Shown in pieces: positions 1 through 64,000 of a DNA stretch of 64,000 bases (position 1 is its first letter; every line of letters starts with the position of its first letter). A model generated the notes under the pieces. That model saw only the letters and a program-made list of their open reading frames with translations, was not told the DNA's origin and searched no databases. The stretch covers positions 33,164-97,163 of IMG/VR virus record IMGVR_UViG_3300046535_001092; one strand, given 5' to 3'. The stretch comes from a virus. The position numbers were made by a program, and so were the translations under genes.

Positions 1-7
1 CACTAAG

Positions 8-277
8 TTGTTGAGTGTGAAGGCTAGTGACTTCAATGCCCTAATCAACGCATATAACGAGTTTGACATGATCCCTGAAGGGGGATTTGAGGCTGGCAGG
101 CTCACCCTTAAAGAGGAGGGATCTTGTAAGGATGCTGACTACGGGAAGGTTATCCTTGAGATTAAGGGAGAGCCTGACTTAGAGATGTGGCTTGTGACCT
201 GGCACTACATTGCTAGTCGTAGAGGTAGATTTACTAAGTTGAAGTCTCGGTTTACAGTGGAGAAGAAGAATGGTTAG
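8..277 (+). CDS. hypothetical protein (probably 5'-truncated by the window edge)
   Basis: ORF whose end overlaps the start of the next gene. Confidence 0.6.
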   Translation: MLSVKASDFNALINAYNEFDMIPEGGFEAGRLTLKEEGSCKDADYGKVILEIKGEPDLEMWLVTWHYIASRRGRFTKLKSRFTVEKKNG

Positions 278-473
278 AAGGACTTGCTATTCTATCGGAT
301 ACACCTTAACTATTGGAGCTAATAGGTATGACAAACATACCTTAGTAGCTGCTAATAGTCTTTCTGAGGTAGAAAGCTTATTCAGGGAGAGTGTTATTGG
401 TCCTTGGACTTCCTTTAAGATAACCTCAGTCCAAAGTCAAGGTTCCATAGTTGTTGGAGGGGAAGATGCCTAA
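270..473 (+). CDS. small hypothetical protein (VxAxSxxE motif)
   Basis: ATG with upstream GGAG; shares LVxAxSxxExExLF with the next ORF. Confidence 0.65.
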   Translation: MVRRTCYSIGYTLTIGANRYDKHTLVAANSLSEVESLFRESVIGPWTSFKITSVQSQGSIVVGGEDA

Positions 474-672
474 AGATGTCAAGAGCGTCTATAAGGTCTG
501 CTACTACGCTAGTGATGGGTTTGGTCGTAGTGAGACTACCTCTAAGAGCGTGTTGGTTATAGCAGAGAGCTTTGCAGAGGCAGAGGACTTGTTCTGGGAT
601 AATAAGCCTACTAAGGCTGAGACTGTCTGGTGGGTTGGGTGTGAGGGTAGAGTGCATGCAGGTAAGGTTTAG
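466..672 (+). CDS. small hypothetical protein, paralog-like of 270..473
   Basis: ATG at 466 after GGAGG; LVIAESFAEAEDLF motif. Confidence 0.65.
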   Translation: MPKDVKSVYKVCYYASDGFGRSETTSKSVLVIAESFAEAEDLFWDNKPTKAETVWWVGCEGRVHAGKV

Positions 673-704
673 GGAGATTCGTGTAAGTAAGATTGGAGGT
701 TAGG

Positions 705-1856
705 ATGGCTAGTTGTTTACAGGCACACAACGTATATCTAGGTTGTGACCCTGAACTTTTCGTCGTTCGGAATGGTAAGGTGATTGGAGGGGAGAAGGTT
801 ATTAGCGAGAATGGCCTCCCTTACATGAGTCGGAAGGATCCTACTAAGCCATGGGGTGGGACCATGGACGATACTAAGTGTAAGTTTGTACTCGATGGAG
901 TGCAGATTGAGATGACCACATCCCCCTTCAGTTGTAGGGAGGTTATGGGCGATACGATTGCATGCGCCTTTGCAACCCTCAAGGAGCATCTCAAGAAGTA
1001 TGATGCAAAGCCATGCTTTGATGCGGTTGTTGAGGTTGATCCTGAGGAGATGGCTACCCTGAGTGAGAAGGCTAGAATCTTTGGATGTGCTCCTTCTGAG
1101 AACATCTATGGTCCTCAACCGATTGAAGTGGATCCTACAGTCTATCTTAAGAGAGCTGCAGGTGGTCATATCCATCTTGGACTGTTCAATCCTATCTTTG
1201 CTGGGATCGACTCAAAGATTGACTACCGGACTAGACTGGTTCCTATCCTTGACATCCTTGTGGGTAATACCTCAGTCATGGTGGACAGAGATCCTGGGGC
1301 TGTGGAGCGTAGAAAGGCTTATGGCAGAGCGGGAGAGTTTAGACTGCCCAAGCATGGACTTGAGTACCGTACCCTGTCTAACTTCTGGATTAAGGACTAT
1401 AGACTGTTGTCCTTTGTGATGGGACTGTCGAGACTGTCTGTGGCTGTGCTTGGTAGCACACTACAGCGGACTATGTTCGACAATCCTAAGTATAGAGGGA
1501 TCGCTGAGTATGCTCAATACTTAGATCAGCCTGACTATGAGGCTGAGTTGCTGAAGAAGGTTGACATTGAGCAGATTCGGGCTGCCATCAACAAGAATGA
1601 CTTAGATTTGGCTCAGAAGAACTTCGAAGGCGTCAAAGCCTTCCTTGCTGATCATGTTAGACGTCATACAAACATGGGTTTGAATTGGGAGACTGTGCCT
1701 AACTTTGAGTACTTTGTGAGTGAGGTTAATCGTGAGGGTCTTGGGAGATTCTTCAAGGAGGATCCTATTGAACACTGGACTAACCTCCCACTAAGTTTGG
1801 ACAGACAGAATAGAGGTTGGGAACACTTCATCTCTACACTACCACGACGAGGTTGA
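705..1856 (+). CDS. phiEco32-like COOH-NH2 ligase type 2 (glutamine-synthetase-like fold)
   Basis: LGCDPELF, DGVQIE, GCAP, AGGHIHLG, RRxxYGRAGEFR, GLEYRTLSNFW motifs; GGAGGT RBS before ATG 705. Confidence 0.9.
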   Translation: MASCLQAHNVYLGCDPELFVVRNGKVIGGEKVISENGLPYMSRKDPTKPWGGTMDDTKCKFVLDGVQIEMTTSPFSCREVMGDTIACAFATLKEHLKKYDAKPCFDAVVEVDPEEMATLSEKARIFGCAPSENIYGPQPIEVDPTVYLKRAAGGHIHLGLFNPIFAGIDSKIDYRTRLVPILDILVGNTSVMVDRDPGAVERRKAYGRAGEFRLPKHGLEYRTLSNFWIKDYRLLSFVMGLSRLSVAVLGSTLQRTMFDNPKYRGIAEYAQYLDQPDYEAELLKKVDIEQIRAAINKNDLDLAQKNFEGVKAFLADHVRRHTNMGLNWETVPNFEYFVSEVNREGLGRFFKEDPIEHWTNLPLSLDRQNRGWEHFISTLPRRG

Positions 1857-1857
1857 T

Positions 1858-2580
1858 ATGGCAGACGCACTAAACATTGACAGATACCTTGGTAAGACCC
1901 TTAATAGGATCTCACTAGTGGGGATTGAGCTTGAAGGTGGGTGGCAAGTACTACCTCCAGGCACACAGCTTGCACATGATGGCAGTGTGAATCTGAGGAA
2001 TGTGGATGTTCCTCTACAGGGAATTGGAGAACTGCCTAGCGAACCCATGCCGCCTATTAAGATGGCTTCATGGGTACGGAAGTTCTATCCGTCCCACACT
2101 AACTCCACTTGTGGCTTGCATATCCATATGAGCTTCAAGAGTGCTCTCCACTATGGTCAGTTGATGATCCCCGAATATCAGGAGACCATCTTTGACTACA
2201 TGATTAAGTGGGCTAAGGAGGAGAAGCTTCCTAAGACGCATGCCCTATGGAAGAGGCTTGATGGAACTAATCAGTACTGTAGGAAGATCTTTACTGCTGA
2301 CCTACAGGCTCAGAAGACTAGCAAGTCTCACGACATGAATCTCCCAGGCAATAGATATACAGCGATTAACTATTGTCATGGTTTGCATGGGACGATGGAA
2401 TGTAGACTATTGCCGATGCTGGAGAATGCTGAGACAGCTATTCGAGCTTTACGACATATCATGGATATTACTAATGCATGCCTTGTGGTAACAGCTAAGA
2501 AGGAGGCCAAGTTGAAGGCGAGTGCAGAGGTTAGAGGTGGAGAGGACGCTTGGGTGGAAGAAAGGAAGGTCATTGTATGA
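1858..2580 (+). CDS. putative amidoligase (Amidoligase_2 family)
   Basis: GIELE, HDGSV, ELPS, TCGLHIHMS, RYTAIN, GTMECR motifs. Confidence 0.85.
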   Translation: MADALNIDRYLGKTLNRISLVGIELEGGWQVLPPGTQLAHDGSVNLRNVDVPLQGIGELPSEPMPPIKMASWVRKFYPSHTNSTCGLHIHMSFKSALHYGQLMIPEYQETIFDYMIKWAKEEKLPKTHALWKRLDGTNQYCRKIFTADLQAQKTSKSHDMNLPGNRYTAINYCHGLHGTMECRLLPMLENAETAIRALRHIMDITNACLVVTAKKEAKLKASAEVRGGEDAWVEERKVIV

Positions 2581-2678
2581 CAATGTTCACTCATAAGAAG
2601 TGGTATTGGAAGCCAACCATTTGTAGACGACCTAAGTATACGTCACTGTGGTGGCTCAATCTTTATATTTCGTGGTAA
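2577..2678 (+). CDS. 33-aa Trp-rich basic peptide (MTMFTHKKWYWKPTICRRPKYTSLWWLNLYISW)
   Basis: ATGA overlap with the amidoligase stop; fills the gap; below the ORF-track cutoff. Confidence 0.45.
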   Translation: MTMFTHKKWYWKPTICRRPKYTSLWWLNLYISW

Positions 2679-2700
2679 CAACGAAGGGGAGGGTAAAAGT

Positions 2701-3837
2701 GTGTGCGTGATTATGTTGGTGCAAGACAAGCGCCCTACTGAGGAGATGATTAAGAAGGCATACGAGACCAATAGTCATGGTGCTGGTATTGCCTGGAAGC
2801 GTAATGACGCTGTCATCTGGAGAAAGGGCCTTGATCTTGATGAGATTAAGAGAATGGCAAAGAGTGTGCCTACTCCCTATGTCCTACACTTTAGGATTGC
2901 AAGTGTGGGCGGTCAGGCTAAGCAACTCTGTCATCCCTTCCCGATTGAAGAGGAAGCTCCTCTAGCGACAGAGGGTAAGACTAAGGGCTATGTCCTATTC
3001 CATAATGGACATTGGGGCAAGTGGAGAGACACTCTTCTTGAGCATCTACCTGGTAAGATTCCTGCTGGTAAGTGGTCAGATACTCGTGCCATGGCTTGGA
3101 TGACTGCCTACTATGGTCTTGGCTTCCTTGAGTTTGTGGATGAGAAGGCCATTGCATTCGGACCTGGTGGATTTGAGGTGTTCAAGGCTACCGATTGGAC
3201 AACGATTGAGGGAGTCTATTGCTCTAATTCACTCTTTCAGTATCGTACCCACAGGTATCATGGTGCTCATGTCTCCATTGATCCCATTTGTACATTCGGT
3301 AACTGTACAGTTAGGTCAGGTCTGGATAGTGATAAGAGGTGTAAAGAACACCCTTTAGTTCCAAAGGGGTTGGAAGCGACGGTCAGTGGCCAGAAGGATG
3401 GGAATACGGATTCATCTAAGGCCATCGACATTCAGCCCCTTCTGATTAATGGGGTTGCTAATCCTAAATATAGGGATCCACAAAGGCTTGCAGATGCTGT
3501 TGCAGCCTTTGGTGGCCCTGACCTTAGTAAGGGTCCGGTGGTTGGGTCGTTCTCTCCTGATGCTAGACTGAGATTGCAAGAAGATAAGAGCGAGTCTGGA
3601 GGTACTCGCGGCATGACCCCTTTTGCGATAGCTCAGCAACTCTTCAACGCGGGGAAGCTGAGCAAAGGGGAGTTGAAGAAGGCACGGAAAGCGCAATCCA
3701 AGTTAGATCGCCAGAAACAGAAGCTCTTGATGAAGGCAGTCAAGAAGCAGGTGAAAGAGGAGAAGCGTCGTTTGAAGTTAGCGCAAGAACGGATGCAGCG
3801 AGAACTAATGACACAACCTTGTTTCACGAAGCACTAG
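2701..3837 (+). CDS. class II (Ntn) glutamine amidotransferase with low-complexity, basic C-terminal extension
   Basis: Cys at position 2; NSHGAG, LHFRIASVG, CHPF, LFHNG and SDT motifs. Confidence 0.88.
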   Translation: MCVIMLVQDKRPTEEMIKKAYETNSHGAGIAWKRNDAVIWRKGLDLDEIKRMAKSVPTPYVLHFRIASVGGQAKQLCHPFPIEEEAPLATEGKTKGYVLFHNGHWGKWRDTLLEHLPGKIPAGKWSDTRAMAWMTAYYGLGFLEFVDEKAIAFGPGGFEVFKATDWTTIEGVYCSNSLFQYRTHRYHGAHVSIDPICTFGNCTVRSGLDSDKRCKEHPLVPKGLEATVSGQKDGNTDSSKAIDIQPLLINGVANPKYRDPQRLADAVAAFGGPDLSKGPVVGSFSPDARLRLQEDKSESGGTRGMTPFAIAQQLFNAGKLSKGELKKARKAQSKLDRQKQKLLMKAVKKQVKEEKRRLKLAQERMQRELMTQPCFTKH

Positions 3838-4007
3838 CACCACAGGGGGCTAGAAAGTTGTGTATTGAGGATTTCACGTGGGCCTGTTCTCTCAATCCAA
3901 AAGGACCATCAAAAGGTGGGCGAGTTATTTTGGACGAGGAGGAGATTAAGCGAGAGTCTCGGAGAAAGCAGGCCGAACAGGGTATTCAGGTGATTGGGAG
4001 GCTCTAA
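3819..4007 (+). CDS. hypothetical protein
   Basis: ORF filling the gap in the operon. Confidence 0.4.
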   Translation: MFHEALAPQGARKLCIEDFTWACSLNPKGPSKGGRVILDEEEIKRESRRKQAEQGIQVIGRL

Positions 4008-4010
4008 GGC

Positions 4011-4349
4011 ATGAATCAAGAAGAATTTCTCGCTTTCATGCAGAAGAAGGAGCCTTCCTCTCCACTTCCCACTCAGACTATTGATGGTGAGGTTGATGGT
4101 GAGGTTGTCTATCCTGATCAGCATGCAAAGGATGATGGGGAGTATGCAGATGAGTTTGACGACCCAGAGGCTGCATTGCTATTGACTGTGGAGACTCTAG
4201 AGGATGTAGGTAGGATGTTGGATATGCTAGCAGTCAAGCATACGATTACAGATAGTATTCGTAGGCAGATTGTAGATCAGGCTAATGAGGTGTATCAGGT
4301 TATACACTCCATTGATGGGACCAAGGAACTTGAAAGGTCGGAGGTTTAA
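4011..4349 (+). CDS. acidic hypothetical protein
   Basis: ATG with GGGAGG RBS. Confidence 0.7.
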   Translation: MNQEEFLAFMQKKEPSSPLPTQTIDGEVDGEVVYPDQHAKDDGEYADEFDDPEAALLLTVETLEDVGRMLDMLAVKHTITDSIRRQIVDQANEVYQVIHSIDGTKELERSEV

Positions 4350-4351
4350 CT

Positions 4352-5113
4352 ATGTCATTCTATGTGTACTGTAATAGAGCGAGTGATGGGGCAGCCGAGC
4401 TTACGCGTGGGCTGGAAGGAACGCGGCTGCGCAGGTTTGATGGTATGGACTTCTGGCGTAAGGGCAAGCGGATTGTGCCTAAGAAGGGCGATATCATCAT
4501 CTGTTGGGGATCTCCACTTCCTGAGATTGATGGAGTTAGAGTGTTGAATGGTGAGGATGACCATTACAATAAGTATCGGGCTGCGGAGTTTCTCAGCTTC
4601 AAGGGAATCCCCACAATCACAGCTGTTGCACAGTCCAGAAGACCTACCCCAGTAGACGCTAATGGTATGCCTATTGAGTGGGTTCCACGGACGTTCCATC
4701 ATGTTGGTGGGAATGACCTGATTAAGCCTCCATATAAGCCTGACTTCTGGGTTAAAAAGGAGAACTTCGTTAGAGAGTTCAGGGTCCATAGCTTCGCCTC
4801 TAAGTCGATTAGAGCCGGTGTTAAGGTTCATAGAGAGGGGTTTGCTAATCCTAGTCCTTGGATTAGAAGCTTCGATGCAGGCTGGAGAATTAACTATGAC
4901 AACTTCTCCTCTACTAAGCAGCTGAGAAGTCTTGCTCATAAGGCTTGCAAGACCATGAATCTGGTGTTTGGAGCGGTAGACATCGCTGAGAAGGCTGATG
5001 GTACGATGGTGGTATTGGAGATTAATCGTGCTCCAGGGATTGAAGGTAACTCGATTCCTGCCTACTGTGCAGCTATTCAGAAGTGGGCTAAGGGAGAGAG
5101 CGAAGGAGAATAA
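4352..5113 (+). CDS. ATP-grasp peptide ligase (RimK-like, phage type)
   Basis: NKY..GIPT, EFRVH, FGAVDI, VLEINRAPG motifs; lies in the ligase cluster. Confidence 0.88.
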   Translation: MSFYVYCNRASDGAAELTRGLEGTRLRRFDGMDFWRKGKRIVPKKGDIIICWGSPLPEIDGVRVLNGEDDHYNKYRAAEFLSFKGIPTITAVAQSRRPTPVDANGMPIEWVPRTFHHVGGNDLIKPPYKPDFWVKKENFVREFRVHSFASKSIRAGVKVHREGFANPSPWIRSFDAGWRINYDNFSSTKQLRSLAHKACKTMNLVFGAVDIAEKADGTMVVLEINRAPGIEGNSIPAYCAAIQKWAKGESEGE

Positions 5114-5114
5114 T

Positions 5115-5507
5115 ATGAGTGTAAATTCGTTTGAGGAGCTAGATAAGGTCGTTAAGCCTGCAGAGAAGGCTAAAGAGGATCCTTGTGCCACTGCTCTAGT
5201 GGTTAGGACTAAGGAAGGGGAGGTTAGGTATCCGGCTGCTATCCCTTATACCCCAATTACTCGTCCTATCGTGCCTTATGCAGATAGTGGGCTTAGGGTG
5301 CATGATATTGACCTATATAAGCGTAGAAAGTCTAACGAGTATCGCCCAACGACCATTAGGTTTCCTAGAGAGGAACCACAGCAGATTAACATTCTAGGTA
5401 CTCTGCCTGATGGGAAGGGGCATCTTATAGCTATGGTGGATGAGGACGGGATCATTAGACGGAGAATCATGAGCAGAGATGGTCACATTGGGAGTGTAGA
5501 GGATTAA
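5115..5507 (+). CDS. hypothetical protein
   Basis: ATG 5115 after AGGAG. Confidence 0.6.
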   Translation: MSVNSFEELDKVVKPAEKAKEDPCATALVVRTKEGEVRYPAAIPYTPITRPIVPYADSGLRVHDIDLYKRRKSNEYRPTTIRFPREEPQQINILGTLPDGKGHLIAMVDEDGIIRRRIMSRDGHIGSVED

Positions 5508-5510
5508 AGC

Positions 5511-6227
5511 ATGCTACTACAGAACATGACAAGTTGTGGTATTCAGGAGATAGGGTCTATCCATACCCATCCTACAGCTGAGGATGCCCTAATCTCCTTC
5601 TGTAAACAGAAGACAGGATATTCTCCATCTCCTGAGAAGCCTTGCTTGCAGAGTAATCTGCATGAGTTCTACGTGTTTAGTGGGTTTATTGGGATGGATG
5701 GAGCAATCCGAGAGACTGCTCCCTATAACATTGTGCCTGAGTTTGTCAAGCTAATTGAAGACAATAATCTTGGGGAAGTGTGGAAGACTAAGGTTGGACG
5801 GAATAGAGCGGTTCATCCCAATCATACATATCAGGCATATATTTGGAGTCCTGACGTAGAGCGGCTACAGGAGTGGTATCGTGGTACCCTTGTCAAGCCT
5901 ACAGTTAAGGTTGAGGTTAAGGTTGAGACTATGCCTCAGGTTGTTCAGCGTGATGTGATGAACGCAGTTAGAAATATCGCTATGCAGGCTATTCCTGAGT
6001 TTGACAGAGCAGCTAGACTTGGTGCTGCACATGGTAGACAAGCTAATCTAGAGGAACAGACTCAGCATGTACCAGATGCACCTAAGGTTGCTAAGGCTGC
6101 TGTAAAAGAAGAGAGAAAGCTGCCTCAGGCCTACTATGATATCCCTGACAAGCCTGTTAGACGTGCTACAGTAAAGCTGGGGCTGAAGCCAAGAAAGAGA
6201 CTTTTTAGACGAGGAGGAGGGTTCTAA
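5511..6227 (+). CDS. hypothetical protein (N-terminal SCGxxE motif, basic tail)
   Basis: Long ORF coupled to the next gene (TAATG). Confidence 0.75.
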   Translation: MLLQNMTSCGIQEIGSIHTHPTAEDALISFCKQKTGYSPSPEKPCLQSNLHEFYVFSGFIGMDGAIRETAPYNIVPEFVKLIEDNNLGEVWKTKVGRNRAVHPNHTYQAYIWSPDVERLQEWYRGTLVKPTVKVEVKVETMPQVVQRDVMNAVRNIAMQAIPEFDRAARLGAAHGRQANLEEQTQHVPDAPKVAKAAVKEERKLPQAYYDIPDKPVRRATVKLGLKPRKRLFRRGGGF

Positions 6228-7033
6228 TGGCATTGCTAGGAAAGTCATTGAGTGTTGCTGAGACTGAGCCATGGGTGCTGGATGAGGGGCTTGCACTGAT
6301 TCGAGCCATTCAGACTGACACTAGAAACTACGGCTACCATATCGCATTGGGTGGTGGAGTTCTTAATAAGGGTAGATCAAGTAAGGATATTGATTTATTC
6401 TTCCTTCCTATGGAGGGTAAGGGTTTCACCATGCTCGATAAGAAGCTGGTGGCATGGCTTATTAGTATGTGGGGTGAGCCTGAGGACATGACTAAGCCTT
6501 CTAAAGAAGGTCCTAAGTATAAGACTGTGAGATCACAGCCAGTGTTAAGAACGTCCCCATGGTCTCTTAACATTGATAACATTGTTGCTACTAATGCTCC
6601 ACCACCCCCAGCCCCAGTAGCACCTAACAATCTAGGTGATGGTCTAACTGAAGCTCAGAGGGAGTATGCTAGATATCAGGAGCATGCTAGACAGATTAGG
6701 GATGAGAACAATAGGATAGAGGCCGAGAGACGAGCTAGACAAGCTGAGAATCTTATACCTGAACAACCTCTCCATCAGTACTATGTGGCTAACTATAATG
6801 CTGATGGGACTATGGACTTTAGAGTTAATCCAGTATTTGCTGAGACTGTAGCTGAGGGTCCAGCTCCTGATCCTATTCCTGGAACCATTGGTGCTGAGAT
6901 GCAGGCAGCTAGTGCTGGTCTAGGTGTAATCACTGAGGCTTCTGTTGAGCCTTATAAGTCTGGAAGTTCTATCTATCGGTATAAGCTGAAGTTTCATCGT
7001 GGTGATGGTAGAATTGACGCGTTCATCGTTTAG
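6227..7033 (+). CDS. nucleotidyltransferase-fold protein with a large low-complexity insertion
   Basis: IALGGGVL..G.SSKDIDLFF (GG..DxD) near the N-terminus and RIDAFIV third-Asp strand at the C-terminus. Confidence 0.6.
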   Translation: MALLGKSLSVAETEPWVLDEGLALIRAIQTDTRNYGYHIALGGGVLNKGRSSKDIDLFFLPMEGKGFTMLDKKLVAWLISMWGEPEDMTKPSKEGPKYKTVRSQPVLRTSPWSLNIDNIVATNAPPPPAPVAPNNLGDGLTEAQREYARYQEHARQIRDENNRIEAERRARQAENLIPEQPLHQYYVANYNADGTMDFRVNPVFAETVAEGPAPDPIPGTIGAEMQAASAGLGVITEASVEPYKSGSSIYRYKLKFHRGDGRIDAFIV

Positions 7034-7045
7034 GAAGGGGAAGAA

Positions 7046-7531
7046 ATGGCTGAGACAATTAATATGATTAAGAGGGGTGAGACATGTATGCAGATCACCC
7101 TGCATCGGTCTGCGATTGGGCTAAGTGTCCATGTCAAGACCCATCCTGCTATTGAGGACTTCATGAGAAGTCTGGGAGATGGTCTTGTAAAACCAGTTGA
7201 GATCTATGGTAAGTCGTGGATCTCTATGCCTGGGTCCGAGAGAAGTCTGGAGATCTATAATATGGATCGTAGTCTGCCATATGATATGTATCGCCTAGAT
7301 ATCGCTGGTAGACCAATGGAGCAAGAGGGGCAGCTAAATATGAGCTTCCTACGGCTTGCAGGTACAAGTGAGGGTAATGGGGTTACCTTTGGAGTGAAGG
7401 GCGTATATAGTTTGGAGTCCCTTAGAAATCTGAGAGACAAGATTAGTGCCTCTGCTAGACAGCTCTATATCGAGTACCTCCGTCCGGTTGATCTCACTGT
7501 GACTGTGAGTACTCAGGAAATGGCAGGATAG
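7046..7531 (+). CDS. hypothetical protein
   Basis: ORF with purine-rich RBS. Confidence 0.75.
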   Translation: MAETINMIKRGETCMQITLHRSAIGLSVHVKTHPAIEDFMRSLGDGLVKPVEIYGKSWISMPGSERSLEIYNMDRSLPYDMYRLDIAGRPMEQEGQLNMSFLRLAGTSEGNGVTFGVKGVYSLESLRNLRDKISASARQLYIEYLRPVDLTVTVSTQEMAG

Positions 7532-7532
7532 A

Positions 7533-7652
7533 ATGGGTAGAGAAGCAAACGTTACGAAGGAGCGGGTCTGTCCGCTGTGTGCCAAGATTCTAGTTGTTAC
7601 TGGTAAGGAACTTCGGTCACATATTGCAAATTGTAAAGGGTTAGAGGCATGA
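7533..7652 (+). CDS. 39-aa C2HC zinc-finger microprotein (CPLC-x13-H-x3-C)
   Basis: Translated by hand; ATGA overlap with the next gene. Confidence 0.6.
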   Translation: MGREANVTKERVCPLCAKILVVTGKELRSHIANCKGLEA

Positions 7653-7840
7653 ACTTTAGACAGTTTCTAAATCAGATTTCTGAGGTAGCTGGACATAGAA
7701 ATGCTGCTACAGAGGTTAGGTTTCTGTTTTGGAATGACATTTGTCCCTACACGGCAGGAGAGCCAGTGAAGGTGGAATGGGATAAGAAGAACAATGAAGT
7801 TACAGTCATTATCGGCCAAGAGCCGAAAGATTTCCTCTAA
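7649..7840 (+). CDS. hypothetical protein
   Basis: ORF coupled to the upstream gene. Confidence 0.65.
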   Translation: MNFRQFLNQISEVAGHRNAATEVRFLFWNDICPYTAGEPVKVEWDKKNNEVTVIIGQEPKDFL

Positions 7841-8198
7841 CCTAGAGTTAGAAGGTCTTAGGGTGTTTGCCCTGAGGATCGGAGCGGGCTGGGTGGAAAT
7901 TAGAGCCTCTGAGACTAAGCCAACTGGATACATCTCTAAGGCTACTAAGATGGTGGAGACCCCTGAACTATACTTTGACTCCAATGGCCGTGAACGGTCA
8001 AAGCTTGTCAAGAAGGAATTAGTTATAGAGATGATCCACCATGAGGGAGGGGAGATTCTGTGCTCGCTGAAGACTTCTAAGTTTTCAGCCCTGACCAGGC
8101 TCCCACTCCCACCTAAAGGACACATCACCGAAGTCCCTGCTGAGCAGGCGAGTCGGTTTCTTGACAAATCGTGGAGACGGAAGCATAATCTTTCCTAG
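7794..8198 (+). CDS. hypothetical protein (start uncertain)
   Basis: ORF track. Confidence 0.5.
   Translation: MKLQSLSAKSRKISSNLELEGLRVFALRIGAGWVEIRASETKPTGYISKATKMVETPELYFDSNGRERSKLVKKELVIEMIHHEGGEILCSLKTSKFSALTRLPLPPKGHITEVPAEQASRFLDKSWRRKHNLS
8161..8189 (+). promoter_or_regulatory. sigma70-type promoter TTGACA-17-CATAAT
   Basis: Perfect -35 box, 17-bp spacer, 5/6 match at -10; precedes the microprotein cluster. Confidence 0.75.
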
Positions 8199-8241
8199 CC
8201 TGCGGTGCCGTGGAGGGTTAGGTTGAGAGGGAAGGAGAGGT

Positions 8242-8412
8242 ATGAGTGACTGTAAAGACAATGGTCTATATCATCAGAAGTTGGATCTGTTAATTAGTCT
8301 ACAGAGAGAGTCAAACAGCCAACAGGCTGAGATTATAGAGCAGAATGAAGAGATTATCGAGAAACTGACTGAGATTAACTTGAGTGGCAGAGGGTATGAC
8401 ATTGAGAATTAA
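8242..8412 (+). CDS. 56-aa coiled-coil microprotein
   Basis: Strong RBS (GGAGAGG) and heptad pattern; translated by hand. Confidence 0.6.
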   Translation: MSDCKDNGLYHQKLDLLISLQRESNSQQAEIIEQNEEIIEKLTEINLSGRGYDIEN

Positions 8413-8617
8413 AAGCGTCCAATGTTCATATAGTGGGTGTGGCGATAGACGTAGACACCATGAGAATCCAGAGCCAAGAGGCATTAGAAATACCTTCATC
8501 GTTCCTGGAGATTCTAAAGGACCGTGGTTTTGCTCTATAGAGTGCTCAGCTTATTATAAAGCGGTAGGAGATAATGGAAGACCCAACGCGCCAACAGAAA
8601 ATAGACCTTATCCGTAA
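8384..8617 (+). CDS. small Cys/His Zn-binding protein
   Basis: CxxxxC and FCSIEC motifs. Confidence 0.6.
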   Translation: MAEGMTLRIKSVQCSYSGCGDRRRHHENPEPRGIRNTFIVPGDSKGPWFCSIECSAYYKAVGDNGRPNAPTENRPYP

Positions 8618-8726
8618 GCTAATGGATCGTGCTCTAGAGGCTATAGAAAGAGACTATCAAGAGGCTATGGCTAAGATCTACTTTAGTAAGGACTGGGGAC
8701 CGAAAGAAGAGGAAGAGGATCATTAG

Positions 8727-9074
8727 GTGGACAAATCGGTAGACCCTGGACAGCTGGCGATAGACCTACTGTCTAGGTCCATATGTTCCGTACAGGTCGC
8801 AGCGGTCATTGTGGATAGAAAAGGTAGCATATTCGCATGGGGATGGAATTCCTGTGGTTCAGACGGGTATGGTGAACATGCAGAATGTGCTGCCATCAGG
8901 CGGGCAAATCAACGTAGGTTAAAGCATGCTACGATATATGTGGCTGCAAGGCGTAGGGATAGGAAGTGGGACAAGTGCGTAACTGCTAAGCCCTGTCTAT
9001 CTTGTCAGTATAGACTTGATAGATGGGGTCTTAGCGTGGTATTTAGAGATGGTAAAGGAGTGTGGAATGGGTGA
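8727..9074 (+). CDS. Zn-dependent cytidine/dCMP deaminase-family protein
   Basis: VAAVIVD, GWN, HAE and PCxxC motifs. Confidence 0.85.
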   Translation: MDKSVDPGQLAIDLLSRSICSVQVAAVIVDRKGSIFAWGWNSCGSDGYGEHAECAAIRRANQRRLKHATIYVAARRRDRKWDKCVTAKPCLSCQYRLDRWGLSVVFRDGKGVWNG

Positions 9075-9312
9075 GCCTAGATGGGAACCTAGATATAGTG
9101 GCCCTAAAAAGAGTGGAATCTGTGTTTGTGGTCACTCTTGGGAAGATCACCATCTAGGTATAGTTATGAACTCAGACTATGCAAGAGAGACACAAGAAGG
9201 GTATATACCCCAAGAGTGTGAGTTCTTTGGATTTAACGAGAGTGGCGGATTAGATGATAAGGGTAACTATCATTGTGGTAGTTATAAGGATGTGGGAGTA
9301 GAAAATGGTTAA
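9067..9312 (+). CDS. small Cys/His-rich protein
   Basis: CVCGHSWEDHH..C..HC; ATG overlapping the deaminase end. Confidence 0.6.
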   Translation: MGEPRWEPRYSGPKKSGICVCGHSWEDHHLGIVMNSDYARETQEGYIPQECEFFGFNESGGLDDKGNYHCGSYKDVGVENG

Positions 9313-9532
9313 TTATGTCTATTTGAGTTTGGCTATTGCTGCTGGTATGGTCCTAGAGGCCCTAATTCTAGGTGCTATCGGTGCAAGCTTTAGATATTGG
9401 CAGTGGAGACGGTCTGAGCCACAGCGCAAGCTAATGGAAGAGAAGATGAGACAGTATTTGGAACAGGCAAGCAAGGCTGCAAGTGAGCAGGACGATCTGC
9501 CCCTATTCCCAACCTCAGGCTCTGTGAACTAA
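9305..9532 (+). CDS. single-pass membrane protein
   Basis: N-terminal hydrophobic helix followed by a charged tail. Confidence 0.65.
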   Translation: MVNYVYLSLAIAAGMVLEALILGAIGASFRYWQWRRSEPQRKLMEEKMRQYLEQASKAASEQDDLPLFPTSGSVN

Positions 9533-9533
9533 C

Positions 9534-9785
9534 ATGAACTTCAACTCCAGTGGGCGTATTAAGACCTCTGTCTTAGCTAAGATGGCTAGGTTGAATGCAT
9601 CTGTCTTGAGAGAAGATGGTAGGATTGAGAGGATGTGCAATCATGGGATTGGTCATACTGTTGGCAATGCTGCTGATACTCCTAGAGGTGAGTACTTCTG
9701 GAGCCATGGCTGCGACGGCTGTTGTACAGGATGGGAGAAGGATGATGGGACAGTCTATGAGGCTCTTCAACCTACTGAGGACTGA
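9534..9785 (+). CDS. small Cys/His-rich protein
   Basis: ERMCNHGIGH and HGCDGCC motifs. Confidence 0.65.
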   Translation: MNFNSSGRIKTSVLAKMARLNASVLREDGRIERMCNHGIGHTVGNAADTPRGEYFWSHGCDGCCTGWEKDDGTVYEALQPTED

Positions 9786-9963
9786 GGATGTCTCGGGTGT
9801 GAGTGGAGTGGGAAGGGTAGCTCAAGGAGTGCAATTCCATGATGGTCAGTGTGTTGTCTCATGGTTTGGGGTCTATCATAGTATAGAGGTACATCCCAAT
9901 ATTGAGACTGTAGAGAAGGTTCATGGACATGAAGGAAAGACTAAGGTTGAATGGTTAGACTAA
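9616..9963 (+). CDS. conserved phage protein (DVSGVSG...HGH motif); real start probably near 9745
   Basis: RxFxLxRxEDVSGVSGxGxVAxGVxFxDG...HGHEGKT pattern recurrent in phages. Confidence 0.65.
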   Translation: MVGLRGCAIMGLVILLAMLLILLEVSTSGAMAATAVVQDGRRMMGQSMRLFNLLRTEDVSGVSGVGRVAQGVQFHDGQCVVSWFGVYHSIEVHPNIETVEKVHGHEGKTKVEWLD

Positions 9964-10078
9964 CATCCCCCTGAGCAGGGGGTTAACCGATGGGTGAGGT
10001 GTAACTATTGATTATAGTTGCTATTATCGTGGCGGTGATTGGATTGAGAGTGGTGTTGGAGTATAGAGGAAAGATATA

Positions 10079-10288
10079 ATGCAGTATAAGATAGTTTATA
10101 CACATGGATCATGGTATACGTTTCCATATGAAGTGTATAGAAAGTATAGTTTTGGGTGGGCTATAGTTAACACTTACCTTACTCTAAAAGGAGCCAAGCG
10201 TAAGGTAGCTAAGATCGCTAGAGAAGAAGCTAAAAAGAGTGGTAAGGACTCTGACAGTGAAACTATATGGGAAGGGGTTATCGTATGA
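10079..10288 (+). CDS. hypothetical protein
   Basis: ORF coupled to its neighbours. Confidence 0.6.
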   Translation: MQYKIVYTHGSWYTFPYEVYRKYSFGWAIVNTYLTLKGAKRKVAKIAREEAKKSGKDSDSETIWEGVIV

Positions 10289-10458
10289 GATTAAAGGTTA
10301 GTAGAGACAGTAATCGTAAGGCGTATCTAAGGGTTCCACGCTCACTTCTACGTAAGATTGGAGTTAAGAATGGAGACACCATTAAGGCCGAGTATGTTCA
10401 GTATAGCCTGCCGCATCCTTCAATTGGACCTGGCTACATCACTATCTTTAGAAAGTAA
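10285..10458 (+). CDS. AbrB/MazE-like DNA-binding protein
   Basis: YLRVPRSLLRKIGVKNGDTI swapped-hairpin pattern. Confidence 0.65.
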   Translation: MRLKVSRDSNRKAYLRVPRSLLRKIGVKNGDTIKAEYVQYSLPHPSIGPGYITIFRK

Positions 10459-10466
10459 GGTATCTA

Positions 10467-10628
10467 ATGAACGCTAAGGTTAAGCTCGACTACAAGACAG
10501 GGGAGTACTATTTAGTACTCCCTCCAGAGGTTGTTAATCTCCTTAAGTGGGGAGATGGGACTAAGCTTGTAGTGGATGTCCCTACTACACATAAGGATCA
10601 GATTGTGGTACATAGATATGGTAGCTGA
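10467..10628 (+). CDS. second AbrB/MazE-like protein (53 aa)
   Basis: YLVLPPEVVNLLKWGDGTKLVV; translated by hand. Confidence 0.6.
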   Translation: MNAKVKLDYKTGEYYLVLPPEVVNLLKWGDGTKLVVDVPTTHKDQIVVHRYGS

Positions 10629-10845
10629 GTTTATCCTTAAGTATAATGACGGAAGGGAGGCTATGAGGTTTGCCTTCCACCCTAGGTCATTCTTTAGATG
10701 GTTAGCTACTCCTGGACAGGAGATTATCTGTGAGGATGGATATAAGATTAATGAGATTAGTACTATGTGCCATACACCCCTACAAAGCTCTCTTATAACA
10801 GAGTATATACCTGAAGATCCTGAAGATGATTGGAGAGACTATTAA
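10618..10845 (+). CDS. hypothetical protein
   Basis: ORF; start moved to ATG 10618. Confidence 0.55.
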   Translation: MVAEFILKYNDGREAMRFAFHPRSFFRWLATPGQEIICEDGYKINEISTMCHTPLQSSLITEYIPEDPEDDWRDY

Positions 10846-10983
10846 TGTCTAAATCCTTATGTCCTACATGTAAATTACCGATTAAAAAGGGTGACATCCA
10901 CGGTATAATGGATGCATCTTATTCTATCTACTGTATAGTGTCTATGATTACTACAAATCCTAAGAAACTAGGAGTTATTAAGA

Positions 10984-11211
10984 GTGAGTAGACATAAATA
11001 TGAGGTGTGGTGTAAGGAGTGTGGCTGCATCATGTCTAAGAGAGAAGGGAAGTATGGACAATTCTACGGTTGCACGGGCTATCCTAGATGCAGGAATACG
11101 AGAACTCTTAGGGACGCTGAGGTTGAGGAGACTGAAGAAGATCAATCGCGTCTACGATCAAGGCTGGAGCGTATGGATGACCTCGACACAAATGAAGGAG
11201 AAGAAAGATGA
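10984..11211 (+). CDS. topoisomerase-type C4 zinc-finger protein
   Basis: CKECG..M..REGKYGQFYGCTGYPRC. Confidence 0.8.
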   Translation: MSRHKYEVWCKECGCIMSKREGKYGQFYGCTGYPRCRNTRTLRDAEVEETEEDQSRLRSRLERMDDLDTNEGEER

Positions 11212-11396
11212 TAGACGTTACACAGAAGATTATTGACCTCGCCATCAAGCGTGACATAGAAGGTATGAAGAACACATTAGAGATGGCTGGATGGGATCAG
11301 ATCTCCGTGGAGGGCTTTCTAATCGGCTTCACCCGTGGTCAGTGGCGAGCTTCCTACCCCCTAGAAGTCTACTTTCAAGGAGCATCAAATGTCTGA
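11208..11396 (+). CDS. hypothetical protein
   Basis: ATGA overlap, AGGAG RBS. Confidence 0.65.
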   Translation: MIDVTQKIIDLAIKRDIEGMKNTLEMAGWDQISVEGFLIGFTRGQWRASYPLEVYFQGASNV

Positions 11397-11817
11397 GTCC
11401 CGCCCCCCTGACGACACCCCGCGCCCGAGTGATGGTGATTCGATGGCGTCTGCCGAATATCCGAATAAGGCAGTCCGGTTGGCTCACGAGCCGACCGCGT
11501 GTAAAGCGCCCATCGAGTCGCCTTCCATCGCCCCTGACGACACCCCCACACGCCTCGATGAGATAGAGAAGCGGTGGCAAGATCAGGCCGACATCAATAC
11601 CGACGTGCAATTCCTGCTGGCCGAAGTCTCCCGTCTCCGCGAGGCAGGAAATGAAATAGCTAAGGAGCTACATGCGGCTATCAATGAGCCCATGTATGCC
11701 GGGACTCGGCGGGATTGGATATGGAGAGCACAAACAGCCGAGGCCGAAGTCTCCCGTCTCCAGCAGGAGAATGCCAGACTGTCTGACATCCTTGAACGTT
11801 ACAGCATCGAAGACTAG
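11389..11817 (+). CDS. GC-rich mosaic hypothetical protein with internal repeats (PDDTP x2, AEVSRL x2)
   Basis: AAGGAG RBS; exact 16-bp and 20-bp direct repeats. Confidence 0.65.
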   Translation: MSESRPPDDTPRPSDGDSMASAEYPNKAVRLAHEPTACKAPIESPSIAPDDTPTRLDEIEKRWQDQADINTDVQFLLAEVSRLREAGNEIAKELHAAINEPMYAGTRRDWIWRAQTAEAEVSRLQQENARLSDILERYSIED

Positions 11818-11970
11818 GCTGAGGTGCCTGCCCCCGCAGGGGGCGAGGTGCATCAGCCGGGTCGCCCTCTCATCCTTACCCCACCCGCTCCGCAGCGTGG
11901 GGGGTCTGGGGGGAGCGGAGAAAGCTGGGGGGTACTTAGGGGGGTTTGAGTGAGTTAACTCACACAGTAG

Positions 11971-12038
11971 GGGTGATGGGTCACCCATCAGTGCTGCATG
12001 CCCTTTGTTTGCAGAGAGTTGTGGGTGATGGGTCACCC
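11971..12038. repeat. two copies of GGGTGATGGGTCACCC (11971-11986, 12023-12038)
   Basis: Exact 16-bp repeat 52 bp apart, each with GGGTGA/TCACCC dyad symmetry. Confidence 0.9.
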
Positions 12039-12101
12039 CTCAAAATGCTGATGTAACTCAAAGTGTACTGCGCAGTCGACACCACAACATATGGTGGTTT
12101 G

Positions 12102-12130
12102 TTGACATCTGTGGATGGTCGTGCTATCGT
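12102..12130 (+). promoter_or_regulatory. sigma70-type promoter TTGACA-17-(TG)TATCGT for the helicase operon
   Basis: Perfect -35 box, extended -10 TG. Confidence 0.6.
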
Positions 12131-12210
12131 TTGAAATTCGGAATTTGTAAAGATGTAAATATGCCAAATCAACCTATCGTTATCAACGTTCGACAAAGTG
12201 GGGAGAATGA

Positions 12211-13188
12211 TTGGCAGATACTAAAAGGTTTCTCACCCTTGATGACTTGACACATATGCCTCAACCTCAATGGCTTATCGAAGGTCTCTTCGAAGTTAAT
12301 GGTTTGGTAATGTTGGCTGGTCCTCCAGGTAACTATAAGTCCTTCTTGGCCTTAGACTGGCTTCTTTGTATGTCCACGGGACTCAAGTGGTGTAACAGAT
12401 TGACTACACCGGCAAAGACCCTATATGTGTTAGGTGAGGGTAAGGCATCATTGCTAAAGAGAATGGAGACATGGATCACCTACAATGACCTAGGAGAGCG
12501 AGAGATGGAGAGGCTAAAGGAGAACTTCAGAGTCACCTTTAATGTGCCTCAGATGGCATCCAAGGCCTCCACAGATAACCTCCTGAATGACTTAGAGAAT
12601 GAGAACTTCCATCCCTCTGTCATCGTAATTGATACCTTCGCTAGGTCGTTCGTAGGCCTCGACGAAAATAGTCAAAAGGATACCGGCTTATGGATTGAGA
12701 GTGCTGAGCGTCTAAGGGAAAAGGGGATGGCTGTGATATTCCTACACCATACCAAGAAGAATATGGATTATGGCCTCCAGTATCGTGGTTCGTCTGCTAT
12801 AATGGGAGCCATGGACACAGCTATGGTCCTATCTAAGGATGGTCAATCAGCTAGGGTTGTTCTTAAGGTTGTGAAGCAGAAGGACCATGAGGAAGCTAAG
12901 CCTATGACCTTCATTAGACAGGTCATTGGATCGTCTAGAGAAGAGGGATCAGTTGTGCTAGTCCCTGCCCCCTCTATTGACGAGAGGTTTACTGTCGAGG
13001 GTCAGCATATTGATGAGGTTATCAAGCAATTAATTAGAGATGATACCTTCGAATCCGATCGAGCTAGAAGTCGTATCCTAGTCACAAGTTATGGGTTTAC
13101 TGATAGTGCTGCCCAAAGTCGAGTAGCAGCCATGAAGAAACGAATGGAGAAGGAGAAGGATAATGAGCAAGCCCTTGTCACCAGATGA
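12211..13188 (+). CDS. AAA_25 / RepA-like (SF4) replicative helicase without a primase domain
   Basis: WLIEGL, Walker A GPPGNYKS, Walker B VIVIDT, LHHTKK, RGSSA, KQKD. Confidence 0.88.
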   Translation: MADTKRFLTLDDLTHMPQPQWLIEGLFEVNGLVMLAGPPGNYKSFLALDWLLCMSTGLKWCNRLTTPAKTLYVLGEGKASLLKRMETWITYNDLGEREMERLKENFRVTFNVPQMASKASTDNLLNDLENENFHPSVIVIDTFARSFVGLDENSQKDTGLWIESAERLREKGMAVIFLHHTKKNMDYGLQYRGSSAIMGAMDTAMVLSKDGQSARVVLKVVKQKDHEEAKPMTFIRQVIGSSREEGSVVLVPAPSIDERFTVEGQHIDEVIKQLIRDDTFESDRARSRILVTSYGFTDSAAQSRVAAMKKRMEKEKDNEQALVTR

Positions 13189-13300
13189 CCTAGATTGTCC
13201 TGACTGTGGAACGAAGATGAAGCATAAGTTTACTACGACCTTTTGGACCCGCCACGATACTTATCAGTGTCCTAAATGTGGCAGATGGGAGATGAGATGA
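13163..13300 (+). CDS. 45-aa zinc-ribbon protein (CPDCG...CPKCG)
   Basis: Translated by hand; RBS and ATGA coupling. Confidence 0.65.
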   Translation: MSKPLSPDDLDCPDCGTKMKHKFTTTFWTRHDTYQCPKCGRWEMR

Positions 13301-13623
13301 GTAAACACTACGTAAAGCCTGAGAGTTGCCGCCCCCCTCATAAGGTCACACACCCTGAAGCCGTAGATGACCTATATGAGTCTATTCTAAATGAGGGATG
13401 GAGGGTGGGAGCACCCTCCCTAGTAGGCTACATTGATGACCATAAGATTCAGCTCCTAAGTGGCACACATCGGCATGCAGCTGCCTCTAGAATTAGTGGG
13501 TTCAGGATTCCAGTCTATATCATCAACAAGTCAGCCGTTCAACATTCTGTAGGCAATCCACTAGCGTGGAAGAGAATCATGGAGTTAGGTGATGAAGAAG
13601 GAACAATGGGAATCTTTAGTTAA
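13297..13623 (+). CDS. ParB/Srx N-terminal-domain protein
   Basis: L..SI..EGW, QLLSGTHRHAAA. Confidence 0.75.
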   Translation: MSKHYVKPESCRPPHKVTHPEAVDDLYESILNEGWRVGAPSLVGYIDDHKIQLLSGTHRHAAASRISGFRIPVYIINKSAVQHSVGNPLAWKRIMELGDEEGTMGIFS

Positions 13624-13671
13624 GCTAGTTCTAGCTTTCCTAGTGGGTAACGTTCTCGGTCAAGCATTAGT

Positions 13672-14820
13672 ATGGGGGATAAAGTATTGGAAATAAAGCA
13701 GCTTAGGCTATATTCTAAGTCAAGTGTTGGGGTGGATTGGACCTGTCCTCGTAAGTACTACTATAACTATGAGTATGAAGGTAAGGGGATTGTCTCGCAT
13801 AGTACGTCTTTGCAGTTATTCACTGGTACTAGCTTGCATGATGGGCTGGCTGCTATTGCACTACAGCACATGGCTGGCTCTGTGGATATCGATCTTATTG
13901 GTGAGACTGCTCGGCAGCAGATGCTTGAGGCCCTCCTTCCTAAGACCCAAGGTGAAGTAGATGGTGAGGAATTTGCTATGGAGCAAGCTGCCCTTGTAGA
14001 GGGTCTCCTTAGGGGATTCTATTTGCATGCATGGCCCTTACTTATGCAGCAGTATCCTAATATTAAGATGCTTGAACAGCCCCTTGTGTATAAGCATGAC
14101 GGGGTAGGGATGATGGCTAAACCAGACATTGTCCTCTCAGATAACGATGGAATCAATGTCTATGTCGAATATAAGTCTACGTCTAGTAAGAAAGATACAT
14201 GGATTAATAGCTGGGATACTGCTATCCAGCTCCATTCTACTGTCAAAGCTATTGAAGCAAAGTTAGGAGAGAAGGTTGAAAGTGTCATTGTCCAAGGGCT
14301 TTATAAGGGTTATGAAAGCTACGGTAAGCAATCGTCTCCGTTCTGCTACGCATACAAACGCAACGGTAACCCTCCATTCACGCAGGATCAATACGAGTAT
14401 GCTTACAAGGCCGGGTTCAAGCGGTACCCGACGTGGCAGCTTCCAGGCGGAGTGAAGGAGTGGGTGGAGACTATGCCCTCCCACGTCTTAGCTGAACAGT
14501 TCCCTCAAACTCCTCCTATCTTCATCAATGAACCATTGATTGAGGCCTTCTTTAAGCAGAGAGCCATCAGGGAACATGAGATTCTTACTGCCTCCCAACT
14601 TATGGAGAAGTATAAGGATGATCCTGGTCAGGTCCAATACGAACTTGATAGAGTCTTCCCGCAGAAGTTTGACCAATGTCGTCCATCCTTTGGCTCCCCC
14701 TGCTCCTACCTTAAGTTGTGTCATGGGAGTGTGCAGGATCCTATCGCACAGGGCTACAGTTGGAGAGACACCGAGCATCAGAGTGAGTTTAGAAAGATTG
14801 CAGAAGGGATGACAGACTAA
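13672..14820 (+). CDS. PD-(D/E)xK (Cas4/RecB-like) exonuclease
   Basis: CPRKYYY, GTSLH, KPDIV, EYKST, QL, C-terminal C..C...C; start may be TTG 13687. Confidence 0.85.
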   Translation: MGDKVLEIKQLRLYSKSSVGVDWTCPRKYYYNYEYEGKGIVSHSTSLQLFTGTSLHDGLAAIALQHMAGSVDIDLIGETARQQMLEALLPKTQGEVDGEEFAMEQAALVEGLLRGFYLHAWPLLMQQYPNIKMLEQPLVYKHDGVGMMAKPDIVLSDNDGINVYVEYKSTSSKKDTWINSWDTAIQLHSTVKAIEAKLGEKVESVIVQGLYKGYESYGKQSSPFCYAYKRNGNPPFTQDQYEYAYKAGFKRYPTWQLPGGVKEWVETMPSHVLAEQFPQTPPIFINEPLIEAFFKQRAIREHEILTASQLMEKYKDDPGQVQYELDRVFPQKFDQCRPSFGSPCSYLKLCHGSVQDPIAQGYSWRDTEHQSEFRKIAEGMTD

Positions 14821-14821
14821 G

Positions 14822-15307
14822 ATGCCTACTATTGCAGAGCTATTTACTGTAGGGTTTCCTGCAGTTCTTCAAAATATGAAGGGTGGAAGGAGATGGGTTG
14901 ACCGTGACCTAGAGGCCCTCCAACAGCGTGGGAGAATCCTCCTCCTGCATCATCTAGGTATTCATGTAGAGCTATATAATGATAGGGGACCTAATAGAAT
15001 CTATCCAATAGTAGAAGTTAGAGTCCCTATTGTGTGGACTAAGAGGGATGACAATCAGACTGATAATGAGATTATCAGTCTTACCGCTCGGCTAATTGAG
15101 AATGGTATACACTCCCATGATGATATCCTCCTGGAGAGAATTAGGAATCATAGGGCATATGTAGCTGAGCAATATCGCTACATGATCTCTCAACCTGTAG
15201 AGGTTGAGGGTACTAATGGAGGTATTATGTGCATGCTATCTACAGCTGCAGCCTTTGTCCCAGATGAGACCTCCCTAGACATACCAGAAGAATTTGAGGA
15301 TTACTAA
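14822..15307 (+). CDS. hypothetical protein
   Basis: ORF in operon. Confidence 0.65.
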   Translation: MPTIAELFTVGFPAVLQNMKGGRRWVDRDLEALQQRGRILLLHHLGIHVELYNDRGPNRIYPIVEVRVPIVWTKRDDNQTDNEIISLTARLIENGIHSHDDILLERIRNHRAYVAEQYRYMISQPVEVEGTNGGIMCMLSTAAAFVPDETSLDIPEEFEDY

Positions 15308-15609
15308 TGTCACCAAACCGTAACTATATCGCAGGGAGAGCGTTTGAGTATAAGATCATGGCTCAATGGAAGGCTAAAGATAATATTGTCATGCGAACTG
15401 CTGGCAGTCATGGGCCTTTTGACGTTATTGCTATTGACCCAGGACATGTTTGTACCCTGATCCAATGCAAAAGGGTCGCTAAGATGGGTCAGGCTAATGC
15501 TCTTATTGAGAAGTGGAAGACCAATCCCCCTATCAAACAGGGGAACTATCATTTGTGTCTGGAGGTATATGTGAGTGAGGATAGGGAGCAGATGAGGGTG
15601 GTGCTATGA
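15307..15609 (+). CDS. Holliday junction resolvase (Hjc-like PD-(D/E)xK)
   Basis: GRAFE, RTAGSHGPFDVIA, LIQCK. Confidence 0.8.
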   Translation: MSPNRNYIAGRAFEYKIMAQWKAKDNIVMRTAGSHGPFDVIAIDPGHVCTLIQCKRVAKMGQANALIEKWKTNPPIKQGNYHLCLEVYVSEDREQMRVVL

Positions 15610-15687
15610 TTAAAGGTATATTATTTGTTATAGCTGTAGTAGTGTGGGTTTATGTCTTGGTTACTGGAATTGATGGTGAGGAGTCAG

Positions 15688-16605
15688 ATGTTTAAGTTTA
15701 TTATGAGTAGAGTTGGGTTAGAAGTGTTGGGTGGGGTTGCGGCTACTGTGTTAGGTGTGTGGCTACACTCCCACTTTGGACCTGTTGCTATGCAGGTTGT
15801 GCAGACCACTCCCACAGTTCAGACAGTGTATGTGGATAGACCTACTATTGACACTAAGGTGGTTAATCAGGTAGTGAAGGACCCTAAGGAACAGGCTATC
15901 ATTAAGGAACTATTGTCAGAGAATAGGGCTTTGAAGGTGACTGTTACCACACTTACTGATACTGTGGCTGAGCTTAAACAGACAGGCGGGACTACGAATG
16001 GTGGGGTGATTACCCCTGTTCCAGTGGACACTGCTGCAACAGAACCACTTCCTGCCCATCCCCTGTTCAACTTTAAGGATTGGCAGTTATCAGCCACCTA
16101 TAATGATATTCAGTTTAGTTACACTCTAGATCAGAAGTTTCATATCATCTCCACAACTGGTAGGGAGGTTGATGGTAGGAAGGTTAGTATTGTACAGTTG
16201 TTCCAGGAGGGGCCTAATGGGGAGAGGCTAGCTATCCCGGCCACCACTACAGCCATTCAGTCTGACCTAACTACTAACCATTGGATGTTCAATCCTAGAA
16301 TCCAGGGTGGATTGGCTCTTACCTTTAAGGATAAAGTTAATGAGGCAGGTGGAATCGTAGGCCTACAGTGGCTCAAGTATGGTAAGGGATCATCTGCCGA
16401 GGATGTCTCCCTCTCTCTGCTCACACCTACAGTGTTCCTGTCTAAGTCTATTAGGGAGCTAGGGGTTATGCCTATCTCATATAATCTAGGTCAACTCCCT
16501 CATCAGCCCTTCACCAACTTGTGGGTATCCCCATATATCGGTGTAGTGGATAGCGGGGGTGTGGATATTAGTAGGGTTGGTGTGGTGCTAAGTGCTACAT
16601 TCTAA
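15688..16605 (+). CDS. membrane-anchored coiled-coil protein with C-terminal beta-barrel-like region (spanin-like or outer-membrane protein)
   Basis: N-terminal TM helix, coiled coil, alternating beta strands, terminal Phe (VVLSATF). Confidence 0.55.
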   Translation: MFKFIMSRVGLEVLGGVAATVLGVWLHSHFGPVAMQVVQTTPTVQTVYVDRPTIDTKVVNQVVKDPKEQAIIKELLSENRALKVTVTTLTDTVAELKQTGGTTNGGVITPVPVDTAATEPLPAHPLFNFKDWQLSATYNDIQFSYTLDQKFHIISTTGREVDGRKVSIVQLFQEGPNGERLAIPATTTAIQSDLTTNHWMFNPRIQGGLALTFKDKVNEAGGIVGLQWLKYGKGSSAEDVSLSLLTPTVFLSKSIRELGVMPISYNLGQLPHQPFTNLWVSPYIGVVDSGGVDISRVGVVLSATF

Positions 16606-16617
16606 AGGAGAAAAAGG

Positions 16618-17070
16618 ATGAACGAACTATTACAGGCGACGTTGGATTGGAAGAAGGCTAACCCAGACCCAGAGGATGACTTCTTCTTTGAGAAGGAAGC
16701 TCTAACATTAGGCCAGTGGAACACGGGATCTACTACAGACGAGGCTAGAACCATGACTTGGGGCTACCAATCCCCACACTACGAGGATATCACCAGGTCT
16801 ACTAATCCCTTCTGGAGAAATACTCAGGTTGAGCCTCCTGGTCCTATTGTTCACCTTGACTGGTCTGGCTGGCGGGAGCGAGATAATCTTCCCGGCTTCA
16901 GAGGGAACTGGCAGGCAGTCCTACCAGACGGTGATCTAGTCAACTCTCCAGTAAACATTAGTGCTAGCGACTATAACAATGTTCCCTTTAGGGAGAGAGC
17001 CTATATGAATGCCTTTGAGATTGCTACTAACCTAGTTAGGGAAGCTTACCCTAATGCTAGAATCGGCTAA
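16618..17070 (+). CDS. hypothetical protein
   Basis: AAGGAG RBS. Confidence 0.7.
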   Translation: MNELLQATLDWKKANPDPEDDFFFEKEALTLGQWNTGSTTDEARTMTWGYQSPHYEDITRSTNPFWRNTQVEPPGPIVHLDWSGWRERDNLPGFRGNWQAVLPDGDLVNSPVNISASDYNNVPFRERAYMNAFEIATNLVREAYPNARIG

Positions 17071-17072
17071 GA

Positions 17073-17102
17073 TTGACCCCCTAGCATGCGATGTGCTATA
17101 AT
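17073..17102 (+). promoter_or_regulatory. sigma70-type promoter TTGACC-18-(TG)TATAAT
   Basis: Perfect extended -10; precedes the secreted-protein cassette. Confidence 0.75.
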
Positions 17103-17138
17103 ATAGGTCTTTCGTTAACCTTAAGGAGATAGCTAAGA

Positions 17139-17465
17139 ATGAAGAAACTGTTTGTTATGTTGATGTTACTGGTAAGCACAGCTGTATGTGCTCAAAGTAT
17201 GGTCGTTACTGGAAAGGTTACAAACCTAGTCGCTGTAGCAGTAACTACAGCCGAGGGAGATCAGGTTATTGAGACAGATGTTACAGTTGTCGATTCTAAG
17301 GGGAAGGGTACTACATTTAGGGTTAGAGGAGGAGATCTGAATGGCCTAACCTTAAGAGCTAGTTACGAACAGGTTCCCAAGAAGGGCGAGAATATGAAAG
17401 TTCACCTTGCTATGAAGAACGGTCACTATAGACTAGAGCATGGTCAACAGAGTGTGGAGAAGTAA
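17139..17465 (+). CDS. secreted small beta protein resembling the N-terminal domain of bacterial matrixin-family proteases
   Basis: Signal peptide MKKLFVMLMLLVSTAVCA; VVTGKV..T.VTV..GG..P..GE pattern. Confidence 0.55.
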   Translation: MKKLFVMLMLLVSTAVCAQSMVVTGKVTNLVAVAVTTAEGDQVIETDVTVVDSKGKGTTFRVRGGDLNGLTLRASYEQVPKKGENMKVHLAMKNGHYRLEHGQQSVEK

Positions 17466-18598
17466 TGTTTAAGAAACTACTACCGATTGCTATGCTCCTA
17501 AGCTGTGTCGTTGGGCTTGGGGCTTATGTCTCAAATGGTGTATTTTGGCCCAATGTTCCTGTAAAGTATTATATTAATACGGCTAATACTTCAGGAATGA
17601 ATCCTGCCACAGTTGTCTCAGATATTCAGGCAGGAGGTAATGCTTGGGCTACACAGGCTAGCTCAGGTGCTACCCTATCTTATCAAGGTACAACAAGTGA
17701 TCCTTGCACATTTGCTTATGATCAGAAGAATCATGTGTGCTTTAGGGTAGATTCTGGTGGGTGGATTGCTTATACCCAAATCTACACATTCACTGGTCAG
17801 ACAGCTATTCTTGATGCTGATATGATTGTGAACACTACCTATCCATTATTTACAGATGATCAACAATGTAATGGTGGATATTCTATTAAGAATACAGTTA
17901 CACATGAGTTTGGACATCTGTTTGGTCTAGGTCACTCAGCTGATCCTACAGCTACAATGTATCCTACTGCTAATGCTTGTGAGACAAGCAAAGAGGTGCT
18001 ATCAGCCGATGATATTGCTGGTATCCTTTCTCTATACCCTACAGCTGGACCTCCTCCACCTGCTGCACCAGTCTTAACCTCTGTTTCTCCATCTAGTGGC
18101 GCTCAGGGTACTACAGTTCCAGTAACATTGAGTGGTTCTAACTTTGTTATTAGTGGGACCTCTCCAAATATTAGTGGTAGTGGAGTTACATTTAGCAATA
18201 TTGTAGCAAATAACACTACATCTATGACGGCTAACTTTGTGATTAGCTCAGCAGCAGTTGCAGGTGCAAGAACAGTCACTGTAACCACATCAAGTGGAAC
18301 GAGTGGAACACAGCCATTTACAGTCACGGTTCCTCCTCCACCATCTGCTCCAGCTACCCCATCTAACCCCTCACCTGCCAACATGGGTACGGTTAGACAT
18401 AACTCCAACACTACTCTCACATGGGTTGCTGCGGGAGCTACCAGATACACAGTTGTACTTGATGGAGTTGCCCACGCAGTCACCCCCGCCAGTTATAAGG
18501 CCGGTAAGGTTAGCGTAGGAGTACATACATGGTCAGTTACAGCTACTAATAACACTGGTAGCACGAATGGTCCAACCTGGACATTTACATCTAACTAA
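17465..18598 (+). CDS. secreted matrixin (M10-like) zinc metalloprotease with IPT/TIG and Fn3-like domains
   Basis: Signal peptide; HEFGHLFGLGHS, Met-turn ATMYP, LSADDIAG; PVLTSVSPSSG. Confidence 0.9.
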   Translation: MFKKLLPIAMLLSCVVGLGAYVSNGVFWPNVPVKYYINTANTSGMNPATVVSDIQAGGNAWATQASSGATLSYQGTTSDPCTFAYDQKNHVCFRVDSGGWIAYTQIYTFTGQTAILDADMIVNTTYPLFTDDQQCNGGYSIKNTVTHEFGHLFGLGHSADPTATMYPTANACETSKEVLSADDIAGILSLYPTAGPPPPAAPVLTSVSPSSGAQGTTVPVTLSGSNFVISGTSPNISGSGVTFSNIVANNTTSMTANFVISSAAVAGARTVTVTTSSGTSGTQPFTVTVPPPPSAPATPSNPSPANMGTVRHNSNTTLTWVAAGATRYTVVLDGVAHAVTPASYKAGKVSVGVHTWSVTATNNTGSTNGPTWTFTSN

Positions 18599-18615
18599 GG
18601 AACCTAGGGAGTTAA

Positions 18616-18687
18616 ATGTTCACCTTAAATAATCTATTGATTGTGTTAGCTGTTCTAGGGATTATCTACTTATTCCGTAGACTCTAA
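18616..18687 (+). CDS. 23-aa hydrophobic membrane peptide MFTLNNLLIVLAVLGIIYLFRRL
   Basis: AGGGAG RBS; TM helix with basic C-terminus. Confidence 0.55.
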   Translation: MFTLNNLLIVLAVLGIIYLFRRL

Positions 18688-18697
18688 CTTCTTATGT

Positions 18698-18790
18698 ATG
18701 GTCGTGTGAGGACCCCCCACTGGGGGTGATACCTCTCAAACCATGGGGCTAAATGCCCTGGACGACCCCGGAGGTACTGAGACCCTCCAC
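18698..18790 (+). ncRNA. candidate structured RNA, family not recognised
   Basis: Several GC-rich helices in an intergenic gap (see findings). Confidence 0.4.
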
Positions 18791-18798
18791 CTATTGTG

Positions 18799-18840
18799 TC
18801 CCCAACCTCTTGCACCACGAGGGGTTGGGGATTGTTATTT
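18799..18840 (+). terminator. intrinsic terminator-like hairpin
   Basis: TCCCCAACC...GGTTGGGGA stem followed by TTGTTATTT. Confidence 0.65.
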
Positions 18841-18867
18841 GTGGGCAGATCGTGGTAAGATTGGAGA

Positions 18868-19056
18868 GTGAAAATGAGCAAGGTTCCTGAGGTCCTCCCC
18901 ACCTTCTTAGTGAAGGCTATGTGGAGAGCGACAGCGATTAAAATGAAGGTAGTAGCTAAGGATGAAGAGGATGCTTGGGACAAGGCTGCGAAACTTGTAA
19001 AGAAGATGGAAGGGGGAAGTTCTTGTATAGAGATAAAGGTAATGGGGACGATCTAG
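18868..19056 (+). CDS. hypothetical protein
   Basis: GGAG RBS; VVAKDEEDA motif. Confidence 0.6.
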   Translation: MKMSKVPEVLPTFLVKAMWRATAIKMKVVAKDEEDAWDKAAKLVKKMEGGSSCIEIKVMGTI

Positions 19057-19259
19057 CACAAACTCCAATCACCTTAGGGTTTATGGTTGCTATTGAAACT
19101 ACAATTCTTGACTCAGAGAGGGTCATTGCTGAAGTAGTAAGCCAAGCTATTATGAAAGAGTTTGGTTTGAGAGGTATTGATATTAAGAGTCTAGATGTAG
19201 CTGAACTCGGTCCAATTGATTGTTATAATGATGACGAATTAGATGAAGAGGATGAATGA
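18975..19259 (+). CDS. hypothetical protein (start uncertain)
   Basis: ORF with ATGA overlap into the ATPase. Confidence 0.5.
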   Translation: MGQGCETCKEDGRGKFLYRDKGNGDDLAQTPITLGFMVAIETTILDSERVIAEVVSQAIMKEFGLRGIDIKSLDVAELGPIDCYNDDELDEEDE

Positions 19260-20152
19260 GAAAACGTACCATTCTGATGTACTCCCGCTCTAGAGGGGGT
19301 AAGACTACTCAGATAGCTGAGCTTGCTGAGTATGTCTACAAGACCACAGGTAAGAAAACCCTCGTCTACTCGATTGACAAGGGCGGCATTGGGCCTATGA
19401 TCCCCCATATTGAAGTGGGCATGGTAGACTTGGTCTTACTAGAGAATAGTGACCCATGGATTTTCCTCTCAAAGTTGTCTAAGGGACATGTTAGGGATGC
19501 TAGTGGTAAGTGGGTTGAAGCTGACCTCTCTAAGTATGGTATGATTGCTAACGAATCCCTAACCGGATTTGGTGATGCATTCATGAACTCCCTCGCAGAC
19601 AAGAGTGCCCAAGGAGTTAACATTGGAGGACAAGCTAATGTCTCCTTCAATATCCAAGACGGGACCGAGAGTTTGAAGATTGGTGGTTCCAACATGGCCC
19701 ACTACAACGTAGTTCAGACTAGAATCTTAGACGAAGTATGGCGCTCACAGAAGTTGAATGTCCCATACATTGTATGGACAGCCTCGGCATCCAAAGAGGA
19801 TGATGAGAATGCAGGCGGGAAAGTGATTGGGCCAGCCGTAGTTGGTAAGAAATTGACTGCGGAGATGCCTAGACACTTCGACCTAACCTTCAGATTGGAT
19901 TGTCTCCCTGCTCAAATGGGCAAACCAGAGCGACATATCCTCTACCTCGGGAACACCGTTGACCTAGCTGCAGGTAATGCAGTAGGCTTAGGTAACACCC
20001 GAGTCCCCCTGAATCCTGGGGTGAAGGAAATGGATTCAAGCATTGAACCGGCTTCGCTCGTGAAGGCACTCTCGATGATTGAACAGGCAGAAGGTGCAGC
20101 GAAGGAAGCACTGATTAAGAGAATGGAGGCATCGAAGTTTGTAGCTAAGTAG
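19256..20152 (+). CDS. AAA_24 / Sak4-like P-loop ATPase (recombination)
   Basis: N-terminal ILMYSRSRGGKTT Walker A variant, ANESLT, GPAVVGK..P.HFD. Confidence 0.75.
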   Translation: MRKRTILMYSRSRGGKTTQIAELAEYVYKTTGKKTLVYSIDKGGIGPMIPHIEVGMVDLVLLENSDPWIFLSKLSKGHVRDASGKWVEADLSKYGMIANESLTGFGDAFMNSLADKSAQGVNIGGQANVSFNIQDGTESLKIGGSNMAHYNVVQTRILDEVWRSQKLNVPYIVWTASASKEDDENAGGKVIGPAVVGKKLTAEMPRHFDLTFRLDCLPAQMGKPERHILYLGNTVDLAAGNAVGLGNTRVPLNPGVKEMDSSIEPASLVKALSMIEQAEGAAKEALIKRMEASKFVAK

Positions 20153-20155
20153 GTC

Positions 20156-20184
20156 TTGACAACGTGTGAAGTTGTGAGTATGAT
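20156..20184 (+). promoter_or_regulatory. sigma70-type promoter TTGACA-17-TATGAT
   Basis: Near-consensus; upstream of the SSB-like gene. Confidence 0.75.
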
Positions 20185-20222
20185 AGTCAAATCGTAAACA
20201 TTGTTTAGGAGAGTAGAAAAAT

Positions 20223-20801
20223 ATGGCAGATCTAAGCGCACTAGGCGGTCTACAGGCAGTTGAACCACTCGACCTCGCAAACTACGTTGATGCGAAGGAG
20301 TCGACTTTTCGTCTTGCCCCCAAGGGTGTCTATACCCTCCAGGCCCCACCATCGTTCCCAACGGCTGCGTTCTCTAGAACTAAGTCAGGGAACCTCTCAA
20401 TCCAGGTTGATCCGACGATTGCTGGACCCTCGAACGAAGGTTACACAATCCGGTTCGTAAAGATTTCTGGCAAGCAGTTCGACCGCTCAGGCCAGAAGGT
20501 CTCCCAGATTGGTGACTATCTCCGTGCTTGTGGGTACAAGGGTACTCTTCGTAATGAGCAGGAGCAGGCTGACGCAGTTGAGTCAACAGCGAATCAGGTC
20601 TATCAGGCCAAGATTGATTGGAGAGCCTTTAACAAGAAGACCGGCTTCACAGTTGAGGGTATGGAGCGTTTCCCAAAGCGGGAAGACGGCACCTACCAGT
20701 CATGGATTGAGGACCCCACAGATAAGGATGAGAATGGTAAGGCTGTCAGAGTGCCTGCTAGACTCTACATCCCACTCAATGGGTTCATTCCCGCCCTCTA
20801 A
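20223..20801 (+). CDS. single-stranded DNA-binding protein-like (DUF669-type)
   Basis: APKGVY..TKSGN pattern; follows the Sak4-like ATPase; own promoter, strong RBS and terminator. Confidence 0.6.
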   Translation: MADLSALGGLQAVEPLDLANYVDAKESTFRLAPKGVYTLQAPPSFPTAAFSRTKSGNLSIQVDPTIAGPSNEGYTIRFVKISGKQFDRSGQKVSQIGDYLRACGYKGTLRNEQEQADAVESTANQVYQAKIDWRAFNKKTGFTVEGMERFPKREDGTYQSWIEDPTDKDENGKAVRVPARLYIPLNGFIPAL

Positions 20802-20833
20802 TAGCTTCGCTGTTAGAGTCGTGTAAGGTTGAC

Positions 20834-20866
20834 GGGGTAGGGGAATTGTCCTCTACCCCATTTGTG
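20834..20866 (+). terminator. intrinsic terminator
   Basis: GGGGTAGGGGA-ATTG-TCCTCTACCCC followed by ATTTGT. Confidence 0.7.
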
Positions 20867-20890
20867 TCTTAGGGGGTCCTAAAGGTAAAG

Positions 20891-21154
20891 ATGGATAACA
20901 TTGGAAAAAGTGAAGCAACAGGTGAGGATATTGAGAAGATTATTTCTAAGTTAGAGCCAGTTCTAGAGAAGGAACCCCGTACCCATGTTCTCATGGCCTG
21001 TCTAGCCATTGCATTGATTGCTAATGACCCAGACATTACCACCGAGAGGCTCGTGACTGGGGTAAGGGACTTGAGTCAGTGGATTTGCCTCTACCTAGAT
21101 GATTCTAGTGGAGCTACCCAGTTCATCCCTACAGATAAAGCTAAACTAAACTAA
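20891..21154 (+). CDS. hypothetical protein
   Basis: ORF with RBS. Confidence 0.65.
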   Translation: MDNIGKSEATGEDIEKIISKLEPVLEKEPRTHVLMACLAIALIANDPDITTERLVTGVRDLSQWICLYLDDSSGATQFIPTDKAKLN

Positions 21155-21362
21155 GGTTAATATGATATTATTTGGAGTTGGGTTCGTAGTTGGAACACTT
21201 CTAGGAGGATTCGTAGCTATTGTAGCTATAGATAACTCTATTGGCCTGTTAAGAAGGAGATAGATATGTTTTATATTGTTATGTTAGTGTTAGGTATTGC
21301 TATTGGTTACTATGGTGTCGAGACAATCATCACCTACATTAAGAGTCTATTGAGTAAATAGT

Positions 21363-22067
21363 ATGCATGTAGATCTAGAGTTAGTCTTCAACTTGATGAG
21401 GTTCTACCAAGTAGGTATTATAGGTAGTGCTACAAGAAACTATGAGGGTGCTAAGGATATTGATGTCCTCTTCCTCCACTTCTCAGAGTTTAGTGATGCA
21501 TGTATAAGGTTTGGGGTTAAGTATCAGGGATGGGATGCTCATAATGGTCACATTAGGATAACTAAACTTGAGCGACCTGAGATTGATAAGCCTATCCAAC
21601 TCATTAACCTTGCATCTGTGTCTAGTTTTGAGGAGCATCCCCACCAAGTCCTTCTACCTGATGGCTCTCTCCTAAATGAGGGCCATTATTATGTTAAGGA
21701 AGATGGATGGAAGTATGACAAAGTGATTAAACTAGATAGGCGTAAGGAGTCTAAGCAGGTGATTGCGATGGACTTCGATGGAACCATTAGGGACTGGGAC
21801 ACCTCCAAGCCCCTACCTGGGGTGAAGGATGCCATCAACCTCCTCAGGGAGCATGGCTTTAAGGTCCTCATACACAGTGCAAACACTGTCAAGTTCATCG
21901 AGCAGTGGATGAATGATAATGATATTAGATATGATGGGATCTGGTCTGGAGCGGGTAAGCCCGTTGCAAGCATATATGTGGATGACCGAGGATTTAAGCT
22001 GCAGGACTGGTCTACAGATCTAGCACATATCCTAGAGACTCTAGCTAATGAAGGGGTTAGGTGGTAA
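21363..22067 (+). CDS. nucleotidyltransferase-HAD phosphatase fusion
   Basis: IIGSA...KDIDVL in the N-half; AMDFDGTI, KP and YVDDR in the C-half. Confidence 0.75.
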   Translation: MHVDLELVFNLMRFYQVGIIGSATRNYEGAKDIDVLFLHFSEFSDACIRFGVKYQGWDAHNGHIRITKLERPEIDKPIQLINLASVSSFEEHPHQVLLPDGSLLNEGHYYVKEDGWKYDKVIKLDRRKESKQVIAMDFDGTIRDWDTSKPLPGVKDAINLLREHGFKVLIHSANTVKFIEQWMNDNDIRYDGIWSGAGKPVASIYVDDRGFKLQDWSTDLAHILETLANEGVRW

Positions 22068-22073
22068 CAAGAA

Positions 22074-22274
22074 ATGATAGATAGTGCTAATCAGTCTATG
22101 GGCGATAGAGTTTTTGATATCGTGGAGAAGATTCATCGACTTAGGAATGATGTTACTATGGCTAAGTTAAATGCAGCCTTTACTATGGAGTTAGAAGAAA
22201 GGCTACAGATAGCAGCTGACATTCTAACTAAGGTTGAGAAGGTCCTTATGGAAATTGAAGGCAATAATGAATGA
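22074..22274 (+). CDS. hypothetical coiled-coil protein
   Basis: ORF in operon. Confidence 0.6.
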   Translation: MIDSANQSMGDRVFDIVEKIHRLRNDVTMAKLNAAFTMELEERLQIAADILTKVEKVLMEIEGNNE

Positions 22275-22755
22275 GCCTAAACATAATCGTGGGAGGAGTG
22301 TTCAAGAGGTCTGTACCCCTCATGAGTTTCTAGAAGCTCTCAAGAAGAAGCTAGGAATGAATGGCGGTAACTTCTATTATGACCTAGCAGCGACAGAGGA
22401 GAATAAGGTTACACGACTATGCTATACACCCGAGCAGGATTCCCTGGTTCAGAGTTGGTACAGTTATGGTATATGGAACTTCTGCAATCCTCCATATGGA
22501 GATATCACTCCTTGGGTCCAGAAGGCCTATCTGGAATGTAGAAACCATAATGCTCATACTGCCATGCTTGTGCCAGCAAGTGTGGGATCTAATTGGTGGA
22601 GAGATAATGTGGATGGCAAAGCCGATGTCCTCTTCCTCAATGGTCGTATTACATTCGTAGGCCATAATGCTCCCTATCCTAAGGACTGTGCTATACTTCT
22701 CTATGCTCCCTTCTTAAATGGTAACTATAGTGTATGGAGTTGGAACAATGACTAA
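22267..22755 (+). CDS. phage DNA N6-adenine methyltransferase (phage Dam family)
   Basis: TP..F, DLAA..EN, FCNPPY, LVPA, GRITF. Confidence 0.88.
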   Translation: MNEPKHNRGRSVQEVCTPHEFLEALKKKLGMNGGNFYYDLAATEENKVTRLCYTPEQDSLVQSWYSYGIWNFCNPPYGDITPWVQKAYLECRNHNAHTAMLVPASVGSNWWRDNVDGKADVLFLNGRITFVGHNAPYPKDCAILLYAPFLNGNYSVWSWNND

Positions 22756-22990
22756 GAAGCATGATGATTATGACTATGGTGATAACTTCGATGTCGATAG
22801 TGACTACGAAGCCTACAATGATTATATGGACTACCTAGACGAGAACGCGGAAAGATATGACCATGTAGATGGCTATAGTGTTGACCAGTATAAGGCTGAG
22901 ATTACCCTAAGACTCGTTGAGGCTATTGATGATTTCCTAACCGTAGGCACCGTCTCCGAGCTATTAAAGATTGTAGCGGAAAACACTTAA
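22718..22990 (+). CDS. acidic hypothetical protein (start probably 22748)
   Basis: Asp/Tyr-rich ORF coupled to the polymerase. Confidence 0.6.
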   Translation: MVTIVYGVGTMTKKHDDYDYGDNFDVDSDYEAYNDYMDYLDENAERYDHVDGYSVDQYKAEITLRLVEAIDDFLTVGTVSELLKIVAENT

Positions 22991-25785
22991 TGCTGCCTAA
23001 ACCATCTTCGTGTATTGGTTGTAGTTTATATGAGAAGCCCCACGGTAAGACTATGGGCTTCTCCATACCCTGTGGGACAGGTAGGAACGGAGTACTTATT
23101 GTAGCAGAGGCCTTGGGAGAGCACGAAGAGAAAGAAGGAATGGCCCTAGTTGGGAAGACTGGTCAGACCCTCTTCCAACAGCTAGCTAGGGTAGGGATCG
23201 AGAGGGATGACTTCACCATCTTCAACACAGTTGCATGCAGACCCCCCAATAATAAGCTTGCTAAGATGGTCTATGAGCAGGATGCTATTGCCCACTGTGC
23301 TCCTAACCTCGACAAAGCCATTGAGGATGCCCACACAATCGCTAAGGCTAATGGTAAGAACTTCGTAATATTAACTCTCGGAGTCATCGCCTTTAAGAGG
23401 GTGATGGGATTGGACTATAAGAAGGATGCGAACTTCCTTAAAGCGGATTATATTGGATACCCTCATTGGAGTGACAAGTATGCTTGCTGGGTTATGGCTA
23501 CTGACCATCCCTCTTACCTCCTACGCGGGAATACTCATCTATGGCCTGTCCTGCAGTTTGTATTTAAGCGGGCTTTGGAGATTGCTGATGGGGGCCTTAC
23601 ACTCTACGACCGACCATACGATCTAGACCCTACCCCCACAGGATTCGATGAGTGGATCAAAGGCTACGAACGTAGTCTAGTAGAGGACAAAGAGAATCCC
23701 CTCTCCTATGACATTGAAACCCCATATAAGAAGAAGAAGTCTGAGGATGACCTAGCTAATGAGGATGATGCTGATCATACAATTCTTAGGATATCTTTTA
23801 GTTATTTTAGCAGTGGAAGTACTCATACTTGTAGTATTAAATGGAGTGCTGAGTATCTGGCAGGGATTGAACGACTATTTAAAATAGCCCCTTTCGTCCT
23901 GGGGTGGAACAGTGATAATTATGATTACCCCAGAGTCTCGCGCCACGTTAAGATTCATGGCATTAGCGTTGATGGCATGGTTGCTTGGCATATTCTTAAT
24001 TCGTCTCTCCCTAAAGGACTGGGGTTCGTTACTCCATACTATGTTCAGAACACTCTGATGTGGAAGCATCTGTCAGAGTCTCAGCCTGCCTTCTACAATG
24101 CGAAGGATGCTGATATGGCCCTACAGAACTACCTAGGGATTAAGAAGGATCTGATTAGGAATAAGCTGTGGGAAGTGTTTGAGATCCATGTCCTCAGGAT
24201 CAATGAGGCCCTCAACTATATGACAGGGATTGGGGTGTTGAGAGACACCAAGATGAGGGATGAAGCAGAGCTTCGCCTGCAGGGTGTGTTAGATGGTATT
24301 GAGAAGAAGATGGAGGACGTGGTTCCTGTCGAGGCCAGGAAGCTGAAGTTCTATAAGAAGACTCCTAAGGTTATCAAGGAAGGGATGTTTGAAGTTGAGA
24401 AAGACTATCCAGTCAAATACTGCGGAGTATGTGGGGTCTATAGACCAACTAAAGGACATGCTAAAGTTTGTCCTACTTATGTTGTTGTTGAGATACTTGA
24501 GAGACAAAAGGTCTGGGCAGAACCCTTAGAGTTTAAGATCTCTAAGCTAGGCATGACCAACTACCAGAAGTCTCTCAGGCATATGGCAGTTGTTAATAGG
24601 AGAGAGCAGAAGGTTACGTTCGATGAGGATGCTATTGTTAGACTAATGAAGGACTATCCTAAGGATCCCCTTTATCCCCTCATTATTAGCCATAGGAAGA
24701 CTCAGAAACTCCTCTCCACCTATGTAGGTGTAACTCAGGAGAGTGGGAGAGTAAGGGGAGGGATGCCAGTAGGTAAGGACGGACGCATTCATGCCACCTA
24801 CACCCATAACCCATCAACATTGAGGTTTGCATGTGAAGATCCTAATTTACAGAATCTACCGAGACCTAATCCGAGTGATCCTAACGATCCTGTTAATATC
24901 ATTAGGAATCTTATTATTGCCTCTCCTGGCAATATACTTTATGCTAGAGACTTCTCTGGCATCGAGGCTGTACTCACGGGATACTTTGCCATGGACCCCA
25001 AATACATTCGTATTGCTAAGAGGGATATCCATACGTATTACACGGTGCATGCCTTATATGAGCTTGAGGGTGGGGCTAGAATAAAGGCTAGCGACCTCCC
25101 CGACCTAGACTGGCCTGATGACCGTCTATTCCCCTACCTAGAACAGCTCAAGAAAGAGTTCAAGCGGGAGAGAAATAGTCTATATAAGCATCTGGTTCAT
25201 GCTGCTAACTTCATGCAGAGTCCTAAGGGTGCTCAGGAGAAGATCTTCTCAGAGACCAGGATTGAGTATCCTATTAAGACAGTAGCAAAGGTAATGGATG
25301 TCTACTACTCTCTATTCCCGTCTATTCGTAGATGGCATAAGGCAGTGTTAGATGAGGCCGAGAAGGATGGATACTTACGCAACCCGTACGGTTACGTCCA
25401 TAGATTTTCAAAAGTCTACGACTATACGAGAGAGTATGGTGAATGGGTTAAGAAAAGTGGCCCGGATAGTAACAAGGTAATCGCGTTTAAGCCTCAGTCT
25501 ACTGCAGCTGGTATTATCAAGGAGGCTATCCTAGAGCTATTCTTCAATCGGTTTGAAGAGGCTGGTCAATACCTTAGGTTGCAGGTCCATGACGAGCTTC
25601 TTAGTGAGATTCCTAGAGGAGAGTGGGAGAGGGTAGACGGGATTATGAGAGAGGTTATGGAGAGACCTAACCCACAGATGAGGATGCCTGAGAGTTGGGG
25701 TATGGGCGAATACCTCTCAATATTGACTGAGGCTAAGGCTGACCTTTCTGAGGTTAGTCGGTGGGGGAGTATGAAAGGACTATGA
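22990..25785 (+). CDS. family A DNA polymerase with N-terminal family-4 uracil-DNA glycosylase domain and 3'-5' exonuclease
   Basis: UDG: CxxC, EALGEHE, VGKTG, CRPP, HPSYLLR. Exo: DIET, WNSDNYD, YNAKD. Pol: PNLQN, DFSGIE, KHLVHAANF, VHDEL. Confidence 0.93.
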   Translation: MLPKPSSCIGCSLYEKPHGKTMGFSIPCGTGRNGVLIVAEALGEHEEKEGMALVGKTGQTLFQQLARVGIERDDFTIFNTVACRPPNNKLAKMVYEQDAIAHCAPNLDKAIEDAHTIAKANGKNFVILTLGVIAFKRVMGLDYKKDANFLKADYIGYPHWSDKYACWVMATDHPSYLLRGNTHLWPVLQFVFKRALEIADGGLTLYDRPYDLDPTPTGFDEWIKGYERSLVEDKENPLSYDIETPYKKKKSEDDLANEDDADHTILRISFSYFSSGSTHTCSIKWSAEYLAGIERLFKIAPFVLGWNSDNYDYPRVSRHVKIHGISVDGMVAWHILNSSLPKGLGFVTPYYVQNTLMWKHLSESQPAFYNAKDADMALQNYLGIKKDLIRNKLWEVFEIHVLRINEALNYMTGIGVLRDTKMRDEAELRLQGVLDGIEKKMEDVVPVEARKLKFYKKTPKVIKEGMFEVEKDYPVKYCGVCGVYRPTKGHAKVCPTYVVVEILERQKVWAEPLEFKISKLGMTNYQKSLRHMAVVNRREQKVTFDEDAIVRLMKDYPKDPLYPLIISHRKTQKLLSTYVGVTQESGRVRGGMPVGKDGRIHATYTHNPSTLRFACEDPNLQNLPRPNPSDPNDPVNIIRNLIIASPGNILYARDFSGIEAVLTGYFAMDPKYIRIAKRDIHTYYTVHALYELEGGARIKASDLPDLDWPDDRLFPYLEQLKKEFKRERNSLYKHLVHAANFMQSPKGAQEKIFSETRIEYPIKTVAKVMDVYYSLFPSIRRWHKAVLDEAEKDGYLRNPYGYVHRFSKVYDYTREYGEWVKKSGPDSNKVIAFKPQSTAAGIIKEAILELFFNRFEEAGQYLRLQVHDELLSEIPRGEWERVDGIMREVMERPNPQMRMPESWGMGEYLSILTEAKADLSEVSRWGSMKGL

Positions 25786-26192
25786 TTTATTTAATAGGTA
25801 GTCTAAGGAATCCTAAGATCCCTGAGATAACTAATAGACTAAGTGAGGCTGGACATGAAGTGTTCTCGGATTGGTATGCTGCTGGAGAGCATGCTGATGA
25901 TGCTTGGAGGGATTATGAAAAAGGTAGAGGTAGAAGTTACATCCAGGCTCTTAGAGGATATGCTGCGAAGAACGTATATGAGTTCGATAGAAGGCACTTG
26001 GAGAGAGCGGATACTGTTATCCTGGCTGCCCCTGCCGGTAAGTCTGGTCATCTTGAACTTGGCTGGGCGTTGGGACAGGGTAAGAATGGTTATTACCTCC
26101 TTGACTCGCCGGATAGATGGGATGTAATGCTACAGTTCTGCACAGGAGTATACACAGATATTGAGGACTTAATAGATGAACTTAAAGATTGA
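25782..26192 (+). CDS. nucleoside 2-deoxyribosyltransferase / RCL-like N-glycosidase
   Basis: IYLIGS, D..L..AD, GKSGHLELGWA. Confidence 0.78.
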   Translation: MIYLIGSLRNPKIPEITNRLSEAGHEVFSDWYAAGEHADDAWRDYEKGRGRSYIQALRGYAAKNVYEFDRRHLERADTVILAAPAGKSGHLELGWALGQGKNGYYLLDSPDRWDVMLQFCTGVYTDIEDLIDELKD

Positions 26193-26322
26193 CCTCCTCC
26201 CTATTGCAATGAACACATGTATGACCTTTGGTTATGCCTATAAAGGTAATGAGCCTGGGAAGACAGTCTATTGGTTAGGTGCGACTGTGATTACCCTCGG
26301 TCTATATATGATGAAAGGATAA
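26176..26322 (+). CDS. 48-aa membrane microprotein
   Basis: Translated by hand (..KTVYWLGATVITLGLYMMKG). Confidence 0.5.
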   Translation: MNLKIDLLPIAMNTCMTFGYAYKGNEPGKTVYWLGATVITLGLYMMKG

Positions 26323-26324
26323 GC

Positions 26325-26570
26325 ATGCCGTATATTGGAGTGGATAGAAGGGCGGCTCTAATTAATGGAGCACCTATGGAGACCCCAGGCGAATTAAACT
26401 ATATGATTACCAGCCTAATATTAGAGTATCAGGGGCTGAAGGGGTTGTCGTACCAGACAATTAATGATATAATCGGTGCCCTAGGCGGGGCCTCCCATGA
26501 GTATTATCGAAGAGTGGCTGTGCCCTACGAGTATCAGAAACAGTTAGATAATGGAGATGTATTTCTATGA
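26325..26570 (+). CDS. conserved phage protein (DUF6899-like)
   Basis: MPYI..R, PGELNY, Y..IN..IGAL, EYYRRVAVPYE..K..NGDV. Confidence 0.75.
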   Translation: MPYIGVDRRAALINGAPMETPGELNYMITSLILEYQGLKGLSYQTINDIIGALGGASHEYYRRVAVPYEYQKQLDNGDVFL

Positions 26571-26905
26571 AGATTGCATTCAGTTCTGCACCGTTCGGTA
26601 AGGTTGGAAGTGATGACTTTAAACAGGTAGGGGAGCTTATTGCTCAGCCTAATGGCTACTCGATTCTTAAGTGGGGTCCAACCACAGGGAATGGACAGTC
26701 TCCCATCAACCCAGGCACCATCTTAGGAATCAATCCTGAGGGGGTATATTCGGCAGGGGATGCCTCCCTTATTGGTAATGGGCAGCAGTTCAAGCTTGTG
26801 AGCGGCTCACTTGTTATTAGGCCTAATATTAACATTAATGATGGGTCTATTCTTATTCCTGGGGCACCTACGGTAGCGTATGTGATTGCCGCTAGGGAGC
26901 TATAA
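26567..26905 (+). CDS. small beta-rich protein, paralog 1
   Basis: Shares FSSxPFGKxGSDDFKQVG...YVIAAR with the next ORF. Confidence 0.75.
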   Translation: MKIAFSSAPFGKVGSDDFKQVGELIAQPNGYSILKWGPTTGNGQSPINPGTILGINPEGVYSAGDASLIGNGQQFKLVSGSLVIRPNININDGSILIPGAPTVAYVIAAREL

Positions 26906-27210
26906 TGAAGCTCCTCTTTAGTTCAGTGCCATTTGGTAAGGCCGGGAGCGATGATTTCAAACAAGTAGGGGATACTCAGCCTAATGGAACAGTGCAGTGG
27001 GGACCTACTGATGCGAATGGCAGGGTACCTAATAACCCCCAAACGGTGTTAAGTGTCCAGCCTGATGGGGCTTATCAGACGAGACCACTAGGGTCTAATG
27101 GCCCATTTGAGGTCATGAAGTTTACCGGCTCTGAGTTGATTGTTAGACCTAATACAGGGGACTTTGGTGGCCCCACCACTGGGTATGTGATTGCAGCGAG
27201 GACATTATGA
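26905..27210 (+). CDS. small beta-rich protein, paralog 2
   Basis: As above; LSVQPDG..R..GPFE. Confidence 0.75.
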   Translation: MKLLFSSVPFGKAGSDDFKQVGDTQPNGTVQWGPTDANGRVPNNPQTVLSVQPDGAYQTRPLGSNGPFEVMKFTGSELIVRPNTGDFGGPTTGYVIAARTL

Positions 27211-28361
27211 GTAATAGTTTGATTCTTCTATCAGGGGGTAGTGGGGGAGGGGGTGGAAATGCAGGTCAAAAGGGTAGGATCTGGATTGATAACCTAGTCT
27301 TCAGGGATGCCTCAGGAGCCATTTGGCCTTGGAGAGGGGTAACAGCCTTTACCCTCTATTTGAAGTGGCTACAGGGCAGGGAAGGGGCTGTAGACCCCCT
27401 CCTAAGCAACTGGCTAGCCAACTGTCCAGGTCTCAACGTGGTTAGGGTCCTAGGGATGGTCAATAGCTTCGCACACCTCCATCCTCAGGAGTGGCCTGAC
27501 TACTACTCCCAACTTAAGCCCTTCGCCGACCACCTACTCAATGTGTGGGGGATCCGGGTGGAGTTCGTTATCTTTGCAGATAGCGGGGATATCATGCCAG
27601 ATCCTAACCAGCAGAATGTTCATGCCTCCATTATAGTAGATACCCTAAGTGGGTGTGAGAATGTCTTCATCGAGGTTGCTAACGAGCCTTCACAGCATAC
27701 TAACCTGGATGGTGGGGATGCTAGAGCCTTTGATATCTACTATAGTATTAGAAGTAGAGGGTTGCTGGTGGCTACAGGGGCTGGAGATGGAGATTATCCT
27801 GGTGACTATATCACTGTCCATACTCCTAGAGATGATCAGTGGCCTAGAAAGGCTAAGGATCTCCTAGATGTCAGAGACATTACTCATAGTCCATGTGTGG
27901 GGGATGAGCCTATGGGCTGTGCAGAGGTCTTCATTGATGGTAAGAGAGACACCAACCCACGCAACTTTGCTGATTATGCCGCTACTGCTCAGTTAGAGGG
28001 AGCAGGAGCCACCTTCCACTCAGACGCAGGGATCAATGGGGAAGTCTTTGGACCTGTGACGGCTGCATGCGCTAAGGCATGGTTCGCAGCGGCTGCCTGG
28101 GTACCACCTCAGGCTCAGCTGGAGCAGTTCCTACGTGGACAGGTCAACACCCCATGTATGTGGACTCATGCCCCAGGAGATGAACCTGGACCCTGCCAGC
28201 ACGATGATAGTATCGAGATTAGAAGCTATGGTAAGATCATCGGGAGTGAGTGCTGGGTTACTCAGGTTCAGACCCAGAGAGCTAGTCCTACCGTATGTGG
28301 TGGGTGGGCTATTGATAGTGTTGGACCCTCAACTGGTCTGACTAAGTTTAGGAGAGTTTGA
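27207..28361 (+). CDS. clan GH-A (GH5-like) glycoside hydrolase
   Basis: FRD..G..W.WRG, NVVRV, EVANEP (acid/base), H..R, GDEP, TFHS. Confidence 0.6.
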   Translation: MSNSLILLSGGSGGGGGNAGQKGRIWIDNLVFRDASGAIWPWRGVTAFTLYLKWLQGREGAVDPLLSNWLANCPGLNVVRVLGMVNSFAHLHPQEWPDYYSQLKPFADHLLNVWGIRVEFVIFADSGDIMPDPNQQNVHASIIVDTLSGCENVFIEVANEPSQHTNLDGGDARAFDIYYSIRSRGLLVATGAGDGDYPGDYITVHTPRDDQWPRKAKDLLDVRDITHSPCVGDEPMGCAEVFIDGKRDTNPRNFADYAATAQLEGAGATFHSDAGINGEVFGPVTAACAKAWFAAAAWVPPQAQLEQFLRGQVNTPCMWTHAPGDEPGPCQHDDSIEIRSYGKIIGSECWVTQVQTQRASPTVCGGWAIDSVGPSTGLTKFRRV

Positions 28362-28774
28362 TGAAAATATATATTGCAGGGCCTTGGGTCCAGAAAGAGG
28401 ACATTGCTAAGATTGCTTTACAGGTTGAAGCCGAAGGCCATAAGATTACCCATAAGTGGTGGGAAGTAGAGAATGGTGAAGAGTTAGAGGCTAATAGAGA
28501 GCCTGCAGAGCTAAGAAGGCAGGGACAGCTAGACCTAGCAGGTGTAATGAATGCTGATACTGTTCTGCTAATTAATAGTATGAAGAGTGAGGGTAAGGCT
28601 GTTGAACAGGGTATTGCCTTAGGGCAGGATATACCTATCATTGCTGTGGGTAAGAGAGGGGAACACTCTAATAACGTATTTCATTACCTACCTAACTATA
28701 GATGGGTTGATGATGTTGAACATGCCATTGAAGAACTTCAGTGGATTGATGCTGTAAAGGGGATGAATGTCTAA
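28361..28774 (+). CDS. second nucleoside 2-deoxyribosyltransferase-like protein
   Basis: KIYIAGP, DL.GV.NAD, GKAVEQGIA, NVFH. Confidence 0.8.
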   Translation: MKIYIAGPWVQKEDIAKIALQVEAEGHKITHKWWEVENGEELEANREPAELRRQGQLDLAGVMNADTVLLINSMKSEGKAVEQGIALGQDIPIIAVGKRGEHSNNVFHYLPNYRWVDDVEHAIEELQWIDAVKGMNV

Positions 28775-29087
28775 GGATCTATTAGCTAAACATTATGACG
28801 AAGTCGTGAGTAAGACCTGGAACTATGCACATAGATGTGAGACCGAGAGGGACCATACTACTAATGCAGTCCTAGGGTTGGTGGGTGAGGCTGGTGAGGT
28901 AGCTGATGCCCATAAGAAGCTATGGTTCCATGCCCCCAAGGATAGATTACATGATATCAAGCTAGAGTTAGGGGATGTTCTCTACTATCAGTCCAAGCTC
29001 CATAATATTTATGGGGTGACTATGGAGGAGTTGCTGGCTATGAACAAGGCTAAGTTGTTTGAGCGATATGAGGTTATTTCCATTTGA
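28767..29087 (+). CDS. MazG-like nucleotide pyrophosphohydrolase
   Basis: LGLVGEAGEV..KK, ELGDVLYY, N.AKL..RY. Confidence 0.88.
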   Translation: MSKDLLAKHYDEVVSKTWNYAHRCETERDHTTNAVLGLVGEAGEVADAHKKLWFHAPKDRLHDIKLELGDVLYYQSKLHNIYGVTMEELLAMNKAKLFERYEVISI

Positions 29088-29103
29088 AGGTAGGAGGATG
29101 TCG

Positions 29104-29592
29104 ATGGCGTACACACAGGATCTAGAGAGAATCACTAACCCCAAGCAAGATGAGACCTCCAAACCTTCCAACCCTAAGGACATCATAGGGAGTGATAAGC
29201 TCCCTTTACACCTTTGGCCGGAGACAGCTACCGCGATGGGCTGCCTCGGCCTTTTGGATGGGATGCTCAAGTATGGCAGGAACAACTGGAGAGCCGTGGG
29301 AGTCAGGCCATCTATCTATGTAGATGCTTTGAAGAGACATGTGAATGCGTGGTTCGACGAGGGGGAGGAGATGGACCCAGACTCTGGCCTACCTCACTTA
29401 GCGCATGCACTAGCCTGCCTAGCAATCATCGTAGACTCCCAAGCTACAGGTAATATGAATGATGATAGGATGATTAGGGGAGGCTACCGAAGGTTGGTGA
29501 ACACCCTCACCCCTCATGTTAAGCGCCTAAAGGATCTACATAAGGACAAGAGTCCATATCACTATAGTATTAAGGATAACAAAGATGTTTGA
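29104..29592 (+). CDS. dATP/dGTP diphosphohydrolase-domain protein (DUF5664-type)
   Basis: NPKD..G..KLPL.L.P, G..KYGR.NWR, Y.DA..RH, DPDSGLPHLAHA.ACL. Confidence 0.85.
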   Translation: MAYTQDLERITNPKQDETSKPSNPKDIIGSDKLPLHLWPETATAMGCLGLLDGMLKYGRNNWRAVGVRPSIYVDALKRHVNAWFDEGEEMDPDSGLPHLAHALACLAIIVDSQATGNMNDDRMIRGGYRRLVNTLTPHVKRLKDLHKDKSPYHYSIKDNKDV

Positions 29593-29971
29593 AATCGTAC
29601 GAGTCGGTGACTATGTATTTAGAATTGACCTAAGATCTGGTCAGACTTGGAAGCTTATGGGATACGGTCTAGAGGCTCCAGTTTGGGTAGAGGTAAAGGA
29701 AAAAGGATGAGCGATGACAAAGGTATCCGAGACCACCTAAAGGATCTCACAGATAGAATTAGAGAGACAGATCTACTGGAGCGTATTAAGAAGTTGGAGA
29801 GAAAGAAATGACTGATGAACAGCTGTTAGAGGTAGTAGAGGCCATCGAGGAGAGACTCGATAGGCTAGAGTACAAAGTGTTTATGCGCCTATGGGATAGT
29901 CCTAAGCGTGTAAGGGAGGACCTAGAGAAGATTAAGAAGATCCAATCTAGGGTTAAGAAAGTCAGTAGATA

Positions 29972-30017
29972 ATAAAAAAGGCCCCAACCAAGTTAATGGA
30001 AGGGGCCTTTAGTTTTT
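29972..30017. terminator. bidirectional terminator at the convergence of the two arms
   Basis: AAAAAAGGCCCC...GGGGCCTTT with A and T tracts on both sides. Confidence 0.85.
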
Positions 30018-30033
30018 GTAGGGTGCGTCTAGG

Positions 30034-30705
30034 TTACTTACGCTCGGTGATGAACTTGATTAGGGTGTCCTGGGGGATTCCTGCAGACATCGAGCAGAAC
30101 CCTTGATACTCAATAGGCACACCGAAGGGGTTACTGATTCTGCAGAACCCTCCAGTAATCATACCCACCAACTCACCTCTCTGATTAAGAACAGGTGCCC
30201 CACTATTTCCATTAGCAGATGCGAGGTTAAGGATCATGCGACCTCCAGGCCAGTTGGTTGCCTGGAAGCCGATATGGGCAATAGTGCCTGGGGTAAAGAT
30301 GAGTTCGCTGAAGAATAGAGGGAAGCCTAGGACATAGACTGAGTCTCCCTGCTTAACCTTCTTATCTGCTAGCTCAAGACGAGGAGTAGACTTCCCACCC
30401 TTGAACATCGCTATGTCTTTAGGAATATTAGCTACAATAACCTGTGCTGGAACCCCACCTATCTTATAGCCGTCCATAAGGACAACTGAGGGGGCCTCCT
30501 CGGTGGTTACACAGTGTCCCGCACTCATCCAGACAATCTCTCCCTGTGATACGGTGGAGTAGGCTGTACACATAGCTTGTAGTTCGCCCATATCGTTGAA
30601 CCTCTCTAGGAGAGCAACAGACTCTGAGGGCTGTCCTGCTGAAAGATTAAGGGGCTGAAGGGCAAGGGCAATTCCAAGGAGCAGGGAGAAGAGTCTGAAC
30701 TTCAA
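30034..30705 (-). CDS. secreted trypsin-like serine protease
   Basis: Signal peptide; SAGHC, KDIA and GNSGAPV catalytic-triad motifs. Confidence 0.9.
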   Translation of the reverse strand: MKFRLFSLLLGIALALQPLNLSAGQPSESVALLERFNDMGELQAMCTAYSTVSQGEIVWMSAGHCVTTEEAPSVVLMDGYKIGGVPAQVIVANIPKDIAMFKGGKSTPRLELADKKVKQGDSVYVLGFPLFFSELIFTPGTIAHIGFQATNWPGGRMILNLASANGNSGAPVLNQRGELVGMITGGFCRISNPFGVPIEYQGFCSMSAGIPQDTLIKFITERK

Positions 30706-30727
30706 GGGGGCCTCCTTTCAGGAGGTG

Positions 30728-31045
30728 TCAACTGGCTGGGGGAACGCTTGTCGAGGGGGATCGCTTCTTTCTGGGCTTAGTTAGATTGAATGGGGTAACG
30801 GACTTAATCATAGCCCGAGGAATGAAGGTACGGCCACGGAAGACATCATGGCCGTCCTGAGTTGATCGTTCATTAGCTACGCTTACCCCTATTGCATCCT
30901 CTTGGATAAGCCAGCCCATTGTTTCTACCGGCATAGGCTCATGGGTAGAGATGATTCCATGAGCGGTTGTGAAGTTCTCCTGATCCTGCCAAGCATCATC
31001 CCAAATCACGACTACGAACTGTCGCTTGACTGTTGGAGAGGTCAT
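30728..31045 (-). CDS. conserved phage protein
   Basis: V.W.DA..T.GWL..IPR.MI pattern. Confidence 0.7.
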   Translation of the reverse strand: MTSPTVKRQFVVVIWDDAWQDQENFTTAHGIISTHEPMPVETMGWLIQEDAIGVSVANERSTQDGHDVFRGRTFIPRAMIKSVTPFNLTKPRKKRSPSTSVPPAS

Positions 31046-31815
31046 TAGAGCACCCGAGTTGTGGTAGCTGCAGTCTCAGGCTTAACTGTTCTGAACCATC
31101 CCCCACACCCCTGGCACTGGAAGCGTTGGTAGATCCTAGAGATAGCCTTATGCACCCCTCTAGACTGGACCTTCTTCGAGCCGCATCTCGGGCATCCTTC
31201 GGTCTGACCGAACAGCTGTCTATTGATATGGTTCTGGCAGAAGGGCTGGAGCTTCTGGAATACCTTCTTTAGAAGTACCACATCTTGTTTGTTATATGTG
31301 ACCATCTCCTTGATGGCCTTAGGGTCACCTTTCAAGGCTCCTAACCATAGACCCTTAGTTGTTTGGATCTTCCTGCCTAGTCCTAGGTAGTGACCTAGAT
31401 AGTCTAACTTATTTGAGTTAAACTTGAAGCGATTCTTAGCAATCTTATACGTGTCTATGGAGGGGATAACAGGTAGAGGTGAGAGTCCATGGAACAGCAT
31501 GCGGGTTTCAACATACTTGGTATCGAAGCTATCACCGTTGTGAGCCACGAGACAATCGGCTGAGGATAGAACTTCATGTAACTTCTCACATACTCCCTTA
31601 TCGTTATGTGGATCTTTCTTAAACATGCTAGGGAAGTCTAGTAGGGAGACTGAGTGTACCTTCTCCTCACCTTCCCACTGCCATGCTGCTGAGATTAGAT
31701 GTCTCTCCTGATAGATATTGGAGGGATCAATGAAATCGTTATATTTAAGGTCGAAGACCGATACTAGTTCTAACGAAGTCTCGATATCCCAATACAATAC
31801 TCTAGGTTTTGCCAT
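31045..31815 (-). CDS. RNase H-like (DEDD) 3'-5' exonuclease with C-terminal Zn ribbon
   Basis: DIET, AHNGDSFD, IDT, SNKLD, YNKQDV, CPRCGS..CQGCG. Confidence 0.88.
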   Translation of the reverse strand: MAKPRVLYWDIETSLELVSVFDLKYNDFIDPSNIYQERHLISAAWQWEGEEKVHSVSLLDFPSMFKKDPHNDKGVCEKLHEVLSSADCLVAHNGDSFDTKYVETRMLFHGLSPLPVIPSIDTYKIAKNRFKFNSNKLDYLGHYLGLGRKIQTTKGLWLGALKGDPKAIKEMVTYNKQDVVLLKKVFQKLQPFCQNHINRQLFGQTEGCPRCGSKKVQSRGVHKAISRIYQRFQCQGCGGWFRTVKPETAATTTRVL

Positions 31816-31847
31816 TCAAACTCCTTAAAATTGGTGCAAACTCCCCG

Positions 31848-31876
31848 ATTCTACCACAGCTGCGCAGCTGGGTCAA
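31848..31876 (-). promoter_or_regulatory. sigma70-type promoter TTGACC-17-(TG)TAGAAT with a 14-bp palindrome in the spacer
   Basis: Spacer contains CAGCTGCGCAGCTG (31857-31870). Confidence 0.7.
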
Positions 31877-32097
31877 GCTTCCTCGTCGGTCTCCAGGCTC
31901 ATCGTCAGGTTACCCCCATCCAATGTCCCACGTAGTCGTATGGTGCCCATAAAGAATGACCTGGAAAAGGGGATAAACTCGGTATAGACCTCTAAGGCCC
32001 ATATGAGTTCGGTCTCGTCTCTCGACCAGACCTTAGAGCATGCATGTTTAGAACACTCTCTGTCCTCGCTCCAGTACCAATCTTTAGTCATGTCCAT
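31873..32097 (-). CDS. hypothetical protein
   Basis: ORF track. Confidence 0.4.
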   Translation of the reverse strand: MDMTKDWYWSEDRECSKHACSKVWSRDETELIWALEVYTEFIPFSRSFFMGTIRLRGTLDGGNLTMSLETDEEA

Positions 32098-32208
32098 ACC
32101 TACGTCATCAATGGAACTTATCCGTATTATACTTAGCTTCTCCCCATATTAACCATATATAAAGTAGGAAGATTATGATACCTGCACCTATAAATATACC
32201 TGCTAACA

Positions 32209-32559
32209 TTATCGTGTAATTCCTAATCTCTTGAGAGTCTCAATTAGCTTGAGAGCACGAGAGGGATCTTCTACAGGCTTCTGACCTGAGCCTTGTGGAG
32301 GGAGATTGATATCTCCTCTCATCATTCCTGCTGCACTCGTCATAGGGTTGTTCTTAGGGTCTACGAGGCGTGGGTCGATGAGGGGGGTCTGACCTGGGAG
32401 TCCCTGCCTGTCTATTTTCCTCTGTCCTTGTCCCCACTGGTCAGGTGTAATGTCTGTAGTGACTTGAGGAGAAGCATCCTGGTTACCTGATAGGTTTCTA
32501 ATATTCCTTATTAGGACATTGATGAGGGGTTCATGAGGCGGCTGTACATTACTTGGCAT
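32209..32559 (-). CDS. putative internal virion protein (P/Q-rich)
   Basis: Position and composition. Confidence 0.6.
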   Translation of the reverse strand: MPSNVQPPHEPLINVLIRNIRNLSGNQDASPQVTTDITPDQWGQGQRKIDRQGLPGQTPLIDPRLVDPKNNPMTSAAGMMRGDINLPPQGSGQKPVEDPSRALKLIETLKRLGITR

Positions 32560-33184
32560 TTTGTTTCCTAGAGGCTAAGAGTTGAAGCATGATCTCACGG
32601 GCATTGGGAGGGAGTTGGTTAGGGATACCAAAGGTTCTATGTCTAGCTATCTGTCCAGCTTCTTCAGGGGTCTTCTCATCTCCATAGCCAGCAGCGTGTG
32701 CGGCTTCATGTACCACAGTGGGGAGGAGTTCTCCTGGGTTTGTTCCTACATGGTCAAGAGGTAGGTCTGAGGGGTGACCTTGTGCAGATATGCGAGGATT
32801 AAGGCTGATACTAGAGGGCCATAGACCAAACTTAGTTGTACCTAGGAGGTTGAGCTTGGGGAAATCCTCAGGCTTCCACTTAGTATTATTCTCCTCATTA
32901 GACCTATCTATGTAGTGCATAGCATCGTCTGTGGGGCCATACTGGACCTTACCAATCATCCCTTGGAGTGATGGAGCAAACCTTAGAAGCTGTTGGATGA
33001 TCCTAGAGGCATCTGCTCCATTGACTGTGGGGAGAGGCTGGAAGTTGGAGGCATTAGGGACAAGGGCATGATCTTCCCCACCTGGCATAGTGACGGTGTT
33101 TATGCGGGGCAAAGCCAGTTTCTGCTTACCTGTGGGTTCGTCTAGGATCTCTAATAGACGTTGAGTGTTAGGACCTTGGGGCAT
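32549..33184 (-). CDS. HExxH zincin metallopeptidase-like protein (probably virion-associated)
   Basis: LLGTT..I.LNP..TVVHEAAHAAG...E. Confidence 0.65.
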   Translation of the reverse strand: MPQGPNTQRLLEILDEPTGKQKLALPRINTVTMPGGEDHALVPNASNFQPLPTVNGADASRIIQQLLRFAPSLQGMIGKVQYGPTDDAMHYIDRSNEENNTKWKPEDFPKLNLLGTTKFGLWPSSISLNPRISAQGHPSDLPLDHVGTNPGELLPTVVHEAAHAAGYGDEKTPEEAGQIARHRTFGIPNQLPPNAREIMLQLLASRKQNAK

Positions 33185-33243
33185 CTTTACCTTGGAATCT
33201 TTAGAAGTTTAAGGGCATTAGTCCAGTTAGACTCGCCCTCCAC

Positions 33244-34152
33244 CTATCTACCTTGTCCTTGCATCATCTTCAAGATAGCCTGAGAGATAATCTGGTTCTG
33301 ATCTGGTGGGATCCTATTGACTAGGTCATTGATCTGTGGCTGAGGAGGAGTCCCCCTCTGGACTAGATCATCTAACATGTTAGGCTTACTAGGATCATGT
33401 AAGGGCATGGGTGGGATAGACTGAGGCCCATTGAATGTAGATGGGTCTCTATTGACTAGGTCATCCATCCCTGGAGGCATAGCAGCTGATGGTGGATTGC
33501 CTAGGTCAGGAAGTCCCTGTCCTGGTGCTGGGGGCATCTGGAAGTCTGTACCTCTACCACTAAACCCTCCGGTGCCTGGACCGTCCATAGCGAGAGGGGG
33601 CTTCTCAGGAATCATGATAGGCTTGAGGACCTTCTCTAGGAATCCAGCATGCTTATCTAGGGACTTGTGGTGAGCATCTTTAGTGTCTAGATAGCGTTGT
33701 AGGAGTTGCTGTTGGAGATTCTCTGGAGTCATATCCCCAGCGGTGGGGGTAGCTCCATGAGAGGGCATGGGGGCTATGGGCTGTGTGAGGTGGTCATCGA
33801 CAGGGTGGGAGATAGCCATACCGTCTGGGGCTTGTGGGATTGGAGGTGTCATAGTTGTTGGCATCCATTGGCCCCCATCGAAGGGACCGAGTGAGTATTT
33901 ACTTTCGTGGGAGAAGGTTGGGTGACCGTGCTGCTTATAGGTGTCTACGAAGTGTCTACCTGCAGATTGAGGCACAATGAGACCGTTCGTGTCCTTGAAT
34001 AGTCCACGATAGTCGTAGTAGGAGTCAGGCTCATCTGCATCATGTATGCCTGAGGCCTTAAGCCACTGTTGGTAGTGGAGTTCCTCTATAGGTGAGAGGT
34101 GGGTGACTTCGGGGTTATTGTTCGGGTTGGGTGGAGGGAGGGGTTTGGGCAT
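33244..34152 (-). CDS. putative internal virion protein with conserved N-terminal domain (YDYRG..H..D.YK..HPTFS.ES)
   Basis: Motif recurrent in phage virion proteins, followed by a Pro-rich tail. Confidence 0.65.
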   Translation of the reverse strand: MPKPLPPPNPNNNPEVTHLSPIEELHYQQWLKASGIHDADEPDSYYDYRGLFKDTNGLIVPQSAGRHFVDTYKQHGHPTFSHESKYSLGPFDGGQWMPTTMTPPIPQAPDGMAISHPVDDHLTQPIAPMPSHGATPTAGDMTPENLQQQLLQRYLDTKDAHHKSLDKHAGFLEKVLKPIMIPEKPPLAMDGPGTGGFSGRGTDFQMPPAPGQGLPDLGNPPSAAMPPGMDDLVNRDPSTFNGPQSIPPMPLHDPSKPNMLDDLVQRGTPPQPQINDLVNRIPPDQNQIISQAILKMMQGQGR

Positions 34153-36460
34153 TTTGACCTTGTTGATGTTGCCAGATCATGTAGAGTGAGGTGAGGAGGG
34201 GGAGACCCTTCTCCTTGATTTGTGCCTTCAGTTCAGGGGAGATCCTAGTGATCCATGATTCAAAGCTATTGGTATTCTTCTGTCCGAAGATGGGATGGTC
34301 CTGTTGTCTTTTTAGGAGATCAACTAATCTACGCTCATTTCTTAAGGTGTTATTACCTTCTGTACCGGCTAGTTTGGGCCATACAGATGCTACCTGTCTA
34401 GGATCATTAGCTGTGACGCCTAGGGGATTAAACTCTTGGTCGTGAGGGACCTCGACAATCTGCCCAAAGTTTCCACCAGCATAGATCTGATTCTTATTCG
34501 TGGGGGGAGCCTCGATAGGTGCCTTCTCCACGCCCTTAGCCTCAGAGAAGGGCTTGAGGATTCTATTTACCCTACCTGCCTCTTGGACATCATAGTAGGA
34601 CTTCATGCCCTCGGCCCTAGGCTGGTAGACACCAAACTCAGGCGAAGCTTGTATGCGTTTCCATGCCTTGTCTGCACTAACCTTATGACCACCCTGGTCA
34701 TAGAGGAGAGCACCTAGACCCTCCCTGGTCTTAATATGACCACTTACATTATTGATAAGACCTCGTCTAATGGCTTCCTCTCCAATATCTGGGATACCTT
34801 GACCACGTCCTCCAACCTGAGGCTGGAACCTAACGTTCCATCCCTCCTCAGTGGGGTGCTTCTCCCAGGTTAGTTGTTGGGTACCATAGCGTTTGACCTG
34901 TTGGTCACCTGTAGTCCATCCATACCATGACTTCTCTGGGTCATTAACCACATCCATGATATGTTGCTTGGTTACAAGATCAGGCCAGGATTCCTTGAAG
35001 GGCTTATCTGGAACTGCGTCCATACTATTATGATCCATATCTAGCTGGTTGAGTTGGTGCTCATTCGCTAGATACTTCTTGACCATGTCTCTGAGGTCTT
35101 CATTACCAGGAGTGTTAAGGCCATACTCTTGCATTGCATAGTCATAACCACGCTGTCTGGCTGTCCAACTAACATTACCTAGATAGTCAGCTGGATGGTC
35201 TCCTCCAGTTACAGGTGAGCCTGCGAGAGCCTCTTGAAGATCCTGATACATAGCCATATGGTCTGCAGATAGCTTGTCTATCTGTCTTTGTCTGTCTGGA
35301 TCCTGGTAGCCAAACTCCTTACCGGCTTGGTGGAGGTCTGACTGAGACTCCTCATTGAACTGCCCTAACTCGCCTGAGCCAGTAGGCTTGTCCTGTGTGA
35401 ATCTGTCCATAGCGCTCTCTGGAACGGCTAGTCTACGGTCGGTATGCCGAGTGTGTGCCATGATGTCGGGATCAGAGAAGTGCCCACCAGTATATTGAGC
35501 ATTGTAGGGCTGCTGCATCTGCTGCATCTTCATGCGTCTATATTCTTCAGCTATGTTCCCGTAGTCTTCTGGCCTTTCTGACATAACATCAGCTAGAACA
35601 CTCTCATTAGGATTATACCCATACTTCTTCTGATACCAGGTTGAGAACTCTTGAGGATCAATCTCTAGTGGCTTAGGGCCTTTGAGCTTGATTAGAGTCT
35701 CGGTGTAGTTGGTGCCTCCAGGTTGTCTGAGATCTTTTCTATCTGCATATTGGGCAGGCCTGTAGTTCATGTCCTGCATCTTCTCAGCCTTCCAGATACC
35801 TACAGATGTCTTATAGGTCTCAGGGTGCTCGCTGGCATTAGGTGCAAGATGTTGATCATATCGCTTGTAATACCAATCTCTAAACTCAGGCTGCTCCAGG
35901 ACATCCCTTACTGGTGCCCTAGATAGGGGGTGCTCTGGGCCACCTAGTCTAGATACCTCCACGTCTAGAGGATTGTCTTTAAGGTGATTGAGGATATCCT
36001 CCCTACTAATTTTGGGTGCTCTCTGGTCAGCCAGGAACCCTGGTAAACCTCTAGTGGCTATTTCCTCGCCTGAGGCCATGTTTTTGGCTACGGAGAGGGC
36101 ACGGTTGGGAGCTACCATGGAGGGTAACTCTTCCATAGACCTAGTTAGCCTAGAGTAGGTCCCAGGGATCCCCTTAAGACCGCCCACGAGGGGCAAGGCT
36201 GCCCCTAGGGTGGCGAAGGCATTAGTGGTAGTCCTACCGGCAGGCCCCTGGTCTCCTAGCCCTGTAATGCCCTTGAAGGCCTCCATAGCCTGGTCCACCC
36301 CCTTACCCATATATCGCTGGGCAGGAGACAGCTTGGCCTGTGCCCTCTTAGCCACCTCATCCTGAAGGGCTTGCTGGTCAGGAGTTAATGGCTCAGGGGT
36401 GGGCGGTAGGTTAAAGCCTAACTTAGATAGTAGGATCTGAGTAAGGGTAGGGTCAGGCAT
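34115..36460 (-). CDS. putative ejected polyvalent-type protein (PGG.NY.E, HF..AH.R, EE.QSD.HQ domain)
   Basis: Conserved domain of large phage ejected proteins, recognised by eye. Confidence 0.65.
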   Translation of the reverse strand: MPDPTLTQILLSKLGFNLPPTPEPLTPDQQALQDEVAKRAQAKLSPAQRYMGKGVDQAMEAFKGITGLGDQGPAGRTTTNAFATLGAALPLVGGLKGIPGTYSRLTRSMEELPSMVAPNRALSVAKNMASGEEIATRGLPGFLADQRAPKISREDILNHLKDNPLDVEVSRLGGPEHPLSRAPVRDVLEQPEFRDWYYKRYDQHLAPNASEHPETYKTSVGIWKAEKMQDMNYRPAQYADRKDLRQPGGTNYTETLIKLKGPKPLEIDPQEFSTWYQKKYGYNPNESVLADVMSERPEDYGNIAEEYRRMKMQQMQQPYNAQYTGGHFSDPDIMAHTRHTDRRLAVPESAMDRFTQDKPTGSGELGQFNEESQSDLHQAGKEFGYQDPDRQRQIDKLSADHMAMYQDLQEALAGSPVTGGDHPADYLGNVSWTARQRGYDYAMQEYGLNTPGNEDLRDMVKKYLANEHQLNQLDMDHNSMDAVPDKPFKESWPDLVTKQHIMDVVNDPEKSWYGWTTGDQQVKRYGTQQLTWEKHPTEEGWNVRFQPQVGGRGQGIPDIGEEAIRRGLINNVSGHIKTREGLGALLYDQGGHKVSADKAWKRIQASPEFGVYQPRAEGMKSYYDVQEAGRVNRILKPFSEAKGVEKAPIEAPPTNKNQIYAGGNFGQIVEVPHDQEFNPLGVTANDPRQVASVWPKLAGTEGNNTLRNERRLVDLLKRQQDHPIFGQKNTNSFESWITRISPELKAQIKEKGLPLLTSLYMIWQHQQGQNAQTPPSTQPEQ

Positions 36461-36469
36461 GATGTAGGG

Positions 36470-37459
36470 TTATCTAGTAGCTCCATTATCTTTGTTAAAG
36501 TAGTTACCAGCTCCACCTGCAATCTTACTCATGGTATCTCCGAAGCCTGCTCCTAGACCTGAGCCTGCTCCACCACCAACCATACTGCCAATAGCGCCAC
36601 CTATGCCGCCTGTAGCACCACCGGCACCACTAGCAACTCTACCAGCAGCGTTGAGGGCATTACCAAAGTCTCCACCGACACCACCTTGCTGCTGGTTGTA
36701 CCAGTCGTTCTTCCCACTTTTATAGGTAGGACCAAGGAGGCTCTTGAGGAAGCCTGGATCGTGTGGATCAAACTTGCGGGGCTGACCACCTGGAGGGGTA
36801 CCTGGCCCTTGCTGGGGAGGATTAATACCCGCAGCTTTACCCATGGCGTCCATGAATGAACCTCCACCTCCACCCATAGTATGCATGACAGGTTCATAAC
36901 CAGCATCAGTCATACGCTGATATAGGACATTCAACTCATTTCTCGTGGGGTCGTTGGGATTAGATCCCGAGATGGGAGTAGGGTAATTCTGACTCTCCTT
37001 TTGAAGTTCATTGATACGATCAATAGTGTTCTGAAAGTCCTGGTCACTGAGGGGGGCTGTACCCTTACCATTGTTCATCCAGTCTTTATTGCCACCGGGA
37101 GCACTCCCTCCACCACCCGGCATCTGGAAGATGGGTGGGAATGGGAAGGTTCCTCCGCCACCACCTGGAAGTGGGAAGGGACGTGGTGCGTTGGGATCCT
37201 TGATGACATCTGGCGCTCTCTGGATATCTCCTGGTTGGGGAATTCTGCCTGTCATCCCGCCTGGGCCTGTGTCAGGCACGACGGAGCCATCTGGGTTGTG
37301 CATGGTTCCATCAGGATCTTGATAGGAGCCATTCCCACCTGGAGCAGGACCATTCATTCCACCATTGAACCACTTCATGAAATCTGGAGGAAGATTGCTA
37401 TTATCATTCCCGCCAGAAGGGTCGAACTGTCGTTGCAACATTTGATCAAAGAGTGACAT
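36470..37459 (-). CDS. Gly/Pro-rich putative internal virion protein
   Basis: Low-complexity ORF with glycine-zipper-like C-terminus. Confidence 0.65.
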   Translation of the reverse strand: MSLFDQMLQRQFDPSGGNDNSNLPPDFMKWFNGGMNGPAPGGNGSYQDPDGTMHNPDGSVVPDTGPGGMTGRIPQPGDIQRAPDVIKDPNAPRPFPLPGGGGGTFPFPPIFQMPGGGGSAPGGNKDWMNNGKGTAPLSDQDFQNTIDRINELQKESQNYPTPISGSNPNDPTRNELNVLYQRMTDAGYEPVMHTMGGGGGSFMDAMGKAAGINPPQQGPGTPPGGQPRKFDPHDPGFLKSLLGPTYKSGKNDWYNQQQGGVGGDFGNALNAAGRVASGAGGATGGIGGAIGSMVGGGAGSGLGAGFGDTMSKIAGGAGNYFNKDNGATR

Positions 37460-37469
37460 AATTTAAGTC

Positions 37470-38129
37470 CTAAAGAGAGCACGGGGTAAGAGGTCCCCAG
37501 AGTGCATATTTATATTGAAGGTGGGATAGGATCTTGGAGGGATAGAGTCTATTCTCTGTCATGGCTGAAGGGGATCTTGAGGAGTACCGTTCCACCGATC
37601 CGAACCATCTGTTAGTGTCTCCGCCACTTTGTTTAGTAAGTGTTTTATCACGGTTGAGATTGCCCTCACCGCCATTATAAGCTGAGAGGGTGAAGCCCCA
37701 TTGGTTGCAAGCATCAGAGGCGGTAGATTGTCTATCATATAAGTACTTATCATATATGGCTAGGGCACGGATAGCCCATTGAGGCTCTAGGGGATTGTTA
37801 AGACTTAGAGTTTCTGGGAATCTTCTGGAGATCCAGTCAGCGGTGGAGGGAGTGAACTGTGCCAATCCTGAGGCATAGACTGAACGAGCAGTCGTGTCCC
37901 AAGAAGATTCTGCCTCAATTTGTCCGGCCATCGTAGCGACGGGTGCAGAGAGTCCCCACACGAAGCGTGTATTAGTAATGACCATTCTTTCATACTGTCT
38001 AGCCTTAGACGGAACTGAGTTAGAGGCCAAGGGAGAGGGCAAGAAGGACCCCAACGACAACGATAGCACGAGCAAGGAGACGGGCAGCACCAAAGGCATC
38101 AGCATCCACCTTATCAATAGGGGTAACAT
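37470..38129 (-). CDS. endolysin, SLT lytic transglycosylase with N-terminal hydrophobic (SAR/signal-like) segment; start may be 38105
   Basis: QIEAESSW, ASGLAQFTPST, SAYNGG, EN..YP. Confidence 0.9.
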   Translation of the reverse strand: MLPLLIRWMLMPLVLPVSLLVLSLSLGSFLPSPLASNSVPSKARQYERMVITNTRFVWGLSAPVATMAGQIEAESSWDTTARSVYASGLAQFTPSTADWISRRFPETLSLNNPLEPQWAIRALAIYDKYLYDRQSTASDACNQWGFTLSAYNGGEGNLNRDKTLTKQSGGDTNRWFGSVERYSSRSPSAMTENRLYPSKILSHLQYKYALWGPLTPCSL

Positions 38130-38298
38130 ATTTGAATAGTTCTCGGTCTGCTGTATAGCCTAGGCATACCCCTAAGGTAATCTGGAGTATCTTAAAGAGA
38201 AGGACTCCTACCTGCTGTGGTGCTAGATATCCTATTAATAGTAAGGCTACCGTAGATATCCACAACCATCCACCTAATCTTCTCACGGTATCTATCAT
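38020..38298 (-). CDS. putative holin (2/3-TM holin family)
   Basis: APQQ..V.LFK, GY..DR.LF; three hydrophobic segments; adjacent to the endolysin. Confidence 0.8.
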   Translation of the reverse strand: MIDTVRRLGGWLWISTVALLLIGYLAPQQVGVLLFKILQITLGVCLGYTADRELFKYVTPIDKVDADAFGAARLLARAIVVVGVLLALSLGL

Positions 38299-38299
38299 A

Positions 38300-38497
38300 T
38301 TAGGCCTTGGGGAATTTAGGGAAGAGATTACGCAGCTTTCCCTGTTGTGTTGGCTCACGATATCTAGAGACATCTCTAGGAACCAAAGTTCCTGTAGAAG
38401 GAATAGAAGGGTTCTTAGTAGACTGTTTGAACCTCCGCTTAAGCATCTCTCCTAGGAGGGGGGATTTATGTGCTGCAGATTTAATTGGGTCGATCAT
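38300..38497 (-). CDS. small basic hypothetical protein
   Basis: ORF coupled to its neighbours. Confidence 0.55.
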   Translation of the reverse strand: MIDPIKSAAHKSPLLGEMLKRRFKQSTKNPSIPSTGTLVPRDVSRYREPTQQGKLRNLFPKFPKA

Positions 38498-38901
38498 TGC
38501 TGTTCTCCTTCAGCCCCTTCGGTGGGTGGGGGAGCACCCTGAGCTTGTGCTTGCATTGCCTCTTGGCCTTCATCATCTCCACCTTGTTCAGGTTGATCAT
38601 GGCCTGGCTGGAAGTTGTTGCAACAGCCTTGAGGATCGATAGGACCCGCTACAACCATGCATGCAGATGGAGCAGAGAAGAAGTGACAATGCTGACATTC
38701 GAATGGACCACTCTCTGATCCCATATAGCCAGCATGCTGCGGATCAATCTTAGAGTCATCACTATTATCTGCACCCTGATCATCTACTGGGGTGACATCT
38801 GTGGCTTCAGGATCTCCCTGTGCCTCAGGTGGTGGTGCAGACTGTGAGGGGTCATCCTGAGGTGGTGGTGGGGTAGGCTGTGGGGGAGCTATTCTTAGCA
38901 T
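38494..38901 (-). CDS. HiPIP-like [4Fe-4S] domain protein with acidic disordered flanks
   Basis: GY..CQHCHFFSAPSACMVVAGPIDPQGCCNNF matches HiPIP/Iro cysteine spacing. Confidence 0.72.
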   Translation of the reverse strand: MLRIAPPQPTPPPPQDDPSQSAPPPEAQGDPEATDVTPVDDQGADNSDDSKIDPQHAGYMGSESGPFECQHCHFFSAPSACMVVAGPIDPQGCCNNFQPGHDQPEQGGDDEGQEAMQAQAQGAPPPTEGAEGEQQ

Positions 38902-38903
38902 AA

Positions 38904-39296
38904 TTAATCTCTCTTACGGAGGTCAGTGCTACCAATCTCGATGCGTGGGTAGGCTAGTAGAAGCCTATCGACAGAGTCATTCCACTTCTTTAGTATAGCC
39001 TGATTCTCTCTAGTACTCTGAGCCACCTGCTCTATGATTGTAGCAATCTGTTGGTGGGTTACTTTCTGACCGTCCTCTAGAGCATCTAGGTGCTCAGTGA
39101 GGGAGCTAATCTGGTTATTCATAACTGCTGATTGAATCCTAATCTGTTCAGCTACTTCTATAAGGTCTCTCTTGTCTGTCTCGAGTGCGCCGATCCTTTG
39201 GGTTACGCTAGCATATGCAACACCGGATAGGCTCACCACAACAACTAAAAGGAAACCAATTATCTTGTTCGTGAGGTTATCCATTGCCTTCTTCAT
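38904..39296 (-). CDS. membrane-anchored coiled-coil protein (possible lysis accessory)
   Basis: N-terminal TM helix followed by a coiled coil. Confidence 0.6.
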   Translation of the reverse strand: MKKAMDNLTNKIIGFLLVVVVSLSGVAYASVTQRIGALETDKRDLIEVAEQIRIQSAVMNNQISSLTEHLDALEDGQKVTHQQIATIIEQVAQSTRENQAILKKWNDSVDRLLLAYPRIEIGSTDLRKRD

Positions 39297-39297
39297 T

Positions 39298-39741
39298 TCA
39301 GTGTCTGCTTAACATTGCTTGAAGCAGGACGGGGTTAGGGGACCAGTTGTTTGCATACGCTCCTTGGATTTTCTGTGCATTCTCAAAGCGGTCAACTGCT
39401 GGGGGGACTTTGCTGGAGGCGTTCGGTGGGGTAGGAGGAAGAGGTGCACCCGCTGGTGGCCCACCTGGTGGTGGGGGTTGGGGGGCACCCGCCCCTGCCC
39501 CTTGTGGGGGTGGGGGCATACCTTGTGGAGGTGCTCCTGGTGGGGGAGGTCCTCCTGGGCCTGGGGGTCCACCCTTGTCAGGGGGAGGAGCAGCCCATAG
39601 TCCGTTAGCAATAGTCTTAGGTAGAGGGGGAGGGCCTTGTGGGGGTTGAGGAGGTCCACCTTGAGGGGGTGGAGGCCCGCCAGGTGAGGGTGGCTGTGCG
39701 GCCATAGCCCTCTGCATCATCTGTTGTTGAAGTGGGTCCAT
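39298..39741 (-). CDS. extremely Pro/Gly-rich protein
   Basis: ORF coupled (TAATG) to the 1618-aa gene. Confidence 0.6.
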   Translation of the reverse strand: MDPLQQQMMQRAMAAQPPSPGGPPPPQGGPPQPPQGPPPLPKTIANGLWAAPPPDKGGPPGPGGPPPPGAPPQGMPPPPQGAGAGAPQPPPPGGPPAGAPLPPTPPNASSKVPPAVDRFENAQKIQGAYANNWSPNPVLLQAMLSRH

Positions 39742-42700
39742 TAGTATCTCTTAAGGAAGCCTAGGTCTACTGAAGACCCTGCTGGTGTCTCTGCTGATCC
39801 TGATGGAACAGTCTCACCTTTGGTTGGTAGTGTGTTGCGAAGACCAGGAATACCTGCTTGTGCTCTATTGGTGAGGTATTCGATTGGTGTTAGGTTATCT
39901 GAGGTTGTTTCTACTTCTCTAGGTTCGAAGAGTTTGTCTGACCCTTCCTTACGGTCTAGGGCCTCAGCTATAGGTCGAGTGACGTTAGTATAGCGAGAGA
40001 GGTAGTTCTTGGGAAAGGATGCCAAGTCTAGGACATCCTGGGCTGTTCTTAGTCCTGGAACATCTTTGAAAGCAGCCTTCGAAGCCCCGCTAATTTGAGA
40101 CTTCCAATTTTTTCCTCTATTAGATCCCATAGCCATACCTGCAGCAATTGGTAGACCATAGACGTTGGTCATGGCTCCAATTAGGGAGGCTGTCCTAGGG
40201 TGTTCTTTGACCCAGTCTTGTGGGGTGAGAGCGCCAGCGGCAACACCAACTCCAGTTCCAATACCTGCTTTCTTAACAACATTCATAGCAGCTTCTGGGG
40301 AGTCAGCTTGGAGGAGGTCAAGTAGACCTAGAGGAGAACGTTCGATACCAGCTGAGAGGCGGTTGAGGCCGATTCTAGCTAGGGGTTCGATGTTCTTGAG
40401 AATGGGATGAGATTGTAGGACCCCATAATAGCGTCCTGAGATAGGACCATCAGGCACCTTGGTGAAGGAATATTCTCCGATTTGTTCGGGGGAGAACCCT
40501 GTCCTACCCATATTACTTTTAAGGGCATTAGTAAACCCAGCCATTGTACGATGGATTGGGTTCTTTTGCAAGGCTGCTTCTAGGCCTGAGGCCTCCTCGG
40601 TGATGGGGGAGTTGAAGCCCTGCATGAAGTCAGCCTTGGCATTAGCTAGGCCACCATTCCTCATATTCTCGATGAATGGTTTGATCATCCTAGGGTTCTC
40701 TAGAAGGGAGGTAAGAATAGCCCCACTGTTAGAGGAACCATGACGCATCATAGATTCAGGGGAGAGCAGTCCAGCCATCTGGACCTTATTAAGGGTATCG
40801 ATGCCTTTCTCAAACTTGTTCTGATTCTCGACAAGCTGCTCAGCATTATTAAAGCCCTTACCATAGAAGGCTCTACCTAGGGATGGAAGCATATAGCCAG
40901 CCCCAGCACCTAAGAGGCCACTGGAGATTCTACCTAGAGGATCGGCTCCTTCTCCTGAGCCTAGAGGATCCTGTCTAGCACCCTCTTCACCGCCTACAGC
41001 ACCTAGACCGAGACGAACTGCAAGGAGTGGATCGATACCACCCTTGTCAGACTGTGCTCTGGCCCATGCGGTTAATGCTGCACGTCTAGCTTCTGGAGGA
41101 ATGTCTGGTTGGTCTAGTTCAAGGTTACCTGCTTGGGCTGTGAGGTCATCTACGCCCTTTAAGGTTTGGGCGTCGATAGCCTCCGGGCCTTGAGCAGCCG
41201 CTGCAGCCTTCTTAGCGTCTCTAGCTGCTTTGGCCGCGATAGTGGCTTTAGAAGTTTGAGCAGTTGTATCTGCAGCCTGAGCTGTGGAGACATTGGGGTT
41301 AATCTCCGGTGAGACCTCTTGGTTGAGGAATTTACGAAGGGTATCTGGACCCCCACTCTTGGTCTCTAAGCCTGCCTTACGAGCAGCATCCCCTACGGAG
41401 ATGCCTAGGTAACGCTTAGCTAGAGGATTGATGTTGGGGTCAGTCTGAGCCGTTCTAGAGGCCATTCCTGCAGCATCTAGGGGACTTCTGGCAACCATAC
41501 GCATTGGGATGGCACCTTGAGGTAGATCCTCAGCGGGACCCTCAGCGATTGGGGAGGTTGATGGAGCAGGGACATCTGGTGGTGGAGCAGCACCTGGAGC
41601 GATAGCCTTGAGTTCCTCTGCGACTGCGGGAGGAACCTCAGGGGCAGCAGGAGCAGGGGGAGTTGGAGGTGGTTGTGGTGCAATGGGAGCTGCACCTTGA
41701 GCTGGTGGTGGAGGAGCTTCAGGCGGAAGGGGAGGCTTAGCCATCTGCTCAAAGAGATCCTGACCACCTGGAGGAGGTGGAGGTTCTGGCATACCTGGTA
41801 GGGCAGCTTGAGCCTCTGGAGGTGGCTGAGAGATACCTGGGATCTTACCCTTCTCAAAGTTAATCTTACCAACCTGAGGGGTCTTGTTCTCGATGTTGGA
41901 GACGGCTTCTAGAGTTGGAAGGGAGGGTTCTACCTCGGCTTTGCCTAAGGTGGGTGGTGGAGTCTCGGCATCAATTCCAGGCTCATGTAGTTCGTCTGGT
42001 TCGGGGATGTCGAATGGAGCCTCATCTGGAAGCTTATTAGCAGCTGCTTTAGCAGCATTCTGCTCATCTAGAAGTTTAGATACTTCGTTATAATCAATAG
42101 GTGGTCTGGGGTTATCATTATATGGGAAGCTAGTACCATACTCACCCTTTAGTCTACCTTGAGCTATCTTACGGATAGCATTCATGGTGGCGTTGGTCTT
42201 GGAGCCTGGTTTAGCCTTTAGAAGTCTATCAGCTTGGGCAATGACTTGTCCTCTGGTTCCATAGCCACCCTCACCAATAACATCATGGTAGATGGGTGCT
42301 CCACCAGAACCAGCTACAATATCAGCCTGACCTCCTGCAGCGTTACCTGTTAATGCAGCTTTACCCTCTAGTTGGTTCCATGTTCTAGGGGTATAGTCCA
42401 CGGTGCTCATCTCGTCGATGAATCTTTTAACCTCACGCTCTTCCTCTGGAGATAGAGGAGTGTGTGGAGGCTGTGGGACCCTGGTCTTAACAGGTTTACC
42501 AGTCTTAGGATTAATCTTGGGATGGTCTACGACTGGAGATGGGTTAGCCTCTGGTGAGGTAACTCCTGGCATATCTGGTGGAACCTCAGCCGCTGCTGGA
42601 GCGGGAGGGGTGGATGGTGGGGGTTCTGGAGCTGCTGCTACTGGAGCGGCTGGTGGTTCGTCTGCAGGTGGAGGAATATCCTCTACCTTAGATGCAATAG

Positions 42701-44597
42701 GATACTTAGAGTTGATGTCGTCTAGAGCAGAAGCAGGAGGATTACCATTCTCAGCTAGTCTAACAGCTTTCTCGTGAGGGATACCCTTATTCATCCATGC
42801 ATCGTAGATGGCACGGGCACGAGTACCTTCGGGTGGAGCTTCGGCTGTGGGCGTACGACCCTGTGGACCGACTGAGGGTTGATTGGTCTTGACGCCAGCT
42901 ACATCGCTAGGCGTACGAGTAGCCTGACGGTCAAGGATATCATTCCTGACTCTAGCTGCTTTAGCTTCGGGAGTGGGGGCTGGTGCTGGAGCAGGAGGTG
43001 GTGGGGGTGGTTCGTCTGGAGGAGGTGCAGCTGCTACTGGAGGTGGTTCCTCAGCTGGTGGCTCTTTACCTTCTACCTGTGCCTTACCCTTTTCAGACAT
43101 CTGGTCAAGCATCTCAGGCGACTTGTAAGGTGCCGGAGGTTCGCCTGCGGGGGCGGTAGGGGCTGGCTTAGGCTTGATGGGAGCTGGGCCTGAGGCTGGG
43201 GCTGCACCAACTTCGGGGGGAACCTCTTTCGGGAAGATTCCCATAGCAGCATTAGCGATGGCCTTGTCTGGGGTTGCACCTTTGGCGATCCAGGCATCAT
43301 AGCTTCGTCTGGCAGCTGAGTCACCTTCGGGTGGGGGAACTAGACTATCTAGGTCCTCTTCACCTTCGGCAGGCTTGAACGTGCTTGTAAGGGTCTGTTT
43401 ACCACCTGGGACTTTAGTAGAGTAGGTATCTTTGACAACCTTGTTCTCAACCATGTCACCTGCGGCCAGCGCATCATCAATCCGTCTCTTAGCCTCAGCC
43501 TCTGTCTCAGCTGTCGCCTTAGCCTTAATAGACTTATCTAGTCCTGCAGCCTGATCTCTAGCATCAGCCATCTTCTTGGCTTCGATCTTAGCATCTTCAG
43601 CTGCTTGCATAGATTCAGCTGTAGAGTGGGCCTTAGCCACTTCGACCTTTGTGTCAACGGCCTTAGAGACTGGCTTAGGAAGCTTAGGGGAGGCAGCATT
43701 CTCGCGGGCTAGGATCTCGGCTGCAGTCTTATGTTCGAGAGTGGTGAGGGGACGGTTGGAATTGGCAGCTGTAACGATGTCCTCTGTGTTGGGGAGGGCT
43801 GGCTTATTGTAGGGTGCCTCGAATCTATTCTTGATAGCCTGACGAATAGGGGTACGCTCACCTGGGCGGTAGGGAGCATTCTTGGCTGAGACCTTAGCTA
43901 CAGGAGGGGCTGGTGGTGGTGCAGATGGACCTCCTGGGGGTGGGGGAGGATTGCCTCCTGGAGGGCCTGGACGAAGCTGTAGGTCAGAGCCTGGAGGGGC
44001 TGGGTGGAGGGGGAGGTCGAAGTCTGGAGGAGCACCTGGACCAGGGGGTGGGGGAGGTGGGGGAGGAGTCTTAGGCTCGACAATGGGATTCTTATCTACG
44101 AAGGTTGGACCACCATGGATACCATGAGCCACACCTACTCCACCCATGAGGGCGTTAGCACCACCCATGACACGCTCTAGTGGCTTCTTCTCGGTGTCTA
44201 GGGCCTGTGCCGCACCATGAGTGCCGATGAGAGCATTAGCTCCCATAGAGGCTGCTTTGACCGGGAGGCTCGCTCCACCTGAGCCAAACATAGCAAGGAT
44301 ATTGGCTACGGTTTCTGGGTTGATGGAATTAGCCGCACCTGTAACGAACCCCTTTAGCTGCTCCCTAACCTTGTCGTGCAGGAATTTGTTAGGGTCTTCG
44401 GCTGGGTTGGCGATGTCCTTGGTTTGGGCTGAGCTGGCAAACTTCTCCAAAGCTTCCTTAGCCTTAGGGAAGTGCTCGGTGATCGGAGTTTCAGCAAACT
44501 TCTCTACAGACTTCACTCCAGGCTTGACAAAGTTCATCACCTTGTCGATGAGAGACTGTTCGTCTGGAGGTAGAGGGACATTCTTATTACGAGGCAT
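39741..44597 (-). CDS. large Pro/Ala-rich internal virion / DNA-ejection protein
   Basis: 1618 aa; last and largest of the ejection-type series downstream of the tail genes. Confidence 0.7.
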   Translation of the reverse strand: MPRNKNVPLPPDEQSLIDKVMNFVKPGVKSVEKFAETPITEHFPKAKEALEKFASSAQTKDIANPAEDPNKFLHDKVREQLKGFVTGAANSINPETVANILAMFGSGGASLPVKAASMGANALIGTHGAAQALDTEKKPLERVMGGANALMGGVGVAHGIHGGPTFVDKNPIVEPKTPPPPPPPPGPGAPPDFDLPLHPAPPGSDLQLRPGPPGGNPPPPPGGPSAPPPAPPVAKVSAKNAPYRPGERTPIRQAIKNRFEAPYNKPALPNTEDIVTAANSNRPLTTLEHKTAAEILARENAASPKLPKPVSKAVDTKVEVAKAHSTAESMQAAEDAKIEAKKMADARDQAAGLDKSIKAKATAETEAEAKRRIDDALAAGDMVENKVVKDTYSTKVPGGKQTLTSTFKPAEGEEDLDSLVPPPEGDSAARRSYDAWIAKGATPDKAIANAAMGIFPKEVPPEVGAAPASGPAPIKPKPAPTAPAGEPPAPYKSPEMLDQMSEKGKAQVEGKEPPAEEPPPVAAAPPPDEPPPPPPAPAPAPTPEAKAARVRNDILDRQATRTPSDVAGVKTNQPSVGPQGRTPTAEAPPEGTRARAIYDAWMNKGIPHEKAVRLAENGNPPASALDDINSKYPIASKVEDIPPPADEPPAAPVAAAPEPPPSTPPAPAAAEVPPDMPGVTSPEANPSPVVDHPKINPKTGKPVKTRVPQPPHTPLSPEEEREVKRFIDEMSTVDYTPRTWNQLEGKAALTGNAAGGQADIVAGSGGAPIYHDVIGEGGYGTRGQVIAQADRLLKAKPGSKTNATMNAIRKIAQGRLKGEYGTSFPYNDNPRPPIDYNEVSKLLDEQNAAKAAANKLPDEAPFDIPEPDELHEPGIDAETPPPTLGKAEVEPSLPTLEAVSNIENKTPQVGKINFEKGKIPGISQPPPEAQAALPGMPEPPPPPGGQDLFEQMAKPPLPPEAPPPPAQGAAPIAPQPPPTPPAPAAPEVPPAVAEELKAIAPGAAPPPDVPAPSTSPIAEGPAEDLPQGAIPMRMVARSPLDAAGMASRTAQTDPNINPLAKRYLGISVGDAARKAGLETKSGGPDTLRKFLNQEVSPEINPNVSTAQAADTTAQTSKATIAAKAARDAKKAAAAAQGPEAIDAQTLKGVDDLTAQAGNLELDQPDIPPEARRAALTAWARAQSDKGGIDPLLAVRLGLGAVGGEEGARQDPLGSGEGADPLGRISSGLLGAGAGYMLPSLGRAFYGKGFNNAEQLVENQNKFEKGIDTLNKVQMAGLLSPESMMRHGSSNSGAILTSLLENPRMIKPFIENMRNGGLANAKADFMQGFNSPITEEASGLEAALQKNPIHRTMAGFTNALKSNMGRTGFSPEQIGEYSFTKVPDGPISGRYYGVLQSHPILKNIEPLARIGLNRLSAGIERSPLGLLDLLQADSPEAAMNVVKKAGIGTGVGVAAGALTPQDWVKEHPRTASLIGAMTNVYGLPIAAGMAMGSNRGKNWKSQISGASKAAFKDVPGLRTAQDVLDLASFPKNYLSRYTNVTRPIAEALDRKEGSDKLFEPREVETTSDNLTPIEYLTNRAQAGIPGLRNTLPTKGETVPSGSAETPAGSSVDLGFLKRY

Positions 44598-45799
44598 TAT
44601 TTGGCTCCAATAGCTGTCATGGCTTCTCTAACCTTCTCACGATATAACTCGGGATCTTCGCCTGGGGGTGCAGTATATAGTCCGGCGTCGAAGAACTGGT
44701 CTACGGTGAGGGACTTCTTTCTACCGTTATTGTCTTGGATCATCCCACGAACATCTGCCTGGACATTTCTATCTGTGATGGAGTTGATTAGGGCTGCAGC
44801 AACCTGAGGCTTGTCTTGAGGTTTAGCTGAGGAGAACTTAGATGCAAGAGCTTTATCGTAGAGGCCTAGGGTAGCTGCACGAGGAGCAGGCTCATTGCCC
44901 TTCCTAAGGGTCTTTGGGTTCATGTCGGTTGGGAATGCAGCTCCAGGTTTAACCCAGACTGTCTTATGGTTACCTTGGGCATCATCGTATTGGAAGAACT
45001 CTGGGGCTGGACCCTGGGGACCAACAGGTGGTCTAGACCGAATAACTGGTCGTTCACCCTTCTTGCCCATAATAACATGACCATTTTCATCTTTGGCAGT
45101 CTCATACTTACCTGTAGCTTCGTTGAAAGTCATGAGGGGTTCTTCAAGCTCCGCTGGGGTGGGCTTGGGATGGAAGATGGCTTCTGCTGGAGGATTCTCA
45201 CCTTTCTGCATAACAGATCTCATCATGATCCATCGTTCGAGGTCGGTTCCCTGTTGAAATTCTGGAGACTTAGTAAGGGCCTGTAGTTTACTATTTCTAT
45301 CCTGCTCCATGCGATAGTCAGCTGAACCCTTATAGGTCTTGGTGATGGGGACTGAGGAATCTGCAACGGAGGGGGATTGGGTGTCCTGCATGGGAGCTAC
45401 TTGACCTAGTGGGGCACCTACTCCTGTCATCTGCTTGGATGGGAGTGTGGCTCCTCCAGTTACATCTACGGAAGATGGGTCAATCTGTTGGAGTCTATCG
45501 GCTGTAGCTCCAGTGACAGCACCTGGGGGAATTCTATTCTGGAAGACCTGATCTGCTTTCTCTTTACGCTCTAAGGCTAGAGCATTCCTCTCCTCAGCTA
45601 GAGACTTGGCATTCTCATCTCTATATGAGATCATACTCTCTTTATCCCTACGGTCAAGCTCATCGAGCATAGCTTGTCTAGCATCCATACGCTTACGGGC
45701 GAGGATGTTCTGGAGCTGTGTAGAGACAGCTAGACCAGGTGAGACATACTGATGGTATGCTGAGTATGGTTCAGGATCTTCGTAATCGTTGTTTGCCAT
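44597..45799 (-). CDS. putative DNA-ejection protein
   Basis: Synteny as in P22/T7 ejection genes; helical N-terminus. Confidence 0.6.
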   Translation of the reverse strand: MANNDYEDPEPYSAYHQYVSPGLAVSTQLQNILARKRMDARQAMLDELDRRDKESMISYRDENAKSLAEERNALALERKEKADQVFQNRIPPGAVTGATADRLQQIDPSSVDVTGGATLPSKQMTGVGAPLGQVAPMQDTQSPSVADSSVPITKTYKGSADYRMEQDRNSKLQALTKSPEFQQGTDLERWIMMRSVMQKGENPPAEAIFHPKPTPAELEEPLMTFNEATGKYETAKDENGHVIMGKKGERPVIRSRPPVGPQGPAPEFFQYDDAQGNHKTVWVKPGAAFPTDMNPKTLRKGNEPAPRAATLGLYDKALASKFSSAKPQDKPQVAAALINSITDRNVQADVRGMIQDNNGRKKSLTVDQFFDAGLYTAPPGEDPELYREKVREAMTAIGAK

Positions 45800-45807
45800 T
45801 GTTAACC

Positions 45808-47001
45808 TTAGGAGAAGATACCCTTAATGAAGTGTCCAGCCTGAGACATCCAGTTGGGATCAGCTTGGGAGAGTGCACCAATGCCTCCGGTGATTAGGGA
45901 GCCTGCATTGGCAATGTTGTCGGCTGTGGTTGGACCTTCCGGCCACACACTTCCACCTGGAGCTAGTCTCTGGGTAAGCATGGGTTCTAGGGTGCCTGCA
46001 GCCTGCTTCTGTGCAGCTGAGGGGGCTAGGAAGCCTGCCCCCATGTCGGGGAGTTTAATCTGCTTACCATTGAAGGAGCCAATGGTTGGGGGTTGGTAGC
46101 CGTGGGTTTGGTTGGTAAGGTAGTTGGTAACCATCAACTTACGTAGGGCGTCAGACTCGTTAGAGTTACGAGCAGTCTGGGCCGCGATTCTATCTCTATC
46201 TAGGTTACGTTGATTGTTAACGTTGGTGTCAGCATAGGTGCCTAGAGACTTGGAGATCTGGTCCCAGGCATCTGAGGCAGTCTTTCCCTTCTTCATGAGG
46301 TCTTCGATCTGCTGACCAATCTGTGCTTTACCTGCGGCAGCTCCCACACCACCTACGGCAGGGTTAGTGCCTCCTGCTGTTAGGGCACCATTGTTGAGGG
46401 CTACCTCACCACCTGCGGAGTCTGTAAGGGGGCCTGAGGCAAGTGGAGCTAGACTTGCTGCTCCACCAGCACCTCCTGCAGCAGCACCTGCGGCGGCTGC
46501 GGCACTGAAGTCTGCTCCAGCTGTCGAGGCGAGGCCTGTGCTAGCAAGAGGAAGGGAGATAGGGGTTGAGGCTAGGGTTCCTCCGGCTGCTGCGCTTCCT
46601 GAGGCACCACCCATCGCTCCAGCGTTTCCGGCCATAAGAGCTGGAGCTACTACGCCACCAAGTCCTGCACCGAAACCTACCTGTAACCATGACTCTGGAT
46701 GGGACCAGAAGCCGTGATGCTCCTTAGTGTCCCAATCACCTGTTGTGGTGTTGAACTCTTTGAAGTGATCTTCATCTCCATTGATCTCAGAGCCATGAGA
46801 ATAGTCTGCGAATGCCTGAGGATTATCTTTATTTAATCCTATCATGCCACCGCCGATATCCTCAATTTCTTCTGGGGTTGTGCCAGGATTGGGGACGAAT
46901 GGCTTGCCGCTATTTACTTGATCGTAAAAGCCAGCCCTCTTCCTAATATCATACCACTTAGCAAGAGCCTGTTCGGTTGTTAGTCCTGTATATAGTCCCA
47001 T
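45808..47001 (-). CDS. putative DNA-ejection / pilot protein
   Basis: Long Gly/Ala hydrophobic segment followed by a Q/N-rich helix. Confidence 0.6.
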   Translation of the reverse strand: MGLYTGLTTEQALAKWYDIRKRAGFYDQVNSGKPFVPNPGTTPEEIEDIGGGMIGLNKDNPQAFADYSHGSEINGDEDHFKEFNTTTGDWDTKEHHGFWSHPESWLQVGFGAGLGGVVAPALMAGNAGAMGGASGSAAAGGTLASTPISLPLASTGLASTAGADFSAAAAAGAAAGGAGGAASLAPLASGPLTDSAGGEVALNNGALTAGGTNPAVGGVGAAAGKAQIGQQIEDLMKKGKTASDAWDQISKSLGTYADTNVNNQRNLDRDRIAAQTARNSNESDALRKLMVTNYLTNQTHGYQPPTIGSFNGKQIKLPDMGAGFLAPSAAQKQAAGTLEPMLTQRLAPGGSVWPEGPTTADNIANAGSLITGGIGALSQADPNWMSQAGHFIKGIFS

Positions 47002-47013
47002 TATATTATCCTG

Positions 47014-48120
47014 TTAGATTCCTGGAGGGGTGCCTGTGGAGTTGAGCCAGTTCCAACGGTTCGCCCAGTTCTGGGAATCGAGACCGAGTTGGCCCGAAGC
47101 AAGCATTGCATTGATTTCGCCTAGCTCCTTCTGTAGGGCTAGTTGCTGATCGGCTGTGAGGAGGGTGCCCATCTCTTGGAGGGCCTGAGTGATTTCACCT
47201 CTACGGGCTGTTAGCTCATTTTGCATGAGGGAGGCCTGGAGGGAGCCTGTAGCCTGAGCTGCGTGTTCTGAGGAGAGTCTACGCTCAGCACCTAGATTAG
47301 CATCAGGACCCTCTGATTCAGCCAGCTGGTCAATGTAGTCTCTAGCACCTCTAGTCTGCTGGGCACCAAAGGCGTTGACCTGGTTGGCAATGATTGGGTC
47401 TTTAGGGTCTAAGGCTAGAGACTGTGAGGCCCTGCTCATGAGCATGTTGTAAAGATCATTTGAGCGGGGGTCTCGGCCTGAGGTGAACATCGAAGAGATA
47501 TCTCCGAAACTAGATCCTGCTTGTCCATTAAGACTGCCTGCACCACCGGCACCGCCTCCGCCCCAAGCATCACCATTAGCATTAGAGACAAGTTTCCAAT
47601 TACCCTGACTATCATTAACACGATATAGCACACCATTAATATAAAGGGAGTCTCTACGACCATATTCGTCAGTTGGGCCATCTTGGGTAATATAGCCCTT
47701 CTGCTGTAGGCTATTCTTAAGCTGGTCAATCCCTGTATGATCTTTGTTATCATTGCTAAGCGCGTTGTTTGGTAACGACTTTGCAATATCGTTAAAGTCA
47801 TTCGAAAGTTTTGTGTTATCCACCTGTGGCATCGGGATGGTACCAGAGGTCGAACCATCGGGATTCTTCGTGCCACCTTGGATAGGAGTCGTACTACCAC
47901 TACCAGCTGGAACGCCACCAGAGCCAGGTTGTGGGGTTGTTGTACCTGGATAAGTTCCACTTGTACTTGTAGAAGGAGTAGTAGTAGTGTCAGGCGGTTG
48001 GGTAACTGGCCCATTAGATCCAAACCCACCAGGTCTTAGCCCTGTAGGTGAGGAGGTAGGCTGGGTCGTATTAGTGGTACGCTGGTTAGCTCGGGTAATT
48101 GTAGGATCGTCTAGGGCCAT
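47014..48120 (-). CDS. putative DNA-ejection protein
   Basis: T/P/G-rich N-terminus, Q/A-rich helical C-terminus. Confidence 0.6.
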   Translation of the reverse strand: MALDDPTITRANQRTTNTTQPTSSPTGLRPGGFGSNGPVTQPPDTTTTPSTSTSGTYPGTTTPQPGSGGVPAGSGSTTPIQGGTKNPDGSTSGTIPMPQVDNTKLSNDFNDIAKSLPNNALSNDNKDHTGIDQLKNSLQQKGYITQDGPTDEYGRRDSLYINGVLYRVNDSQGNWKLVSNANGDAWGGGGAGGAGSLNGQAGSSFGDISSMFTSGRDPRSNDLYNMLMSRASQSLALDPKDPIIANQVNAFGAQQTRGARDYIDQLAESEGPDANLGAERRLSSEHAAQATGSLQASLMQNELTARRGEITQALQEMGTLLTADQQLALQKELGEINAMLASGQLGLDSQNWANRWNWLNSTGTPPGI

Positions 48121-48129
48121 TATAATTCC

Positions 48130-48669
48130 TTAAGAGGTTGGCTCGATATTGTAGGACACAATGATCGTTAGGGTATTTGCAGCGTTGCCGCCAGTGAGCA
48201 CACCTGAACCATTGTTATCCATGAAGACTTGTAGGGGTGAGTTATCGTTAGATGCCTTTGCAATGGTGGCTGCAACGGAGATCGACCCATTTGCACTTGG
48301 AAAGATGGCTACTGGGGACAAGTCCACACAACTCACGTAACCGAGGGCAAGGAAGGTGCTTACATCCGTAATAGCTCCTGCCGTGCTATTGTTGACAAGG
48401 GGGTTACACATGTAGTCGGTTGTGGTGTTCTGAACCCCTATAGCAGCAAAGGTCGTATTAATGTTCGTGTAGGCCCCAGCTGCAAAACTTCCTGTTAGGG
48501 AGACGGCTATGGGCTTAATCCTAAAACCAGATCCAGGTGCTGAGACAATGTCAATTGGAGTTGTAGGGAGTGCTTTGATTTCGGCATTCGTTAGGATGGC
48601 CCGGACAATATGATGTCTGGCTGTGCCACCAGCACTATCAGCCGAAAATATAGTAGAAAGACTTGCCAT
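48130..48669 (-). CDS. virion structural protein, paralog 3 (LPTTP...LTGGNAAN domain)
   Basis: Domain shared with the two upstream ORFs. Confidence 0.7.
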   Translation of the reverse strand: MASLSTIFSADSAGGTARHHIVRAILTNAEIKALPTTPIDIVSAPGSGFRIKPIAVSLTGSFAAGAYTNINTTFAAIGVQNTTTDYMCNPLVNNSTAGAITDVSTFLALGYVSCVDLSPVAIFPSANGSISVAATIAKASNDNSPLQVFMDNNGSGVLTGGNAANTLTIIVSYNIEPTS

Positions 48670-49178
48670 TAGACAGGCTCCGCAACATAGTAAAGGGTAA
48701 CTCGTAGGGTGTTGGCAGCATTGCCTCCGGTAAGGTTACCGCTACCGTTGTTATCCATAGAGATTCTGATAACCTGGTTATCAACATCGGGGATACCAGG
48801 TGAAGCTGTGGGATAGTTCCACTCAGTAGAGCCAGAAGCAGCTCCTGAACCTAAGATAGTGGCTAGATTAACCAAGTCAATTGGGTGGTTCTGGGCGTTA
48901 CCAAAGATAGCTGATACTGCTGTGGCCGCTGTATTCATGCTATTGTCATTGACACAGAGGGGGGCCATTACCCAGTAGCCACTAGGAACATCTAATTGGA
49001 CTGTAGAATATGTGGTGTTAATGTTGGTGTAGGCACCTGCAGCAAACTTCGTTTCAGCTGTCCCACCTAGGATACGTGTACGGAATCCTGAACCCTGAGC
49101 CGCAATCACAGTGATTGGTGTGGTAGGAAGGGCCTTAATTTGTGCGTCAGTGAGAATAGTGATTGAACGTTTTAACAT
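48669..49178 (-). CDS. virion structural protein, paralog 2
   Basis: Same domain. Confidence 0.7.
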   Translation of the reverse strand: MLKRSITILTDAQIKALPTTPITVIAAQGSGFRTRILGGTAETKFAAGAYTNINTTYSTVQLDVPSGYWVMAPLCVNDNSMNTAATAVSAIFGNAQNHPIDLVNLATILGSGAASGSTEWNYPTASPGIPDVDNQVIRISMDNNGSGNLTGGNAANTLRVTLYYVAEPV

Positions 49179-49182
49179 GATG

Positions 49183-49839
49183 TTATGGGAGGGTAATGGT
49201 TTTATAGTCTACAATGACTACTAGACTATTAGCAGCATTTCCACCTGTGAGGTTACCTAAAGCTGCGTTAGAGATAGTAAGTTTTAAGGCTGTATTTGCA
49301 TTAGTAACTGACTGCCCAACAAAGGTTGTTATACCCCAATCATTAAAGTCTTCATTCTCAGAGGATGGACAAGTGATTGACTGGATAACACCTGTAGTTG
49401 ATGTAAGAAGATCACTTAATTGGGTAAACCCTGCAATTGTCGAGTCATTCCCAATATAGTTACTAGCATCATCTACCCACTTAGCGAACATATAACCATC
49501 TGGACTGATGTTTGTATAAGCAGTTGCTCCTGCCTTAAATACGAAGGTGATAAGGGAGGGCCAGATAATCTTGCCTGCCCCAGGCGCTGCTACTAGGGTG
49601 ATAGGGGTGGTTGGGAGGGCTAGGATATTGGCGTTAGTGAGGGTGACTGTGGCTGAGCCTGAACCTGTGGAGCCTGTTCCACCAATCTGGAACCATGCAC
49701 CACTATACCAGATGAACACACTCCCGGTGTCAGTCTCATAGAATTCTACGAGGATGTTGACAGGGGGGTTGGGGACGAACGCTAGTCTGTCAGCGTTGGT
49801 GCCATAAGTGAGGAATTTGTCTAAGGTAGTATCTGACAT
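49183..49839 (-). CDS. virion structural protein, paralog 1, with tail-fibre-type N-terminal motif
   Basis: GT.ADR..FYETDTG..W..W followed by the shared domain. Confidence 0.7.
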   Translation of the reverse strand: MSDTTLDKFLTYGTNADRLAFVPNPPVNILVEFYETDTGSVFIWYSGAWFQIGGTGSTGSGSATVTLTNANILALPTTPITLVAAPGAGKIIWPSLITFVFKAGATAYTNISPDGYMFAKWVDDASNYIGNDSTIAGFTQLSDLLTSTTGVIQSITCPSSENEDFNDWGITTFVGQSVTNANTALKLTISNAALGNLTGGNAANSLVVIVDYKTITLP

Positions 49840-49840
49840 A

Positions 49841-50341
49841 TTATGGTACGAATGGGACTAGGACTGGATGACCTAGGCCGTCTGAGATGAATGTTAGAGG
49901 TTCTACGCCTGTGGCTAGGGGGATGTATGAGACGGAGGAACCTGTGGCTGAGAGGGTGAGGTTGGTCATGTCTAGACCAACACCTAGAGCAATTTGTTGC
50001 CAGTCTCCTCCACCAAATAACTCACCTCTACCTAGGAGGACAGAGTTTGTAGTAGCCTGGGTGAAATGGTTATAGGCGAGTCTAGACTTAACACCTGTAG
50101 CTACGTTAACTTTATCCCAGGTAGGTTTAAAGTGAAGCCCCGTGTTAGAAACATATTGGGGAACAATGGTCTTATTTCCACCAATAGCATCACCTGTAAG
50201 GGTGCCATCATCATTGAAAGCTACTGCCCATTGCCTGGAGATAGCAAGTCTAAGCTGTTCGAACTCTTCTGCTACGAAGGTTCTAGCCTGTTCCCAGGGG
50301 AGGTTAAGGTAGTCGCTAAAGATACCGCCAAAGGTTGACAT
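49841..50341 (-). CDS. tail-associated protein
   Basis: Follows the nozzle gene; LLGR..GG..Q.I.LG.GL fibre-like motif. Confidence 0.55.
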   Translation of the reverse strand: MSTFGGIFSDYLNLPWEQARTFVAEEFEQLRLAISRQWAVAFNDDGTLTGDAIGGNKTIVPQYVSNTGLHFKPTWDKVNVATGVKSRLAYNHFTQATTNSVLLGRGELFGGGDWQQIALGVGLDMTNLTLSATGSSVSYIPLATGVEPLTFISDGLGHPVLVPFVP

Positions 50342-52224
50342 TAGGTGTCCGAAATCTCAATCTGAAGAGTTTTCATAGAGGACATATCAAGGTTATCGAA
50401 CACCTTGATAACAGTGTTCTCATTGTTCTCAGGAACGAGATCAGTAACTACGCTGTTAACTTCTTTGCCAAAGTCCCTGATGAATCTGACATTGAGGGTG
50501 GTGCCTGGGTCATCTACTGGGAGGGCTAGGAGTGCTGCAGTCATGGCTCCCCACCGATTAAGGAGACCATTAGCGATGTAGGGGCGGGTTAAAATCTTAG
50601 CCTTATAGTCCACGCCATTGTCTTGGTTGGTGATGTCGATACGCTGGATGAAGTTAGGCGCAACGTAGCCGCCATAGGGCCTAAACGACAAATGTGGCAC
50701 CCCTGCATCGTCCTCAATAATCTCTGGGACAATGGTAGAGCACCATGCTTCTGTAATAGCCCCTGTAACTACGGACCAACCACAGTGGGTACCATCTGGC
50801 TTGGATTCGATCTCAGTAATCTGAGAGACTAGACCAAAAGCTGGTGCGTTTGATCCGTCATATGCTACCCACCACTTTACCTGGCGTAGGTCAGGGTAGT
50901 AGACGCCGTGAGCGATAACCTTAGTGGCTGAGGTGTTGATGTGAAGCCAGGTATCATTAAGGTCTTGCATGTACTGCAAGCCTCCTGAGCCAATTCTGGC
51001 TGGTCCAGCTTGTGGGTCGAGGAAGTAAACACATGCTCTACCATATTCGTCTACTCCGTTTACGATAGAACCAATGATTGCACCACGGGAAGGAGAGATT
51101 AGAAATGACTCGTAGGCACCATCTAACTTACCTGTACGCTGAATCTTATAGATTCTATTATGTTTGAATGCGTAAAAGGAGCCGTTGATGGGGGCTGAGA
51201 TGCCTGTAAGCTGACCGCCATCTAACCAGTCTAGGTCGATAAAGTTATCAGTTCGTAGTGGGATACGCTCATCGTTACCAAATCCTGTAGCTGCATAGAC
51301 TGGTGTCCAGTAGAGTCTGGAATCATGCTCAGGATCTTCCCAGGAACCACCAAAGATAACCCGGTCCTGATCCTGGGTACAGAACCGGACAGAGGGAATG
51401 AGGTCATAGTCGCCAATTTCAGCTGAGAGTTCACCTAAGTTGGCATAATCAGTGGCTGGAATTGTAGTGTCTGTGTAGGTAGTTGTTCCAATTGGAACGG
51501 TAGCAATAACATAGAAGTCACCATCTCCATCAGATGCTTCTACTTCCCAAAAATTCTCACCTTCGTCTACGATAGCTGGGCGAGTGATAATAACTCCTGC
51601 TCCAGCACCAGAAGGGGTGAACGATAACTCAGGGGACGGCTCACTTCTTCTTAGAATCTTAACTCCCACCTTCTCAATGAACCTAACACGGTAGATGCGG
51701 ACATCGGTAAATGCTCCACCACCTGTATCTACTGCTGTGGGAGCTAGGATTGGTTCAGCGATGCCTGTTCTACGAATAGTGGTTCCATCCCATACGTGCA
51801 TTCTGTCTACACCACTCTTGTAGGCTACGAACCACTTACCGTGGATGGAGGTAGTTTGGATCTGATAGATATATGGGTTATTCGTATTGATATCATCCTT
51901 AACTGTGGGGATGGTCCACACGTTCATATTGCGGTAGGCGATAGAGTAGGAGGTACCTTCGGTAGCAGCAATGGCCCATAGCCAGCTGTCTTTAATCTCG
52001 GCAAACTTAGGCTGATAAGTTGATAGAGATACAACAACTGCCTCATCATCAAGACTAGAGTCACCTAGATCAATAGGCTCCATACCTCTTCTACGCTCAC
52101 CTAGAGTTGAGCTGAAGAACTCTACGTTCTCCGCCAACACGCATTGGTTGTCTGGGAGAGCATGAGCTGGGTCTGTATTATTCATGCCGCCTTTGATGTT
52201 AGCGATGATTAGGTCTTTAGGCAT
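50341..52224 (-). CDS. tail nozzle / tubular protein B (P22 gp10-like)
   Basis: GGMN..P..L..N....ENV..G...RRG N-terminus, beta-propeller character, follows the adaptor. Confidence 0.75.
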   Translation of the reverse strand: MPKDLIIANIKGGMNNTDPAHALPDNQCVLAENVEFFSSTLGERRRGMEPIDLGDSSLDDEAVVVSLSTYQPKFAEIKDSWLWAIAATEGTSYSIAYRNMNVWTIPTVKDDINTNNPYIYQIQTTSIHGKWFVAYKSGVDRMHVWDGTTIRRTGIAEPILAPTAVDTGGGAFTDVRIYRVRFIEKVGVKILRRSEPSPELSFTPSGAGAGVIITRPAIVDEGENFWEVEASDGDGDFYVIATVPIGTTTYTDTTIPATDYANLGELSAEIGDYDLIPSVRFCTQDQDRVIFGGSWEDPEHDSRLYWTPVYAATGFGNDERIPLRTDNFIDLDWLDGGQLTGISAPINGSFYAFKHNRIYKIQRTGKLDGAYESFLISPSRGAIIGSIVNGVDEYGRACVYFLDPQAGPARIGSGGLQYMQDLNDTWLHINTSATKVIAHGVYYPDLRQVKWWVAYDGSNAPAFGLVSQITEIESKPDGTHCGWSVVTGAITEAWCSTIVPEIIEDDAGVPHLSFRPYGGYVAPNFIQRIDITNQDNGVDYKAKILTRPYIANGLLNRWGAMTAALLALPVDDPGTTLNVRFIRDFGKEVNSVVTDLVPENNENTVIKVFDNLDMSSMKTLQIEISDT

Positions 52225-52227
52225 AAG

Positions 52228-52950
52228 TTAAGCCCACATACCAATACGTGAGAACCACTGGCGATACCAGAGTTGATTAGGTCGATTTTTGCCTTGATAG
52301 AGGTCGAGGTAGGCTGACTTGGCAATGAACATGCGGAGGTCGGAAAGTCTAAGCTGGTAACTTTGCTCTCTAACCTGAGCTAGTTCAGGCTTTTCCATCT
52401 TATTTAGTTCATCTGCCATAGCACCTTCGATGAGGATGTCATGGTAGTCAGTAGGCATGAAGGGGACTGCGTCATCTTCTAGGATGGGAGCTACGTCGTA
52501 GCCTTCAAAGTTGAGGGTCTGAGAGTCTACAGTGGAGTCGCCAGTGGGAGTGGCAAAGCTGTCCAGGCGGATAGTGGACATGCCAGCACCCATGCGCTTG
52601 AGTGCCCATCCTCTGGCGGGCCGCTCTAGATCTCTCATGTTATCTAGCTCGTCAAAGGTAAGTTCTTTGAGAACTAAGATACCTTCAGGGTCATCTCCTG
52701 TGCCGATGGTGGTAATCTTCATGATCTTCTCTAGGCCAATAACATCCATCTCTGGAAGATTAGGCCATCGAGCCGTGTCATTAGGATCTACTATGAGGGT
52801 GAAGGTCGCTCTTCTAGATGTGATTAGGCCAATAGAGGAAGTTGTCTTCTTGTAACGTTCATTAACCCTCTGACCTACACGAACTCTAGCATCCTCAGAG
52901 GTGAGGTTAAGTCTAGTCATTACGTCTTGTACGATTTCGTCAAAGGTCAT
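52228..52950 (-). CDS. head-tail adaptor / tubular protein A (gp4-like)
   Basis: MTF.EI..V..RL..N, D.PFMP.DYHDILIEGA. Confidence 0.75.
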   Translation of the reverse strand: MTFDEIVQDVMTRLNLTSEDARVRVGQRVNERYKKTTSSIGLITSRRATFTLIVDPNDTARWPNLPEMDVIGLEKIMKITTIGTGDDPEGILVLKELTFDELDNMRDLERPARGWALKRMGAGMSTIRLDSFATPTGDSTVDSQTLNFEGYDVAPILEDDAVPFMPTDYHDILIEGAMADELNKMEKPELAQVREQSYQLRLSDLRMFIAKSAYLDLYQGKNRPNQLWYRQWFSRIGMWA

Positions 52951-52962
52951 TAGAGGGTCCTA

Positions 52963-53097
52963 TTACTTCTTCTTGTTAGACTTGCCAGCTTTACTTAAGG
53001 CGATAGCAACTGCCTGCTTCTGAGGCTTACCAGCTTGCATCTCGGCCTTGATATTGTAACTGACTACTGATTTACTTGATCCATTGAGTAGCGGCAT
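52963..53097 (-). CDS. 44-aa basic conserved phage protein (MPL..GSS...NI..E..AGKPQKQAVAIALSKA)
   Basis: Translated by hand; motif widespread in phage structural regions. Confidence 0.8.
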   Translation of the reverse strand: MPLLNGSSKSVVSYNIKAEMQAGKPQKQAVAIALSKAGKSNKKK

Positions 53098-53099
53098 GG

Positions 53100-55238
53100 T
53101 TAAGCTCTTTCTTCTTCGCGTGTCTTGATGTCGAATCTAATGAGTTCCCAACGTGGGACTGTGGAGATAGAAGGGGGTGGAACTGGAGGTACCGGAGGTA
53201 GAATTGCCTTCCTAGTGATCCATATTGGGCAAGACTGTGAAGCTCCAAATCGAGCTGTGGGGGCTATGGTAATTTGTGGAAGGAAGGCGGCGTTGGTATC
53301 TCCCCCAGGTGCGTAGCGAGCAAACTCATAATTCGGGATGAGATCACCAGTGGTAGAGATAGTTGAAACATCACTCACCTTAACATTGCGGTACTCGCTG
53401 AAACCACTCTGAGTATAGCTGCCAAGAAAGTTGAAGGCTTCCTGAATCCAAACCCAGTAGGAATTGGGATCGTCTAAGGCGTGAGTAAGGCGGTCTAGGA
53501 GGTTAGGTATGGCTAGTGAGCTAACTAATGCCCCCGCTGGGGTGTAGGTGTTGACAAGACCATCGTGGTTATTCTTGACAAAGGGGACTACGATATTTCC
53601 GTCCTGTAGGACTAGAATGTCGCAGGAACCACCTGAGATGTTTGGCCTAGTGTGGTAACCTACAGGGGCAGCCGTAAGGTCAGACATTGCAATGTTATTG
53701 ACAAGGTCCCATCTCTTAATAGCGTTGTCGGTATTGGTTCCAACTGTATAGTAGAGGATGGTGTCGTCTAATGATACAGCCATTCCCATAAACACAAAAC
53801 CTGTAATTGGGATATCCCAAATCGTAGCACCAGGTAACCCAGTAACAGAGTCAATAGTCGTAACTTTAGCTAATGTATTGCTCATTGCCTGTCCGACATA
53901 GAACGTATCGCTTCGATTACTTGTTACAAGGTAACCCCTATTGGTCATCGGAGGAACAGCTATTCTGCTGAAGAGGAGGTTTAGATCCGCATCATACATG
54001 AATAGGTATTCATTCGCGTCGATGACATCATCACCACTTAGAAGTAGAGTACCATTCGGCAGGCATTCTGTGTTGTTGGCGATAGGGAAGAGGTTCTTAA
54101 ACTTAAGAGGTTGCCCTGTTGATGCACTTAGGAGAGCTAGAGGAAGCCCAAACTCACCATCTCCGTCATCTGTAATAGCAAGAGAGCCTATTGGCACAAC
54201 TTCATCAGGTGCTTTTAGTCCTGTATATAATAGGACGGCAGGGGTAACCGCTGTACCACCATGCGAGTGTACTTGGCAGTAGTAGGTATGGCCTTCAAAG
54301 ACTGGGACTTGGATGGGAGCATTGAAGTTGCTACCATTGATAAACACTATGTAGTAGACACCATTGTTAGCGTTGTCTAAGCCATCATAGATATAGGTTT
54401 CTGGAACGTAGCCTGTGTTAAAGGTGCCATAGTTACAGAGACCAATGACCGTGTCACCTGCTACTGCGGTGTACTTAAACCATACATCGTGGGTGGTAGT
54501 GTCTCTTACATTCTCTACATAGGCTACAGGGAGAGCACCTAGGTCAATAGCGGTGGCAGGGGTAAGGTTGGGGATACCGCTGACAATGATTGGACCGTCA
54601 GATAAGGTAGCAGTTCCGACTAGTGTCCAGGTTCTATTGTTACCTGATACATCTGTGAGATCGGCTGGACCTGTGAGAGGGGTGTCACAGAAGGGAGTCG
54701 CGTGGACGGCTGTAGCCGAGCACATTTCCGCTTTGATCTCGGTGGCCGTGAGCTTAGCTTGGAAGGAACGGTAGTATTGGAAGGCAAGATTAGGTGAGAC
54801 ACCCGTTAAATCAAATCCAAGTCTTTCAGCAGCAAATGTAGCCGCACTAAGGTCTACAGCAGTGGCAGCCTGAAAGAGATTCCCATTCATATAGTATGAA
54901 GCTATATGAGTAGTGGCATCGTAGGTTACTGCAATGTGCGCCCAGATAGTTTGAATCTGAGTAGCAGGGTTTGTACTCGTTGTTGTCGGGACATTATTTT
55001 GTGAGAATAGAATTAAGTTGTCACTTAATGCTTCTGTAGAAAGATTAGAAGAGCTAATAGTTACTGCTGCTGCAGCAAATGTAGCATCTCCTAGAACTGA
55101 TGCAGTCCTATTGTTCCCACTAACACGAGGTCCAGTAAAAGTCACCCAGTACATGAACGTGAAGTCACTCGCAGGACTGAGGAAGCTGCCAGTTGTGCGG
55201 GCAAGGCCATTCCCTGTAGTGGTAAACTTAATCGCCAT
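53100..55238 (-). CDS. appendage / receptor-binding protein: LamG-like + Ig-like + beta-propeller, C-terminal tag
   Basis: DFTFMYW, WAHIAVTYD, YMNG (LamG); AIDLG..DVWFKYTA; propeller repeats. Confidence 0.7.
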   Translation of the reverse strand: MAIKFTTTGNGLARTTGSFLSPASDFTFMYWVTFTGPRVSGNNRTASVLGDATFAAAAVTISSSNLSTEALSDNLILFSQNNVPTTTSTNPATQIQTIWAHIAVTYDATTHIASYYMNGNLFQAATAVDLSAATFAAERLGFDLTGVSPNLAFQYYRSFQAKLTATEIKAEMCSATAVHATPFCDTPLTGPADLTDVSGNNRTWTLVGTATLSDGPIIVSGIPNLTPATAIDLGALPVAYVENVRDTTTHDVWFKYTAVAGDTVIGLCNYGTFNTGYVPETYIYDGLDNANNGVYYIVFINGSNFNAPIQVPVFEGHTYYCQVHSHGGTAVTPAVLLYTGLKAPDEVVPIGSLAITDDGDGEFGLPLALLSASTGQPLKFKNLFPIANNTECLPNGTLLLSGDDVIDANEYLFMYDADLNLLFSRIAVPPMTNRGYLVTSNRSDTFYVGQAMSNTLAKVTTIDSVTGLPGATIWDIPITGFVFMGMAVSLDDTILYYTVGTNTDNAIKRWDLVNNIAMSDLTAAPVGYHTRPNISGGSCDILVLQDGNIVVPFVKNNHDGLVNTYTPAGALVSSLAIPNLLDRLTHALDDPNSYWVWIQEAFNFLGSYTQSGFSEYRNVKVSDVSTISTTGDLIPNYEFARYAPGGDTNAAFLPQITIAPTARFGASQSCPIWITRKAILPPVPPVPPPSISTVPRWELIRFDIKTREEERA

Positions 55239-58174
55239 TAAGCCCTCTCCTCATCTCTAGGCTTAGCATCGAACCTATGAAGTTCCCATCTAGGGATTGT
55301 GGAGATAATGGGGTTAGGAGGGTTAGGTGGAGCGAATGGGTTAGCTCGATAGAGGACTATGGAGGTGCAAGAAGCATAACCTAGCTGTGTCCAAACATCC
55401 ACAACCTGTGCTCCGGTCTGCATGTCGAACTTGAAGAGGGAGGTGGAGTCCTGGTCGAGGACCCAGAAGAATCTACCGTCATCTTGAAGTTCTACGTCTG
55501 CTAAGGAGAGGGAACGATCTGGAGCATTAGTCGTATAGGTTGTTACAATGTTACCAGCTAGATCTGTACGGTAGATATTAGAGCCGTTGGTGTAGAGCAT
55601 CCCTCCATTAGGTGTGGTCGCGGTGATGGGTAGGGGGAAGACACCTTTGAGACCTGGGTTAGGACCGGTACCGACAGGGACTGTGGCAAAGTCGGGGAGT
55701 TGAGTATTACCTGCTACATCATAAGCTTTGATCTTGACACCACCGTTAGGTAGATACCATCCACCTGAGGTGTAATAGAAGATAGTACCAGTTGCTGGAT
55801 CAAGCTGACCATAGTTGGATCCACCGACTTCCATAGCAGTTGTGCCAATGGTAGCTTCTGGGAATGGAGCACCTGGTTGATCATCAGCATGGATACAGTC
55901 TATGGTGTTAAGATCCCCTGTCCCATTAAGAGCTACAGTATCTTGGTAAGAGAAGAGGTTATCATCTACGTGCTTGAAGCCATCTCCGAACCATCCCGCT
56001 GTGAGCATACCTGTATCGCGGGCAATATCGATGGCTGCGAGGTGGACATTATGAAAAAATGGATAGGTGCCGAAGTGTGAGCCTAGTGGGTCGCTCATGA
56101 AATCGATTTCAGCTGTGCCAATGTTAAGGGTGGCGAGGTCTACGATTTCAATAAAATCATAACCCTGGCCGAAGATCGCACAGTAGAGCCTAAGACCTGT
56201 ATGATCTGGGGGACCATTGAAGTCCGTCATTGGACGAAGAGTGTAGTCGATGGCTAGCCCAGAGACAGCGAGTCCACCGAAACCGCTAGTAATGGCAGCA
56301 AGAACACCGTCTTTTGTGTAGCGGGCTACGAAACTTGCAGAGCCTAGAATAACATCCCCATCAGCTAGATCTTGTGCATAGAGGACTTGGAACCGAACCA
56401 TTCCGCCTGCAGAGGGTGAATGGTAAATATCACTATAACCTTCGACATAGAAGTAGTAGGTAGTACCAGCTACAGCATTAAAAATGCTATTAGAACAAGA
56501 AGTGATAGGAGTGTGTGTTGTGCCGTCAAGGAGGGTAACTCCTGGTCCACCATTGCCTGTCCAGACATGGATATTTGTAGGCTGGACACTGCCAATTGTG
56601 TGAGGAATGACTTGACCATCACGCTCAGCTGTCCACTTATACCATAATGAACGAGTACCCTGATCGGTAGTGCGGTTGTCTAGGAAGCCACTATCGAATG
56701 GAAGGGTGCCGATATCCTGGGCAGTAGCAAAGGTGTTATTAGGAAGCGGGGTAATCGTGACTGTCTGCTCGACAAAGGTATGAGAGAAGTCAAAGTAGGA
56801 TAGTCTCGGGAAACCATCGTTCTGCTCTGCATCTCCAGCAGTTGCATCAGCACATCCAGGACTATTGATATCTAGAACACCATTACCTGCAATAGCAAGG
56901 CCACGATAGTTAGAGCAGCCATAGTGCATCCTTGCTACGTTCCATTTATTAGGTGGGAAGACAGGTGCTGGAAAGGAGGTAGCATTGGTTGCATGATAAC
57001 CAAGTTCAATACAGACTCTATCACCAGCTTGACAAACTACTGAGTTGAGTGTCTGAGCACCTATAAGGTCACTGAAGGTAAGAGTGATAGGATTCCAAGG
57101 CTTGGTGTCTGTATACTTGTCTAATAGGGTTCCTCTAATAGTGCAGGAGTCACCAACTGAGACATACATGTGGACTCTAAAATAACCTGTAGGGATTGGG
57201 TTACCCGTAGATGTATCATTTCTAACAATACCTACAGCAACACATAGGTTGAAGGTGCCATCTATGGTTTGAGCGGCTAGAGGAGGAGTGAAGTATCTAA
57301 ACTGGAGTTCGTTAACTGTGTCTTTGTTTGTAGAGATCTGGTAAGCTTGGATGATTCCCCCATCACTCTTAAACTGGGAGAGTTCAAAGGGTCTATGCCA
57401 GTTAGAATATCCACCTGGTCCATCAGCGTTGCCGTCCCACTCACCATGCAGGGGACCATAGATGAAGGTTGGAAGACCTCTCGTAGAAAGGTAGTAGCGA
57501 GTACCGGATGAGGTTGAGGTGATGTCTTGCTGAAAGACAGCAATGATCCCTACGTTATCACCTGTGACTGTACATTTCCATACATCAGTTGTACCTGGAA
57601 CAGCTTTAGTTACACAGCCACTTGTAAGAGATGCCGCTGTCGCATTGCCACCAGTGTTCTGGGCAAGATGGTTAATAGAAATATCTGCGTAGACTTGAAC
57701 AGCTGGAAACTGATAGGGTTGAAAGATGTTGCCAAAGTTGTTGGCTGAGCCAGCTGCAACCATCCCAAAGATAAGTTGATGTGGTAGAGTTGTAGTAACA
57801 GCTGGGGCAATGTTAGCTGGGGCTGTAGCATTGGCTTGGGAGACAGCACTTACTACAATATCTCCACTTGTAAGACCGCCTGTGAAGGTGACGATATGTC
57901 CCTGTGCAGCTGTGGCTAGTCCTGTGATTGAGTAGCTAGCACCTTCGCCTGAGGCCCTCCTCCAGTACATCTCCCCACGAATAGCGCTACTAATATTCTG
58001 AGCTACAAGGGTCCAACCTGCAGGCATGGTCGCGTAGCTCGTCCCCTTGTGGGAGAGGCACATGATCATGATATCACCATCAACTGTAGTGTTTGGTTTG
58101 GTGATAGAGAGGGAGGTTGTTCCGGTGGCTGAGATTGAGCGCTGTTTGATTCCCCAGCCTGGGGCGATAGGCAT
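55238..58174 (-). CDS. appendage / receptor-binding protein: beta-sandwich domains + beta-propeller, same C-terminal tag
   Basis: KP...DGD..PAGWT; NNTFATA..SLWYKWTA; propeller repeats. Confidence 0.7.
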   Translation of the reverse strand: MPIAPGWGIKQRSISATGTTSLSITKPNTTVDGDIMIMCLSHKGTSYATMPAGWTLVAQNISSAIRGEMYWRRASGEGASYSITGLATAAQGHIVTFTGGLTSGDIVVSAVSQANATAPANIAPAVTTTLPHQLIFGMVAAGSANNFGNIFQPYQFPAVQVYADISINHLAQNTGGNATAASLTSGCVTKAVPGTTDVWKCTVTGDNVGIIAVFQQDITSTSSGTRYYLSTRGLPTFIYGPLHGEWDGNADGPGGYSNWHRPFELSQFKSDGGIIQAYQISTNKDTVNELQFRYFTPPLAAQTIDGTFNLCVAVGIVRNDTSTGNPIPTGYFRVHMYVSVGDSCTIRGTLLDKYTDTKPWNPITLTFSDLIGAQTLNSVVCQAGDRVCIELGYHATNATSFPAPVFPPNKWNVARMHYGCSNYRGLAIAGNGVLDINSPGCADATAGDAEQNDGFPRLSYFDFSHTFVEQTVTITPLPNNTFATAQDIGTLPFDSGFLDNRTTDQGTRSLWYKWTAERDGQVIPHTIGSVQPTNIHVWTGNGGPGVTLLDGTTHTPITSCSNSIFNAVAGTTYYFYVEGYSDIYHSPSAGGMVRFQVLYAQDLADGDVILGSASFVARYTKDGVLAAITSGFGGLAVSGLAIDYTLRPMTDFNGPPDHTGLRLYCAIFGQGYDFIEIVDLATLNIGTAEIDFMSDPLGSHFGTYPFFHNVHLAAIDIARDTGMLTAGWFGDGFKHVDDNLFSYQDTVALNGTGDLNTIDCIHADDQPGAPFPEATIGTTAMEVGGSNYGQLDPATGTIFYYTSGGWYLPNGGVKIKAYDVAGNTQLPDFATVPVGTGPNPGLKGVFPLPITATTPNGGMLYTNGSNIYRTDLAGNIVTTYTTNAPDRSLSLADVELQDDGRFFWVLDQDSTSLFKFDMQTGAQVVDVWTQLGYASCTSIVLYRANPFAPPNPPNPIISTIPRWELHRFDAKPRDEERA

Positions 58175-58176
58175 GG

Positions 58177-58353
58177 TTAGGGTTGGTCCTTATACTTCTC
58201 TATGAACTTATGAGCGTGAGAGACTAGATCTTTGACTGGAGTGCCTGGGGCATACATCCTACGAATGGTGTGGACAATAAGACCCATCTTCTTGGTTTTA
58301 GTGGCGTCTTTAACAGTCATGTACTGAATGGAGCGGGGGGATCCTATCGGCAT
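58177..58353 (-). CDS. 58-aa basic hypothetical protein
   Basis: Translated by hand; lies between the promoter and the 978-aa gene. Confidence 0.5.
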   Translation of the reverse strand: MPIGSPRSIQYMTVKDATKTKKMGLIVHTIRRMYAPGTPVKDLVSHAHKFIEKYKDQP

Positions 58354-58407
58354 TGGAGTGAGTGGATGAGGGGGTTGATGAGGAAAAGGCGGCAGGTAAT
58401 GACAAAT

Positions 58408-58436
58408 ATTATACCATAAATGACCCAGAATAGCAA
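58408..58436 (-). promoter_or_regulatory. sigma70-type promoter TTGCTA-17-(TG)TATAAT
   Basis: Perfect extended -10 in an intergenic gap. Confidence 0.7.
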
Positions 58437-58450
58437 GTATTTAGAGGGCA

Positions 58451-58771
58451 TTAACTGGTTCTCACACCTGGCTTTACGGTGAATGTGCCTATCGACAAAA
58501 CAGAGTAGTCATCGGTATTGGTACGGACTACGTCATAGACATAGGATCCTGGCTGGATTGAGGTGTTGTCTCTATCTATGATGACTTTGAAAGTGCCATT
58601 GGTAGGATCTACAAGGCTTCCATCAATGGAGCAGATGGCCGAGTTTGAGGTGTAACTTTTCTTCAGGGTGAAGGCGACAGTCCAATCAGTGATATCTTCA
58701 ACTGGACTCATAGTGAAGTCGAGTTCGATGTCTTCACCCTTGTAGATTATGATGTCTTGGACTTTAGCCAT
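58451..58771 (-). CDS. BppU-N-like Ig-fold adaptor protein
   Basis: I.KGED..L.F..DIT.W..F.LK..GTF.V..T..PG.Y.YDV. Confidence 0.65.
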   Translation of the reverse strand: MAKVQDIIIYKGEDIELDFTMSPVEDITDWTVAFTLKKSYTSNSAICSIDGSLVDPTNGTFKVIIDRDNTSIQPGSYVYDVVRTNTDDYSVLSIGTFTVKPGVRTS

Positions 58772-58774
58772 AGT

Positions 58775-61576
58775 TTAGCAGTGTGACTTGAGGGTGACTG
58801 TGGTGCCGTCTTCAGCGATTAGGATGATATCTGTGTCGCCATGAGCACGGAGGGTGACGGTAGTTCCATCTGCAGCAATCATGTTAAAGGAGGTGAGGCT
58901 TGCTGCGAGTAGGTGGATGTTGGTGGAGTCTACCCCTATGAGTGGGATGACTACGCAGGGAGGAGCAGGAACTGGCGGTGGAACGAAGGGGATTGGGAGC
59001 CAGAACCCTGTCCATGGAGCCTCATACACTCGTGTTGGGATACGACGGATGTCTGGGCTTAGGAAGCTTGGAGTGTCACGATTTACCCTCTGGTCGAACT
59101 GTGGGAAGATGGTGACAGGTGTTACACGCTTGTAGTAGTTGTAGACAGGCTGTGAGAGGGTGAAGTGATCGGTTTGTCTAACTGCGACATCCGGTGGGTA
59201 CTTCGCCGCTACTTCATAACGTAAGAACTGCTTGAGTAAGTATGATCTAAACTCTGGTTGAAGAAGAGTGAAGTGATCGGTCTGTCGAGTGGTGTTATCA
59301 ACAGGATACTTAGCTTCAACTTCATATCTAGGCCACTGCTTTAGGAGATAAGATCTAAGCTCAGGCTGGGATAGGAGGAATTCGAAGGTTGCCTGAGTTG
59401 TAGCTCCTGGGATTGGGTTGATTGAGCCTACAATATAGCGGTTACGTTCCTTGTTTAGGTATGAACGTCTCTCAGGTTGACCTAGAAGGAACTCGTAGAG
59501 TTGTTGGGAGGTTGCCCCTTCTAGCCTCTTAACTACATCAACTAGATAGCGGTTGAGGTTCTTGAGGGCGTAGCGAGCTTGGTCAGGCTCGTTGGTTGGG
59601 AAAATGTAAGAGTTGTTGTCCCTAGTAGCTCCGTCGAGTCGTGGTGGGGCTGGAACCTGGTATCTCTCTAATTCCTTGAGTAGGTAGGATCTAACTTCGG
59701 GCTGACCTAGAAGGAACTCATAACTTTGAATGTTAGGAGTGGTTCCTAGGATGGGCATGATTGCCTGAGTGATAAACCTATTTAGCTGAAGCTCTCTGTA
59801 CGAAGCCATCTCTGGCTGAGAGACTGGAGGAATAGGTGAGGTGTCCTGAGACGTAGCACCTTCTAGCCTCTTAACTACGTCTACGATGTAGCGGTTGAGG
59901 GTAGACTTCTCTAGGTAGCTCCAGATTTCTGGCTGACTTAGAAGGAATTCATAGGTCTGCTGAGCAGTTGGCTCCTGAGGAGACTTGATTGCCGCTGTAA
60001 TATAGCGGTTGAGTTGGAGAAGAGCATAGCGACGTAGTTCAGGTTGATTTGGGAAGAACTCAAACGAACCCTGAGTAGTTGCCCCTTCTAGTCGTGGAAG
60101 GGCATCTACGATACGTCTAGCAATCGGATACCAGCGGTCGGGGATAGAGCCGTTGATTAGGGATGGGATTAGCTGCTGAGAGGTAGCTCCATCGAGACGG
60201 GGCGGAGCACCTACAAGGTAGCGACTACGTTGAGTTAGCCTAGAGAACCAGTTAATCTCTGGTTGGTCTGGGAAGAACTCATACTTCTGTTGAGAGGTTG
60301 CACCATCAAATCTCTTGATGGGATCAACGATGTATCTATTTCTCTGGATGAAGCGGAGGAACTGTGTAGTCTCAGGCTGACCTGGGAAGAACTCATATGT
60401 CTGTTGGGCAGTGGGTTCCTGTGGACTCTTAATTGCTCCAACGATGAACCTATTGAATTGCAGACGTAGATACTGTGATAGCTCTGGTTGGGAGACAGGT
60501 GGAACTGGGAATGTTTGTTGAGAGGTTGCACCTTCGAAGCTCTTGACTGTGTCAACGATGTAACGGTTCCGTTGGATGAACCGTAGGAATGAGCTAGTCT
60601 CTGGCTGTGATGGGAAGAACTCGTAAGTTTGCTGAGAGGTGGCTCCTTCGAATCTTGGAAGTGCATCTACAATCCTACGAGCAATTGGATACCATCTGTC
60701 AGGGATGGAACCATTGATTAGAGAGGGAATGAGTTGCTGATTAGTTGCACCCTCAGTGCGTGGGGGTGGGGCTGTGTTGAAGCGGAGGAACTGCTTAAGT
60801 CTATCGTAACGAGATTGATCGGGCTGGCTCTGGGTATATGGTGGATGTGTGTCGGTTACTGTTGTTACGTCAAGGGCTGCTCTAGATGTATTGTAGACGA
60901 ATTGACGCTCCTCAGCACCTATGATGAGAGTAACAGAGGAGCCTGTAACTGCTGTTACTGTATCAGTAACTGTTGAGGGGTGGATGAGGATAGATGGCTG
61001 AACAAAGGGACGCTCATCGATTCCAAAGATGATGAGAAGGGGAACACCTGCTACGCTATCAGTGACTGTGGCTCCGCTGTGGATGGAGATGGGTGGAGCG
61101 AAGACGAACTGATTATCCTTCTTACCTCTTGGGGTGTTCGTTGGGAGGTTGAAGACATCTGTTTGAGTAGGTGCAGTTACGGTGACATGGATGGCAGCTG
61201 GAGAAGCAGGGTAGACAAACTGAGTTTCCTCAGGTCCCATGCTTAGGAGTAGGAGGACCCCTGTGACATCACTCGGAATAATAATAATTGGGTCTACTTG
61301 AGGAGTTGGCCCAGTAAAGGATCTACGAATATTTTTAACAAGCTCAAATCTATTTATCTGGGGTTGAGAGATAGTAGATGGGAGCGTTGGGTGAGACTGT
61401 TGAACAGTTGCACCCTGATGAATCTGTGGAGCTGCAGCTACAATATAACGGTTATACTGAAGAAGAGTATACTGAGACCGTTCAGCAAATCCTACTGGTG
61501 GAGTAGGGTGGGTTTGTTGGCGTGTTGCGCCTTGCTGCTCAGCGAGGGAGCGTGGAGCTGGAAGCTGGCGTAACAT
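58775..61576 (-). CDS. tandem-repeat protein (about 17 units of 35-40 aa), putative fibre/scaffold
   Basis: Repeated GATxQQxxxFxxxQPExxxYxxxxxNRYxV. Confidence 0.75.
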   Translation of the reverse strand: MLRQLPAPRSLAEQQGATRQQTHPTPPVGFAERSQYTLLQYNRYIVAAAPQIHQGATVQQSHPTLPSTISQPQINRFELVKNIRRSFTGPTPQVDPIIIIPSDVTGVLLLLSMGPEETQFVYPASPAAIHVTVTAPTQTDVFNLPTNTPRGKKDNQFVFAPPISIHSGATVTDSVAGVPLLIIFGIDERPFVQPSILIHPSTVTDTVTAVTGSSVTLIIGAEERQFVYNTSRAALDVTTVTDTHPPYTQSQPDQSRYDRLKQFLRFNTAPPPRTEGATNQQLIPSLINGSIPDRWYPIARRIVDALPRFEGATSQQTYEFFPSQPETSSFLRFIQRNRYIVDTVKSFEGATSQQTFPVPPVSQPELSQYLRLQFNRFIVGAIKSPQEPTAQQTYEFFPGQPETTQFLRFIQRNRYIVDPIKRFDGATSQQKYEFFPDQPEINWFSRLTQRSRYLVGAPPRLDGATSQQLIPSLINGSIPDRWYPIARRIVDALPRLEGATTQGSFEFFPNQPELRRYALLQLNRYITAAIKSPQEPTAQQTYEFLLSQPEIWSYLEKSTLNRYIVDVVKRLEGATSQDTSPIPPVSQPEMASYRELQLNRFITQAIMPILGTTPNIQSYEFLLGQPEVRSYLLKELERYQVPAPPRLDGATRDNNSYIFPTNEPDQARYALKNLNRYLVDVVKRLEGATSQQLYEFLLGQPERRSYLNKERNRYIVGSINPIPGATTQATFEFLLSQPELRSYLLKQWPRYEVEAKYPVDNTTRQTDHFTLLQPEFRSYLLKQFLRYEVAAKYPPDVAVRQTDHFTLSQPVYNYYKRVTPVTIFPQFDQRVNRDTPSFLSPDIRRIPTRVYEAPWTGFWLPIPFVPPPVPAPPCVVIPLIGVDSTNIHLLAASLTSFNMIAADGTTVTLRAHGDTDIILIAEDGTTVTLKSHC

Positions 61577-62302
61577 TTAGACCATATGCCAATCATGGCG
61601 GTAGTGATTAGATGGTTGCTGAACAGGGAAGTAGGGTTCTAGGGCTGTTAAGGTTGAGATGTCTACTTCGATAGCGCCAGAGGAGAATGCAGATGGTGAT
61701 GTGCCTCCCCATGTAATAGTGGCCGAGGTTTCTCCAGAGTCTATAGTTGCTACGTCTAGTCCAGTCGCGGGAACGTTATAGCCTAGGTCAGCTCGTGAAG
61801 TGTAGGCAGGAGAACTACGAACTGTAGTGCCAGCTGTGTTCGATCCGTTGAAGACGTAGGTGATGATAGGATTGGCTGGAGCTGGGGTAAAGGTGAAGGC
61901 GGGGGCTGGGGTGCCTGAAGCAACGTTTGATTGGAAGGTAGACTGTCTGATGAGAGGTAGGCCAGTTCGGGTTGTTGAGGTAACCTTGAGGACAACACCT
62001 CCTCCTCCTGTGCTACTTGCTCCAGTGATGGTAAAGACTGTGGAGGTGGCTGAGCCAACTCTAGAGTTTCGCATGAAGATGAAAGCAGAGTCAGCACTAG
62101 TGTTCTTGACTGAGGCAGCACCTGTGATATTAGTATAGACTCCGAGGGTATCCGTGTTGTTATCAGAGACTGTAGGAGTGGTGACAATGCCTGAGTTACC
62201 ACAGACAATAATAATCATATCCCCAACAGCGGGAGTGGCTGTAATGGTATGGGAACCTGTTGTGGTATTCCATGCGTTGCCTAGGGAGGTAACTGCGGCC
62301 AT
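61577..62302 (-). CDS. Ser/Thr-rich beta-sandwich virion appendage protein
   Basis: PAVGD.III..PTVSDN pattern. Confidence 0.7.
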   Translation of the reverse strand: MAAVTSLGNAWNTTTGSHTITATPAVGDMIIIVCGNSGIVTTPTVSDNNTDTLGVYTNITGAASVKNTSADSAFIFMRNSRVGSATSTVFTITGASSTGGGGVVLKVTSTTRTGLPLIRQSTFQSNVASGTPAPAFTFTPAPANPIITYVFNGSNTAGTTVRSSPAYTSRADLGYNVPATGLDVATIDSGETSATITWGGTSPSAFSSGAIEVDISTLTALEPYFPVQQPSNHYRHDWHMV

Positions 62303-63351
62303 TATCTACGTCTACGCTGAATCATGATTGTAGGGCGGGCGATATAACCTAAGGATGCGGCACCTGAGCTAAATGGTGTTAGCGCACCCCATGAGAGAAA
62401 CGTTGAAGAAACTTTCTGGTTGTTGTAGCTGGCGGTGATGTAGTCGTCCGACCGCTTGATGGTCGAGACACGGACCTCGTCAAGATCCCCGTCGAAATAG
62501 ACTTCATCTAGTGATTGCCGGTTCCCTAAATCAAGTATCCCTGCGGCGGTCCCAGTTCCACCCGTTGCGCCAGCAGACGCTGATCCATTGTTCCACGTCT
62601 TGATGCCACCAGCACCTGTGCGCTGAAGGACGATGTGTAGCCAGCCACTCTGACCTATGTTGGCGTCGAGCGAACCTCTCACCTGCGTGATCACGCCCGT
62701 CGCATTATACTGCTGGATCTCGGCTCCTCCAGATGTATTACCGATAGCAAAAATGCCGCCAAAGGGAGTCGGCGCCACACCGCTATACTTGACAATAACC
62801 TCCATCGTGAAATCACCAGAACCGAGGTTCGTGGAAACCCCCTCCATGTATTGTGATGACGCCGCAACAAAGTGGGCGGCTCCTCCAGCAACTTCTGCTG
62901 CTGAGGCCGTTGCGCCGTGATTCGTGAGCGTATGACCGCCGCTCACTGAGCTATTCAGGCCGAGTGTGGTGCCATCGCCGAAATGGTAAACTTCCAAGAA
63001 GCTGCTGTCCCACGCCGAGGTTGAGGAACCATCAGTTGAGAGACTAGAATTACCAAAGGCTAGATAGAAGACTACGTTTGTTGAGGCGTCAAGGGTGGGA
63101 ATCTTGACATGCATCTCTAGCTGTCCTGTGATAGGAGTGTAGACTACAAGCTCAAAGGTAAGGGCTGTGGTGAGGGTGATGTCTGAATAGGGCCGGATGT
63201 CGAAGCCACTGCTATTGAGGACATACCCACCATTACCTGTAGTTTTAAGATCGGCGTCGGTGACATAGATTGCGACTGGGAAATCAGTAGAGTTCGATGA
63301 CCCACATTGGGTGTGATCTATTGTTACTGATTTGTAGTAAGTGAAAGCCAT
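62302..63351 (-). CDS. DUF2341 + LamG-like lectin protein
   Basis: TIDHT..DFPV..G.DIR..VKIP.L..Y.AFGN; then FTME..W.H..FDGDLDEVRVS. Confidence 0.8.
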   Translation of the reverse strand: MAFTYYKSVTIDHTQCGSSNSTDFPVAIYVTDADLKTTGNGGYVLNSSGFDIRPYSDITLTTALTFELVVYTPITGQLEMHVKIPTLDASTNVVFYLAFGNSSLSTDGSSTSAWDSSFLEVYHFGDGTTLGLNSSVSGGHTLTNHGATASAAEVAGGAAHFVAASSQYMEGVSTNLGSGDFTMEVIVKYSGVAPTPFGGIFAIGNTSGGAEIQQYNATGVITQVRGSLDANIGQSGWLHIVLQRTGAGGIKTWNNGSASAGATGGTGTAAGILDLGNRQSLDEVYFDGDLDEVRVSTIKRSDDYITASYNNQKVSSTFLSWGALTPFSSGAASLGYIARPTIMIQRRRR

Positions 63352-64000
63352 TATCTACGTCTACGGTATTGGATGGTAGGGCCTAGTGAGATAAAGCCTG
63401 CTGAACCTGACCCAGAAATAAATGAAGCAATTGTTACTTTACCGTCGCCAACTGACCATGTGACATTTTCAGAGGTCGCTGTGGTTTGGATTAGGTAGGC
63501 AATGCCATTTCCTATATGTTGGGCTGTAACGTTAGGTACGGCTATACCAGTAAATCCACTATCTACAGTCGCTGTAGCAGAGTCTATCGAACTCATCCCA
63601 GATACGACAACCTCATTATTCTGGGTAGGTGTAATACTTCCCGATTGGCCCGAGAAGTTTGAATTAAATTGATCTAGTGGTGATCCTGAGGCCCCAGAGA
63701 ATGCCACTACACCTATTGATGGAAATGAGCCAGCGCCAGGGCTAGTGAGTGTAAAAGTATGGCTTGAGTCTATAGTAGGTGAAACACAATAGTATAGTCT
63801 ATCGGTGCTATCTGTATTACCAATACTGACAATGGAGGTCCATGTATTTGACTTACTATCACTAAGTATTGGTTCTGTGGCACCGGAGTACCAAGAAGAA
63901 CTAATAACTATAAGGTTGGCTCCAGTTGTATTGATGGCCCCGGTTGTTATATTAATGCTATCTGTTGAACCAGCGATTACCGAGGCAATAAAACTATATG
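63351..64000 (-). CDS. beta-sandwich virion appendage protein (5' end just outside the window)
   Basis: Frame stays open from 63998 (YSFIASVIAG..INTTGANLIV..SDSKSNTWT), so it is longer than the 118-aa track ORF. Confidence 0.75.
   Translation of the reverse strand, partial: YSFIASVIAGSTDSINITTGAINTTGANLIVISSSWYSGATEPILSDSKSNTWTSIVSIGNTDSTDRLYYCVSPTIDSSHTFTLTSPGAGSFPSIGVVAFSGASGSPLDQFNSNFSGQSGSITPTQNNEVVVSGMSSIDSATATVDSGFTGIAVPNVTAQHIGNGIAYLIQTTATSENVTWSVGDGKVTIASFISGSGSAGFISLGPTIQYRRRR

Follow-up and report, generated by a model that had tools for sequence, protein, structure and literature searches.

How does a phage fix several adhesins to one particle when their N-termini are of unrelated kinds? 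A contig of 97,163 bp raised this question. The window, meaning the whole stretch of 64,000 nucleotides that was analyzed, ends where the contig ends. A 22-bp terminal repeat on the contig indicates a circular assembly, and the source phage (G000) is novel, uncultured, and circularly assembled at ~97 kb. It is probably short-tailed, as 1618-aa and lysozyme-domain proteins sit at the podophage internal-virion-protein position. Block 53100–64000 is the adhesin/fiber module of this phage (Table 1). All its ORFs lie on the minus strand with the coordinates of the preliminary description, and the 217-aa ORF has its first two codons across the contig junction. Five proteins end in one of two short peptides, called tag 1 and tag 2 here, and a flexible linker precedes each peptide. 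Their bodies comprise ConA-like lectin, DUF2341, beta-sandwich, and beta-propeller domains. Their N-termini fall into three unrelated kinds, no shared N-terminal anchor or docking peptide was found in the five, and the sole common short module is C-terminal. In the textbook arrangement of receptor-binding proteins (RBPs), the N-terminus anchors and the C-terminus carries host specificity.

Table 1. Features of the adhesin/fiber block (window positions, except for the last row)
Feature	Coordinates	Strand	Basis and remarks
712-aa protein	53100..55238	-	ORF; adhesin-type, tag 1 at C-terminus
Tag 1 of 712-aa protein, last 21 residues	53103..53165	-	sequence, BLAST
978-aa protein	55238..58174	-	ORF; adhesin-type, tag 1 at C-terminus
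Tag 1 of 978-aa protein, last 21 residues	55241..55303	-	sequence, BLAST
106-aa protein	58451..58771	-	ORF; small beta-sandwich, BppU_N / LtfC-like kind
933-aa repeat protein	58775..61576	-	ORF; candidate rope-like fiber backbone
241-aa beta-rich protein	61577..62302	-	ORF; directly upstream of repeat gene
349-aa DUF2341 + ConA-like lectin protein	62302..63351	-	ORF; tag 2 at C-terminus
Tag 2 of 349-aa protein, last 10 residues	62305..62334	-	sequence
217-aa beta protein	63351..64000	-	ORF open at window end; tag 2 at C-terminus
Tag 2 of 217-aa protein, last 9 residues	63354..63380	-	GPTIQ matches repeat-unit start
358-aa paralogue of 349-aa protein	contig 29-1105, outside window		next gene upstream of 217-aa gene

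Tag 1 follows a Pro-rich linker in both the 712-aa and the 978-aa protein and is identical at 16/21 residues, which confirmed the earlier observation. BLAST between the two proteins returned it as a separate 22-residue stretch with 77% identity (E 9e-6). Between the two genes, 9/17 conserved codons differed synonymously, which indicates selection on the peptide and not on the DNA. The tag is highly charged, and its only conserved hydrophobic residues are W, L, and F. Its last 4–5 codons overlap a purine-rich, ribosome-binding-like sequence of the next gene; in the 978-aa gene, the last codons overlap both this sequence and the start codon of the 712-aa gene. Such an overlap would suit tags that are relics or by-products of fused ancestors, partly kept by nucleotide constraints at gene junctions and without docking. 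Against this origin, the first 16 residues are not part of the ribosome-binding stretch, and they stayed conserved although their codons changed synonymously many times.

The bodies that carry tag 1 are much less alike. The 712-aa protein consists of a ConA-like lectin (residues ~1–180), a beta-sandwich (220–345), and a beta-propeller (350–625), followed by a conserved body end, the linker, and the tag. Its Pfam Laminin_G_3 match (E 6e-5, 23.6 bits) lies below the cut-off, which its homologues P0195 and P0196 exceed. In the AlphaFold2 monomer model, the lectin fold was present and the propeller reached pLDDT 80–90, and Foldseek matched the model to NanB/NanC sialidases (lectin + propeller) and to generic propellers. 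Residues 628–712 had pLDDT <35. These last 85 residues, strongly conserved ones included, were thus modeled as disordered, which would fit a segment whose folding requires a partner. The 978-aa protein has an N-terminal part without assignment, then a beta-sandwich, a propeller, the linker, and the tag. It had no sequence match in Pfam, PHROG, or PDB, and none by tblastn to GenBank phages. A relationship of its N-terminus to the 217-aa domain or to the P0152 N-domain was unsupported by BLAST, phmmer, and jackhmmer. Between the two proteins, BLAST aligned the beta-sandwiches at 31% identity over 88 aa, and the propellers were weakly similar (25% over 146 columns, hhalign E 5e-5). The N-terminal domains had been called different; the bodies are indeed only 25–31% identical where they align, but they have a beta-sandwich and a weakly similar propeller in common. 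A tag at 77% identity on bodies at 25–31%, together with the synonymous codons, was counted for conservation at the peptide level.

Homologues of the 712-aa protein carried other C-termini. The 709-aa homologue of phage G001 is 73% identical over residues 1–684 and has a different tail without tag 1; the DNA polymerases of G000 and G001 are only 27% identical. Five more homologues keep the body end and the Pro linker and then run into four other C-terminal modules. Scanning JGI metagenomes with the 712-aa family returned no match. An IMG/VR scan with the tag-1 alignment matched 22 pattern stretches, none of which was confirmed, and residues 668–712 had no match among 5.8 billion proteins at the lengths covered (391–1246 only). 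Within the collections searched, both tags are unique to G000, and no second genome had the same tag with the same partner.

Tag 2, described earlier on two proteins, was confirmed on both: the 349-aa and 217-aa proteins end in a Gly/Ser-rich linker, PTI, 2–3 residues, and four Arg. A third bearer was added just across the circular junction, where the 358-aa paralogue ends in PTTIMHYGRRR. Besides these three neighboring genes, no long frame of the genome ends in RRR (the raw count in the wrapped sequence was 4, with one gene seen twice). The Arg codons lie within a DNA string that recurs at gene junctions: at two junctions, an identical 19-nt string spans the four Arg codons, the stop codon, and the start codon that follows, a third junction has a near-identical string, and the 358-aa gene also has TAGATA ahead of its start, without coding for Arg there. 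This string favors the relic origin, as does the resemblance of both tags to the starts of modules fused in relatives. The PTI part differs at synonymous sites, which speaks against it. Taken with the ribosome-binding-like overlap of tag 1, the shared string suggested that, in each tag, a minor portion may be under nucleotide constraint. Poly-Arg as a Shine-Dalgarno by-product was partly rejected, because the codons are CGT/AGA and not AGG/GGA runs; the junction string remains. A PEP-CTERM or other sorting signal was rejected, as the tails contain no PEP motif and no transmembrane stretch.

The body of the 349-aa protein allowed tails to be compared across a family. It exceeded the Laminin_G_3 cut-off (28.1 against 27.6 bits) and had 287 homologues, many annotated with PF10102 (DUF2341) and PF13385 (Laminin_G_3). 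The tails of this DUF2341-LamG family form a few discrete classes. P0002, at 76% identity to the 349-aa protein, has another tail, whereas the 349-aa and 358-aa paralogues fall into different supported clades of the body tree and both have tag 2. On this tree, the class FFLIPN needed 7 changes for 7 rows, LLGVG 14 for 15, and TWITVP 3 for 3, each as many as shuffled labels need, and well-supported sister pairs carried different classes. These patterns indicate that tail classes were swapped repeatedly and that tags are uncoupled from body phylogeny. Tails also crossed between bodies: TTGK.FFLIPN ends both the DUF2341-LamG proteins of loci L005/L007-9 and the 271/284-aa proteins of G001, whose bodies are not BLAST-linked, and tails of the LLGVG type are also found on collagen-like proteins and on three members of the repeat family. 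No second genome in which unrelated neighbors have a common tail was found among 59 loci. Since tag 2 sits on three bodies of different lineages, spread or maintenance is needed, and not passive decay. Swapped, genome-private tails on exchangeable bodies are what an anchor would look like.

Relatives suggested where such an anchor could sit. P0197, whose body is 37% identical, and the 347-aa protein of L006 run on into the C-terminal ~100 positions of phrog_578, the tail-hub family; the profile match to these positions was significant in P0197, L007, L011, and L006. In L005/L007/L011 and G001, the hub family is split, with the N-part as a protein of its own and the C-domain closing the protein that follows, of 564–572 aa. 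As far as these fusions and splits indicate, C-terminal anchoring is in use within this phage group. Tag 1 occupies the position of the first residues of this hub (P22 gp10-type) C-domain. Both fit [IV]ST-x(1,2)-P-x3-L-x-R-[FW], a 7-position motif derived post hoc that had no further occurrence in 1.31 million six-frame residues. A reading of tag 1 as a significant match to the C-domain profile of the hub was rejected because the scores were negative, and the likeness is kept as a positional resemblance only. No phrog_578 protein was detectable in G000. A 627-aa protein at its hub position was rejected as a gp10-type hub (hhalign probability 0.1%, no phrog_578 in the genome), and it had no match in the IMG/VR scan.

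For tag 2, the resemblance is to the repeat protein. With 34–39% identity, two internal domains of the repeat protein P0183 match the body of the 217-aa protein (E 5e-28, 2e-31), which is also embedded in the repeat protein P0173. The tag on this protein begins with GPTIQ, the motif that starts the units of the 933-aa repeats; this likeness covers 5–7 residues and is not significant alone. The 933-aa protein contains 16–18 units of 37–38 aa, about four beta-type units of ~35 aa at residues ~100–240, and a C-terminal region with a 10-residue periodicity, the latter two read from the sequence. Two variant units (273–310 and 460–497) are near-identical. With a pI of 9.2, the main repeat region is slightly basic, which disfavors docking of poly-Arg there, and three beta-type units at ~100–240 are acidic (pI 4.7). 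Five units modeled with AlphaFold2 gave extended segments and a single short helix in each unit at low confidence (pLDDT 61, pTM 0.19), and the protein is predicted to be non-globular.

The repeats belong to a previously undescribed family of at least 74 representative clusters with 2–25 matched stretches each. One member, P0165, ends in the Pfam domain Gp77 (GP4 fiber-tail adaptor; E 6e-8, above cut-off). The 933-aa protein itself had no Gp77, phrog_578, or other recognized anchor domain in Pfam or PHROG, and no match by tblastn to GenBank phages or in the IMG/VR scan. Nor did it match PDB chains by sequence (GP4 and A1002 entries included, if present). In G001, a look-alike short gene with four repeats, seen by eye and by motif and missed by the unit profile, is followed by the 709-aa homologue. 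The neighboring 241-aa protein had no family match in Pfam or PHROG, and its relationship to the 217-aa domain or the P0152 N-domain was unsupported by BLAST, phmmer, and jackhmmer. Its C-terminus (YFPVQQP) aligns weakly with the middle of the repeat-unit profile, which is not significant alone. Elsewhere in the window, three paralogues of 169, 179, and 218 aa lie at 48130–49839; like the 106-aa beta-sandwich next to the repeat gene, they are candidates for small GP4-type fiber subunits, but sequence gave this no support, with no PDB-sequence or Pfam match.

The preliminary description had placed a repeat protein and a BppU-like adaptor gene between the two tagged pairs. The repeats stood. The adaptor, encoded by the 106-aa gene, matched Pfam BppU_N (PF10651) at E 3e-4 over 43/142 profile positions, and its 21.0 bits fell short of the 23.1 cut-off. 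The 106-aa protein also matched phrog_1084 (E 1e-15) and phrog_3304 (‘L-shaped tail fiber protein assembly’, E 5e-7). Its structural neighbors in the ESM Atlas were a ‘tail fiber protein’ (TM 0.91), an LtfC-like protein (TM 0.88), and a BppU-named cluster. The BppU_N fold class is plausible from these neighbors, and the protein, at best a putative family member, could be an adaptor or a fiber subunit.

The tags are real, conserved as peptides, and uncoupled from body phylogeny, and the fused homologues and the repeat family exist. From these comparisons, we infer that the tags bind and what they bind. Our preferred reading, to which we give a probability of roughly one half, is that the tags are chassis-specific C-terminal virion handles on exchangeable host-binding bodies, with tag 1 near the hub and tag 2 on the rope or capsid. 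The five adhesin-type proteins would most likely be fixed to the virion by these peptides, with their large bodies as the exchangeable host-binding parts and a polarity opposite to the usual N-terminal anchoring. Each tag looks like the first residues of a bigger anchoring module, which relatives have fused at the same position. Tag 1 would be the start of a split P22-gp10-type hub C-domain, and by this likeness its two bearers, of 712 and 978 aa, probably insert close to the hub or adaptor of the tail. Tag 2 would be the start of a repeat-protein unit; its three bearers are probably mounted on the rope-like protein of 933 aa, or else on the capsid. Against this reading, the hub C-domain profile does not score tag 1, G000 is without a detectable phrog_578, the repeat region is basic, and variable C-termini could be extra distal modules and not anchors.

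Both tag classes had been proposed to dock along the 933-aa scaffold, anchored through the 106-aa BppU-like protein, as a branched, many-headed filament. We consider this unlikely. Rope proteins with tandem docking sites are real in GP4, VP1, and A1002 (PMC13730344), the repeat family is extended, variable in copy number, and modeled as non-globular, P0165 has the Gp77 adaptor domain, and 217-aa-type domains are embedded in repeat proteins. The pairing of three acidic units with three poly-Arg tails and of two variant units with two tag-1 proteins also agrees with it, as numerology. However, known ropes bind 140–171-aa dimers by beta-augmentation (PMC13730344), not 700–1000-aa proteins through C-terminal peptides, and the main repeat region is basic. 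No link was found between tag 1 and the repeats; both the position and the motif of this tag speak for the hub domain instead. In G001, the four-repeat gene adjoins a homologue that lacks tag 1. The tags had also been tied to the repeat protein, but DUF2341-LamG proteins with C-terminal tails occur in phages without one in the fetched neighborhood. The 933-aa protein has no recognizable anchor domain, and the BppU_N match behind the proposed route of anchoring is below threshold. Overall, the earlier interpretation was partly supported: by comparison, the tags behave as portable, genome-specific modules, and a gene fusion through the 217-aa body links one bearer of tag 2 to the repeat-protein family, which is not the case for tag 1.

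The tags could instead be assembly signals, such as foldon-type oligomerization nuclei or chaperone-recognition peptides, with virion attachment elsewhere in the proteins. C-terminal folding and oligomerization elements are common in phage fibers, among them intramolecular chaperone domains and the T4 fibritin foldon, a type of element with about 27 residues in a beta-hairpin propeller that trimerizes by itself. The phrog_3304 match of the 106-aa protein and the disorder of the tag regions in the monomer model are consistent with this. A highly charged tag 1 is untypical of a hydrophobic oligomerization core, and globular lectin/propeller bodies are not fibrous shafts that need registration. 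An oligomerization element should also travel with its body, yet close homologues have other tails, and no sequence similarity to foldon or chaperone domains was found. We regard assembly signals as rather improbable.

The boldest reading, and a quite doubtful one, is a giant heteromeric rope, in which the unit types of the 933-aa protein are addressed by different C-terminal peptides and display large exchangeable adhesins. The three poly-Arg-tailed lectin proteins would go to the three acidic beta-type units, the two propeller proteins to the two near-identical variant units, and a small subunit, for instance the 106-aa sandwich, to the 12–14 standard units. Each tag would then be a detached first segment of the structure that it completes, and the whole would be a programmable chain-like fiber with horizontally exchangeable adhesins. 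The relic origin is very unlikely given the synonymous changes in both tags and the three lineages that carry tag 2.

How receptor-binding modules are mounted on the particle sets host range. The comparison yields a signature of an anchor in the last 9–21 residues: chassis-specific, body-independent, of few classes, and repeatedly swapped. If C-terminal virion handles are the correct reading, a large group of uncultured phages, mostly from soil, attaches its lectin-type adhesins through the C-terminus, which would change how RBPs are recognized and delimited in metagenomes and would offer very small portable handles for phage engineering in laboratory systems. The repeat-protein clusters would be candidate ropes and would extend chain-like fibers beyond three cultured podophages.

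Among known systems, the cellulosome is alike as an idea, with many carbohydrate-binding modules held on a repeat scaffold by small terminal modules. Cohesins have ~150 aa, and the calcium-binding dockerins have ~70 aa. The units here have 37 aa and are predicted to be non-globular, and no block protein matched a cohesin or dockerin in Pfam at E up to 0.1, so ‘cellulosome-like’, as the locus had been called, is an analogy only. The adenovirus fiber tail docks on the penton base, and encapsulin cargo-loading peptides are C-terminal and point inward. In these systems, as proposed for the tags, a terminal peptide of 10–20 residues behind a flexible linker is enough to fix a large protein to a viral or HK97-type shell; the inward direction of the encapsulin peptides differs, and the likeness is one of description, with no sequence relationship claimed.

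RBPs of Klebsiella KP32-type and K1-5/SP6 phages combine N-terminal anchors or docking peptides with exchangeable specificity domains (PMC8262889). They resemble the present proteins in a chassis-specific short module, common to several RBPs of one phage, on exchangeable bodies. The polarity is reversed: here, the N-termini differ, and the shared module is the last 9–21 residues.

Rope-and-dock fibers are already known. The podophages GP4, VP1, and A1002 have chain-like tail fibers built on a rope protein with 5–11 tandem docking sites (Pang et al. 2026 PLoS Biol, PMC13730344; also Zheng et al. 2023 J Mol Biol 435:168258, as cited in PMC13730344), and A1002 carries two different subunit proteins on one rope (PMC13730344). 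As a possible likeness, G000 encodes a long protein in its fiber module, predicted to be extended and non-globular, that could carry many binding modules, and P0165, a member of its family, has the GP4 Gp77 adaptor domain. Unlike them, the candidate passengers are lectin/propeller proteins of 217–978 aa with C-terminal peptides, and the 16–18 units of the 933-aa protein, against 5–11 sites, are putative docking places. A1002 also has a split nozzle, whose base, gp42, receives its C-terminal platform and propeller pieces in trans from the rope protein gp39 (PMC13730344). The propeller proteins of G000 differ in that, in a sequence-level comparison, they keep only ~20 residues (tag 1) at that place. 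The likeness lies in the phrog_578 hub, which is split in L005, L007, L011, G001, P0197, and L006 as a C-terminal domain complementation of the same kind.

Two classes of C-terminal tag are present on adhesin-type proteins of this phage, an observation that our analysis confirmed and extended. When coordinates and sequences were re-read, the open reading frames and both tag pairs were present as the preliminary description had reported. Tag 1, the last 21 residues of the 712-aa and 978-aa proteins, is identical at 16 of 21 positions and forms a separate BLAST stretch with 77% identity. The two bodies had been called different. Most of their length is unalignable, but they have in common a beta-sandwich (31% over 88 aa, BLAST) and a weakly similar propeller (25% over 146 columns, hhalign E 5e-5). 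Tag 2, the PTI..RRRR ending of the 349-aa and 217-aa proteins, is also real. A third bearer was found outside the window: the gene directly past the contig junction encodes a 358-aa protein, paralogous to the 349-aa one at 36% identity. Genome-wide, the only long frames ending in RRR are these three mutually adjacent genes. No relatives of tag 1 or tag 2 were found in the collections searched.

The window forms the final 64 kb of a 97,163-bp contig, which carries a 22-bp repeat at both ends, so the assembly is circular; IMG/VR classes it as "direct terminal repeats", 100% complete. PHROG matches to a DNA polymerase, a helicase-primase, an exonuclease subunit, and a lysozyme-domain protein adjoining a 1618-aa protein identify it as a phage. 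Among GenBank phages, no relatives were found for the genes studied. On the minus strand, head genes and several small genes are followed by those for the 358-, 217-, 349-, 241-, 933- and 106-aa proteins. After a gap with a promoter-like site come the 978-aa and 712-aa genes, a 44-aa ORF, the 240-aa and 627-aa genes, further small proteins and large putative internal proteins. The tagged-protein block therefore sits between head genes and genes at the tail-hub position. Because of the sigma-70-like site, the two tag-1 genes may be transcribed separately, as one unit. The same gap holds a 58-codon ORF (58177-58353), read by eye. The 44-aa ORF contains a KQAVAIALSKAGK-type motif, of a kind that occurs in small phage and bacterial proteins. 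Three tandem paralogues, candidate small fibre subunits, have homologues in locus L006 of a relative, after its hub gene, and gave no Pfam or PDB sequence match.

Features of the tagged-protein region and of related loci
Feature	Positions	Strand	Description
Three tandem paralogues (179, 169, 218 aa)	window 48130-49839	-	31-43% identical; NNGSG.LTGGNA motif near C-terminus
44-aa ORF	window 52963-53097	-	strongly basic; starts 2 nt past 712-aa stop, ends just before 240-aa gene
Last ~85 residues of 712-aa protein	window 53103-53355	-	pLDDT below 35 (AlphaFold2 model), modelled without structure
Gap between 106-aa and 978-aa genes	window 58175-58450	-	sigma-70-like site TTGCTA, 17 nt, TATAAT near 58400-58432
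End of repeat protein	window 58775-58950	-	10-residue periodic beta-type region (h-L-h-A-E-D-G-T-T-V kind) and C-terminal cysteine
Tag-2 junctions	window 62295-62320, 63344-63370; contig 20-45	-	(AGG/AGA)CGTAGATAA then ATGGC at three successive junctions
LamG/collagen-like/glycosyltransferase cassette, two copies	G001 (record of L001) 7367-10972 and 72070-75917		three genes
Split phrog_578 hub	L005 11201-14201, L007 17282-20537, L011 8091-11082; G001 1864-3228 and neighbour		N-part ~377 aa

Tails are uncoupled from bodies in the relatives. The sole IMG/VR relative of the 712-aa protein, at locus L001 of a 76-kb genome (G001), is 73% identical over residues 1-684 and then carries an unrelated Cys-containing tail. 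The two phages are distant (only 27% identity between their DNA polymerases), so the body has travelled between them without the tail. Five further homologues keep the body end ARFG.S.SCP.W and the Pro-rich linker, followed by four other C-terminal modules. Similarly, a homologue 76% identical to the 349-aa protein (P0002) has a different terminus. The 349-aa and 358-aa proteins consist of DUF2341 plus a ConA-like lectin and belong to a large family. In its 112 members examined for tails, the last 15-25 residues are a Gly/Ser/Thr linker and a terminal peptide of 6-9 residues, which falls into few classes (FFLIPN, LLGVG, TWITVP, an aromatic FFLLF class, and others). On a tree built from bodies only, FFLIPN requires 7 changes for 7 rows, LLGVG 14 for 15, and TWITVP 3 for 3, no fewer than with shuffled labels. 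Different classes occur within sister pairs whose local support is 99-100%, and the 349-aa and 358-aa paralogues lie in different supported clades with tag 2 on both. A TTGK.FFLIPN tail, 9/10 identical, ends DUF2341-LamG proteins of four loci and also two G001 proteins that BLAST did not link to them. LLGVG-type tails also terminate collagen-like proteins and three repeat-family proteins.

Classically, a virion anchor is recognised as a short terminal module that tracks the genome and not the body, as known from an N-terminal case (PMC8262889). In this phage, the comparable module lies at the C-terminus instead. We favor the reading that the tags are chassis-specific C-terminal anchor peptides on exchangeable adhesin bodies, with a probability of roughly one half.

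Many DUF2341-LamG homologues (P0061, P0064, P0067, P0075, P0087 and others) begin with a signal peptide; once it is cleaved off, they would start with the same AF.YY that phage versions show after Met. Their aromatic FFLLFP-type tail largely tracks the body tree, unlike the phage classes. These are possibly cellular surface proteins using a similar C-terminal handle. G001 also contains two copies of a cassette whose three genes encode a LamG-like protein with FFLIPN as its terminus, a collagen-like protein (Gly-X-Y) with a terminal LL.KGVG, and a glycosyltransferase-like product; L005 and L007-L009 each have a single copy.

The preliminary description had proposed that both tag classes dock along the 933-aa repeat protein, anchored through the BppU-like 106-aa protein. 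A profile of 16 units of the repeat protein, searched against 1.84 billion proteins, matched 74 representative proteins, 53 below E 1e-10, with 2-25 matched stretches and lengths of 106-1059 aa; these proteins therefore make up a genuine phage family that has no name. At the C-terminus of one member (P0165) lies Pfam Gp77 (E 6e-8, above cut-off), the fibre-tail adaptor of podophage GP4. In two others (P0183 and P0173), internal domains match the 217-aa body over its full length at 34-39% identity (E 5e-28 to 2e-31), so this module belongs to the repeat chain in other phages. In their alignment, the 217-aa tail falls at the start of the next unit, and its GPTIQ is a common variant of the unit start. 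The 241-aa protein, whose gene lies immediately upstream of the one for the repeat protein, terminates in a motif that resembles the middle of a unit; each resemblance is insignificant alone. The 217-aa and 241-aa proteins gave no family match. The periodic end with its cysteine recurs in P0122, P0123 and L001 (7318-7938); in L024/P0128 the periodic region is N-terminal instead. Five modelled units formed no compact fold; at low confidence, each showed one 10-14-residue helix, and extended stretches containing Pro connected these helices. Two units of the 933-aa protein, at residues 273-310 and 460-497, are variants.

Known rope fibres with many subunits (GP4, VP1, A1002) speak for docking along this protein, yet we consider it improbable. 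Its repeat region is basic (pI 9.2; acidic only at residues 100-240). None of about 50 LamG loci has a repeat-family protein in the fetched region, so C-terminal tails of this family generally do not need such a scaffold. Across three locus comparisons, the LamG tail class shifts together with the head genes, with neck or hub genes 96-99% identical, which hints that LamG-family tails could dock on the capsid. G001 encodes a 206-aa protein with four look-alike repeats, not recognised by the unit profile, and a similar C-terminal region; a small gene and then the 709-aa homologue follow, the latter lacking tag 1. The proposed anchor is a small beta-sandwich, but its BppU_N match is sub-threshold; it strongly matches phrog_1084 (function unknown), weakly matches a T5 fibre-assembly family, and has LtfC-like Atlas neighbours. 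A Pfam search of the proteins excluded cohesin-dockerin membership, so the likeness drawn to cellulosomes is no more than an analogy.

In the AlphaFold2 model of the 712-aa protein, a lectin-type sandwich and another beta-sandwich accompany a beta-propeller modelled with confidence, with Foldseek matches to NanB/NanC sialidases (lectin plus propeller) and generic propellers. ARFG.S.SCP.W, the segment most conserved across all homologues, lies inside the low-pLDDT end, which may need an oligomer or a partner in order to fold. That the tags are assembly or oligomerisation signals is a less probable reading still. Two junction properties bear on the peptides. The final tag 1 codons also serve as the purine-rich sequence before the next start codon. 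The tag 2 Arg codons, stop, and next start form a 19-nt string, CGTAGACGTAGATAATGGC, identical at two junctions and similar at the third; TAGATA is also found before the GTG start of the 358-aa gene, and the common string may serve coupling or recombination at the junctions. This double use would suit tags that are relics or junction by-products, but 9/17 conserved tag 1 codons differ synonymously between the two genes, so selection acts on the peptide and this reading is the least credible.

For tag 1, the anchor-peptide reading may connect to a hub domain. In a homologue (P0197) whose body shares 37% identity with the 712-aa protein, the body end and Pro linker are the same and lead into ~110 residues, 45% identical to the C-terminus of an L007 572-aa protein. 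PHROG places both C-termini at positions ~365-472 of phrog_578 ("head closure Hc3", 486 positions), a family of the P22 gp10 type. The gene before the 572-aa gene encodes a 377-aa product matching positions 8-364 (E 4e-63). In L005, L007, L011 and G001, the C-domain terminates the next protein (564-572 aa), so the hub family is split there. In L006 the counterpart is spread over three ORFs: one of 125 aa (beta-sandwich), one of 347 aa (propeller) with PIRRLRRWMP at its end, and an overlapping one of 106 aa that encodes the remainder of the domain. Either a frameshift or a genuine split could account for this. Tag 1 lies where the first residues of this C-domain would be, and a single seven-position pattern, derived after the fact, fits tag 1 and those residues alike; the six-frame translation of all DNA fetched (1.31 million residues) has no further occurrence of it. 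The C-domain profile gives tag 1 no score, and this genome has no detectable phrog_578 protein. A correspondence of tag 1 to the C-domain start is suggestive only.

The split hub resembles the split nozzle of A1002 (published November 2026), where a truncated nozzle base is made whole by two C-terminal pieces of the rope protein, platform and propeller (PMC13730344). In the chain-like fibres of GP4, VP1 and A1002, the rope carries 5-11 dimers of 140-171-aa subunits via beta-sheet augmentation, and in A1002 one rope is common to two subunit species (PMC13730344). This precedent makes a scaffold-and-dock arrangement more plausible and less novel. The 933-aa protein is a candidate for such a rope. 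Compared with these fibres, the 933-aa protein is without a recognisable anchor domain, the candidate passengers differ in size and nature, docking would be through C-terminal peptides, and the tags are private to this phage.
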